In this document: piece by piece, positions 1-32,000 of the stretch | Layout: every line of letters starts with the position of its first letter | How positions within the stretch are numbered: position 1 is the first letter of the stretch | Assembly: GCA_041179505.1 (NCBI GenBank) | Contig: JBEGTH010000012.1 | Coordinates: 1 to 32,000 of the forward strand | Source of the DNA: Pseudomonadota bacterium | Lineage (GTDB): Bacteria > Pseudomonadota > Gammaproteobacteria > Burkholderiales > Burkholderiaceae | Direction of reading: 5' to 3' | Length of the DNA stretch: 32,000 nucleotides | Notes under the pieces: model-generated | Databases searched by the model: none | What the model saw: the letters and a program-made list of their open reading frames with translations, nothing else | What the model was told of the DNA's origin: nothing | Position numbers and translations under genes: made by a program

Positions 1-1233
1 CCAGAAACGCTAAGCGCAGAGATTTACTAAAAAAAATTGCTCAAGCGAGCGCTTTGGTTTTTTTGGGCCCCACTCAATTAGCCTTTGGCGCAAAGTTACT
101 AGCCGTTCGGATGTGGCCTGCTGAGGACTACACACGTGTGACACTGGAGTCTGATGAGGTTCTCAAAGTCAGCCATCAACTTTTAACCAACCCACACCGC
201 CTAGTGGTCGATGTTGAGGGCTTAGAGCTCACCAACACCCTCAAAGAGCTAGTAGCTAAAGTAAAAAGTAAAAGTAATGACCCTTATGTCTCTCAGGTTC
301 GAGTGGGGCAATTTCAAACAAAAGTAGTTCGATTGGTATTTGATCTAAAAGAAAGTATTCAGCCACAGTTATTTTCTTTAGAACCCGTCGGTAGTTATCA
401 AAATCGATTGGTGTTTGACTTATACCCAACAGTTGCGAATGATCCACTGATGGATTTAGTGCGCAGCAGTTCCAAAAAATCTGCTGCATTAGATCTAGAA
501 GATCCGATTGGCGCTATCGCCAGAAAAGAGGCTCTCAAGCAAGATAAGCAAGATGGTCATGGCGCCCATAAGGCTGATCCGAAATCTCCATATAAACGCC
601 TATTAACCATTGCAATCGACCCAGGCTAGAAAGCTCAAAGAGAAAATTGAGCAAGAACCAGACATGCGCTCATACCTCACGCGTGATGGCGATTACTTTG
701 TACCTCTTCACACACGTGTTAATAAAGCTCGCAGGGTTCAGGCTGATTTATTTGTTTCAGTGCATGCTGATGCGTTTATACAGTCTCATGCAAAAGGCGC
801 CTCGGTGTTTGCTTTATCTCAGCAAGGTGCCACGAGTACAGCAGCTAGGTGGTTAGCCAATAAAGAAAATAATGCGGACCTAATTGGTGGTTTAAATATT
901 AAGTCTCAAGATAAGCAAGTAGCCCAACTACTTTTAGATATGTCGACCACGGCGCAAATTAAAGACAGTCTCAAGTTAGGCGATGCGGTATTAAAACAAA
1001 TTGGTGGCTTTGCTAAATTACATAAAAAGCATGTTGAGCAAGCCAGCTTTGCAGTACTAAAAGCACCCGATGTTCCATCGATCTTGATTGAGACAGCATT
1101 CATCAGCAACCCTGAAGAAGAAGCACGCCTGAATGATGTGGAGTACCAAGAACAGATTGCCTCAGCGATATTAAAAGGCATCAGAAGTTACTTTGCGAAG
1201 AATCCTCCTGTCGCAAAATCTAGACAAATCTAG
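1..1233 (+). pseudogene. amiC: N-acetylmuramoyl-L-alanine amidase, AmiC-like (Tat signal + AMIN domain + amidase_3). The 5' end lies outside the window and the frame is broken near 627.
   Basis: The frame of ORF 54..629 is open back to the window edge and reads ..KRRDLLKKIAQASALVFLG.. (twin-arginine signal), then an AMIN-like domain. It ends ..LLTIAIDPG followed by TAG at 627..629. The catalytic amidase_3 part continues in another frame (610..1233): ARKLKEKIEQEPDMRSYLTRDGDYFVPL..ADLFVSVHADAF..ETAFISNPEE. The ~23 aa normally between DPG and this point (HGGxDxGA...EK...) are missing. Confidence 0.7.
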
Positions 1234-1277
1234 CTCTAATTTAAAAAGTCCGCTATAATCTTCTTTTTCGCAGATTT

Positions 1278-1353
1278 GGGTCGGTAGCTCAGTCGGTAGA
1301 GCAGCGGACTTTTAATCCGTTGGTCGCGAGTTCGAATCTCGCCCGACCCACCA
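1278..1353 (+). tRNA. tRNA-Lys (anticodon UUU)
   Basis: A 76-nt cloverleaf read by eye. Acceptor GGGTCGG/CCGACCC; D arm GCTC-AGTCGGTA-GAGC; anticodon arm GCGGA-CTTTTAA-TCCGT (anticodon TTT); T arm GCGAG-TTCGAAT-CTCGC; discriminator A; encoded CCA. Confidence 0.95.
1335..1353. repeat. attL core: 19-bp direct repeat formed by the 3' end of tRNA-Lys
   Basis: AATCTCGCCCGACCCACCA occurs here and again exactly at 10963..10981. The second copy is preceded by a degenerate GCGAGTT matching the tRNA T-stem. Confidence 0.8.
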
Positions 1354-1370
1354 TAATCTGTATTAGAAAC

Positions 1371-1402
1371 AATGACTTGCTAACCGCAAGTCATTTTTTT
1401 TG
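1371..1402 (+). terminator. Rho-independent terminator supplied by the island for the reconstituted tRNA-Lys
   Basis: AATGACTTGC-TAACC-GCAAGTCATT stem-loop followed by a T8 run. Confidence 0.65.
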
Positions 1403-1422
1403 CCCATTTTTTGCGTAAAAAT

Positions 1423-1443
1423 CAATCGCACACCAATCGCACA
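1423..1443 (+). repeat. Tandem 10-bp direct repeat CAATCGCACA x2 (candidate integrase arm-type sites)
   Basis: CAATCGCACA at 1423..1432 and 1434..1443 (11-bp register), between attL and the int promoter. Confidence 0.4.
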
Positions 1444-1453
1444 TTTCATATAT

Positions 1454-1482
1454 TTGCTTTAATACCAGATTTTTGGTATAAT
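1454..1482 (+). promoter_or_regulatory. Candidate sigma70 promoter of int (extended -10)
   Basis: TTGCTT (1454..1459), 17-bp spacer, TG-n-TATAAT (TATAAT at 1477..1482), about 27 nt upstream of the int ATG. Confidence 0.45.
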
Positions 1483-1508
1483 GGATTTATATATGAAAAA
1501 ACCCTGCA

Positions 1509-2891
1509 ATGCGCTCCACATTTGATTCTACGGTCATTTTAAGACCCCAAGAGCTACGTTTAAAGCGTCGTGCGAATTCTGGCGCCTGGCAAATTCATTA
1601 CAAAATTGGCTCGAATAAAAAGTGGGTTCGAGTAACTAGTAAAACCAGTGATTTATCGGCTGCCAAGCAGATTGCTGAAGACCTCTTTCATGAGGCCCGA
1701 GTACTAGATAAACGCGGTCTATCAATCATCAGCAAAAAGTTTAAAGCAGTAGCTCAAGTGGTCAGCGAACGATTTAAAGAGCAAGTCAAAGCCAAAACAG
1801 GCAAAAAGGCCTATGCAGACTACTACCGGGCCATTGATTCTTACCTTATCTCCTTCTTTGGCGGGCATAACGTAGACAACATCACCCCTGCACTCATTGC
1901 TGAGTTTCATCAATGGCGAACAGAACAAGTTGGTTACGAGCTCAAAGCATCAACTCAAAACAATCACAACAGCGCCTTAAATGCCGTATTTGATTACGCC
2001 ATTGAAAAAGGTTGGATGACCAATAGCCAAAGACCTAGCCTTAAAAACACTGGTGAAGCCACTTCTGCTCGCGGCATCTTTAGTACCGATGAATTATTAG
2101 AGCTACAAAAGTTCATCCAAAAATGGACTAAAGATGGTCGCAAAGGCAAAACGCAATATCTACGTGAGTTGCTTGGTCTCTATGTCACCTTCATTGCTTG
2201 TACAGGTGTTCGTCCAGGCACAGAAACTAAAGAGCTGAAGTGGAAGCATATTGAATTTATCCAAAAGACCAATATGCGTGTAATTCACATTACTCTGCCC
2301 CAAGGCAAGCGTGGCAGTCGTGAGCTTATTGCCCGTAACGAACTTTGGCCGCTATTAGATAAGCTACGTGAACTGCAACCAGAATATAAAGACCTTACTT
2401 TAGAGCAGCTCATTGCCAAAAAAGAAAACAAACACATTTTCCGTATGCGCGATGGAACAATCCCTTACAACCTAGTTAATGCCTTTGGAGATTGCCTACG
2501 CGAAGCTAGCATGGACAAGGGTGATAAAGATGGCAGACCGAGAAGCTTGTATAGCCTACGTCACTACTACGCTACGCAGCGGGTGTTAGAGGGTATGAGT
2601 TTTGGCTTATTGGCCAAGCAAATGGGTACTAGCATTTTGATGATTGAGCGCCACTATAGCCACTTAAAACCCCTCATGGTCGCAGAGCAGCTTGCTGGAG
2701 ATATTCCCGACGATAAAACAGCAGCCAATGATGAAATCCGTCGCTTTATGAATCCAGGACCAGTACGCAGTGACGTAATGAACTTGGTCGGAGCAACTAC
2801 TGGCGTTTATCTACCACTTGAGCAGGCGAATCCATCTGCAACGGATGAGCTTAAAGCTGAATTAAAAAAAGTAGCTACAAAGGTCAAATAA
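1509..2891 (+). CDS. int: Tyrosine-type site-specific integrase (phage integrase family)
   Basis: 460 aa. C-terminal catalytic boxes GVRPGTE (Arg I), SLYSLRHYYAT (Arg II box) and MIERHYSHL (Tyr nucleophile box). First gene inside attL next to a tRNA. Confidence 0.9.
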   Translation: MRSTFDSTVILRPQELRLKRRANSGAWQIHYKIGSNKKWVRVTSKTSDLSAAKQIAEDLFHEARVLDKRGLSIISKKFKAVAQVVSERFKEQVKAKTGKKAYADYYRAIDSYLISFFGGHNVDNITPALIAEFHQWRTEQVGYELKASTQNNHNSALNAVFDYAIEKGWMTNSQRPSLKNTGEATSARGIFSTDELLELQKFIQKWTKDGRKGKTQYLRELLGLYVTFIACTGVRPGTETKELKWKHIEFIQKTNMRVIHITLPQGKRGSRELIARNELWPLLDKLRELQPEYKDLTLEQLIAKKENKHIFRMRDGTIPYNLVNAFGDCLREASMDKGDKDGRPRSLYSLRHYYATQRVLEGMSFGLLAKQMGTSILMIERHYSHLKPLMVAEQLAGDIPDDKTAANDEIRRFMNPGPVRSDVMNLVGATTGVYLPLEQANPSATDELKAELKKVATKVK

Positions 2892-2933
2892 GATGAACTT
2901 AATACTATGCAATCTCACGGCTGAGGCGCTCAA

Positions 2934-3413
2934 ATGAACGAGTTCATTGTGAGCTTTTTTGAAAATCACGCAAAGGGCATCCTGGGCGAATGTCATGCTC
3001 GTGCCAATGATTTACATCATTTCAAACAAGTACTCTATCGTCTTAATCAAGGGGAAGATCTAAGTAGCGAACTGCCTCAGCTTAAAAAGCTAGATAAAAA
3101 AACGGCTATTAGTGCAGTCAAAACCTTGATCAAGCGCTGTGAAGAAGATATGTTGGCATTTTGGCTATTACCCAACAGCCAAAAAATCAAGGTTGAGGTA
3201 AAGCATTCATACCCTGCTACTGACTTGGTGCCAAGATTTACAGCCAACCATACTTTTACAACTCCAGCTGGCAAGGTTGGCATTCGAGTGGCCACCCAAG
3301 GCAACTATATTTCGGTACAAACCAATACCAAAGATATAACCAAACCAAAGCTAGACGAAGCGATTCGAAGCATTGAGCGGCAACTCGTGCTCATCAATCT
3401 TTCGGAACATTGA
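2934..3413 (+). CDS. Hypothetical protein (159 aa), island-borne
   Basis: Long ORF with GAGG 7 nt upstream of the ATG. No motif I recognise. Confidence 0.6.
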   Translation: MNEFIVSFFENHAKGILGECHARANDLHHFKQVLYRLNQGEDLSSELPQLKKLDKKTAISAVKTLIKRCEEDMLAFWLLPNSQKIKVEVKHSYPATDLVPRFTANHTFTTPAGKVGIRVATQGNYISVQTNTKDITKPKLDEAIRSIERQLVLINLSEH

Positions 3414-3433
3414 AAATAAGAGTTCGATTTTTC

Positions 3434-3958
3434 TTAAGAAACGCTTTCCGGACAATAGCTCTCATTGACTTCCTCAGAACCAGAATAGGCCCCGGATTTG
3501 CAATGCTTGCATGTAATGAGCCCATTTGCATAGATACGGAGACACTCAAAATAAACATATCGTGCCTTTTCATTAGCTACACATGCAAGCTCGATCCACC
3601 CTAGGTCAATAAACGGACTAATTAACTTTGATAGGCGATCAAGTGGAATGGGTGCATCAATAAACCCACAGTATTTATTCCAATCATCACCGCTCATTTT
3701 GTCTGGGCTTTTAGAGATCAATTTTCCCTCGCTAAGGCCAAATTCATAAGAAGTAATTTCTTTAGGTATAGCTGTCGGATACTGGGGACGATCAAATGCA
3801 AATCCATCGATATACAATAAAGAGTGCTGTTCTGAATAGACCCACTTAGCCCCCGAATTGTCCCACTCATATTCATTTAATAAATCTTTTAACCCCTTCA
3901 AATCAGCAATACAATCATTTGATTTTGAAAAAGTGATCATTCCATAGGCATCAGCCAT
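3434..3958 (-). CDS. Hypothetical protein (174 aa), Trp/Tyr- and Cys-containing, no signal peptide
   Basis: ORF with AGGGGA about 6 nt upstream of the ATG. Separated from the upstream operon by 141 nt that contain the 16-bp palindrome. Confidence 0.65.
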   Translation of the reverse strand: MADAYGMITFSKSNDCIADLKGLKDLLNEYEWDNSGAKWVYSEQHSLLYIDGFAFDRPQYPTAIPKEITSYEFGLSEGKLISKSPDKMSGDDWNKYCGFIDAPIPLDRLSKLISPFIDLGWIELACVANEKARYVYFECLRIYANGLITCKHCKSGAYSGSEEVNESYCPESVS

Positions 3959-4041
3959 ATATTTCCCCTAATTTAAATTTTTAAAATTGAACTTCCCCAT
4001 GGGGCAATAGATCATCATGGTCGAGACATCTACCACTAACC

Positions 4042-4060
4042 ACCGTTACTTAAGTAACGC
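4042..4060. repeat. 19-nt site ACCGTTACTTAAGTAACGC (perfect 16-bp palindrome CGTTACTTAAGTAACG), copy 1
   Basis: Identical 19-mer at 10454..10472. Intergenic, with no T-tract on either side. Confidence 0.85.
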
Positions 4061-4099
4061 CAAATAACCTAAGGCCCAAGTTTTACCCATAACAAATAA

Positions 4100-5002
4100 C
4101 TAAGCCGCCTTATCAATGTCCGACCCTGCATCATTTGCAGCTTCTTGATTAGCCAACTTTTTTAGTTCTGCAGCCTGTTCGCGCTCATTACGCTCTTTCT
4201 CACGTAAAGCATCACGTTTAGCCAAGCGCTGGCGCCACTCAATAACCTGCTGCTTGGCAACTGCCATGCTGGCCTTTTCTTCGTCACGGTATAAGCCCTG
4301 TGCATGTAAATAATTGAAAGACTGAATCATAAGCTGGTCATCCAATTGCTCATACATTGGCAGCGCACCCACAACCTTATATTCACCATCCACAATATGG
4401 GAAATCGTGTATTGAAACGAACCAAAGCGTGTTAAATCTCGCATCGCACTTTCATGCTCCTTCGGGATAATAAAAGTTGCTAGCGGTTTTTTTGCGCGAT
4501 CCTCGAAGTAAAACCGAGCAAACATGATGGCATTGTCATTTAGATATTGTTGCTTATCCTCCTTTGCTTTGACAATATCAGGATTGACCGTGCTCTGACG
4601 GATACGCTCAATACCTTCATTGGCTTTAATAAAAGCTGGTAAATCTACGGGATTTACTCCTGCATCAATAGCTACCTGCAGCACACGAGCGTAGACATGC
4701 GCTGTTTTGCGGTTTTTGCGGATCACATAGCGAACGATGATATTCAAATCAGGGCTGTTATTTTGAGTTTTGATCTTATATTCACGACTTAATGTGCGGC
4801 GCATTTTCTTGATCACATGCTCCAAATTGGGCATAGCTAAGACCTCAACTGCATAAGCCATCACTTCAGAAAGCAAAATACCAAGCTTCTCGTTCCCTTT
4901 CTCCACATAAGTTTCCACATAGGCATCGTGCTTCCCTGATAAGGCTGTACCCTGCTCCAAAAGATTTTTAATCTTTTCTACTACTTGCTTTTTAGTAACC
5001 AT
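4100..5002 (-). CDS. Hypothetical protein (~300 aa) with a charged coiled-coil-like C-terminus
   Basis: AAGGAGGGG precedes the start (ATG 5002; alternative GTG 5005). The C-terminus reads RQRLAKRDALREKERNEREQAAELKKLANQEAAN. No recognisable enzymatic motif. Confidence 0.7.
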   Translation of the reverse strand: MVTKKQVVEKIKNLLEQGTALSGKHDAYVETYVEKGNEKLGILLSEVMAYAVEVLAMPNLEHVIKKMRRTLSREYKIKTQNNSPDLNIIVRYVIRKNRKTAHVYARVLQVAIDAGVNPVDLPAFIKANEGIERIRQSTVNPDIVKAKEDKQQYLNDNAIMFARFYFEDRAKKPLATFIIPKEHESAMRDLTRFGSFQYTISHIVDGEYKVVGALPMYEQLDDQLMIQSFNYLHAQGLYRDEEKASMAVAKQQVIEWRQRLAKRDALREKERNEREQAAELKKLANQEAANDAGSDIDKAA

Positions 5003-5011
5003 CACCCCTCC

Positions 5012-5389
5012 TTAATGAAAAAATTTCTCAAAATTTGGATTAAAAGGAGCGGGATCCTGCGGCTTCACAAATGCTAAAACATGACTAAGATCGATTGACC
5101 CTCCTTCTAGATACGCATCAAGTGCTAGTAATAGCGCACAAAGGGTCATGTAATAACCCCCGTAAAACCCCTCCTCTTCGCGCAACTCAGGGTTTAAGTC
5201 CACTAAGTTTTTAAGATCTAGCACCTTAGAGAGAACATCCTCTCGCACAACTTCAACCTTGCCTGGACCCTGATCGATATGAAGCCCAATCATGCAAATT
5301 AAGGATGAAAAAATTGCCAATGAAATGTTCATGGAAAAATTCAACCCATACTCCTCCATTGATACCAATACTGATTTATCGCTGCTCAT
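5012..5389 (-). CDS. Hypothetical protein (125 aa)
   Basis: Strong AAGGAG 7 nt upstream of the ATG. The N-terminus resembles that of the 6204..6581 product. Confidence 0.7.
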   Translation of the reverse strand: MSSDKSVLVSMEEYGLNFSMNISLAIFSSLICMIGLHIDQGPGKVEVVREDVLSKVLDLKNLVDLNPELREEEGFYGGYYMTLCALLLALDAYLEGGSIDLSHVLAFVKPQDPAPFNPNFEKFFH

Positions 5390-5408
5390 AAAATACTCCT
5401 TTGATTAA

Positions 5409-5780
5409 TTAACGAAATTTATTTAAAACTATTGGTTTCTTTTTAGAATGTCGCTTTTTGGTGCGCGCTAAAAAACCAATCTTTTCCAGCGCCTTATTGC
5501 GAACTTCTTCAGAAAACAATTCGACATACTTGTTTTTACAAACGATGTATTCCACGGTTAAGCAACCCTTTCCAATTAACAATAGGTCTACAAATCCATC
5601 ATTAATCTTAGGAAGCATCACGATTTGAGTTGCTGCCTTGACCGCACCATGTTTCTCAACTAATGTGCGGACAGTTAAATGTCTGCGAGGCAAAATCTTC
5701 TCAGCCTTACTGCAAGCAAGCAGCAACTCTGCTTCAAACTGCTGAGCCATAGTTTTTTCCTCTTTAGGTATTGCAGTCAT
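5409..5780 (-). CDS. Hypothetical protein (123 aa) with a basic C-terminal tail
   Basis: The ATG directly abuts the stop of the upstream gene (TAAATG at 5783..5778), with GAGG upstream. The tail reads ARTKKRHSKKKPIVLNKFR. Confidence 0.7.
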   Translation of the reverse strand: MTAIPKEEKTMAQQFEAELLLACSKAEKILPRRHLTVRTLVEKHGAVKAATQIVMLPKINDGFVDLLLIGKGCLTVEYIVCKNKYVELFSEEVRNKALEKIGFLARTKKRHSKKKPIVLNKFR

Positions 5781-6188
5781 TTATGCAGCCTCTGCAATCA
5801 CTGTGAAGTAACTAGGCTCGATAGCAGCTACATTGCGCGGCTTTATAGGGCCAACAAGGTCGCCGTAATTAGCTACTTGGGTATTGCTATACACACGTCC
5901 CCAATAGGATTTATTCAAAGCCAAATCCAAAGTAACCTTTGTAACCTCAACCCAAAAACGCTCTTGATAGGTTTTTTCAAGCGGCCAATTCACAACAACT
6001 TTAATCAGCTGACCAATCTGAATACTTTCGCGCTCTTCTTGCTCCACAAGATCAATCGAATTGGCAAAGCCCATGTCCAGATAGTCTAGGTTCTTAAGGT
6101 AGATATCCTTGACCTCTCCGCCTTGCACCAAGTTCGCTACATCCATCGTTTCCCGATGAAAGAGCGGATCATTAACAGCTTGCTTCAT
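5781..6188 (-). CDS. Hypothetical protein (135 aa)
   Basis: ORF in an operon context. Contains ERFWVEVTKV...YWGRVYSN...GDLVGP, reminiscent of small beta-barrel DUF2314/DUF4265-type proteins (weak, from memory). Confidence 0.65.
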   Translation of the reverse strand: MKQAVNDPLFHRETMDVANLVQGGEVKDIYLKNLDYLDMGFANSIDLVEQEERESIQIGQLIKVVVNWPLEKTYQERFWVEVTKVTLDLALNKSYWGRVYSNTQVANYGDLVGPIKPRNVAAIEPSYFTVIAEAA

Positions 6189-6203
6189 AATCCACCCCCC
6201 TTC

Positions 6204-6581
6204 TTATTCGGAAACCGCTAAGTTGTCGAGGACCTCAAAAAAGCCCTCCTTATCCATCATCAGTGACTCACCAGTAGCCAACTTCAGCGGCTCCTCATAG
6301 AGCATAGAATTGCTAACGGCAATCACTAAGCAGCTAGTAAAGTGAGGCGCCATGTGATCAAGTAAGCCAACTTGCTTATACATAGCTGATACCAAGTGCG
6401 ATTCCTGCTTAAGCTTCTTGTTTGCCTTTAAGTGGCGCTTTTCATACTCCGTAAAGCCAACCTCAGCAATAGCAGCAGAGACCAGCTCTTGAGTGCCCTT
6501 GATCTGCGATACGGTCGCAGGCACAGAGAAAGCCATACCCTGCTCACTCATGTCGATATGCAATGTTTTAGATGCATTCAT
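6204..6581 (-). CDS. Hypothetical protein (125 aa), first gene of the operon
   Basis: ORF with AAAGG about 8 nt upstream. A 253-nt divergent control region lies upstream. Confidence 0.65.
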   Translation of the reverse strand: MNASKTLHIDMSEQGMAFSVPATVSQIKGTQELVSAAIAEVGFTEYEKRHLKANKKLKQESHLVSAMYKQVGLLDHMAPHFTSCLVIAVSNSMLYEEPLKLATGESLMMDKEGFFEVLDNLAVSE

Positions 6582-6834
6582 AAAATTACCTTTCGTTTCT
6601 ATATTGTTAAAATGACTTTGAAATAAATCTCAGCCGCTATGCAACAGATACTCCCGATTGCATATAAAAAATTTTCCTCTCATTGCTTCAATTCGTAATC
6701 CTGAACTTGAAGGTTTTCTCCATGTTCCGAAACCCCACTAAGTACGACTTCAAACTCCATTCAGGGCTTCATGCTATAAAGGCTAGAAGCCAATTACATT
6801 GGGATAACAGGAGGGGAACATAAGTTCCGAAGCT

Positions 6835-7614
6835 ATGGATATCGAATACTTTTACAAAGGCCTGCCATATGAAAATGAGGTCTTTGGCTTCACGCTTGAG
6901 GCATCAACCTCTAAGTCAAAGGGCACCATGTATGAAGCATGGTTTGATTTGCTAAAAGCATCACCTTGGTACAGCCAGATGGCCACAGGAAGCTACCCTA
7001 GCAAGCAAGCAGAAAATACCTGGAAAGGGTTTGGAGATCTGTCAGAAATTACCTTTAGTGACTGGTGGAAAGATCGTGGCTACAAAATATTTGCCGAAAA
7101 AGTTCCGTACAGAAAAATCGAACGAATTGTGTTGAACTATAAGATCAAACCCTCAAAGGATATAAATGCAATCCCCGTATTACATCTTGAGGTTCCCTTA
7201 AATCTGCAACCCTCAGAGCTCAAGCGGCAATTTGGCGAAATTTTAGCTAGGCAGGAAGAACTTTATCTGTCCGATAGATTCAATCGATGGGATCACAGCA
7301 GAGCAGACTTTCATTTAGTACGCGATGGAAAGCTCGATTACAGCGACATTAAATTCAGACTTGATCTATATGCTGAATTCCAAGCAGAAAAGAAAAAGCC
7401 TGGGTTCAAGAAGAATGTATTTGCCCAGGAGAGAAAATTAGTAAGTCATATAACTATCGATGACCATCTAACAAATCAATACACTAAAGAGCTCAATGAC
7501 AGCCTTGATCATTTAATAGAGCAAACACTGTCTTTAATGGCTCATGCTACTGAGGGTCACTTCCCAGAAACAATGCCGCACTCCTGGGTCAAGGAGCTGA
7601 AAGGCAAAGCTTAA
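6835..7614 (+). CDS. Hypothetical protein (259 aa), Trp-rich N-terminal half
   Basis: Long ORF divergent from the 6581 operon. Its stop overlaps the stop of the convergent recombinase gene in TTAA (7611..7614). The start codon is uncertain because the AGGAGG is 20 nt upstream. Confidence 0.6.
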   Translation: MDIEYFYKGLPYENEVFGFTLEASTSKSKGTMYEAWFDLLKASPWYSQMATGSYPSKQAENTWKGFGDLSEITFSDWWKDRGYKIFAEKVPYRKIERIVLNYKIKPSKDINAIPVLHLEVPLNLQPSELKRQFGEILARQEELYLSDRFNRWDHSRADFHLVRDGKLDYSDIKFRLDLYAEFQAEKKKPGFKKNVFAQERKLVSHITIDDHLTNQYTKELNDSLDHLIEQTLSLMAHATEGHFPETMPHSWVKELKGKA

Positions 7615-8183
7615 ATCAACTCCACTGCCCTACGCTTCATATCGTCATTTACATCTATGTATTTTTGAGTGACTGAAATATTACGATGGCCCGCAAGGCT
7701 CATTAGCACCCGTACGCTGATGCCTTTATTAGCTAGATTGGTAATGAAGCTTCGTCTGCCGCTATGGCTACTTGCTCCAGCAATACCAGAAGCTTTATAT
7801 AAATCCTTAAAGAATAAAGCTAGTGAGTTTGGAGTAAATCCACGCTTGGGGTTCTTTTGCGTATAAAAGAATGCATGGTTGACATCTCTAACCTTCAAGG
7901 TGTCGACATAGCTTTGTAGCTCGCTTTTGAGCTTTTCACTAACAAATACCGTTCTAGCGTGTTTTCCCTTGGTGTACTCAGGCAATAAACGGATTTCGGA
8001 TTTGACCTGCATAGAGGCATCACATACATCACAGATCCTCAATGCAGCCGCCTCTCCAACCCTAAGGCCCCCGAAATTCGTAATGGATAGCAACGCCCTA
8101 TTACGAACAGCGTGTTTGGTTGATTGTGTAAATCGTAAAACTTGTTCCAACTCACTAGTAGTTAATGTTTTAGCTTGTGCCAT
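7611..8183 (-). CDS. Short tyrosine recombinase (190 aa, essentially catalytic domain only)
   Basis: Motifs GGLRVGEAAAL (Arg I), SSHSGRRSFITNL (His-x-x-Arg) and LAGHRNISVTQKYI (His + Tyr). AGGAG lies 7 nt upstream of the ATG. There is no room for a normal ~100-aa core-binding domain. Confidence 0.85.
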   Translation of the reverse strand: MAQAKTLTTSELEQVLRFTQSTKHAVRNRALLSITNFGGLRVGEAAALRICDVCDASMQVKSEIRLLPEYTKGKHARTVFVSEKLKSELQSYVDTLKVRDVNHAFFYTQKNPKRGFTPNSLALFFKDLYKASGIAGASSHSGRRSFITNLANKGISVRVLMSLAGHRNISVTQKYIDVNDDMKRRAVELI

Positions 8184-8245
8184 TGCCCAACTCCTTAAAA
8201 AGTAACAAATACACAGCTATAAGCATATTTTCTGATGTTCGAAAT

Positions 8246-8271
8246 GAGCAACCGAATGTGGCATTTTTGCC
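8246..8271. repeat. Left copy of a ~26-bp imperfect inverted repeat flanking the Rep-like gene
   Basis: GAGCAACCGAATGTGGCATTTTTGCC, compared with the reverse complement of 9213..9239, GAGCAACCAAAAATGGCATTTTTAGCC. Confidence 0.6.
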
Positions 8272-8365
8272 ATCTCAATTTAGATGTTCGATTTCAATGA
8301 CTTACAGCACAACCTAACAAAATGTGTATTTTGTGTGGTTTTAATAAAAGCAGAGATTCATCAAA

Positions 8366-8389
8366 AGATGTGGCTAATCTGCCACATCT
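8366..8389. other. Perfect 9-bp stem / 6-nt loop hairpin (candidate nick site or origin)
   Basis: AGATGTGGC-TAATCT-GCCACATCT in the 434-bp AT-rich spacer next to the HUH gene. The related half-motif ATGTGGC recurs at 8256. Confidence 0.5.
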
Positions 8390-8617
8390 GCTTATAGTGC
8401 ATTAAACAGCCCTATACGCTATTTATTACTTTTCGCTGGTGTTGATATCCAGTTAGATCAGATCGTTCAAGTTTGAGTGCTTTTATACGGAGTTATTTAG
8501 AGGCTATTGATTCGTTGTTGATAAGTTTGAAATATTTTAGATAAAGCTTCGCTAATTAAAGCTTCATTCAGCTTTATTGGAAATACAGCAAGAAACCAGC
8601 GTGGTCAGTAATGCCGC

Positions 8618-9142
8618 TTATGCTAAAGTCCAAAGCACATTATTTGTGTCTTTGCGACCCAGCTCTTTGCACATGTACTCAATCCAACCGCCATCACAAA
8701 CCTTAAAGTCGTGCTGTGTATCTAGATTGTGTACGTGCGCTTTTGCCTGTTCGATATGTTTGCCTAGTTGATTAAAGCGAAAGCCTTTTGGAAAACCGCC
8801 TATTGATAGATGCAGGTGTAATCGCTTGTCCGTACGCTCGCCCTCAATTACTGCGATGTACGTTAAACCTTTGCCATGCCTGCGTACTGCATTTGTACCA
8901 AAAATAGCCTCATTTAGCTTGTGAATAAAACGTGCTGCCGCCTGCTCACAATCTTCTTTAGCAATCTGCCTGTAATGTGTGCCTTTGGGGTTTACTACTT
9001 TTATTGCCTGTTTAAGAGTCAAAGTTAACGCTATTGGATGGCTTTTTGTAAGCCCCAATAGCCATGTCCGTGCTGCTTCCTTTTGCGTAGGAGCTGCATT
9101 TGAATCGTAGGCCATGCGTTCACGGATTTCACTTAATTTCAT
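8618..9142 (-). CDS. HUH-superfamily rolling-circle replication initiator-like protein (174 aa from ATG 9142; alternative GTG 9163)
   Basis: Three ordered motifs: ALTLTLKQ (motif I-like), KRLHLHLSIG (H-U-H) and WIEYMCKELG (Y-x-x-K). No helicase domain. No clear SD sequence. Confidence 0.6.
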   Translation of the reverse strand: MKLSEIRERMAYDSNAAPTQKEAARTWLLGLTKSHPIALTLTLKQAIKVVNPKGTHYRQIAKEDCEQAAARFIHKLNEAIFGTNAVRRHGKGLTYIAVIEGERTDKRLHLHLSIGGFPKGFRFNQLGKHIEQAKAHVHNLDTQHDFKVCDGGWIEYMCKELGRKDTNNVLWTLA

Positions 9143-9212
9143 GCAGTTATTTATACAAACCACATAAATTATTTGAAATAAATTAAATCTATATATTTCA
9201 GTAACTTACGAA

Positions 9213-9239
9213 GGCTAAAAATGCCATTTTTGGTTGCTC
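9213..9239. repeat. Right copy of the inverted repeat flanking the Rep-like gene
   Basis: GGCTAAAAATGCCATTTTTGGTTGCTC, inverted relative to 8246..8271. Confidence 0.6.
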
Positions 9240-9294
9240 TTTCACAAACCTAGAAATTATTGTTTATGTGCCCATTCACTTATAGGAGAACACG

Positions 9295-9732
9295 ATGAGC
9301 GCACTATCCAATCTAAAACTAGTAGTAGCCCAAAAACCAACAAAAATACCGCCTATTGTGCAACGTCGCAATCAGGTCATCAATAAGCTCTGGGAACAGC
9401 AAAAACTCGCTGAATCAAAGGTATCAGGCACCACCTATGCACCGCTCAAAACCAAGCGAGTCAAAGACCTAGAGGGAAACATCAAAACTTTAGAGGTACC
9501 AAAGCGTCTAAAACCCTGGTGGTTTACCAGCGATACAGGCAAAACTTGCTTAGCCATTAAGTATGGGAATAAACCCATTGAAATTGCCAAAGGCAAATCC
9601 GCCATTGAAGTATCGGATATGAAGGAACTTGTATTGGTGCTAAGCCAGCTAATGCAGGCCATTAATGATGGAGAGCTAGATAGTCAAATCGATGCGGCCA
9701 GCGCCAGCGTCAGAGCAGGATTTGAGAGATGA
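9295..9732 (+). CDS. Hypothetical protein (145 aa)
   Basis: AGGAG lies 6 nt upstream of the ATG. Features KPWWF...AIKYGNKPIEI...GELDSQI. I believe similar proteins occur in other integrative islands but cannot name a family. Confidence 0.7.
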   Translation: MSALSNLKLVVAQKPTKIPPIVQRRNQVINKLWEQQKLAESKVSGTTYAPLKTKRVKDLEGNIKTLEVPKRLKPWWFTSDTGKTCLAIKYGNKPIEIAKGKSAIEVSDMKELVLVLSQLMQAINDGELDSQIDAASASVRAGFER

Positions 9733-9790
9733 GCGATAACTCGACTGCCCTACTACTCCTTTTAACTCTGCTTCTGATTGTGGAGCAACT

Positions 9791-9943
9791 ATGAATACCT
9801 ATGAAGCTTACGTTCGCGTTATGCCTAGCAATATGGTGGTGAAAACCAAGATACAAGCCGACTCAAGCCAGTCGGCTTTATTTTTATTGCAAGGAATGTA
9901 TGGAGCTAGCAATGTAGTTCACTTGCCGTCATTAGTTAACTAA
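9791..9943 (+). CDS. Small hypothetical protein (50 aa), below the ORF-track cutoff
   Basis: GGAG lies 5 nt upstream of the ATG. It reads MNTYEAYVRVMPSNMVVKTKIQADSSQSALFLLQGMYGASNVVHLPSLVN. Same strand as its neighbours, 58 nt after the 9295 gene. Confidence 0.45.
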   Translation: MNTYEAYVRVMPSNMVVKTKIQADSSQSALFLLQGMYGASNVVHLPSLVN

Positions 9944-9966
9944 ATATATAAAAAGGATAGTTAACT

Positions 9967-10398
9967 ATGAAAATTTGTGAAATTCTGACGCTCCAAGAGC
10001 GAATTAATCTAAGCAGATTGATGCCAAGGTATAAGCCCAAAGCAAAGAAGCAAAAGCCTAAGGCTGCCAAAGCTCCAAAATGGCCCAAAGTGCCAGCAGC
10101 ACCTAAAAAGCATGTTGCTCCTAGGCCTATAGTTAAAGCGCCGCCAAAGCCATTTGATAGCCCAAAGTCAGTTCGCAAATCAATAGGCCCAAAGCAAACC
10201 AAGCCGTTAGATGATCGCTCAAACTTAGAGCCTAATAGCTTCCTGAAACCATTGCCACAAAACGTTATCAGTCCACGTGATGCAGTTGATCGAGATCTAG
10301 AAAAGAAGTTGTCTTTTGGTAGGTCCATAGCAGACCATAATGGATTTGATGGAAGGTTATCAAACCGCTCTTTTGATTCAAAATCGCGGTCAAACTAA
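9967..10398 (+). CDS. Lys/Pro/Ala-rich basic, probably disordered protein (143 aa)
   Basis: Contains KPKAKKQKPKAAKAPKWPKVPAAPKKHVAPRPIVKAPPKP. AAGGA lies upstream and the gene is co-directional with 9295 and 9791. An antisense ORF of similar length exists (9936..10328), so the strand choice is not certain. Confidence 0.5.
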   Translation: MKICEILTLQERINLSRLMPRYKPKAKKQKPKAAKAPKWPKVPAAPKKHVAPRPIVKAPPKPFDSPKSVRKSIGPKQTKPLDDRSNLEPNSFLKPLPQNVISPRDAVDRDLEKKLSFGRSIADHNGFDGRLSNRSFDSKSRSN

Positions 10399-10453
10399 GA
10401 AAAATAATTTTTTATTCATCTGGCAGACAGAGATAGTGAGACGCAATACAAAT

Positions 10454-10472
10454 ACCGTTACTTAAGTAACGC
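10454..10472. repeat. 19-nt site ACCGTTACTTAAGTAACGC, copy 2
   Basis: Identical to 4042..4060 and in the same orientation (judged from the non-palindromic flanks AC...C). Confidence 0.85.
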
Positions 10473-10482
10473 TTGAATAGAT

Positions 10483-10836
10483 ATGAAGCGCACAGTTAGG
10501 CCCCAAAGAATACAAACTACTAGCGTTGACTCTAGGCTAGATAAGCAATCTCAATTTGAGAATCTACTATCCAAAGAGGTCGAAGACAATATTAAAGGCA
10601 TTGATAGGACACGATACTCATACACCATAGAGCTTTTATACCCTTCGCAAGCAACTAGATCATGGGTACACTACCAAATAGCCTATAAAGTAATTTCTCG
10701 TAACATTGGTTCGGCTACAGTTATCAAAGTTAAAACTATCGTGTGCATGAAGTCTAAATTACGATTGCTTATTAAGCGAGATAGGTGGGCCAAGAGAATA
10801 TTGGTCGGATGGGTTCCGCGCCTAAAAACTCGATGA
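10483..10836 (+). CDS. Hypothetical protein (117 aa), doubtful
   Basis: ORF only. There is no SD sequence, and the ATG lies 11 nt after the palindrome. Confidence 0.3.
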   Translation: MKRTVRPQRIQTTSVDSRLDKQSQFENLLSKEVEDNIKGIDRTRYSYTIELLYPSQATRSWVHYQIAYKVISRNIGSATVIKVKTIVCMKSKLRLLIKRDRWAKRILVGWVPRLKTR

Positions 10837-10962
10837 GTTGAATTGGCATCAGTAAAACTTATTTAACAACTCTTTAGCCGCAGCATTAAGGAAGAAAAAG
10901 GCTGGCGCTATTGCAGTGAGGGTTGAGAATGGGAATAAGGCCGTCTTATATGCGAGTTAATA

Positions 10963-10981
10963 AATCTCGCCCGACCCACCA
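10963..10981. repeat. attR core (duplicate of the tRNA-Lys 3' end)
   Basis: Exact AATCTCGCCCGACCCACCA. The upstream GCGAGTTAATA is a decayed T-arm. Confidence 0.8.
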
Positions 10982-10991
10982 GTCGTTCACG

Positions 10992-11025
10992 AGCCCCTTG
11001 GGAAATCTAAGGGCTTTTTCTTTTT
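10992..11025 (+). terminator. Probable ancestral tRNA-Lys terminator, now displaced behind attR
   Basis: AGCCCCTT-GGGAAATCT-AAGGGCT (one bulged C) followed by TTTTTCTTTTT. Confidence 0.55.
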
Positions 11026-11095
11026 GGTTGGCGTGAATGTGGTGACTGTCTACGGCAATGAGCAACTCAAGAGAGTTGCGAGTGTCGTGTTTCGA

Positions 11096-11212
11096 GACAC
11101 TTATAGCTTAACTTCAGATTTCAGGAAGGTCGATCGGAAAATTTGTCGGGTAAACCGACATTTAAAACATGGCTTGCTGGCGGACAGCTAACGGCCCAGA
11201 GCAGACCTTGGG
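11096..11212. repeat. Non-coding repeated module, copy A (related to 25019..25188)
   Basis: Blocks shared in the same order: GACACTT..TTCAGATTT..GTCGG(G/T)T(A/T)AACCGACA..AGCAGACCTTGG. Confidence 0.6.
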
Positions 11213-11246
11213 GGATAAGTTTAATAACTCATCCCCCAGCAAGTTA

Positions 11247-11759
11247 CTACCTTGACCGATCCATCCACATATAGTTCTGCTGCATCATTTGGTTCATCAT
11301 GTTCTGCTGCATACCCATGTATTGATCCATCATGTATTGGCGTTGCTTTAACTGCTCAGGCGTTAATTTAGAGTAATAAGGGCCCATACCATTCCAGCCC
11401 ATCATTGGATCCATCATGTGTCCAGCCATCATGCCGCCGTTACCACCACAACAACCCATCATTCCCGAACCCCACATGCCTTGCATCATATTCAGATTGC
11501 TCTGCATCGCACTCCAATGAGCTTGCATCAGTTTTTGTCTTACTTGTGGATCTTGAGTTGCACGAATCTGATCCATCTGTTGTTGCATCTTTTTAAAGTT
11601 CTCTTGAATTTGAGCGGCTTGCTTATCAAACTCCGCTACATCAATATTTTTTTGTTGTGTCTGTGTGGCTTTAGTGCCTGCCCCTGCTGTTTGCGCCAAA
11701 ACGGGCGCACTTAATAAAACACCCAAACTTAAAATCGCAACACATCCTAGCTTTTTCAT
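11247..11759 (-). CDS. Periplasmic Met/Gln-rich protein with an LTXXQ motif (CpxP/Spy/ZraP-like)
   Basis: Trimmed to MKKLGCVAILSLGVLLSAPVLA (signal peptide). The longer track ORF would overlap the ATPase gene. The mature part is very Met-rich (e.g. GMWGSGMMGCCGGNGGMMAGHMMDPMMGWNGMG) and contains LTPEQLKQRQ. Confidence 0.75.
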   Translation of the reverse strand: MKKLGCVAILSLGVLLSAPVLAQTAGAGTKATQTQQKNIDVAEFDKQAAQIQENFKKMQQQMDQIRATQDPQVRQKLMQAHWSAMQSNLNMMQGMWGSGMMGCCGGNGGMMAGHMMDPMMGWNGMGPYYSKLTPEQLKQRQYMMDQYMGMQQNMMNQMMQQNYMWMDRSR

Positions 11760-11800
11760 CTCAGCACTCCTTGAGTTAAATGCTGAATATTGACTACTGT

Positions 11801-13981
11801 CTAACTTCTTAATAACCGCAATCCATTTGCCACTACTAGCAAGCTCGCACCCATATCCGCAAATACCGCCATCCACATCGTGGCTTGCCCTGTAAAGGTA
11901 AGCACAAGGAAGATAGCCTTAATGCCTAGAGCAAGAACAATGTTTTGAGTCAGAATTAGAGCGGTTGATTTGGATAGCCGAATAAAGGTAGCAATCTTGC
12001 GTAAATCATCATCCATTAGCGCAACATCAGCAGTCTCTATCGCAGTATCGGTTCCAGCCGCCCCCATCGCAAATCCAATACTTGCTCTTGCTAAAGCGGG
12101 GGCATCATTAATGCCATCTCCAACCATGCCTACCTTTAGATTGGGATCCTTTTTTAGGCGACTGTCAATTATTTTGAGCTTATCTTCAGGCAATAAATTA
12201 CCCACAATTTCATCGACACCCACCTGCTTACCTATCGCCTTGGCGGTGTGCTCATTGTCACCAGTGAGCATGATGGTAGTCACACCTAATTGGTGAAGCC
12301 CATCAATAGCCTGCTTGCTTGTTTCTCTAACAGTATCGGCTACCGCAATAATGGCTAGAACCTCTGTTTGGTTGGTAAGCAATACGGCCGTTTTGCCTTG
12401 CTGCTCGAGTGGTAATAAACGATTCTCAATATCATCAGAGCACAAACCCAATTCTTCAATCAGTCGATGATTGCCAAGGTAATACAAATTACCCTCAATA
12501 ACGCCTTTGACACCGCGACCCAGAATCGCCTCAAAGCTATCTACAGTCATTAAATCATTCTTTTGCTCTTGATTAGCATGGGCAATTGCTAGAGATACGG
12601 GATGATCAGATCGTGCTGCAAGACTGATGGCAATTTCGTGAATATGCTTGTCATTGCCACTTAATGCAAAAAAATCCGTTTGTGCAGGCTTCCCGTAGGT
12701 GAGGGTCCCTGTCTTATCTACTGCCAAGACCTTCATGCTCCGTCCTGCTTCTAAAAAAGCGCCCCCTTTAATTAAGATGCCTTTTCTTGCGGCAGATGCT
12801 AAGCCACTCACAATCGTTACTGGTGTTGAGATCACTAAGGCACAAGGACATGCAATTACTAGCATAACCAACGCCTTATAGATCCACTCTTGCCATGACT
12901 GCGCCATTAACAATGGAGGCAAAACAGCAACCAATACTGCAAGCAAGAAGACCGCTGGGGTATAGATCCTAGCGAATTGATCGACAAAACGCTGGGTGGG
13001 CGCACGACTTCCTTGCGCCGCTTCTACTGCATGAATAATTCGAGCTAGCGTTGAATGAGTCGCTTCTGCAGTAACTTTGTATTCGAACGATCCCGTCTGA
13101 TTGATCGTTCCTGCAAATACCTCATCGCCAACTATCTTATCGACGGGTAGGCTCTCACCCGTGATTGGCGCTTGATTTACTGCCGAGTTACCACTTATTA
13201 ATATGCCATCTAAAGCTATTCGCTCTCCAGGACGCACTCGAACTAAAGCACCTAAAGCAATAGCTTTAACATCTGTTAGCACCCAAGAGCCATCGGCTTG
13301 CTGAACGGTTGCGGTTTCAGGGGTGAGGTCTAATAAGCCACGAATCGCATTGCGAGCACGATCTAATGACTTGGCTTCAATTACTTCAGCAAGAGTAAAT
13401 AAGAACATCACCATGGCTGCTTCTGGCCAACTGCCAATCGCCATCGCGCCTGTGACTGCAATTGACATTAAGGCATTGATATTGAGATTGCCATTCTTTA
13501 ATGCAATCCAGCCCTTTTTATAAGTGGTAAGGCCCCCTGAAGCAATTGAGGCGATTACTAGAGCAATGACAATCCACTGATTACCAAGTTGCAGCAATTC
13601 CATGATTTCAGCCAAGGTTGCAGTGATACCTGCAATAGCCAATGGCCACCAATTGGTTTTAGGCATAGGCTCAAGTGAGCTGTCCTTTGTAGAAGTCTCA
13701 CCAATTTGTAGCACCGCCTGCATTCCAATTGAACCCAAAGCGGACTCGATAGCGTCAAGTGAGTTGAGATTGTGACCAACCGTGAGCATCCTTTGCATTA
13801 AGTTAAAATCCAACGACTCAATGCCGCTTACACTCGCTAGCTTTTTGCGAATAAGCGCCTCTTCAGTTGGGCAGTCCATATTTTCAATGCGATAGATGGC
13901 CTTATTCTTGCTCCGTATCTCAGAAGCCTTTGTCACAGGGGTTGATGTAGAACAACTACAGGAGGTATTGCATTCGCTCAT
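11801..13981 (-). CDS. cadA: Cd/Zn/Pb-translocating P1B-type ATPase
   Basis: N-terminal Cys-rich CNTSCSCST and an HMA-like NMDCPTEE. TM CPC motif IACPCALVISTP. Also DKTGTLT, TGDN and [10 protein letters not shown]. Confidence 0.9.
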   Translation of the reverse strand: MSECNTSCSCSTSTPVTKASEIRSKNKAIYRIENMDCPTEEALIRKKLASVSGIESLDFNLMQRMLTVGHNLNSLDAIESALGSIGMQAVLQIGETSTKDSSLEPMPKTNWWPLAIAGITATLAEIMELLQLGNQWIVIALVIASIASGGLTTYKKGWIALKNGNLNINALMSIAVTGAMAIGSWPEAAMVMFLFTLAEVIEAKSLDRARNAIRGLLDLTPETATVQQADGSWVLTDVKAIALGALVRVRPGERIALDGILISGNSAVNQAPITGESLPVDKIVGDEVFAGTINQTGSFEYKVTAEATHSTLARIIHAVEAAQGSRAPTQRFVDQFARIYTPAVFLLAVLVAVLPPLLMAQSWQEWIYKALVMLVIACPCALVISTPVTIVSGLASAARKGILIKGGAFLEAGRSMKVLAVDKTGTLTYGKPAQTDFFALSGNDKHIHEIAISLAARSDHPVSLAIAHANQEQKNDLMTVDSFEAILGRGVKGVIEGNLYYLGNHRLIEELGLCSDDIENRLLPLEQQGKTAVLLTNQTEVLAIIAVADTVRETSKQAIDGLHQLGVTTIMLTGDNEHTAKAIGKQVGVDEIVGNLLPEDKLKIIDSRLKKDPNLKVGMVGDGINDAPALARASIGFAMGAAGTDTAIETADVALMDDDLRKIATFIRLSKSTALILTQNIVLALGIKAIFLVLTFTGQATMWMAVFADMGASLLVVANGLRLLRS

Positions 13982-14012
13982 AGCGGAAACCTAAATGATA
14001 AAGACATTGATC

Positions 14013-14043
14013 ATTTAACACCCTATAGTAACTATAGAGTCAA
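14013..14043 (-). promoter_or_regulatory. MerR-type promoter/operator of cadA (19-bp spacer with a 7-1-7 dyad)
   Basis: The minus strand reads TTGACT-CTATAGTTACTATAGGGTG-TTAAAT. The -35 is at 14043..14038 and the -10 at 14018..14013. The spacer is exactly 19 bp and contains the perfect palindrome CTATAGT-T-ACTATAG. It lies between divergent cadA and cadR. Confidence 0.8.
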
Positions 14044-14079
14044 GAAATTAGAATAAAAATGTAAAAACTTGGAGGTCAA

Positions 14080-14478
14080 ATGAAAATTGGTGAACTAGCA
14101 ACAGCCACAGGCACTCAAGTGGAAACTATTCGGTTTTATGAGCAAGAGGGTTTGTTAGCAAAACCAGCTCGATCCGAGGGTAACTTCCGAATCTACGGGG
14201 ATCAGCACCTGCAACGCCTTACATTTATTCGCCACTGCCGCTCGCTGGACATGACTTTAAGTGAAATTCGTCAATTACTTCGCTTAAAAGATTTGCCAGA
14301 TGAAAACTGTGGTGCAGTAAATGAATTGCTTGATGCCCATATTCAGGATGTAAGCAATCGGATTAATGAGCTACGCCAACTTGAGCGACAATTAAAGCTG
14401 CTCAGAAAACAATGTCATGCGAATCAGGACTCAGCACATTGCGGGATCTTAAATAAATTATCGCTACCCGTAAAGTAA
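14080..14478 (+). CDS. cadR: MerR-family metal-responsive regulator (CadR/PbrR/ZntR type)
   Basis: MKIGELATATGTQVETIRFYEQEGLL (HTH). Cys residues lie in the dimerisation and C-terminal region (C..C at HCRS, ENCG, QCHANQDSAHCG). GGAGG lies 5 nt upstream. Confidence 0.9.
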   Translation: MKIGELATATGTQVETIRFYEQEGLLAKPARSEGNFRIYGDQHLQRLTFIRHCRSLDMTLSEIRQLLRLKDLPDENCGAVNELLDAHIQDVSNRINELRQLERQLKLLRKQCHANQDSAHCGILNKLSLPVK

Positions 14479-14480
14479 AA

Positions 14481-14502
14481 AAGAGGTGATACTACCGCCT
14501 CT
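14481..14502. terminator. Hairpin terminator between cadR and the end of the copper array (T-run on the minus strand)
   Basis: AAGAGGTG-ATACTA-CGCCTCTT. On the minus strand it is followed by TTTTTTAC. Confidence 0.5.
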
Positions 14503-14623
14503 TATTGGCCGATTTGAGACTTTGAAGTTAATTCCTGCAACCAGCCTCTTCTCGACGGTGATCTCAACCCATCAATCCAATAATCCGAGTACGCTAACTC
14601 TCACCCAAAACTGAGCGACCTGC

Positions 14624-14854
14624 TTAACGTAAGCCTTTATTTAACTGATCCACAATCTCGGCCCAATCAGTATCTAAAAGCAACTCATCACGAAGAAGTC
14701 TTGCTTGATATGGTGTCCATAATGGTGCATCAGTTAATTCAATCGCTTCATCTAAAGGCGCATGCCGATCAATGAATGCCTTAATACTATTACCATCAGA
14801 AGGTAGTCCTAATTGAAGGAATAACTCAGAGAATGGATGAAATGACTTTTCCAT
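14624..14854 (-). CDS. DUF2789-like small protein (76 aa)
   Basis: Trimmed to MEKSFHPFSELFLQLGLPSD... with AAGGAG upstream. It starts 2 nt after the ATPase stop. The longer track ORF overlaps the ATPase gene. Confidence 0.7.
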   Translation of the reverse strand: MEKSFHPFSELFLQLGLPSDGNSIKAFIDRHAPLDEAIELTDAPLWTPYQARLLRDELLLDTDWAEIVDQLNKGLR

Positions 14855-14856
14855 GA

Positions 14857-17205
14857 TTAATTTCTCCTTAAACGTAACGCATTTGTAATGACCGAGGCTG
14901 AGCTCAAGCTCATGGCAAGTGCAGCAATTAATGGTGAGAGTAACCATCCAGTGAAAGGATATAAGAGACCAGCAGCAATAGGAATGCCCAGTGCGTTATA
15001 AAGAAACGCAAACACTAGGTTTTGCTTCATATTGCCTACCGTATCGTCTGAAAGCGACTTAGCAATCGCAATACCTCTGAGATCACCTTTAACTAAAGTA
15101 ATTTGGGCGCTATTCATAGCAACGTCAGTACCGGTGCCCATAGCAATACCAACATTGGCTTTTGCTAAAGCTGGAGCATCATTGATGCCATCACCTGCCA
15201 TTGCAACAATCCGACCTTCATTTTGTAGTCGAGTTACCAATTCGAGCTTATCTGCTGGCTTAACCTCTCCATAGACCTCTTCAATCCCAAGGCGCTTGCC
15301 AACAGATTTAGCAGTTGTTAATCCATCTCCAGTTGCCATCACAATTCGCAATCCCGCCTCTCTTAAGGTTTGCAAAGCCTCTGGCGTAGTAGCCTTAATA
15401 GGATCAGAGACAGCTAAAAGTCCAGCAAGCTTTCCGTTGATAGCTAAATGCATCACGCTAGCGCCTTCAGAGCGGAGCTCCTCTGCTTGGGCTTTCAAAA
15501 TATCAACAGAAACTCCCAGCTTATCCATCAATGCAGTATTACCCAACGCCAAATGAAACAAGCCAACACTACCTTGAACTCCAATTCCTGAACTTGATTC
15601 AAAGTTTTCGGGTTTCTCTAATGGCAAATTACGGTCTCTTGCGGCGCGAACAATTGCATCGGCAAGGGGATGCTCACTGCCCTGATCAAGACTTGCTGCA
15701 AGCTTTAAGACCTCATTACCATCAAAGCTGGGCGCAGGAATAACTCTATCAAAAATTGGCTTACCCTCTGTTAAGGTGCCTGTTTTATCAATAATGAGGG
15801 TGTTCACCTTACGAAGATTTTCAATGGCCGCAGCGTCGCGGAACAAAATTCCCTTTGTCGCCCCTTTACCAGTAGCAACCATAATCGACATTGGCGTGGC
15901 AAGACCTAGGGCACAAGGGCAAGCAATGATTAATACCGAAACCGCATTGATTAAACCAAAGACCCAACTTGGTTCGGGGCCAAAGATCCCCCAAATAAAA
16001 AAAGTCAGTAAAGCTATCGCTACAACCGTTACTACAAAATATCCCGCAACAATATCTGCCATTCGCTGCATTGGTGCTCTGGAGCGTTGGGCTTGAGCTA
16101 CCATTTGCACAATTTGAGCCAGCATGGTTGATGAACCAACACGCTCGGCTTTAATAATCAATGCGCCATTGGTATTCATCGTTGCTCCAATCACACGATC
16201 ACCGATACGCTTAGTAACTGGCAATGGCTCCCCGGTAAGCATGGATTCATCAAGCGCACTAGAGCCTTCAACAATGACGCCATCAACAGGCACTTTTTCA
16301 CCTGGGCGCACCCTCAATAAGTCTTCAATATGAACATTTGATAAAGGAATATCCTCCTCAGATCCATCGCCCTTAATTCTTCTAGCTGTTTTAGGCGCTA
16401 AGCCCAGCAAGGATTTAATTGCCGCAGAAGTTTGTGAACGTGCCTTTAGTTCCAACACCTGACCAAGCAGAGTCAATGAAATAATGACGGCGGCTGCCTC
16501 AAAATACACACCAATCCTGCCCATAGACATAAAGGAAGCAGGAAACACTTGTGGAGCTACCGTAGCAACAACGCTATACAAAAATGCAGCACCTGTTCCC
16601 AATCCAATCAAAGTCCACATATTTGGACTGCGATTGGCTATGGATTGCCAGCCACGATGAAAGAATGGCCATCCTGCCCATAAAACAATTGGTAAGGATA
16701 GGAATAATTCAACCCAGGTTTGGGTTTGAGACTCTAGTAGATTAAGTTTATGGCCAAACATCGCAAGGATAGTCACCACTGTCGTCAAAGGCAGCGTCCA
16801 CCAAAATCGTCTTTGAAAATCAACTAATTCTGGATTTTCTTCTTCCTCTAATTCAGGCAACAGAGGCTCTAAACTCATTCCACAAATTGGGCAATTACCT
16901 GGTTGATTCTGCCGAATTTGCGGATGCATGGGGCAGATATAAATTGTGCCGGCCACCGAAGCAGGCGACTCTGAGTCCTTTAGTCCCCCATCTAGATACT
17001 TGCTGGGCGCTCCAATAAATTTTTCTTTACAACCATTGCTGCAAAAGTAATACGCAATATTCTTAAGCGAGTAACTATGCTTAGACTGAGAAGTGACCGT
17101 CATCCCACAAACAGGATCCTTCAAGGAATTTTCATCCGAAAAATGTTCGTGATGGGAGTGATCGTGTCCATGCTCATGATGATTGTTCTCATTGTGATTA
17201 CTCAT
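14857..17205 (-). CDS. copA: Cu(I)/Ag(I)-translocating P1B-type ATPase with non-canonical N-terminal metal-binding modules
   Basis: Motifs CPC ([13 protein letters not shown]), DKTGTLT, TGDG and [10 protein letters not shown]. The N-terminus is [21 protein letters not shown], then [18 protein letters not shown] (TRASH/YHS-like), then [20 protein letters not shown]. Confidence 0.9.
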
Positions 17206-17222
17206 TGCAAATCCTTGTTTAC

Positions 17223-17732
17223 CTAATTCATTAAAACTGGCGTATCTGGGATTTCATTATCTGAAGATGTTTTACCTGGGAATTGACTTTGCAATAGTTG
17301 ACTCACCATTTCAATTCCAGACAAAATGCCAGCCTGATATTCATTAAGTGCGAATTTGGATTCGATCTCATGACAAATAACATCCCACGCACTGGCATCT
17401 GCATTTGAATGAATGCCTCTATCGGCAATTATCTCTACAGCATGATCGGCTAATAAAATATAAATGAGCACCCCATTATTGTGCTCGGTATCCCAAACTC
17501 TGAGATTGGTAAAGACTTCAATTGCACGATCTCTAGGGCTTAAGTCTTTTAACAAGGCAAGCGTATCCAGGGCACCTTCCACGGCAAAACAGATTTGACC
17601 CGAATGTTGAGCCTCACTATCTCGAATCGCATTTGTTATTGCGGCAAGATCTTCCTTGGAAAAGCATTTCCCTACCTTGCGACTATGAGACCAGAGATGT
17701 TTTATTAATCGATTCATATTCATGCTTACCAT
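17223..17732 (-). CDS. TPM-domain protein (cytoplasmic type)
   Basis: Motifs [10 protein letters not shown]...[28 protein letters not shown]. The start may instead be ATG 17723 or 17717, just after the upstream stop. Confidence 0.75.
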
Positions 17733-18592
17733 CTCCCCGAGGAGCCACCGCCACCAAAGCCGCCACCGCCACCACTAAATCCACCCCCGCCACCATGGCC
17801 TCCTCCACTGCTATAGCCACCAAAGCCATGTCTACCCAACCCCATTCCGGATAGAGCAACGACCAATGCCACAACACCGGCAATTAAGGCCATATAAAAC
17901 GCACCGAACATAAACCAGGCGATAAGAGCTACAAATCCTCCAGTAACTAGGGATCCAGGTAACCTGCCGAGCATCGATCGTAAGATTCCACCAAGCACTA
18001 AAGCCACAATAAAAATGATTGGTAAAAACGAACGAATATCCCCGGGGTCACGCATTTCTGTATTAGTTGGGTTTGGCGCTGGTAACGCCTCACCATCAAC
18101 CACGCTAATCACAGCGTTTAGGCCATCCGTAATGCCGCCATAAAAATCCTGCTGTTTGAATCGGGGCACAATGATTTGGTCGATGATTCGCTTGCTAGTT
18201 GCATCAGTTAATACTCCTTCAAGGCCGTAACCTACCTCAATCCGAAGGGCTCTATCCGCTTTAGCAATAATCAGAATCGCACCATCATCTACTTTTTTCC
18301 GTCCAATCTTCCATTGCTCAGCTACGCGAATAGCATATTGCTCAATAGCTTCAGGGGCTGTAGATTGCACCATTAACACCACAATCTGACTACCCTTTTT
18401 AGCCTCAAAATTACTTAAGGTTTGATCTAGAGAGCCAATCTGACTGGGTGTAAGAGTACCTGTTTGATCAATGACCCGCCCTGATAAAGCTGGCACCGTC
18501 TGCTGCGCCACAGAAAACTGAGGCCAGCAGAGCAGCGCCAAAAGCGATAGCAAGGCGAATAGGCGTTTAGGCAGCCAGAAGATGCGAGTCAC
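17726..18592 (-). CDS. TPM-domain membrane protein (YgcG-like) with a Gly-rich C-terminal tail
   Basis: Signal peptide, a TPM core (DQTGTL...IVVLMV...DDGAILIIAKADRALRIEVGYGLEG), TM helices and a GGGHGGGGGFSGGGGGFGGGG tail. Confidence 0.8.
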   Translation of the reverse strand: MTRIFWLPKRLFALLSLLALLCWPQFSVAQQTVPALSGRVIDQTGTLTPSQIGSLDQTLSNFEAKKGSQIVVLMVQSTAPEAIEQYAIRVAEQWKIGRKKVDDGAILIIAKADRALRIEVGYGLEGVLTDATSKRIIDQIIVPRFKQQDFYGGITDGLNAVISVVDGEALPAPNPTNTEMRDPGDIRSFLPIIFIVALVLGGILRSMLGRLPGSLVTGGFVALIAWFMFGAFYMALIAGVVALVVALSGMGLGRHGFGGYSSGGGHGGGGGFSGGGGGFGGGGSSGRW

Positions 18593-18606
18593 GAAAGTTG
18601 CTCCAG

Positions 18607-19209
18607 TTATTTCGCCGCAGGAGTATCAAATGAAACGCTAGGAGGAGTTGCTAATTCCTTTTCATTCTCAACGGCAAAGTTTGCCTTAGCTTTATAACCA
18701 AAGACCATTGCTGTTAAGTTAGATGGGAATGAGCGAATCGTGACGTTGTACTCCTGTACAGATTTAATGTAACGATTACGAGCAACTGTAATGCGATTTT
18801 CAGTGCCCTCTAGTTGCGCTTGCAAATCCCTAAACCCTTGATTTGCTCGTAAGCTCGGGTAGTTTTCTGAAACGACTAATAGTCTGGATAAAGCCGAAGT
18901 GAGCTGTCCTTGCGCTTGCTGGAATTTCTGGAAAGCTTCTGGGTTATTTACCAAATCAGGAGTAGCTTGAATTGAGGTCGCTTTAGACCTGGCTTCTACA
19001 ACTTTGGTGAGGGTATCTTGTTCGAACTTAGCCTCACCCTTAACGGTGCTCACTAAATTAGGAATCAGGTCGGCTCTACGCTGATATTGATTTAATACCT
19101 CAGACCAGCTAGAAGTTACCTGCTCATCTTGGGACTGAATTTGGTTATACCCGCAACCTGATAATAATACCGCTGCTATTGCCAGCAGACCGATGAGATA
19201 TTTACGCAT
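18607..19209 (-). CDS. LemA-family lipoprotein
   Basis: Lipobox LLSGC, then SSWSEVLNQYQRRADLIPNLV...RNRY, typical of LemA. Confidence 0.85.
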   Translation of the reverse strand: MRKYLIGLLAIAAVLLSGCGYNQIQSQDEQVTSSWSEVLNQYQRRADLIPNLVSTVKGEAKFEQDTLTKVVEARSKATSIQATPDLVNNPEAFQKFQQAQGQLTSALSRLLVVSENYPSLRANQGFRDLQAQLEGTENRITVARNRYIKSVQEYNVTIRSFPSNLTAMVFGYKAKANFAVENEKELATPPSVSFDTPAAK

Positions 19210-19294
19210 TTGTTACTCCTTTACTTAATTAAAGTTTGAATCTGCAAGAACAATCACCTTTTTAGATGTATAAAAATTGGGATTAAAGAGGGTA

Positions 19295-19555
19295 TTAACC
19301 ACAACAGCAACCACCAGATTTTTTCTGTGGCGCTTGAACGCTGCCATCAAGATCCAAAGATGAGGGATAACCATCCTCATTTAGCGCATGAATCAAATCG
19401 TCACTCTTCCAGCTCGTTCTATCTAAATGTACTTTACCGTTTTGCAAGTCAACATGGATATTGGATACGCCATCTAAAGATTCCAGCGCCTTGGTAACGT
19501 GCTTGACGCAAGAGCCACAAGTCATACCAGCCACATTTAAATGAATTTGACTCAT
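19295..19555 (-). CDS. copZ: CopZ-like heavy-metal-associated domain protein with a C-terminal CCC tail
   Basis: VAGMTCGSCVKHV HMA motif. The C-terminus is KKSGGCCCG. Confidence 0.85.
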   Translation of the reverse strand: MSQIHLNVAGMTCGSCVKHVTKALESLDGVSNIHVDLQNGKVHLDRTSWKSDDLIHALNEDGYPSSLDLDGSVQAPQKKSGGCCCG

Positions 19556-19557
19556 AT

Positions 19558-19866
19558 TCAGTCTCCTTTTTTTAATTCGATGACATATAGCTTTCCACCT
19601 TCGCTTGATGCTACGAATTCCACTTGGTCTCCAGACTTAAGACCATTTAAAAGAGTTTTGTTTTTCACGTTAAAAATCATGGTCATTGGGGGCATATCTA
19701 AATTCTTGATTTCCTCGTGACGAATGGTGACTTTGCCTTGCTCCAAATCAACTTTGCGTACCTGACCAGCCGTATATGCACCAGTAGATTGGGCGCTTGC
19801 TACATGAGTCAAGATTACTCCCGATAGTAGAAAAATAACACTCAAATATTTTTTTAGATTGTTCAT
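19558..19866 (-). CDS. cusF: CusF/SilF-like periplasmic Cu(I)/Ag(I)-binding protein
   Basis: Signal peptide, then GKVTIRHEEIKNLDMPPMTMIF, matching the CusF H/M/M/W-type site region. Confidence 0.8.
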   Translation of the reverse strand: MNNLKKYLSVIFLLSGVILTHVASAQSTGAYTAGQVRKVDLEQGKVTIRHEEIKNLDMPPMTMIFNVKNKTLLNGLKSGDQVEFVASSEGGKLYVIELKKGD

Positions 19867-19876
19867 AAATGAACTC

Positions 19877-20344
19877 CTATCGATAAGATTGATAAATTTG
19901 GGATTGACCGTTTTTAGAGATCAATAAAACGTCATAAGGATCTTTTCTAGATCCATACTCAGGACTATCCATTCCTGGAGAGCCTATGGGCATCGCTGGT
20001 ACAGCAATCCCTACAGCATTGGGCTTCTCGGCTAATAAACGCTTAATTTCTCTCGCTGGGACATGACCTTCGATTGCATAACCCTCAATGACTGCGGTAT
20101 GGCAAGACCCAAACTGAATGGGCATACCCATCTTCTTTCTAATCTGGTCATTGCCATCGCTGATCACTTTAGTAGCAAAGCCATTTTTCTCAACATACGT
20201 AATCCAATCCTTGCAACAGCCACAGGTTGGACTCTTCCATACTGTGATCAATGGTTTTTCACTGGCAGCACGGGATGCAAACGGCACTAGCACCAATCCC
20301 ATTGCTATAGCCCTTCTTGTTAAATTAATGTTGATGGGAGCCAT
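19877..20344 (-). CDS. copG: DUF411 (CopG-type) periplasmic metal-binding protein
   Basis: Signal peptide LTRRAIAMGLVLVPFASRAAS. Also WKSPTCGCCKDW (the CxCC motif of DUF411) and GHVP. Confidence 0.8.
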   Translation of the reverse strand: MAPININLTRRAIAMGLVLVPFASRAASEKPLITVWKSPTCGCCKDWITYVEKNGFATKVISDGNDQIRKKMGMPIQFGSCHTAVIEGYAIEGHVPAREIKRLLAEKPNAVGIAVPAMPIGSPGMDSPEYGSRKDPYDVLLISKNGQSQIYQSYR

Positions 20345-21140
20345 GGCCGTCCCCTTTCTGTGCTGGTGAAACAGATTTAGGTCCAGCTACCGAAATTGAT
20401 CCCTTCATTCCCGCATCGTAATGGCCTGGTTGTAGGCATGCAAATTGCACTTTTCCAGATTTCGTAAATTGCCAAATAATTTCACCTGTTTGACCAGCGC
20501 CTAAGGTAACCATGTTTGGCTCGGCATGCTCCATTTCTGGAAACTTCATCATCTGCTTGTAGTGCTCTTGTAGCTCTTGATCTGTACCAAGCACCATTTC
20601 ATGTTTTGTTTTACCCAGATTCTTGACTACAAAGTGGATAGTTTCGCCTTGCTTGACTTGAATACTGCTAGGATTAAATCTCATGTTGTCTGTCATGCGA
20701 ACTCTAATTGTTCGATTTACTTTGGCTGCAATACCCGGCTGTCCAACACTAGAATTTTCGCTGCCATGATCATGACCACCACTGGCGCCATGGTCATGAG
20801 ACATTGCGCCCATGCCACCCATAGCCCCCATGCCTGCGCCTGATCCCTGCATCTTGTCATGCATCGCCTTACATTGACTAGCACTCATCTCAGGATGCAT
20901 TTGTTGGCACATTGCCACCCTTTGTTCAGGAGTCATTTTTGCCATATTCTCGTGCATCGCCTTACATTGATCAGGACTCATTTCAGGATGCATTTTTTGA
21001 CACATCGCTGCCATTGGATCTTGGTTCATGGCCCCTTGATTCATCATCCCCATACCGCCAGGTTGTGTTGTACCTTGCGCAAACACCAAACTAGATGCTG
21101 CCATCGCAATTGCTGCCAATGTAAATTGAATATTTTTCAT
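20325..21140 (-). CDS. Periplasmic cupredoxin (CopI-like) with a Met/His/Cys-rich N-terminal region
   Basis: Signal peptide. Duplicated MCQ(K/Q)MHPEMSxxQCKAMH units. SHDHGASGGHDHG. C-terminal type-1 Cu ligand pattern FACLQPGHYDAGMKG. Confidence 0.8.
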   Translation of the reverse strand: MKNIQFTLAAIAMAASSLVFAQGTTQPGGMGMMNQGAMNQDPMAAMCQKMHPEMSPDQCKAMHENMAKMTPEQRVAMCQQMHPEMSASQCKAMHDKMQGSGAGMGAMGGMGAMSHDHGASGGHDHGSENSSVGQPGIAAKVNRTIRVRMTDNMRFNPSSIQVKQGETIHFVVKNLGKTKHEMVLGTDQELQEHYKQMMKFPEMEHAEPNMVTLGAGQTGEIIWQFTKSGKVQFACLQPGHYDAGMKGSISVAGPKSVSPAQKGDGHGSHQH

Positions 21141-21157
21141 TTTGTTTTCCTTAATTA

Positions 21158-22570
21158 TTAATGTCCAGAATGCCCATTGGGCTTTCTTACTTGCACTTCG
21201 ATTTCTTTAGTAGAGCTTGGGCTTGTTGATTGCATAGGTTTTGCAGCATTTGGTTGCGTTGGAGCTGTAGGTAATGCGCCTTTGTAAGCCTCTGCCACCG
21301 TACCAGCCGGATGCTTATACCAACCCGGATCTGCATAATCGCCAGGCTTTTGATCCTTACGTACTTTTAATACGCTAAACATACCGCCCATCTCTACCGA
21401 TCCAAAAGGACCCATACCCGTCATCATGCGAGCCGTGTTATCGGGAATAGGCATTTCCATTTCAGACATATCGCCCATACCCCTTTCACCCATCACCATA
21501 TAGTCAGGTATCAGACTGTTAATCTTCTTGCCAACACCCCGGTGATCAACGCCAATCATGGTGGGGAGGTTATGCCCCATTGCATTCATGGTGTGGTGGC
21601 TCTTATGGCAATGGATCGCCCAGTCACCCTCTTCATCTGCAAGAAATTCAATTTGCCGCATCTGCCCAACAGCCACATCAGTGGTTACCTCAGGCCAACG
21701 AGCAGTTTTTGGAACAGGGCCTCCATCAGTGCCTGTGACCGAAAACTCATGCCCATGAAGATGAATTGGATGATTAGTCATTGTTAAGTTTCCCACTCTG
21801 ATTCGGACCTTGTCATTTAGGGCGACATTCAAAGAATCTATGCCAGGAAAAACGCGGCTATTCCAGCTCCATATATTGAAGTCAACCATCGTGGCTACTT
21901 TTGGTGTGTAACTACCAGGATCAATGTCATATGAGCTCAATAAAAAACAAAAGTCCCTATTAACATCATCAATAAGTGGATTTTGATCTTTAGGATGCGT
22001 AATCCACATACCCATCATTCCCATTGCCATCTGTGTCATTTCATCGGCATGGGGATGGTACATAAATGTTCCCGGGCGGCGAGCAACAAACTCATACATG
22101 AAGGTTTTTCCGGGTGGAATACCTTTTTGAGTTAAACCTGTTACACCATCCATACCATTTGGTAATCTTTGGCCATGCCAATGTACTGAAGTCTGCTCTG
22201 GTAACCGATTGGTAACAAATATCCGGACTCGGTCGCCTTCCACCACTTCGATTGTTGGCCCAGGGCTTTGACCGTTGTAACCCCATAAATGCGCCTTAAA
22301 TCCAGAAGTCATTTCTCGCACTACTGGCTCAGCGACTAAATGAAACTCTTTAACGCCTTCATTCATTCTCCAGGGTAATGTCCAGCCATTTAAGGTAACA
22401 ACTGGGTTGTATGGGCGACCTGTACTAGGGGTCAATGGTGGCATCGTATTAGCGTTTACCTGCGTCACTATTTCTGGGGCACCAGATAAGGCATGGCGGC
22501 CAACTGCCGCAACCGCAACAGCACCACCAGCAATACCGGCATATTTAAAAAAATCTCTTCTTGAACTCAT
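21158..22570 (-). CDS. Multicopper oxidase (CopA/PcoA family), Tat-exported
   Basis: MSSRRDFFKYAG twin-arginine signal. Copper-ligand motifs SVHWHG, HPHADE, HLHGHEF and HCHKSHHTMNAM. Confidence 0.9.
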   Translation of the reverse strand: MSSRRDFFKYAGIAGGAVAVAAVGRHALSGAPEIVTQVNANTMPPLTPSTGRPYNPVVTLNGWTLPWRMNEGVKEFHLVAEPVVREMTSGFKAHLWGYNGQSPGPTIEVVEGDRVRIFVTNRLPEQTSVHWHGQRLPNGMDGVTGLTQKGIPPGKTFMYEFVARRPGTFMYHPHADEMTQMAMGMMGMWITHPKDQNPLIDDVNRDFCFLLSSYDIDPGSYTPKVATMVDFNIWSWNSRVFPGIDSLNVALNDKVRIRVGNLTMTNHPIHLHGHEFSVTGTDGGPVPKTARWPEVTTDVAVGQMRQIEFLADEEGDWAIHCHKSHHTMNAMGHNLPTMIGVDHRGVGKKINSLIPDYMVMGERGMGDMSEMEMPIPDNTARMMTGMGPFGSVEMGGMFSVLKVRKDQKPGDYADPGWYKHPAGTVAEAYKGALPTAPTQPNAAKPMQSTSPSSTKEIEVQVRKPNGHSGH

Positions 22571-22582
22571 TATTTTTCCTTA

Positions 22583-24019
22583 TCAATGTCCGGCAGGGTT
22601 TGCTAACATCCCTGCCCCAGTAACGCTAGGCACCTGGAGTATTGTTGGTCTGCCAATTAAGGAGGACTGCAAAGCAGCATCTGTTAACCAAAATTGTTGC
22701 TGAGCATTAATTGCCGCAATTACTGCAGAGACCTGATCTCTTGAGTCGGCAATCAACTCAAAGACACCAATAATCATGCCGTTATAGCGAAGCTGACTTT
22801 CTTCAGCGATGGCTTTGCGTACAGGTATTACTTCTTTTCGATAGTGTTGGGATATGTCGTATGCAGTTCGATAGGCCGAGTAAGTCTCCCTCAAATTGGA
22901 ACTAGCGTTTCGAGTAACGCCCTCTAGCCGATTAAATGCGGCTAAAGTTTGGGCATTCATAGCATCCCTACTCATATTTCCCCAATCGAAAATTGGTAGT
23001 CGAATCGAGATTTCATAACCCTGCTTTGGAGTGCTATCACCAGATGCTGAATCAAATTTAGTGCCGCGATTAAAGCCCAATTCAATATCGGTAAAACTGG
23101 TGATGTTGTTAAGCCCCTGGGCCTTTGCTGCTGCCTCTAAAGTTGCTGTAGCCAAGCGAATGTCTAGCCGCTCTACACCGGCTTGCTGCGCAATAAATTC
23201 GGTGTTTGGTGGTTGCTTAGGCAGATCAGGTAAACGATTGGGCAATTTGAGTTCTTTTGCCTGAGCTTCACTTAAGCCAAGGGCACGAACAAGCTCCTCC
23301 CTACGACTTACTGAAGTCTGTTTTGCATTAGCAAACTGCGTAGCCGAGTCTGCATAAAAAGCCTGCTGCCTTGCACGAGTAATCTTATTAAGATTACCTA
23401 CTGCTTCCATGCGCCTTGCTAGCTCAGCACTTGCTTCTGCACCTCGAAAAACTTGATCGGCATATTTTAGGGATTGCTCTGCTGCAACTGCACGAACCCA
23501 AGCCTGGCGAACCAAAGTAACTTGATCAATGATTTCGGTCGTTAAACGCAATTGAGCTTGTTCAATTCGCTTATCAGCTATTCCTTTGCGCTGTGGCAAA
23601 GTAATCAGATCTAATAATCCAAATACAAACCAGCGATTAAATTCGATCTCTGGACTAGTAACCATTCGCTCAAAAGCAAAATAAGGATTAGACATTCTGC
23701 CTGCTTGGGCAGCAGACGCTGCTTCAGACCAATTCTGGGCAATAAGTGCTTGAACGGCTGGACTATTAATCAAGGCAAGCTGAACAGCATCGCTTTGATT
23801 TAAATTCTTAGCCAGCAGTTCCTGAGCTCTACCCTGAAGAACATCACGCTCATCTGACGATTTTGCTAAAACAACCTGGCCATTAGTAAATTTACTCGAA
23901 TCTAGATTCGTTTTTTGTAAGGCCTCGTCAATATTGACGCTAGCGCATCCAGTAAGAGCACTCGCAAATAAGATTGATACTATTTTGTATCGTTTATTGA
24001 AAGGCATGGTCATCATCAT
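22583..24019 (-). CDS. Outer-membrane efflux lipoprotein (TolC/OprM family)
   Basis: Lipobox LTGCAS and duplicated OEP-type helical repeats. The start is uncertain: MMMTM at 24019, or M at 24007. ATGA overlaps the upstream stop. Confidence 0.85.
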   Translation of the reverse strand: MMMTMPFNKRYKIVSILFASALTGCASVNIDEALQKTNLDSSKFTNGQVVLAKSSDERDVLQGRAQELLAKNLNQSDAVQLALINSPAVQALIAQNWSEAASAAQAGRMSNPYFAFERMVTSPEIEFNRWFVFGLLDLITLPQRKGIADKRIEQAQLRLTTEIIDQVTLVRQAWVRAVAAEQSLKYADQVFRGAEASAELARRMEAVGNLNKITRARQQAFYADSATQFANAKQTSVSRREELVRALGLSEAQAKELKLPNRLPDLPKQPPNTEFIAQQAGVERLDIRLATATLEAAAKAQGLNNITSFTDIELGFNRGTKFDSASGDSTPKQGYEISIRLPIFDWGNMSRDAMNAQTLAAFNRLEGVTRNASSNLRETYSAYRTAYDISQHYRKEVIPVRKAIAEESQLRYNGMIIGVFELIADSRDQVSAVIAAINAQQQFWLTDAALQSSLIGRPTILQVPSVTGAGMLANPAGH

Positions 24020-24333
24020 TTAACTCCCTCGTGATGATTTTTCGAGTGCTCTTCGCTTGTTGGCGCCACATCAGCCTGAGCAGCTTCTTTTGCATACACT
24101 TTCCATCCGCCGATCTTTTGGACGGTAGCGTTAGCCTGCCTCCAAGGAATGATCTCCTCTTCCGAATAAGGCTGATAATTTTTAAATACTGACGTGTACT
24201 GCAGCGACTCGGCAATAGACTTTGCCGAAGAACCATTTACCGCCGCATCTTGCGCCGATGCAACTGGACTACCTAGTAATGTGAGCGCCAATAGAAACAT
24301 TCCATTGCCCCACATGCATTTAAATATGCTCAT
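24016..24333 (-). CDS. Small secreted protein (105 aa), unknown function, copper-operon associated
   Basis: Trimmed to the ATG at 24333 (GGAG 6 nt upstream). Signal peptide MFLLALTLLGSPVASA. The C-terminus is SEEHSKNHHEGVK. Confidence 0.65.
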   Translation of the reverse strand: MSIFKCMWGNGMFLLALTLLGSPVASAQDAAVNGSSAKSIAESLQYTSVFKNYQPYSEEEIIPWRQANATVQKIGGWKVYAKEAAQADVAPTSEEHSKNHHEGVK

Positions 24334-24399
24334 AATTTCTCCAATAGACAAACGTAGCGACAAGACTTGTCGCCAAAATCTACTTACTACTGAGGAAAT

Positions 24400-24768
24400 T
24401 TAAATCCGAGGGGGTTTGTAAATGCTACCTAGCGATTGGCCGAGTGCCAAAGTAGGAGCGTAAGGCAGTAGATTGTCCGCATACTGCAAAGGAGCAACTA
24501 CGGAGGATGAAACTGTTAAATCAGCAATACCAACGCAGCACTGAGAAGCGGTATGGCACTTTGTAGCCACTTTCTTTGCCGACTTTTCTATCGATGAAGT
24601 GCAATCGTTACATTGCTTATGCTGCATATGAGAGTCGGCATTATCGGCATGAGTCGCAGCTTGGGACTGGTGCGCATAGTGTTGATCGGAAACGAATAGG
24701 GGCATGCTAGCCGCATGAATCAGGCTAATAAAAAAACTTAAACATAAGAAAACGCATACTTTCCGCAT
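24400..24768 (-). CDS. Small secreted Cys/His-rich protein (122 aa), first gene of the copper array
   Basis: Signal peptide MRKVCVFLCLSFFISLIHA. The mature part contains HQSQAATHADNADSHMQHKQCNDCTS...KCHTASQCCVG. Confidence 0.65.
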   Translation of the reverse strand: MRKVCVFLCLSFFISLIHAASMPLFVSDQHYAHQSQAATHADNADSHMQHKQCNDCTSSIEKSAKKVATKCHTASQCCVGIADLTVSSSVVAPLQYADNLLPYAPTLALGQSLGSIYKPPRI

Positions 24769-25018
24769 TGTTCAATATTACACTGAATTTAGCGTTTTGT
24801 CAGCCGCCCCCAACTGCCCAATTTTGAGCGTACCCAAGCCAGCCCATGCGAATCACCCAGTTTTAACGTCAGTAAGCCATCCCAATAGAAGTCACTTGAC
24901 CATCATGTAACCGGACACTCCACAGTCGGGTCAAACCGACACTAAATCAATGGGGTCAAAAATGGATCAAACCACCTAAGATAGCCTATGAACTGGCATG
25001 ATTAGCGTCTCGTTACGT

Positions 25019-25188
25019 GACACTTGTTAGCATAATTTCAGATTTAGGTTTCGGCGACCTGAATTATTTACCGTCGGTTTAACCGACACTACAGCGTCAT
25101 GTCTGAGATAGACTGTTGCTGTACATAAAAGTAGACCTTCATCACACTTACCGATGGCAGGCAGAGTTCGACCCAAAGCAGACCTTGG
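25019..25188. repeat. Non-coding repeated module, copy B (with a ~50-bp insertion relative to copy A)
   Basis: Same ordered blocks as 11096..11212. It contains the perfect 7-1-7 palindrome GTCGGTT-T-AACCGAC at 25073..25087. A third related palindrome, GTCGGGTCAAACCGAC, is at 24925..24940. Confidence 0.6.
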
Positions 25189-25272
25189 CGGAACATGGCT
25201 CCACTAATCAACGATAGCAATCCGATTACTTCACAACAGCCCAATCTATAGGCTAAATTGAGGTGATTTAAC

Positions 25273-25641
25273 TTATAAATTAAACCTTGCTGTAATCACT
25301 TTCGCCTTTATCTTGATAACTGCTATGGCCTTAGCCCCTTTGGGAATAGCGAAGCTTCCTTTCAGTTCGAATTTGCCTCCATTAGGCAGCAGCTCATAAT
25401 CTTTTTTCTCTGATCCAATTAAGACTGTCAGCTTTGCTGTCCCACCGTCTGGAGGTATAGGTTTACCGTGGTCCGTCAAATACAGCGATAGGCTATCAGG
25501 CTTTGTAACCAATTCAACATCAATGTCCTTAGCCTCGACTATGACACCGCCATGCATTGGCTTTAAATCATGGCCAGCTCCAGCTTGAGCTAAGCCAGTA
25601 AAACTGATGAGCAAGGTTGCAATTACCATCATTGATTTCAT
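25273..25641 (-). CDS. Periplasmic accessory protein (122 aa) of the RND operon, unknown family
   Basis: Signal peptide ..GLAQA, then GAGHDLKPMHGG. Beta-rich. Shares SLYLTD...GTAKLTVLIGSEK...PNGGKFEL with the 29827 product. Confidence 0.75.
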   Translation of the reverse strand: MKSMMVIATLLISFTGLAQAGAGHDLKPMHGGVIVEAKDIDVELVTKPDSLSLYLTDHGKPIPPDGGTAKLTVLIGSEKKDYELLPNGGKFELKGSFAIPKGAKAIAVIKIKAKVITARFNL

Positions 25642-25656
25642 ATAGACTCCTTAAAA

Positions 25657-28600
25657 TTAAAATACTTCATTAGTTTTCATATTGCTCATGGCTATTTCGG
25701 ATGCTTTTTTCCCATAAAGCCAAAACATGACTGGCGTTAAAAAGGTATCTAATAAGGTGGAACTGATGAGCCCGCAGAAAATAACAACTGCTACTGGATG
25801 CAATATCTCTGTACCAGGACGCTCTGCTTCAAATAACAATGGTGCCAAGGCAAAAGCTGTGACCAAAGCCGTCATTAGTACAGGACTTAAGCGCTCAATT
25901 GATCCGCGAATAATCATTGACAGGCTAAACGATTCACCTTCTGACTGCATCAAATTTAGGTAATGGCTAATTTTTAAGATTCCGTTACGCACAGATATTC
26001 CTGCTAGCGTGATAAATCCTATTAATGCAGCAATCGAGAGTGGCTGGCCTGAAATCCACAAACCTATCACTGCTCCGACCATAGCTAATGGAATGTTAGA
26101 CATAATCATTAAAGATAAGCGCATGGACTTATAGCGATTATATAAAACCGCAAACATCAAAAGAAATGATCCAATTGATAGCAAACTAATTACTTTAGAT
26201 GCCTCTTCTTGCGCTTTAAATTGACCATCTAAGGTAATAAAGTAACCCTCTGGAAGAGTTTGATTAGAAATAATAGTTCTAATGTCAGCCACGATATCCG
26301 ACAGGGCACGCTTTGATGCATTAGCCGATAAGACAATTCTTCGCTTACCGCCGTCTCTGCTAATTTGATTTGGGCCATCCCCATCCTCAATGCTAGCAAT
26401 TTTTGAGAGTGGAATTTTTCCATTTGGCGTATCAATCAAGATATCAGCAAGACCTTCTAAATTTCTTGCTGAGTCTGGTAACTTGATCACTAAGGCAAAC
26501 CGTCGATTACCTTCAATAATTTGTGAGAGTCTCTCCCCCTCAACCATGCCCTGCAAGGTGGCCATAATCTGAGATGTTGAAACCCCGTATTGCGCTGCTT
26601 TATCGTAATCAATTCGGACCTTAATTTGTGGCGCTAAAACCTGCTTTTCTATTTCCAAATCAACTAAGCCTTCAATGCCCGCTAATTTGGATCTCAAAAG
26701 ATCGGCTTGGCTACGCAGCACGTCTAAATCATCGCCAAAAATCTTAATCGCAATTTGCGACCGAACTCCTGAAAGCATGTGATCTATTCGATGTGAGATT
26801 GGCTGACCGATCGCAATTGCAGCGGGTAAGTTAACTAATCTTGACCTGATATCTGCCTGTATCTCAGCCATGGAGCGATCTAAATCACCCGCAGGCTTTA
26901 AACCAACATCTAACTCGCTAACGTGTACACCTTCCGCATGCTCGTCCAACTCTGCGCGGCCACTCCTGCGTCCAACATAAGTCACTTCAGGAACCTGCCT
27001 GACTAACTTTTCTGCTTGGCTAGCTACGCCTGCCGATTCAGAGAGAGAGACACCAGGATTTAAACGCAGTCCGATCAGTAAAGTCCCTTCGTTAAAGGGC
27101 GGTAAAAATGAGCTCGCCATAAAGGGAACACTGGCAGCAGCTACTATGACAGATGCAAAAGCATACATCAGAGGCTTTTTAGGCGTCGTTAACAACCTTG
27201 ATAACTGAACCTCATAATGGCTTTTAAGCCAAGTGACAATCTTTGTATCGTGATCCCTCAGGGACTGCATTGAGGGCAGCAGATAAAAGCAGAGTACTGG
27301 CGTAATAGTGACTGATACTAAAAGTGATGCAATAGTAGAGACTATAAATGCAATACCTAAAGGCACAAATAGTCGCCCCTCTATACCTGGCAATGCAAAT
27401 AATGGGATGAATACCAAAACGATGATGGCTGTAGCGTAGATAATTCCGGTTCTCACCTCAAGCGAAGCAGCTCTCACAATCGCTAATGGAGTTAATTGGT
27501 CTAAAGATGCTTTATCTAGGTTTACTCTGAGGCGACGAATTACGTTTTCCACATCAACTACTGCATCATCAACTAGGCCACCGATTGCAATGGCTAGGCC
27601 TCCTAAGGTCATCGTATTAATTGATAAACCAAAGTACTTAAAAACTAAGGCAGTTAACAGAATTGAAACTGGAATTGCTGTTAATGAGATGAGAACTGGG
27701 CGAATTGTTCCTAAAAAGAAATACAGCACTAAAGCAACAAAGATTGATGCGCCAATGAGCTTACCCTCTAAAGTGCTAATGGATGCATCAATAAAGCTCG
27801 CCTGCCTAAATGTTACTTTTGGAGCTTCCATGCCAGTTGGCAAGCCCTGCTTTAATTCTGCAATAGCTGATTCAATCTTTTTTGTAAGCGCTACCGTATC
27901 TGCTGAAGGTTGTTTTTGTACACCTAGAATGACTGCTGGCCCACCTTCATAACCGGCATCACCTCGCTTAACTGCTGGTGCAAAGGTAATATCCGCGACC
28001 TGTCTTAAAAGTATTGTTTGTCCATTTCGGTTCGATACGGCAATGTTCTTTAAATCTTCAAGGCTAGAAGTTCGCCCTATATGACGAATAAGATACTCAC
28101 GATTATTAGACTCAAGAAATCCACCAGACGTATTTGCAGAATAGCCCCGCAATGCATCTTCAATCTGCAATATGCTAAGACCTAGCTCCGCCATACGGCG
28201 AGTATTGGGTTGCACTTGAAACTGCCTGACTTGCCCGCCAATAGGAATGACTTGCGCTACCCCGGGGATAGCCATCAATCTGGGTCGCAAAACCCAATCA
28301 GCATACTCGCGAACCTGCATGGATGAAATCTTAGATTCATCAATCGGAATGGCAATTTGCATAATCTCACCCATGATCGAACTTATGGGTCCCATACGCG
28401 AAACAATGCCATCCGGAATTGCTCCGTCCATAGATGAGAGTCTTTCTGAAACCATTTGCCTAGCGCGATAGATGTCTACAGACCAGTCAAAAGTAACGTA
28501 TATGAAAGAGAGACCAGCGCTAGATACTGAGCGAATAGCTTCTACTCCTGGTAAACCGTTCATAGCGGTTTCGAGTGGGAATGTAATGAGTTGTTCAACT

Positions 28601-28779
28601 TCTTCTGAAGCCATTCCGCCAGCCTCGGTCATGATGGTGACAGTAGGCTTATTCAAATCGGGAAAGACATCCACAGGCATCTTGCTTAAGGTGTACGCAC
28701 CATAGACCATAGATATAGCACTGAGCAAAATCACTATCATGCGATTTTTTAAGCTGAAATCTAATAACCAAGTAAACAT
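25657..28779 (-). CDS. Heavy-metal efflux RND permease (HME family, CusA/CzcA-like)
   Basis: 1040 aa, 12-TM RND architecture. The N-terminus is ...MPVDVFPDLNKPTVTIMTEAGGMASEEVEQLITFPLE. The TM4 motif is AIGGLVDDAVVDVEN. Confidence 0.9.
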   Translation of the reverse strand: MFTWLLDFSLKNRMIVILLSAISMVYGAYTLSKMPVDVFPDLNKPTVTIMTEAGGMASEEVEQLITFPLETAMNGLPGVEAIRSVSSAGLSFIYVTFDWSVDIYRARQMVSERLSSMDGAIPDGIVSRMGPISSIMGEIMQIAIPIDESKISSMQVREYADWVLRPRLMAIPGVAQVIPIGGQVRQFQVQPNTRRMAELGLSILQIEDALRGYSANTSGGFLESNNREYLIRHIGRTSSLEDLKNIAVSNRNGQTILLRQVADITFAPAVKRGDAGYEGGPAVILGVQKQPSADTVALTKKIESAIAELKQGLPTGMEAPKVTFRQASFIDASISTLEGKLIGASIFVALVLYFFLGTIRPVLISLTAIPVSILLTALVFKYFGLSINTMTLGGLAIAIGGLVDDAVVDVENVIRRLRVNLDKASLDQLTPLAIVRAASLEVRTGIIYATAIIVLVFIPLFALPGIEGRLFVPLGIAFIVSTIASLLVSVTITPVLCFYLLPSMQSLRDHDTKIVTWLKSHYEVQLSRLLTTPKKPLMYAFASVIVAAASVPFMASSFLPPFNEGTLLIGLRLNPGVSLSESAGVASQAEKLVRQVPEVTYVGRRSGRAELDEHAEGVHVSELDVGLKPAGDLDRSMAEIQADIRSRLVNLPAAIAIGQPISHRIDHMLSGVRSQIAIKIFGDDLDVLRSQADLLRSKLAGIEGLVDLEIEKQVLAPQIKVRIDYDKAAQYGVSTSQIMATLQGMVEGERLSQIIEGNRRFALVIKLPDSARNLEGLADILIDTPNGKIPLSKIASIEDGDGPNQISRDGGKRRIVLSANASKRALSDIVADIRTIISNQTLPEGYFITLDGQFKAQEEASKVISLLSIGSFLLMFAVLYNRYKSMRLSLMIMSNIPLAMVGAVIGLWISGQPLSIAALIGFITLAGISVRNGILKISHYLNLMQSEGESFSLSMIIRGSIERLSPVLMTALVTAFALAPLLFEAERPGTEILHPVAVVIFCGLISSTLLDTFLTPVMFWLYGKKASEIAMSNMKTNEVF

Positions 28780-28789
28780 GTCTTAGTCC

Positions 28790-29830
28790 TTAACGAATTT
28801 GATTGATGAGTGATGCCCCATCAGTAATGACTCGTTCACCATCTTTAATACCGCTTGTAATAACGATGCTCTGACCATCTAAAGGCTCATATACAACCAT
28901 TCTTGGCTCAAATATTTCTGGGGACTTTTTAATCCAGACAATTGTTTGGTTCGAGCTACTTTTGACTAATGATTTTGAAGGCGCCTTTACTCCAGTGACC
29001 TTGCTATCGGTATTTACGAATACTCGAATGGGCTGACCTATGGGTAAAAATTGGAGATCGTCCGATTTAGCAGAAAAAGTAAGAGGCAAGGCTTGCTCTC
29101 TGAGGGTCTGTCCACCACCAAGATACTTGAGCTCGATCACTTTGCCATTAACATCCACTTTGCCATCAGCAATGTTCTTACTCAGACTTGAATCATAGGC
29201 AAGCGCTTCTATTAATAGCTTGGATGGATTAACGACCTCAAAGATTAGATCTCTTGCTTGCACTACTTGGCCAGATACGACACCCGTAGTAGAAATAATT
29301 CCGCTGACTGGGGCTCTTAATTCCTCGTTTGCGACAGCCGCCTCTGCCTCTTCAATAGTCTTACGTGGAACCGTATCGCTAAGATCTCTCAAACGCTTCA
29401 GTCGACTTTCCGCAAGTGATCTTGATTTTCCTGGGCCAGCCTCTGGCGTTACATACGCCAAGACATCGCCTTTACTTACCTTCTGTCCGGGCAATGGAAA
29501 ACCAGCTGGTCCCGGCGTAATACGGCCAGCAACAATCGCCTGCACCTTACCGCCAAAGTTGGGATCCATGATGACTTTTCCAGCTAAATCATAGGTTTTG
29601 GCATATTCACCGAACTGGCCAGGAGTTGTCATCACTTGTAACTGGCGTTGCGCAGGCTTGGGAATAAAAAGGCTGCCGTCCGACTGTCTTTTCGGGACGT
29701 CGCCCTGAACTTGGGATGCTTCCGACTCGCCATGACCTTGCCCAGCATGAACCTTAAAAGCAAATAGCGTCACAGATAAACCAATAAGGACAATAGAGCG
29801 AAATCCAAAATCTCTTTGTTTGCGATTCAT
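28790..29830 (-). CDS. Membrane-fusion (periplasmic adaptor) protein, CusB/CzcB-like
   Basis: Signal/anchor, then GQGHGES. Lipoyl and beta-barrel hallmarks (KGDVLAYV...APVSGII...GQVV). ATGA overlaps the upstream gene. Confidence 0.85.
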   Translation of the reverse strand: MNRKQRDFGFRSIVLIGLSVTLFAFKVHAGQGHGESEASQVQGDVPKRQSDGSLFIPKPAQRQLQVMTTPGQFGEYAKTYDLAGKVIMDPNFGGKVQAIVAGRITPGPAGFPLPGQKVSKGDVLAYVTPEAGPGKSRSLAESRLKRLRDLSDTVPRKTIEEAEAAVANEELRAPVSGIISTTGVVSGQVVQARDLIFEVVNPSKLLIEALAYDSSLSKNIADGKVDVNGKVIELKYLGGGQTLREQALPLTFSAKSDDLQFLPIGQPIRVFVNTDSKVTGVKAPSKSLVKSSSNQTIVWIKKSPEIFEPRMVVYEPLDGQSIVITSGIKDGERVITDGASLINQIR

Positions 29831-30399
29831 ACCCGCTCCTTTATTTGTTTGATTAATTTTTTTGCATGCGTCATCAACACCTCTTTCTTACGATAAGAAA
29901 AATAGGCGACTGCCATCAAGAGGCTGAAATAAAGCAAGATCTTTATTGCTGATTTCCAAGTGATCAATGAGGGGCGTTCAAAGGAACTTAGATCGATAGT
30001 GGCTGCTAGTATGTCGGTAACATCATCATCGTTAACCGTGATGGTGATCGCAGTAGGCTGATCTTTAATTTTATTTTTTAGGCGAAAGAGATACTCTCCA
30101 TCGCCATGAGGCTCTGAACTAATTTTAGAGCCCTCAAGCTCAATTTCAACCTTAGCTCCTTTGACCAATTCATTGGAGGAGTAGCGATCTAGGTAGAGCG
30201 TGATTTCCTTACCATTGATCACTCCTACCGCCTCATAGAGATCAGATTCAGCATAAAAGCGAGGTAATGATTGAGTTTGTGCAGTGGTGGGTTTTTCCTC
30301 CCCATGACCAGGGCCTGCATAAGCTGCCGATGCGATTGTCAGAGATAGCGCAATTAATAGTTTTGACGCCAACTGACTATATTTATTCAATAAATTCAT
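29827..30399 (-). CDS. Accessory protein (190 aa): signal peptide, periplasmic beta-domain, C-terminal TM anchor
   Basis: Trimmed to MNLLNKYSQLASKLLIALSLTIASAAYA, then GPGHGEE. The C-terminal TM segment is ILLYFSLLMAVAYFSY, followed by a basic tail. Paralogous to the 25273 product. Confidence 0.7.
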   Translation of the reverse strand: MNLLNKYSQLASKLLIALSLTIASAAYAGPGHGEEKPTTAQTQSLPRFYAESDLYEAVGVINGKEITLYLDRYSSNELVKGAKVEIELEGSKISSEPHGDGEYLFRLKNKIKDQPTAITITVNDDDVTDILAATIDLSSFERPSLITWKSAIKILLYFSLLMAVAYFSYRKKEVLMTHAKKLIKQIKERV

Positions 30400-30412
30400 A
30401 GTTAAAGTGACC

Positions 30413-31696
30413 TTACTCTGGTAACAGGCCAAGGGCCTGTCGTAAATTTGAAACTGAAACTGCGTAATTGATTTTTGCAATCGCAGCCTGCCTATTTGCA
30501 TCCACTGCTTCTAGCTCAATACGTAGTCTTGTGGGCAAATCGGTTTCACCAAAGCGAAATGATTTGTCAAAAAATTGACGTGTTTCATTGGCTAAGTTAG
30601 ACCTCTTATCTGCGGCGTCAAGCTTCATTTTTGCCGACTTCACTAAAGCCACATTTGATTCCACATTACTTAATGCAGACTCTCGCTCATAGGACAATCG
30701 AACCTCTGAATCGACCATCTCAGCAGTAGCACTGGCCAATCTATTGGTATTGCGAGCATCAGAGCCAAAAGGAATTCTTAACCCAACAGTAACTGATTGC
30801 TGATACGGAACGCCATAGACTTCACGGCCCTTAGTAGTCCATATTTGCAATTGTGGGGAAGCCCGAGTTTGAGATTTTGCTAAGTCAAGCGCTTTTTTAG
30901 CAACCTCTAACTGATCTACAAGGGCTGCAACGATTGGCAAACTAGAATCTAGTCCTGACAGGTTTTCAGGAACCTTAGGCAACGGTTCAATATTTTTAGC
31001 AATGTCACCGAATTGGATTTTCTTGAGATACTCACTTCCTAATAAAGTACGCACCCTTTGCTCAGCATTAATTACGTTGGCCTGCGCTTCGACCAAATAA
31101 GCTTCTGATGATGCGAGGGCGCCATTGGCCTGATGAAGATCTGCGCGAGATAAGTCTCCAGCCTTAAATCTCTTTTCAACGTCAAGAGCTAAGCTCTTTG
31201 CATTCTCATGCCTACGTAGCGCTAAATCAGACTCAATTTTTGATTTCTGGTAATTCCAATAGGTATCCCTTACTTCAGCTGCAATTCTTAATTGGGATAG
31301 ATAGTATTGAGACAAAAGCTTTTTATATTCAGCGTCCGCTAAATTAATTGAGCTTGACCGCTCATTCCATAACCATAGGGGGATATCTAAACCCAGTATG
31401 GTCTCACTAGCACCTTGATTACTGTTAGTTCTATCGGTCTTTTGCGACACTTCCACCGAAGCGGGGCTTACCAAAAGGCTGCTAGCAATTTTTTGCTTAG
31501 CAAGCGCGGCCTCTACTCGATACTGATAGGACTTATAGTCAGGTTGGCGCTCCCATGAAGATTCATAGAAGGACTTTAAGGTCGATCCACCTTTAAGCTC
31601 GGCATTAGCAAACGCTATTGGCGATCCCAATATAAAAACCAATCCAGTAAATTGAATGACGCAGCGACGAACTACGCCCGAATACTCTCGCAACAT
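30413..31696 (-). CDS. Outer-membrane factor (CzcC/CusC-like, TolC family)
   Basis: 427 aa with a signal peptide. Two OEP-type repeats. Located at the head of the RND operon. Confidence 0.85.
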   Translation of the reverse strand: MLREYSGVVRRCVIQFTGLVFILGSPIAFANAELKGGSTLKSFYESSWERQPDYKSYQYRVEAALAKQKIASSLLVSPASVEVSQKTDRTNSNQGASETILGLDIPLWLWNERSSSINLADAEYKKLLSQYYLSQLRIAAEVRDTYWNYQKSKIESDLALRRHENAKSLALDVEKRFKAGDLSRADLHQANGALASSEAYLVEAQANVINAEQRVRTLLGSEYLKKIQFGDIAKNIEPLPKVPENLSGLDSSLPIVAALVDQLEVAKKALDLAKSQTRASPQLQIWTTKGREVYGVPYQQSVTVGLRIPFGSDARNTNRLASATAEMVDSEVRLSYERESALSNVESNVALVKSAKMKLDAADKRSNLANETRQFFDKSFRFGETDLPTRLRIELEAVDANRQAAIAKINYAVSVSNLRQALGLLPE

Positions 31697-31725
31697 AAAA
31701 ACTCCATTTGTTTGTTCAAAACAGA

Positions 31726-31765
31726 GTTAGCGAGAGAAGAAGAATTAGGTTAAGGCTCTCGCTAA
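31726..31765 (-). other. Intercistronic 11-bp-stem hairpin
   Basis: GTTAGCGAGAG-(18 nt)-CTCTCGCTAAC, between the small upstream gene (stop at 31794) and the OMF start (31696). Confidence 0.5.
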
Positions 31766-31793
31766 CTTAGGCGAGAGCGAACCAATTGGGTTT

Positions 31794-32000
31794 TTCAGGA
31801 GGGGGAGGAGAAATATTGACTAAAAACTCCACTCGAGCATCTTCATAATGAAAGATGGTAGTGGCAATTGAAATGGTAAAAGTGGAGTGCAATGCTGGAG
31901 AATGCGCCAAATGACAGACTCCACAATCAGAATCGTAGCTTGCAGAATCGCTAGCTGAGGCAATACTGACTGGCTTCTCATGCTCGTGATGTGAAACATG
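31794..32000 (-). CDS. Partial small His/Cys-rich protein (C-terminal 68 aa; the start lies beyond the window)
   Basis: Not in the ORF track because it is truncated. My translation is ..HVSHHEHEKPVSIASASDSASYDSDCGVCHLAHSPALHSTFTISIATTIFHYEDARVEFLVNISPPPS, with a TGA stop at 31796..31794. Confidence 0.5.

What the first reader, a model, noticed from the sequence alone, without database searches (positions are those of the whole stretch)
3434..6581. Tightly packed orphan operon in the island cargo slot: best candidate for an undescribed system
Five minus-strand genes run with almost no spacing: 6204-6581, 5781-6188, 5409-5780, 5012-5389 and 4100-5002. The intergenic gaps are 15, 0 (TAAATG), 19 and ~9 nt, and most have good SD sequences. 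A sixth gene (3434-3958) lies behind a palindrome-containing 141-nt spacer.

I cannot place any of the six products (125, 135, 123, 125, ~300 and 174 aa) in a known family. I see no P-loop, nuclease, HTH, transmembrane or signal-peptide signature. The largest has a charged coiled-coil tail.

The genes sit between the integrase and the replication/recombination genes of a tRNA-Lys island. Integrative islands and phage satellites typically carry accessory modules (defense, anti-defense, toxin-immunity) in that position.

Many small, soluble, co-translated proteins of unknown fold are compatible with a multi-subunit complex or a stack of immunity or anti-defense proteins.
Basis: partly seen in the sequence, partly recalled or inferred. 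Interest (0 to 1): 0.75.

Follow-up and report, generated by a model that had tools for sequence, protein, structure and literature searches.

The report
Orphan operon in small integrative island
Six conserved genes of unknown function lie in a 9.6-kb mobile island at a tRNA-Lys gene, but they look like three parts (a core island gene, four lineage-specific add-ons and one cargo gene) rather than one new system.

Summary
All six minus-strand ORFs exist at the stated coordinates with the stated spacing. They are under purifying selection (dN/dS 0.15 or lower) and match nothing in Pfam, NCBIfam, PHROGs, PADLOC or PDB.

The island (1335-10981, 19-nt tRNA-Lys direct repeats) belongs to a family of roughly 10-kb integrative elements found mostly in metagenomes and in Polynucleobacter.

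The 300-aa protein belongs to a large unnamed family (383 representative clusters). In the 15 elements examined it is a backbone gene. In every case where its upstream flank is visible, it lies beside a divergently transcribed gene. A short tyrosine recombinase, DUF6641 and a large integrase accompany it in all but one or two of the full-length loci. Its AlphaFold model is confident (pLDDT 95) but has no structural match.

The four small genes upstream of it occur only in this clade. Most relatives have none, and one has three unrelated genes there.

The real cargo slot lies just downstream of the 300-aa gene, next to a conserved GTTAC-N4-GTAAC palindrome. Relatives carry AbiE or restriction-modification genes there. 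This window carries the 174-aa gene.

All functions remain inferred.

The parts
1278..1353 (+). tRNA-Lys(UUU). Its last 19 nt (1335-1353) form the left island boundary (attL).
   Evidence: ARAGORN; direct repeat D4
1509..2891 (+). Large tyrosine integrase (460 aa), a backbone gene
   Evidence: Phage_int_SAM_5 match with weak Phage_integrase match; 82-94% identical in relatives at the same site
2934..3413 (+). 159-aa integrase-linked backbone gene of unknown function
   Evidence: Follows the integrase in the window clade and in L014, L017 and L018
3434..3958 (-). 174-aa acidic protein that occupies the cargo slot downstream of the 300-aa gene
   Evidence: Present only in the window and in L002-type relatives (52% identity), on opposite sides of the palindrome. 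The same slot holds AbiEi/AbiEii in L008.
4045..4058 (.). Conserved palindrome GTTAC-TTAA-GTAAC, copy 1, in the 141-nt spacer
   Evidence: The arms are conserved in elements whose proteins share less than 35% identity, while the centre varies (TTAA, TGCA, CGTA, CGCA).
4100..5002 (-). 300-aa backbone protein: all-alpha N-terminal domain with a conserved basic patch, a small beta hairpin and a 60-residue C-terminal helix
   Evidence: 383 representative clusters at E<=1e-3; pLDDT 94.9; no PDB or BFVD match; present in every related element
5012..5389 (-). 125-aa acidic protein, clade-specific and possibly a paralogue of the 6204-6581 product
5409..5780 (-). 123-aa basic protein (pI 9.9) with a Lys/Arg-rich C-terminal tail, clade-specific
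   Evidence: no PDB sequence match
5781..6188 (-). 135-aa acidic protein with a predicted SH3/Tudor-like beta-barrel. It is the only small gene also found next to a 300-aa-family gene in a distant genome (L007).
6204..6581 (-). 125-aa protein encoded by the first gene of the operon, clade-specific
   Evidence: truncated to 37 aa in L002-type relatives
6582..6834 (.). Divergent intergenic region between the operon and the 259-aa gene, presumed to be the promoter region
   Evidence: Position only; 71% identical to L010 and not conserved elsewhere; no consensus promoter found on the minus strand
6835..7614 (+). 259-aa backbone gene, transcribed divergently from the operon; a candidate regulator
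   Evidence: Family members flank the 300-aa-family gene divergently in L017-L020. An HTH protein occupies that position in L025.
7611..8183 (-). Short tyrosine recombinase (190 aa, catalytic domain only), a backbone gene
   Evidence: Phage_integrase 3.5e-26; matches to Xer and FimB/E-type invertase models
8618..9163 (-). 181-aa HUH Rep-like protein
   Evidence: REP_ORF2-G2P E=1.8e-5, below the curated cut-off. Motifs LTLTL, HLHLHL and YMCK can be read in the translation.
9295..9732 (+). DUF6641 protein, a backbone gene
   Evidence: PF20346 E=8e-18; present in all related full-length elements
10457..10470 (.). Conserved palindrome, copy 2, 13 nt upstream of the 117-aa gene
10963..10981 (+). 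Right island boundary (attR), a repeat of the tRNA-Lys 3' end

Best explanation
The six genes are a composite of three parts, not one system.

(1) The 300-aa gene is a core gene of a previously undescribed family of roughly 10-kb integrative elements. The family is defined by a large integrase, a short tyrosine recombinase, DUF6641, a divergently transcribed gene of about 260-340 aa, and this protein. I infer that the 300-aa protein is an oligomeric, sequence-specific DNA-binding protein that works on the element's own DNA, in regulation, maintenance or replication. The conserved GTTAC-N4-GTAAC inverted repeats that mark module boundaries are its most likely target.

(2) The four small genes (125, 135, 123 and 125 aa) are lineage-specific accessory genes inserted between the divergent promoter region and the core gene. 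They are therefore expressed together with it. They most likely modulate the core protein or act on the host or on phage when the element is activated.

(3) The 174-aa gene sits in the element family's true cargo hotspot. It is the best candidate here for a stand-alone accessory or defence function.

Shown: gene reality, conservation, synteny, the backbone-versus-variable status of each gene, the location of the cargo hotspot, and conservation of the palindrome. Inferred: DNA binding, the target site, and every biochemical role.
For: Backbone status: a profile search finds 383 representative clusters. Every context examined (L001-L006, L008-L013, L014/15, L017-L021, L024-L026) is the same element type. 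DUF6641 is in every full-length locus, a short tyrosine recombinase in all of them but L014/L015 (a resolvase there), and a large integrase wherever the locus reaches that far (none in L010/L011).

Variable status of the small genes: they are absent from L014, L017/18, L021 and L024-26, where the 300-aa-family gene directly abuts the divergent gene. L019 has three unrelated genes there instead, one of them GNAT-like. L002-type relatives have lost the 135, 123 and second 125-aa genes.

Cargo hotspot downstream: AbiEi/AbiEii in L008 (PADLOC 2.8e-86 and 5.8e-115; Pfam). A methyltransferase, helicase and NucS-like module in L021 is bracketed by two palindromes. The slot is empty in L001 and L005.

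DNA-binding inference: the model is confident (pLDDT 94.9), with a helical N-terminal domain and a 60-residue terminal helix. Conserved residues R92, R96, R99, K100, H103, Y105 and R107 cluster together. pI is 9.0.

Palindrome: the arms are identical across elements with less than 35% protein identity, while the 4-nt centre varies. One copy lies 15-100 nt downstream of the 300-aa gene, or of the last gene of its operon, in most lineages.

All genes are under purifying selection.
Against: No DNA-binding domain is detected by sequence or fold. The most distant elements (L024-26) keep the protein but lack the palindrome, so the proposed protein-site link may hold only for a sub-family, or another backbone protein may bind the site. 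The 135-aa family lies next to a 300-aa-family gene in a distant Methylococcaceae MAG (L007). That argues for a real functional pairing rather than a loose accessory relationship. The weak, collinear similarity among the 125-, 125-, 136- and 139-aa proteins (hhalign E 0.004-0.014, probability below 10%) is unproven. No expression data exist, and no promoter was found by consensus scan.
Confidence: 0.5

Rival explanations
1. This is the first reader's reading: the five or six proteins form one dedicated multi-subunit defence, anti-defence or immunity system carried as island cargo.
For: The genes are tightly packed and translationally coupled. Order is conserved in at least five relatives. Four of the six products are small and acidic (pI 4.5-5.5), as many anti-defence and immunity proteins are (general knowledge). 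The 135-aa and 300-aa families are paired in a distant genome. Related elements do carry defence genes.
Against: There are no PADLOC hits. The 300-aa family occurs without any of the small genes in most elements. L002-type islands keep the 300-aa gene after losing three small genes. Recognisable defence cargo in relatives sits in other slots.
Confidence: 0.15
2. The element is a phage satellite, and the operon is its helper-exploitation module. The 300-aa protein acts like a small terminase or packaging-site binder that recognises the palindrome, and the small proteins redirect or inhibit helper functions.
For: The element is about 10 kb and has an integrase and a small HUH Rep-like gene but no conjugation genes. 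It has a divergent regulatory layout. The best, though insignificant, viral fold hits include an HTH protein and small terminase subunits (E 0.07-0.85). A conserved DNA site lies next to the gene.
Against: None of the six proteins, and none of 106 members of the 300-aa family, has a PHROG hit at E<=0.001 (at most unknown-function PHROGs at E>=0.06). Pattern scans for the 300-, 135- and 123-aa families found nothing in IMG/VR contigs, and tblastn with the 300-aa protein found nothing in INPHARED phages. There are no capsid, portal, terminase, AlpA or primase genes. The fold hits are not significant.
Confidence: 0.15
3. The small genes form a stack of toxin-antitoxin or toxin-immunity pairs that stabilise the island.
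For: The gene pairs are small and alternate between acidic and basic products: the 123-aa protein has pI 9.9 and its neighbours have pI 4.5-4.8. A related island carries an AbiE type IV TA module nearby.
Against: No toxin or antitoxin domain was found in Pfam, NCBIfam or PADLOC. The orthologues show no nuclease, kinase or membrane-toxin motif. The genes are lost en bloc in L002-type islands without leaving a remnant partner.
Confidence: 0.05

Closest known systems
tRNA-integrating genomic islands that act as defence-cargo carriers (for example P4-like or PICI-type elements with cargo hotspots)
   Same: A roughly 10-kb element at a tRNA 3' end with a tyrosine integrase and flanking direct repeats. 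The backbone is conserved, and a defined hotspot swaps cargo: AbiE, R-M modules and unknown genes.
   Different: None of the backbone genes matches P4, PICI, cfPICI, PLE or PICMI marker genes. There is no primase-helicase and there are no AlpA, terminase or capsid genes. Instead the backbone comprises DUF6641, a short catalytic-domain-only recombinase, and the unnamed 259-aa and 300-aa families.
DNA-binding proteins with a long coiled-coil tail that act on mobile-element DNA (KfrA, ParB/KorB-type centromere binders, small terminase subunits)
   Same: The general architecture inferred for the 300-aa protein matches: a helical N-terminal domain with a basic patch plus a long C-terminal helix. 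A conserved inverted repeat lies next to the gene.
   Different: There is no detectable sequence or fold similarity to any of them. No partner ATPase is present. The resemblance is an analogy from my own knowledge, not a tested relationship.
SH3/Tudor-like small beta-barrels (for the 135-aa protein)
   Same: The predicted fold is a five- to seven-stranded small barrel. The top PDB hits are consistently Tudor, BAH, chromo and ribosomal bL19 domains.
   Different: E-values are 0.03 or higher and the model is only moderately confident (pLDDT 77). No function can be transferred.

Membership tests
tRNA-integrating integrative element (genomic island) | Tyrosine integrase next to a tRNA gene | tested here: met
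   tRNA-Lys at 1278-1353; 460-aa integrase at 1509-2891
tRNA-integrating integrative element (genomic island) | Direct repeat of the tRNA 3' end delimiting the element | tested here: met
   Exact 19-nt repeat at 1335-1353 and 10963-10981
tRNA-integrating integrative element (genomic island) | Evidence of excision or a circular form | tested here: inconclusive
   Two independent contigs of a distant relative (L014, L015) are circular permutations of each other. Nothing was tested for the window's own element.
Known anti-phage defence systems (PADLOC-DB v2) | At least one protein matching a defence-system model | tested here: not met
   No hit for any of the six proteins at E<=1
Phage satellites (P4-like, PICI, cfPICI, PLE, PICMI) | Primase/replicase of the satellite type | tested here: not met
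   Only a 181-aa HUH Rep-like protein, and it scores below the Pfam cut-off
Phage satellites (P4-like, PICI, cfPICI, PLE, PICMI) | Phage-derived packaging, capsid or hijacking genes | tested here: not met
   Apart from the short recombinase's integrase hits and a weak replication-initiator hit for the HUH Rep-like protein (E=0.02), the PHROG scan of ten island proteins gave only marginal hits, almost all to unknown-function families (E>=0.02); no terminase, capsid or portal family. No member of the 300-aa family matches any PHROG.
Phage satellites (P4-like, PICI, cfPICI, PLE, PICMI) | Induction and packaging by a helper phage | not testable with these tools
   Needs an experiment
Toxin-antitoxin or toxin-immunity modules | A recognisable toxin or antitoxin/immunity domain | tested here: not met
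   No Pfam, NCBIfam or PADLOC hits
DUF2314 (YegJ-like), a memory-based lead for the 135-aa protein | Profile similarity to PF10077 or to E. coli YegJ | tested here: not met
   No Pfam hit for any of 18 family members at E<=10. hhalign against YegJ gives probability 3.9%.
Unnamed 300-aa protein family (this work) | Significant profile match over the N-terminal roughly 140-230 residues | tested here: met
   383 representative clusters at E<=1e-3 and 177 at E<=1e-10. None has a consistent Pfam domain.
ParB/KorB/KfrA/small-terminase-type DNA binders (for the 300-aa protein) | Sequence or fold similarity to solved members | tested here: not met
   PDB sequence profiles and Foldseek against PDB and BFVD give no significant hit
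ParB/KorB/KfrA/small-terminase-type DNA binders (for the 300-aa protein) | Specific binding to a cis-acting DNA site | not testable with these tools
   Only the positional association with the GTTAC-N4-GTAAC site is available

The most novel reading that the evidence does not exclude
The 300-aa family, the divergent 259-aa family, DUF6641 and the short recombinase together define a new class of minimal integrative elements in freshwater Proteobacteria, and these elements shuttle defence cargo. Within it, the 300-aa protein would be a new DNA-binding or DNA-processing fold, with an invariant Tyr inside a conserved basic helix, that recognises GTTAC-N4-GTAAC sites at cassette boundaries. The clade-specific small acidic proteins and the 174-aa protein would be new anti-defence or defence factors.
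Probability: 0.3. Interest if true: 0.7.

Novelty: new variant of a known kind. Interest (0 to 1): 0.5.

Why it matters
If this reading is right, a whole family of small mobile elements in abundant freshwater bacteria such as Polynucleobacter runs on backbone proteins that have no annotation at all. The elements carry R-M, AbiE, NERD and unknown cargo. The 300-aa family alone spans hundreds of sequence clusters and has a confidently predicted fold with no match in solved or viral structures.

Defining the backbone lets one read the cargo slots. This gives a principled way to nominate new defence or anti-defence candidates, such as the 174-aa gene and the small acidic proteins here. It also turns "orphan operon" into a set of testable, separable hypotheses.

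Tried and rejected
1. Pfam, PHROGs, PADLOC and NCBIfam scans of all six proteins found nothing.

2. blastn and tblastn of the block or the 300-aa protein against PLSDB plasmids and INPHARED phages found nothing. Two distant family members also gave nothing against PLSDB.

3. PDB sequence-profile searches for the 300-, 135-, 123- and 125-aa families gave only chance-level hits.

4. Foldseek of the 300-aa model against PDB and BFVD gave no hit below E=0.07.

5. Foldseek of the 135-aa model gave generic SH3/Tudor-like barrels at E>=0.03.

6. My memory-based idea that the 135-aa protein is DUF2314-like was rejected.

8. IMG/VR pattern scans for the 300-, 135- and 123-aa families found nothing. A scan with the broad alignment could not be run.

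9. I tested whether the inverted-repeat-rich non-coding region next to the short recombinase is an invertible switch. All relatives have the same orientation.

10. Literature searches for DUF6641, DUF6876 and Polynucleobacter islands found no description of these elements.

11. I considered a filamentous-phage reading, prompted by the weak REP_ORF2-G2P hit. I rejected it because there is no Zot-like ATPase and there are no membrane coat proteins.
Full report
**Observation.** The sequence shows gaps of 15, 0 (TAAATG), 19, 9 and 141 nt, and purine-rich ribosome-binding motifs before each start. An alignment of 15 homologues supports the ATG at 5002 as the start of the largest gene, giving 300 aa.

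- The island context is correct. tRNA-Lys(UUU) lies at 1278-1353.
- An exact 19-nt repeat of the tRNA 3' end at 10963-10981 delimits a 9.6-kb element.
- That element contains a 460-aa integrase, a short catalytic-domain-only tyrosine recombinase, a small HUH Rep-like protein and a DUF6641 protein.

**The genes are real and orphan.** None of the six products has a credible match at E<=1 in Pfam, PHROGs, PADLOC or NCBIfam (only four unknown-function PHROGs at E 0.06-0.6).

- DNA and protein searches of plasmid and phage collections are empty.
- PDB sequence-profile searches give only chance-level hits.
- The five-gene block recurs in the same order in at least five distinct metagenomic relatives at 49-78% amino-acid identity.
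- Pairwise dN/dS is 0.15 or lower wherever dS is not saturated.

**The 300-aa protein is a backbone gene, not cargo.** A word-indexed search found only 16 close relatives. An exhaustive profile search found 383 representative clusters at E<=1e-3 and 177 at E<=1e-10, with the N-terminal roughly 140 residues most conserved. None of 106 diverse members carries a consistent Pfam domain, and none hits a PHROG.

- I examined the genomic context of eight increasingly distant members. These were L014/15, L016, L017/18 (a Polynucleobacter paneuropaeus genome), L019/20, L021, L024, L025 and L026.
- Every informative context is the same type of small element. DUF6641 is in all of them, a large integrase of 403-479 aa in all but L025 (whose 460-aa gene beside the 159-aa-like gene has no Pfam hit on record), and a short tyrosine recombinase of 187-219 aa in all but L014/L015, which carries a resolvase instead.
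- In every case, a gene of about 256-336 aa is transcribed divergently from the 300-aa-family gene. In L025 an HTH protein takes that place.
- HMMs built from the window clade confirm that the 259-aa, 159-aa and DUF6641 families are shared with these distant elements.
- Two independent contigs of one relative are circular permutations of each other, which fits an excised or plasmid-like form.

**The small genes are clade-specific insertions.** In L014, L017/18, L021, L024, L025 and L026 the 300-aa-family gene directly abuts the divergent gene.

- Only the window clade has the 125, 135, 123 and 125-aa genes in between, and some members add a 139-aa gene.
- L019 has three unrelated genes there, one of them GNAT-like.
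- L002-type relatives have truncated the first 125-aa gene to 37 aa. They have lost the 135, 123 and second 125-aa genes, gained an unrelated 136-aa gene, and kept the 300-aa gene.
- There is one exception. A 155-aa homologue of the 135-aa protein (28% identity) lies just upstream of a 300-aa-family gene in a Methylococcaceae MAG, and the 135-aa family has further distant members. This hints at a real 135/300 functional pairing.
- The two 125-aa proteins and the 136- and 139-aa proteins share collinear motifs (invariant Met, Gly and Cys columns). Their hhalign matches are weak (E 0.004-0.014, probability below 10%). Paralogy is possible but unproven.

**The true cargo slot is downstream of the 300-aa gene.**

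- In L008 that position holds a textbook AbiEi/AbiEii pair.
- In L021 it holds a methyltransferase, helicase and NucS-like module.
- In L024-26 it holds other unknown genes.
- In L001 and L005 it is empty.
- In this window it holds the 174-aa gene. Its only homologues are in L002-type islands (52% identity), where the gene lies on the other side of the conserved palindrome.
- Elsewhere in these elements relatives carry Type I R-M (L017, L019), a NERD protein (L014) and a 309-aa protein with weak HEPN similarity (L001, L002).

**A conserved cis element.** It recurs at 10457-10470, against a chance expectation of 0.14 per window.

- The same site, or variants with identical arms and a different 4-nt centre (TGCA, CGTA, CGCA), is present one to four times in relatives. 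These include elements whose proteins are less than 35% identical.
- The sites lie at the boundaries of transcription units. One copy usually sits 15-100 nt beyond the end of the 300-aa gene's operon, often just after a clear rho-independent terminator. In L021 two copies bracket the R-M module.
- Arms that stay sequence-identical around a free centre argue for recognition by a dimeric protein rather than for a mere hairpin.
- The most distant elements (L024-26) lack the site.

**Structures.** With a 106-sequence alignment, AlphaFold2 models the 300-aa protein at pLDDT 94.9. The model has a helical N-terminal region, a small beta hairpin (199-213) and a 60-residue C-terminal helix.

- Foldseek finds nothing below E=0.2 in PDB or E=0.07 in BFVD. 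The best viral hits (an HTH protein and small terminases) are not significant.
- Conserved basic residues cluster in residues 92-107, which include an invariant Tyr, and pI is 9.0.
- The 135-aa protein models at pLDDT 77 as a small beta-barrel. Its best matches are Tudor, BAH and bL19 domains at E>=0.03.
- My recollection that it resembles DUF2314 was tested and rejected.
- Four of the six proteins are acidic (pI 4.5-5.5). The 123-aa protein is basic with a Lys/Arg tail.

**Interpretation.** The best-supported reading (confidence about 0.5) is a composite.

- The 300-aa protein is a core, probably oligomeric, DNA-binding factor of an undescribed family of integrative elements. It plausibly acts at the GTTAC-N4-GTAAC sites.
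- The four small genes are lineage-specific accessory genes co-expressed with it.
- The 174-aa gene is the occupant of the cargo hotspot.

Shown here: gene reality, conservation, synteny, backbone-versus-variable status, hotspot location and site conservation. Inferred: DNA binding, the target site and every biochemical role.

The rivals are a single multi-subunit defence or anti-defence system (0.15), a phage-satellite hijacking or packaging module (0.15) and a TA or immunity stack (0.05). The remainder is unassigned.

**Novelty and score.** The element type (a tRNA-integrating island with a cargo hotspot) is a known kind. Its backbone proteins, including a large protein family with a confident but unmatched fold, are undescribed in every library and paper collection I could search. 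I rate it a new variant of a known kind, with interest 0.5. The finding is genuine and opens testable questions, but it is not the single novel system that was proposed, and no function is established.

Noticed in passing
window 8184-8485: The non-coding stretch between the short recombinase and the Rep-like gene is 85-92% identical at the nucleotide level to relatives whose flanking genes have saturated synonymous sites. It contains nested inverted repeats (8198-8211/8420-8433, 8217-8228/8386-8397, 8256-8272/8371-8387). It is likely an origin, a recombinase target or an ncRNA. There is no Rfam hit, and no inversion is seen among relatives.
   Followed up: partly
window 10417-10482: The region upstream of the 117-aa gene, which includes the second palindrome copy 13 nt before the start codon, is 86-96% conserved in relatives even though the gene product is only 44-50% identical. 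It is probably a promoter/operator.
   Followed up: partly
window 8618-9163 (-): The 181-aa protein carries all three HUH rolling-circle Rep motifs (LTLTL, HLHLHL, YMCK) but scores below the Pfam cut-off for REP_ORF2-G2P. It is absent from several related elements.
   Followed up: partly
window 7611-8183 (-) and 6835-7614 (+): The short tyrosine recombinase (catalytic domain only, with hits to Xer and FimB/FimE-type invertase models) converges on the 259-aa gene, and their 3' ends overlap by 4 nt.
   Followed up: no
L008 5364-7021; L021 7231-12952; L017 3095-9106; L019 796-6832; L014 5689-6348: Related elements carry recognisable defence cargo: AbiEi/AbiEii, a methyltransferase, ResIII helicase and NucS-like module, Type I R-M (twice) and a NERD protein.
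   Followed up: yes
L014 and L015 (whole contigs): Two independently assembled contigs of about 10.5 kb from a distant relative are circular permutations of each other. This suggests a circular (excised or plasmid-like) form. They carry four copies of GTTACTGCAGTAAC.
   Followed up: partly
window 9967-10398 (+): A 143-aa, extremely basic (pI 10.6), Lys/Pro-rich protein with internal DNA repeats is conserved in the window-clade relatives.
   Followed up: no
window 5780-5783: In this window the 135-aa and 123-aa genes are in the same reading frame, separated by a single TAA. In relatives they are 11 nt apart and out of frame, so there is no evidence for conserved readthrough.
   Followed up: yes
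window 11247-31696: A metal-resistance cluster lies immediately beyond attR. It has two P-type ATPases, a MerR regulator, a multicopper oxidase, an outer-membrane factor and an RND pump, plus a 209-aa Met/Gln/Gly-rich ORF (11247-11876) with no Pfam hit. Relatives have Czc-type genes at the same flank.
   Followed up: partly
L022 (Azospirillum sp. B510 plasmid pAB510d, 12001-13752): The only DUF6641 hit in PLSDB lies directly next to a site-specific integrase at the edge of an island-like region. This fits DUF6641 being an integrase-associated backbone protein.
   Followed up: partly

Follow-up and report, generated by a model that had tools for sequence, protein, structure and literature searches.

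The window, the whole 32,000-nt stretch of DNA analysed here, carries a 9.6-kb island at a tRNA-Lys(UUU) gene (1278–1353, plus strand). The 3´-terminal 19 nt of this gene (1335–1353) are attL, and a direct repeat of them, AATCTCGCCCGACCCACCA, is attR (10963–10981, plus strand). A large tyrosine integrase gene, int460 (1509–2891, plus strand), encodes a protein with weak SAM-like and catalytic-domain matches and 32–36% identity to 407–456-aa integrases, and is followed by genes for proteins of 159 aa (2934–3413) and 174 aa (3434–3958, minus strand). A five-gene operon (4100–6581, minus strand) encodes proteins of 301, 125, 123, 135, and 125 aa. The family of the 301-aa protein is conserved among related islands, with homologues of ~30% identity in loci L010, L011, L012, and L126, and profile searches found no recognisable family for the other four. 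The 259-aa protein gene (6835–7614, plus strand) converges on, and overlaps by 4 nt, the gene for a 190-aa Xer-like tyrosine recombinase, rec190 (7611–8183, minus strand), of which it is a conserved partner. These are followed by a gene for a 181-aa HUH-type Rep (8618–9163, minus strand), which has an HLHLS motif, the residues EYMCKE, and a weak REP_ORF2-G2P match below the curated cut-off, and by an operon encoding a DUF6641 protein (145 aa) and proteins of 50 and 143 aa (9295–10398, plus strand), which is part of the conserved backbone of the island family. The last gene encodes a 117-aa protein (10483–10836, plus strand).

Two identical palindromic 19-mers lie within this island. Exact plus-strand copies of ACCGTTACTTAAGTAACGC occur in the window only at 4042–4060 (PAL1) and 10454–10472 (PAL2); up to three mismatches add only these two sites read on the reverse strand. 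The pair cannot be due to chance, since 100 dinucleotide shuffles gave 0 matches. The inner 16 bp of both sites, CGTTACTTAAGTAACG, form a perfect palindrome (4044–4059 and 10456–10471), and identity between the sites, which read ACC-GTTACTTAAGTAAC-GCC at PAL1 and ACC-GTTACTTAAGTAAC-GCT at PAL2, ends exactly at 19 nt. Both are intergenic, as a first-pass annotation of the sequence had stated: PAL1 is placed where the minus-strand operon has its 3´ end and follows the stop codon of the 301-aa gene (4100–5005, minus strand) by 40 nt, with the 174-aa gene starting 84 nt downstream of it, and PAL2 follows the stop codon of the 143-aa gene by 56 nt and is 11 nt ahead of the ATG of the 117-aa gene. 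That annotation was also right that the copies bracket the five-gene operon, the 259-aa ORF, the short recombinase, the Rep gene, and the 9295–10398 genes, and that no proper T-run follows either copy. Its view that both copies have the same orientation depends solely on three non-palindromic flank bases, the conserved core being fully symmetric in the window. Its statement that the sequence is found nowhere else is correct for the window, as well as for the adjoining 5.8 kb on the right, where there is no further copy, but not for the wider island family.

A genome scan identified the conserved motif C-GTTACTT(N0-1)AAGTAAC-G (PAL), with a 16–17-bp palindromic core, in 119 tiles, including 79 betaproteobacterial 8-kb tiles with 96 sites, mostly from Polynucleobacter. 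There are three copies in the island of L009, five in L010, and four in L011 (Polynucleobacter paneuropaeus), and the motif is almost unchanged among islands whose proteins share merely 30–80% identity. A site equivalent to PAL1 follows the homologous 299–302-aa gene in L009, L156–L161, and L162, and a PAL2 equivalent is present in L009 and L156–L162. The inner, core-side flank of PAL2 (10420–10453), which reads GGTATTTGTATTGCGTCTCACTATCTCTGTCTGCC from PAL2 inward, is conserved in L009, L156, L157, and L162, and is partly kept, as GTATTGCGGCTCGC, in L010 and L011. In sites with the extra central base, that base is T in 46, A in 43, C in 3, and G in 1, and it is inconsistent along PAL arrays. 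The half-sites assort independently (symmetric fraction 0.656 observed versus 0.625 expected), and thus fit exchange at the centre of PAL rather than a hairpin.

At the level of sequence comparison, PAL marks joints between apparently exchangeable modules in tRNA-integrating islands of freshwater Polynucleobacter-like Betaproteobacteria. When we examined the interior ends of BLAST alignments among PAL-bearing loci, 18.6% of the 1602 ends lay within 5 nt of PAL, compared to 0.6% for random positions. Homology between L010 and L011 begins exactly at PAL (L010 1746, L011 3591), homology between L009 and L010 stops at PAL (L009 2099, L010 5145), the L009 core matching the window instead, and homology between L162 and the window stops at window position 10471, in PAL2. 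In three metagenomes, contigs break off at the outer boundary of PAL2 (10470, 10478, and 10442), which suggests alternative right-hand neighbours in these populations. Small units are bounded by the motif as well: a ~290-bp non-coding unit is flanked by PAL in four loci, the 117-aa gene, just outside PAL2 in the window, is a 412-bp cassette with PAL on both sides in L009, and a 75-nt unit (tRNA 3´ end, terminator, and PAL) is present as four direct-orientation repeats next to the tRNA(CAU) gene in L010. The large-integrase gene also behaves in this way, with PAL 119–143 nt upstream in 11 loci and 5–13 nt after the stop codon in six.

The first-pass annotation had proposed comparing relatives for the segment between the two sites, and this segment recurs as a coherent unit in four contexts (the window, L162, L157/L159, and L009), keeping both bounding palindromes where the integrase differs, where none is nearby, or where the neighbours are others. 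The window island is best explained as split by PAL into two modules. The backbone-plus-cargo module (4061–10453) comprises the five-gene operon, the 259-aa protein gene, rec190, Rep, and the DUF6641 operon. The integration module comprises the 117-aa gene, attP at tRNA-Lys, int460, and the 159-aa and 174-aa genes, and is the PAL2-to-PAL1 segment, one continuous stretch in the circular (excised) form. PAL without the central spacer base flanks the core lineage together with int460 in the window and L162, with a 450-aa-type integrase in L009, and in L157, which has no integrase within 10 kb; the L009 copy adjoining the integrase module has the 7-bp spacer.

The pair is most likely, judging from these joints between swappable modules, a pair of recombination sites. 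We give a probability of about 0.5 to the specific reading that PAL is the core site of a tyrosine recombinase with a 7 + 6/7 + 7 bp organization, in which two inverted arms of ~7 bp (NSCGTTA) would flank a 6- or 7-bp overlap (CTTAAG or CTTNAAG). As the likeliest candidate for the enzyme acting on the window pair we suggest rec190, which is encoded inside the bracketed module, is predicted to be catalytically intact, and appears to travel with the spacer-less variant irrespective of the large integrase present. It matches Pfam PF00589 (E = 3.5e-26, profile positions 2–170 of 172), aligns with XerD residues 110–284, and retains all six XerD catalytic residues (R41, K72, H140, R143, H166, and Y175). 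It is also the most conserved island protein, with 68–82% identity to its L009–L011 counterparts. As a binding element for a recombinase, however, the conserved arms are short, and rec190 has no N-terminal DNA-binding domain, being made up of the catalytic domain alone. Only 20 of 89 betaproteobacterial PAL tiles contain any tyrosine recombinase gene (rec190 in 7, a large integrase in 17), and rec190 homologues in Burkholderia sp. WP9 and L150, which nest among the PAL-associated ones in the tree, occur without PAL. Among ~67 contigs at least 99% identical to the window island, we found no deletion, circle, or inversion junction formed between two PALs, including the 6.4-kb circle or single-site deletion that had been proposed. 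The only deletion variant, L136, is missing 4695–10496 and is joined at a 3-bp microhomology (TAG) instead of PAL. Because most copies lack a nearby rec190, homologues occur without PAL, and no recombination products were seen, rec190 is a candidate only. The original suggestion of a nested unit served by this second recombinase thus survives best of those put forward, with a coherent segment and breakpoints at its ends but a provisional tie to the enzyme and no excision products.

The absence of products among near-identical contigs, together with the many copies distant from any recombinase gene, would equally be expected if PAL were an operator or architectural site for a dimeric DNA-binding protein of the island or the host, insulating or co-regulating modules, and present at mosaic joints only as the sole stretch conserved between diverged islands, where homologous recombination would occur. 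We consider this possible, though less probable than a recombinase core site. An invariant 8-bp half-site repeated around zero or one free central base is also the arrangement classically seen in dimeric operators, several copies of PAL stand a fixed short distance upstream of gene starts (11–13 nt for the 117-aa gene, 28–36 nt for a QSregVF_b-like gene, 84 nt for the 174-aa gene, and the integrase spacing given above), and homologous recombination at any conserved 20-mer could yield mosaic joints. RecA acting on 20-bp identity would, however, be expected to give less than the 30-fold enrichment of breakpoints observed within 5 nt of PAL. Many copies lie 5–13 nt after stop codons, directly behind intrinsic terminators, or beside a chromosomal tRNA gene, with unrelated cargo genes downstream, positions that suit an operator poorly. 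Searches of the island proteins against Pfam, PHROGs, and NCBIfam recognised no DNA-binding domain, even at E = 10, and neither conserved protein that we modelled helps: the AlphaFold2 model of the 301-aa protein matched no DNA-binding fold with Foldseek, and that of the 259-aa protein (pLDDT 77) matched no PDB fold. The earlier idea of a repressor controlling 3434–3958 and 10483–10836 is likewise possible but less probable, and lacks a candidate binder.

The commonest neighbour of PAL is the large integrase rather than rec190: integrases of the int460 type adjoin it in at least 15 loci with fixed geometry, and PAL lies 11–95 nt from fragments of tRNA 3´ ends resembling att cores in L032, L061, L075, L086, and L157, and also beside the native tRNA(CAU) gene. 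PAL could accordingly be an accessory site of int450/int460-family integrases, whether arm-type, autoregulatory, or for an excision factor, with crossover elsewhere. That the large integrases appear to take tRNA 3´ ends rather than PAL as their cores (tRNA-Lys in the window, half of a tRNA-Ile(CAU) in L157) also counts against PAL as a core site. The accessory-site explanation nevertheless seems unlikely to us. The window has 490 nt between PAL2 and attR, 2.7 kb between PAL1 and attL, and no PAL between tRNA-Lys and int460; L157 retains both sites without an integrase within 10 kb; and PAL also bounds cassettes with neither integrase gene nor att site. Moreover, the arm-type sites of lambda-type integrases are not usually perfect 16–17-bp palindromes. 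Two further explanations were rejected. A structural element without a specific protein partner (a terminator, RNA hairpin, or REP-like repeat) might be expected to be palindromic, intergenic, and often beside terminators, as PAL is, but we regard it as very improbable: there is no T-run, the hairpin is weak (a 6-bp stem with a TTAA loop, -3.8 kcal/mol), conservation is of the sequence itself rather than of pairing, with no compensatory symmetry at the outer positions, and no RAYT-type gene is associated. The motif is dispersed, as the first-pass annotation had allowed, in several copies per Polynucleobacter genome, but these are few, confined to island joints, and not REP-like in abundance. 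Less probable still is the proposal that the HUH Rep recognises or nicks PAL as its origin. Although the Rep gene lies between the two copies and the palindrome can fold into the small hairpin, that hairpin is weak, Rep homologues are restricted to the window lineage (L009, L156, and L162), most Polynucleobacter copies are nowhere near a Rep, and the proposal fails because PAL persists, nearly identical, in L010 and L011, where unrelated proteins occupy the Rep slot.

We found no published description of PAL junction sites, but parts of the arrangement are familiar. In Acinetobacter plasmids, pdif (dif) modules are bounded by XerC/XerD sites of 28 bp (11 + 6 + 11), with asymmetric arms and alternating orientation, and use the host XerCD. 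Like these, the modules described here are discrete, occur in many contexts, and are bounded by a short near-palindromic site with a Xer-type enzyme implicated; unlike them, PAL is 16–17 bp, symmetric, and shares no sequence with dif, and the candidate enzyme is element-encoded and has the catalytic domain only. The arrays of small unrelated cassettes, each ending in a palindromic site, resemble integron cassettes (attC x attI, IntI). However, attC sites are imperfect palindromes of 57–141 bp that IntI recombines in folded single-stranded form beside attI and the common promoter Pc, whereas PAL is a short perfect palindrome of the duplex type, the cassettes carry their own terminators, and the integrase gene is itself a cassette; rec190 scores 40 bits against integron-integrase models, far under the cut-off of 265. 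In size (~190–200 aa) and in being mostly catalytic domain, rec190 is like the short FimB/FimE-type tyrosine invertases, which act on short inverted repeats, but it scores 42.6 bits against an invertase-model cut-off of 221, is closer in sequence to XerA, XerC, and XerD, and inversion of the 6.4-kb segment is absent from all relatives and contigs examined.

A close parallel in organization is PAISt of Streptomyces turgidiscabies, for which modular excision at internal copies of a palindromic att site has been demonstrated experimentally; that palindrome is the 8-bp att core of the island's own integrase, TTCATGAA (PMC4057263). Both are integrative islands subdivided into modules by several short palindromic sites, with recombination only inferred in our case; here the palindrome is 16–17 bp, the outer att is the tRNA-Lys 3´ end, and no excision was observed. 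The overall layout, a tRNA gene, an inward-facing tyrosine integrase, a small replication module, cargo, and a partial-tRNA repeat, is that of tycheposons and tRNA-linked additive islands, as are tandem arrays at tRNA(CAU) and tRNA-Lys in freshwater Betaproteobacteria; the passages searched in those reports mention neither internal palindromic junction sites nor a second short recombinase (bioRxiv 10.1101/2020.12.28.424599; PMC10872708).

If PAL is indeed a recombinase core site, recombination between two copies would join or separate modules. Since the window sites are fully symmetric, such a reaction would have no built-in direction, and could yield deletion, fusion, or inversion alike. It would account for the finding that the integrase, att, and cargo modules of this island family are re-assorted exactly at PAL.

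The 19-mer ACCGTTACTTAAGTAACGC, whose inner 16 bp form a perfect palindrome, occurs in the window at 4042-4060 (PAL1) and 10454-10472 (PAL2), with no third copy. When three mismatches were allowed, the only extra matches were the reverse-strand readings of these two sites, and dinucleotide-preserving shuffles of the window gave 0 matches; the pair of identical palindromic sites reported in the first-pass annotation is thus confirmed. The identity between PAL1 and PAL2 is limited to exactly 19 nt. Both sites are intergenic, PAL1 lying 40 nt past the stop codon of a 301-aa gene and 84 nt upstream of a 174-aa gene, and PAL2 lying 56 nt past the stop codon of a 143-aa gene, with the ATG of a 117-aa gene 11 nt further on. 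No further copy was found in the 5.8 kb of the parent metagenome contig past the right end of the window, giving a density of two copies in 37.8 kb (window plus right extension). A PAL with an integrase just past that end, hinted at by locus L096, is likewise absent from these 5.8 kb.

The source of the window is a Polynucleobacter-like betaproteobacterium; positions 25247-32000 share 95.7% identity with Polynucleobacter sp. MWH-HuK1, and the tRNA-Lys matches the one of Polynucleobacter sp. AM-25C3 at 100% identity. The limits of the 9.6-kb island that houses the two sites follow from the recurrence of the last 19 nt of tRNA-Lys(UUU) (1278-1353) at 10963-10981 (attR). From left to right, the island carries a large tyrosine integrase, int460 (1509-2891), a 159-aa gene (2934-3413), the 174-aa gene (3434-3958, minus strand), PAL1, a five-gene operon (4100-6581, minus), a 259-aa gene (6835-7614), the short tyrosine recombinase rec190 (7611-8183, minus), a HUH Rep gene (8618-9163, minus), the DUF6641, 50-aa and 143-aa genes (9295-10398), PAL2 and the 117-aa gene (10483-10836). 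The inward-facing integrase beside tRNA-Lys, the far partial-tRNA repeat, the Rep gene and the orphan cargo make up a tycheposon-like layout. Islands of this type are described from aquatic bacteria with streamlined genomes, among them Methylophilaceae, where they sit at tRNA-Met(CAT) and tRNA-Lys (bioRxiv 10.1101/2020.12.28.424599; PMC10872708); the likeness drawn here is one of layout. Megablast of 3400-10900 against the PLSDB plasmids gave no match, and the exact 19-mer has 0 matches in IMG/VR viral contigs.

Several other repeats lie in the window. Inverted repeats of 44 nt (73% complementary) at 8225-8268 and 9217-9260 stand on either side of the Rep gene, in the divergent rec190/Rep and Rep/DUF6641 intergenic regions. 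Direct repeats of ~38 nt, TGGCGGACAGCTAACGGCCCAGAGCAGACCTTGGGGGA (76% identical), at 11178-11215 and 25155-25192, with a weaker copy at 9692-9729, bracket a 14-kb block of metal-ATPase, MerR and copper genes; similar sequence adjoins PAL or precedes integrase genes in L093, L095, L103, L106, L112 and L118. In the related loci L156-L161, the homologue of the 117-aa gene directly adjoins a czc efflux cluster without the 14-kb block, which therefore looks like a separate insertion. Within the copper/metal-resistance block, the minus-strand ORF 20325-21140 includes an 87-nt tandem duplication (20850-20936 and 20943-21029, 78% identical). A tandem CAATCGCACA-C-CAATCGCACA at 1423-1443 separates the tRNA-Lys terminator from the start of int460. 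This tandem motif recurs 20-30 nt from PAL in L029, L037 and L061, in L029 and L061 close to tRNA-Lys 3´ fragments, and its copies may be arm-type integrase sites. The tRNA terminator itself (1371-1395) stands where the relatives L029, L037 and L061 carry PAL.

The segment between PAL1 and PAL2, here called the backbone module, is bounded by the same two spacer-less PALs in four contexts. In the window, it has the 174-aa gene on its left and, on its right, the 117-aa gene followed by attR. L162, whose match to the window ends at 10471 on the outer edge of PAL2, has int460 and a 158-aa gene but no 174-aa gene on the left, and a 118-aa homologue followed by defence-type genes on the right. In L157 and L159, the left flank holds a tRNA-Ile(CAU) 3´ half ~95 nt outside PAL1, and the right flank a czc efflux cluster, with no integrase within 10 kb. 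The L009 contig ends ~240 nt past its left PAL, the ~45 nt outside this PAL resembling the L157 flank, and on the right the 117-aa cassette and a PAL with a 7-bp spacer lead to a 450-aa integrase module. The spacer-less PAL thus tracks the rec190-encoding backbone module, not the integrase type.

The tRNA-Ile(CAU) fragment is 45 nt long, running from the anticodon loop to the CCA end (L157 7039-7095, L159 2097-2153), and it is the exact point at which the two 99.97%-identical elements L157 and L159 diverge into different flanks. As both elements terminate in this tRNA 3´ half, ~95 nt outside PAL, crossover by the large integrases apparently takes place in tRNA 3´ halves rather than in PAL, and PAL is rejected as the att core of the 450-aa integrases.

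More widely, PAL coincides with the boundaries of segments that differ between relatives. L010 and L011 (Polynucleobacter paneuropaeus) can be aligned from the PAL upstream of their integrase onward, and L009 and L010 share an integrase module (82% identity) as far as a PAL, beyond which L009 resembles the window. When PAL-bearing loci were compared all against all by BLAST, 18.6% of the 1602 interior ends of alignments fell within 5 nt of a PAL, against 0.6% of random positions. Upstream of the genes for integrases of 407-456 aa, which share 32-36% identity with int460, a PAL lies at 119-143 nt in 11 loci; another follows the stop codon by 5-13 nt in 6 loci, or comes behind two accessory genes in 4. 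The 117-aa gene of L009 is a 412-bp cassette with PAL on both sides. A non-coding unit of ~290 bp is PAL-flanked in four loci (L112 3882-4191, L014 3351-3659, L076 217-523 and L103 1829-2134). No reading frame is conserved in this unit, whose ORFs measure 11-36 aa and shift in frame; it has conserved hairpins, GGAGCAAC...GTTGCTCC and CTTTGGTTTT...AAAACCAAAG, and carries its own terminator. A gathering-threshold Rfam scan of the L112 copy, the one of the four that was scanned, gave no match; the unit may be an uncharacterised small RNA cassette.

Relatives with rec190 homologues carry three (L009, rec190 82% identical), five (L010, 68%) and four (L011, 68%) copies of PAL, and most copies outside the window have one added central base, GTTACTT-N-AAGTAAC. 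Cultured carriers include P. paneuropaeus (GCA_018705935) and strains 71A-WALBACH, 31A-FELB and MWH-HuK1. Scanning one genome per species in 8-kb tiles for CGTTACTT(N0-1)AAGTAACG returned at least 119 tiles. At least 79 are betaproteobacterial (at least 44 of them Polynucleobacter), with at least 96 sites; the others look like chance matches or mis-binned contigs. A single Polynucleobacter chromosome holds several dispersed copies, with at least 6 sites in at least 5 tiles of the 2.15-Mb MWH-HuK1 contig. The concern in the first-pass annotation that the 19-mer might be a common dispersed repeat is formally touched by such numbers, but copies are few per genome and located in islands. REP/BIME elements are scattered through a genome in tens to hundreds of copies and go with a RAYT transposase. 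No RAYT-like gene was found among PAL neighbours, and a repeat of this kind is rejected on that ground and on the density of two copies in 37.8 kb. Literature searches with the PAL sequence and with DUF6641 gave no match, the sections searched of Polynucleobacter, Methylophilaceae and tycheposon papers give no account of such palindromic sites, and we found no publication describing the motif.

A tRNA(CAU) gene stands beside rpoD, with a terminator and then PAL behind it in all loci named below. An ARAGORN search for tRNA and tmRNA genes near PAL found almost none, as a group I intron interrupts the tRNA(CAU) gene. This intron-split gene, downstream of rpoD in Polynucleobacter and a related Burkholderiaceae genome, has the intron (Rfam RF00028, 50-57 bits) in its anticodon loop; the loci are L104 2200-2416, L013 5991-6219, L027 291-506, L078 6261-6482, L010 201-420, L120 91-308 and L064 2913-3183. 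Methylophilus L086 has the same tRNA(CAU) without an intron. In L010, a 75-nt unit of CCA end, terminator and PAL occurs four times in direct orientation.

Recombination between PAL1 and PAL2 should leave a circle junction (...GCAATACAAATACCGTTACTTAAGTAACGCCAAATAACCTAAGG...), a single-site deletion junction (...CTACCACTAACCACCGTTACTTAAGTAACGCTTGAATAGATATG...) or an inversion junction that joins the left flank of one site to the reverse-complemented left flank of the other. Samples carrying the island include JGI 3300043444, SRR35181419, SRR35181420, SRR23967299, SRR23907157 and ERR15087771. We examined all contigs encoding exactly the rec190, 174-aa, 117-aa or 143-aa protein. None of these ~67 near-identical contigs has such a junction at PAL, assembled contigs being a weak detector of rare junctions, and all are collinear except for one 5.8-kb deletion. 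The deleted variant, L136 (SRR22387976), is missing 4695-10496, a stretch that begins within the 301-aa gene and stops 25 nt beyond PAL2. The deletion ends lie away from the palindromes and meet at 3 bp of microhomology, TAG, so ordinary illegitimate deletion can remove the backbone module. Logan contigs from three samples (L154, L155 and L139) end or start at the outer edge of PAL2 (10470-10478, 10442), the sequence running into the breaks at 10470-10472 being ...GTTACTTAAGTAAC. Many other Logan contigs stop at 1374 or 1414, just past the tRNA-Lys terminator, and at 11133, ~150 nt beyond attR. Together, these ends suggest population variants that branch at the PAL2 edge, 1374, 1414 and 11133, and the one past attR suggests that what is left of another element lies between 10982 and ~11160.

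What kind of site is PAL? Its bases parse as NSCGTTA + CTTAAG/CTTNAAG + TAACGSN, or 7 + 6/7 + 7 bp, as for a recombination site; this is geometry only, and a dimer operator of 8 + 0/1 + 8 bp fits equally. We give the reading of PAL as a site-specific recombination joint a probability of about one half. The enrichment of alignment breakpoints at PAL speaks for it, as do the cassettes, which include some without plausible shared regulation, the contig breaks at the PAL2 edge in three metagenomes, and the intact recombinase encoded in the module. We also count in its favor that half-site variants assort independently (0.656 symmetric versus 0.625 expected). Weighing against it, or leaving it short of proof, are the lack of a product junction in the ~67 contigs, the existence of rec190 homologues without PAL, the short conserved arms and the free central base, as well as the presence of a recombinase gene in only 20 of the 89 listed betaproteobacterial PAL tiles. 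The central base does not act as an orientation signal, the T and A forms being mixed within arrays and at equivalent joints. The operator, proposed in the first-pass annotation as the target of an island-encoded repressor, is a live rival, and some copies do lie 11-143 nt upstream of gene starts. Other copies lie 5-13 nt past stop codons, after terminators or before unrelated cargo, and no consensus promoter is predicted at PAL1 or PAL2. The cognate repressor has not come to light in the island either: Pfam (to E = 10), PHROGs and NCBIfam searches of the island ORFs returned only integrase domains, DUF6641 and a weak Rep hit, with no HTH, RHH or other DNA-binding domain, and AlphaFold2 models of the 259-aa (pLDDT 77) and 301-aa (pLDDT 60) proteins, the two modeled, had no Foldseek match in the PDB at E <1. 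A PDB sequence search with the 301-aa protein and int460 gave no match. If PAL is an operator, the finding becomes more ordinary, yet would still give a regulon signature for the island family.

Other readings fare less well. An origin or nick site for the HUH Rep, also raised in the first-pass annotation, has to be given up, because Rep is confined to the window lineage and PAL is wider, being kept in L010, L011 and many Polynucleobacter loci without a Rep homologue. A hairpin or intrinsic terminator fails because the 6-bp stem is weak (-3.8 kcal/mol), there is no compensatory symmetry, and no T-run is present on the strand of the upstream genes, this last point bearing out the earlier remark that the sites are not ordinary terminators. 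An integron attC site is a 57-141-bp imperfect palindrome with R''/L''/L'/R' boxes, used by the IntI integrase. PAL, in contrast, is 16-23 bp and perfectly symmetric, and rec190 scores far below the integron-integrase model cut-offs, which excludes this assignment. As joints, PALs resemble those of integron cassettes and pdif modules and differ from both in site length, symmetry, sequence and implied enzyme. The same likeness and differences apply to the modular palindromic sites of PAISt, for which modular excision at internal palindromic att copies is reported (PMC4057263).

For the window pair, rec190 is a candidate enzyme, an assignment that we rate as less likely than the recombination joint itself and below even odds. 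The protein is Xer-like and consists of the catalytic domain only, aligning to XerD residues 110-284, with R41, K72, H140, R143, H166 and Y175 matching the catalytic residues of XerD (6/6 conserved). Judging from these residues, a catalytically intact-looking tyrosine recombinase is encoded between PAL1 and PAL2, and int460 is present in the same island. Homologues of rec190 number more than 6500 in databases at E <1e-10, and some are from islands without PAL (Burkholderia sp. WP9 and L150). PAL is not tied to a rec190 lineage, as a neighbour-joining tree nests these homologues among PAL-associated ones. The earlier proposal of a nested unit served by the second recombinase gains partial support as regards the modules, seen in the recurrent PAL-bounded segment and the breakpoints, and none as regards the enzyme and reaction.

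L150 and L148 have rec190 and DUF6641 homologues, no PAL, and other palindromes at comparable places, ATGATGTCGTT-TAA-AACGACATCAT and TGTCGGTT-G-AACCGACA (L150 6565-6589, also 6157-6175 and 14176-14194; L148 11088-11104 and 4897-4912). On thin evidence, they may be equivalents of PAL particular to their lineages. Three tandem tRNA 3´-end fragments are also present in L150, at 4602, 5257 and 6363.

In an excised circle of the island, the two PALs would part the 6.4-kb module of backbone and cargo from a 3.2-kb integration module made up of the 117-aa gene, attP, int460 and the 159-aa and 174-aa genes. A broader proposal, possible but to our minds doubtful, sees in PAL the universal joint through which freshwater Betaproteobacteria (Polynucleobacter, other Burkholderiaceae and Methylophilaceae) exchange cassettes. 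Each gene and non-coding unit, the att core and the integrase gene itself would form separate PAL-bounded cassettes, stacked beside tRNA(CAU) and tRNA-Lys genes and shuffled by the element-encoded, catalytic-domain-only, Xer-like recombinase of ~190 aa. Such a system would be analogous in function to integrons and pdif modules, with different parts.

PAL provides a simple sequence tag that delimits island modules in Polynucleobacter and related metagenome-assembled genomes. As a recombination joint, it would offer a mechanism for the assembly and re-assortment of "flexible genomic islands" in abundant, genome-streamlined freshwater bacteria. A defined 16-17-bp site would allow the swapping of integration modules, replication backbones and cargo (for example, genes for metal resistance and defence), a third cassette-type system would stand beside integrons and dif modules, and a very widespread family of short tyrosine recombinases would gain a function.
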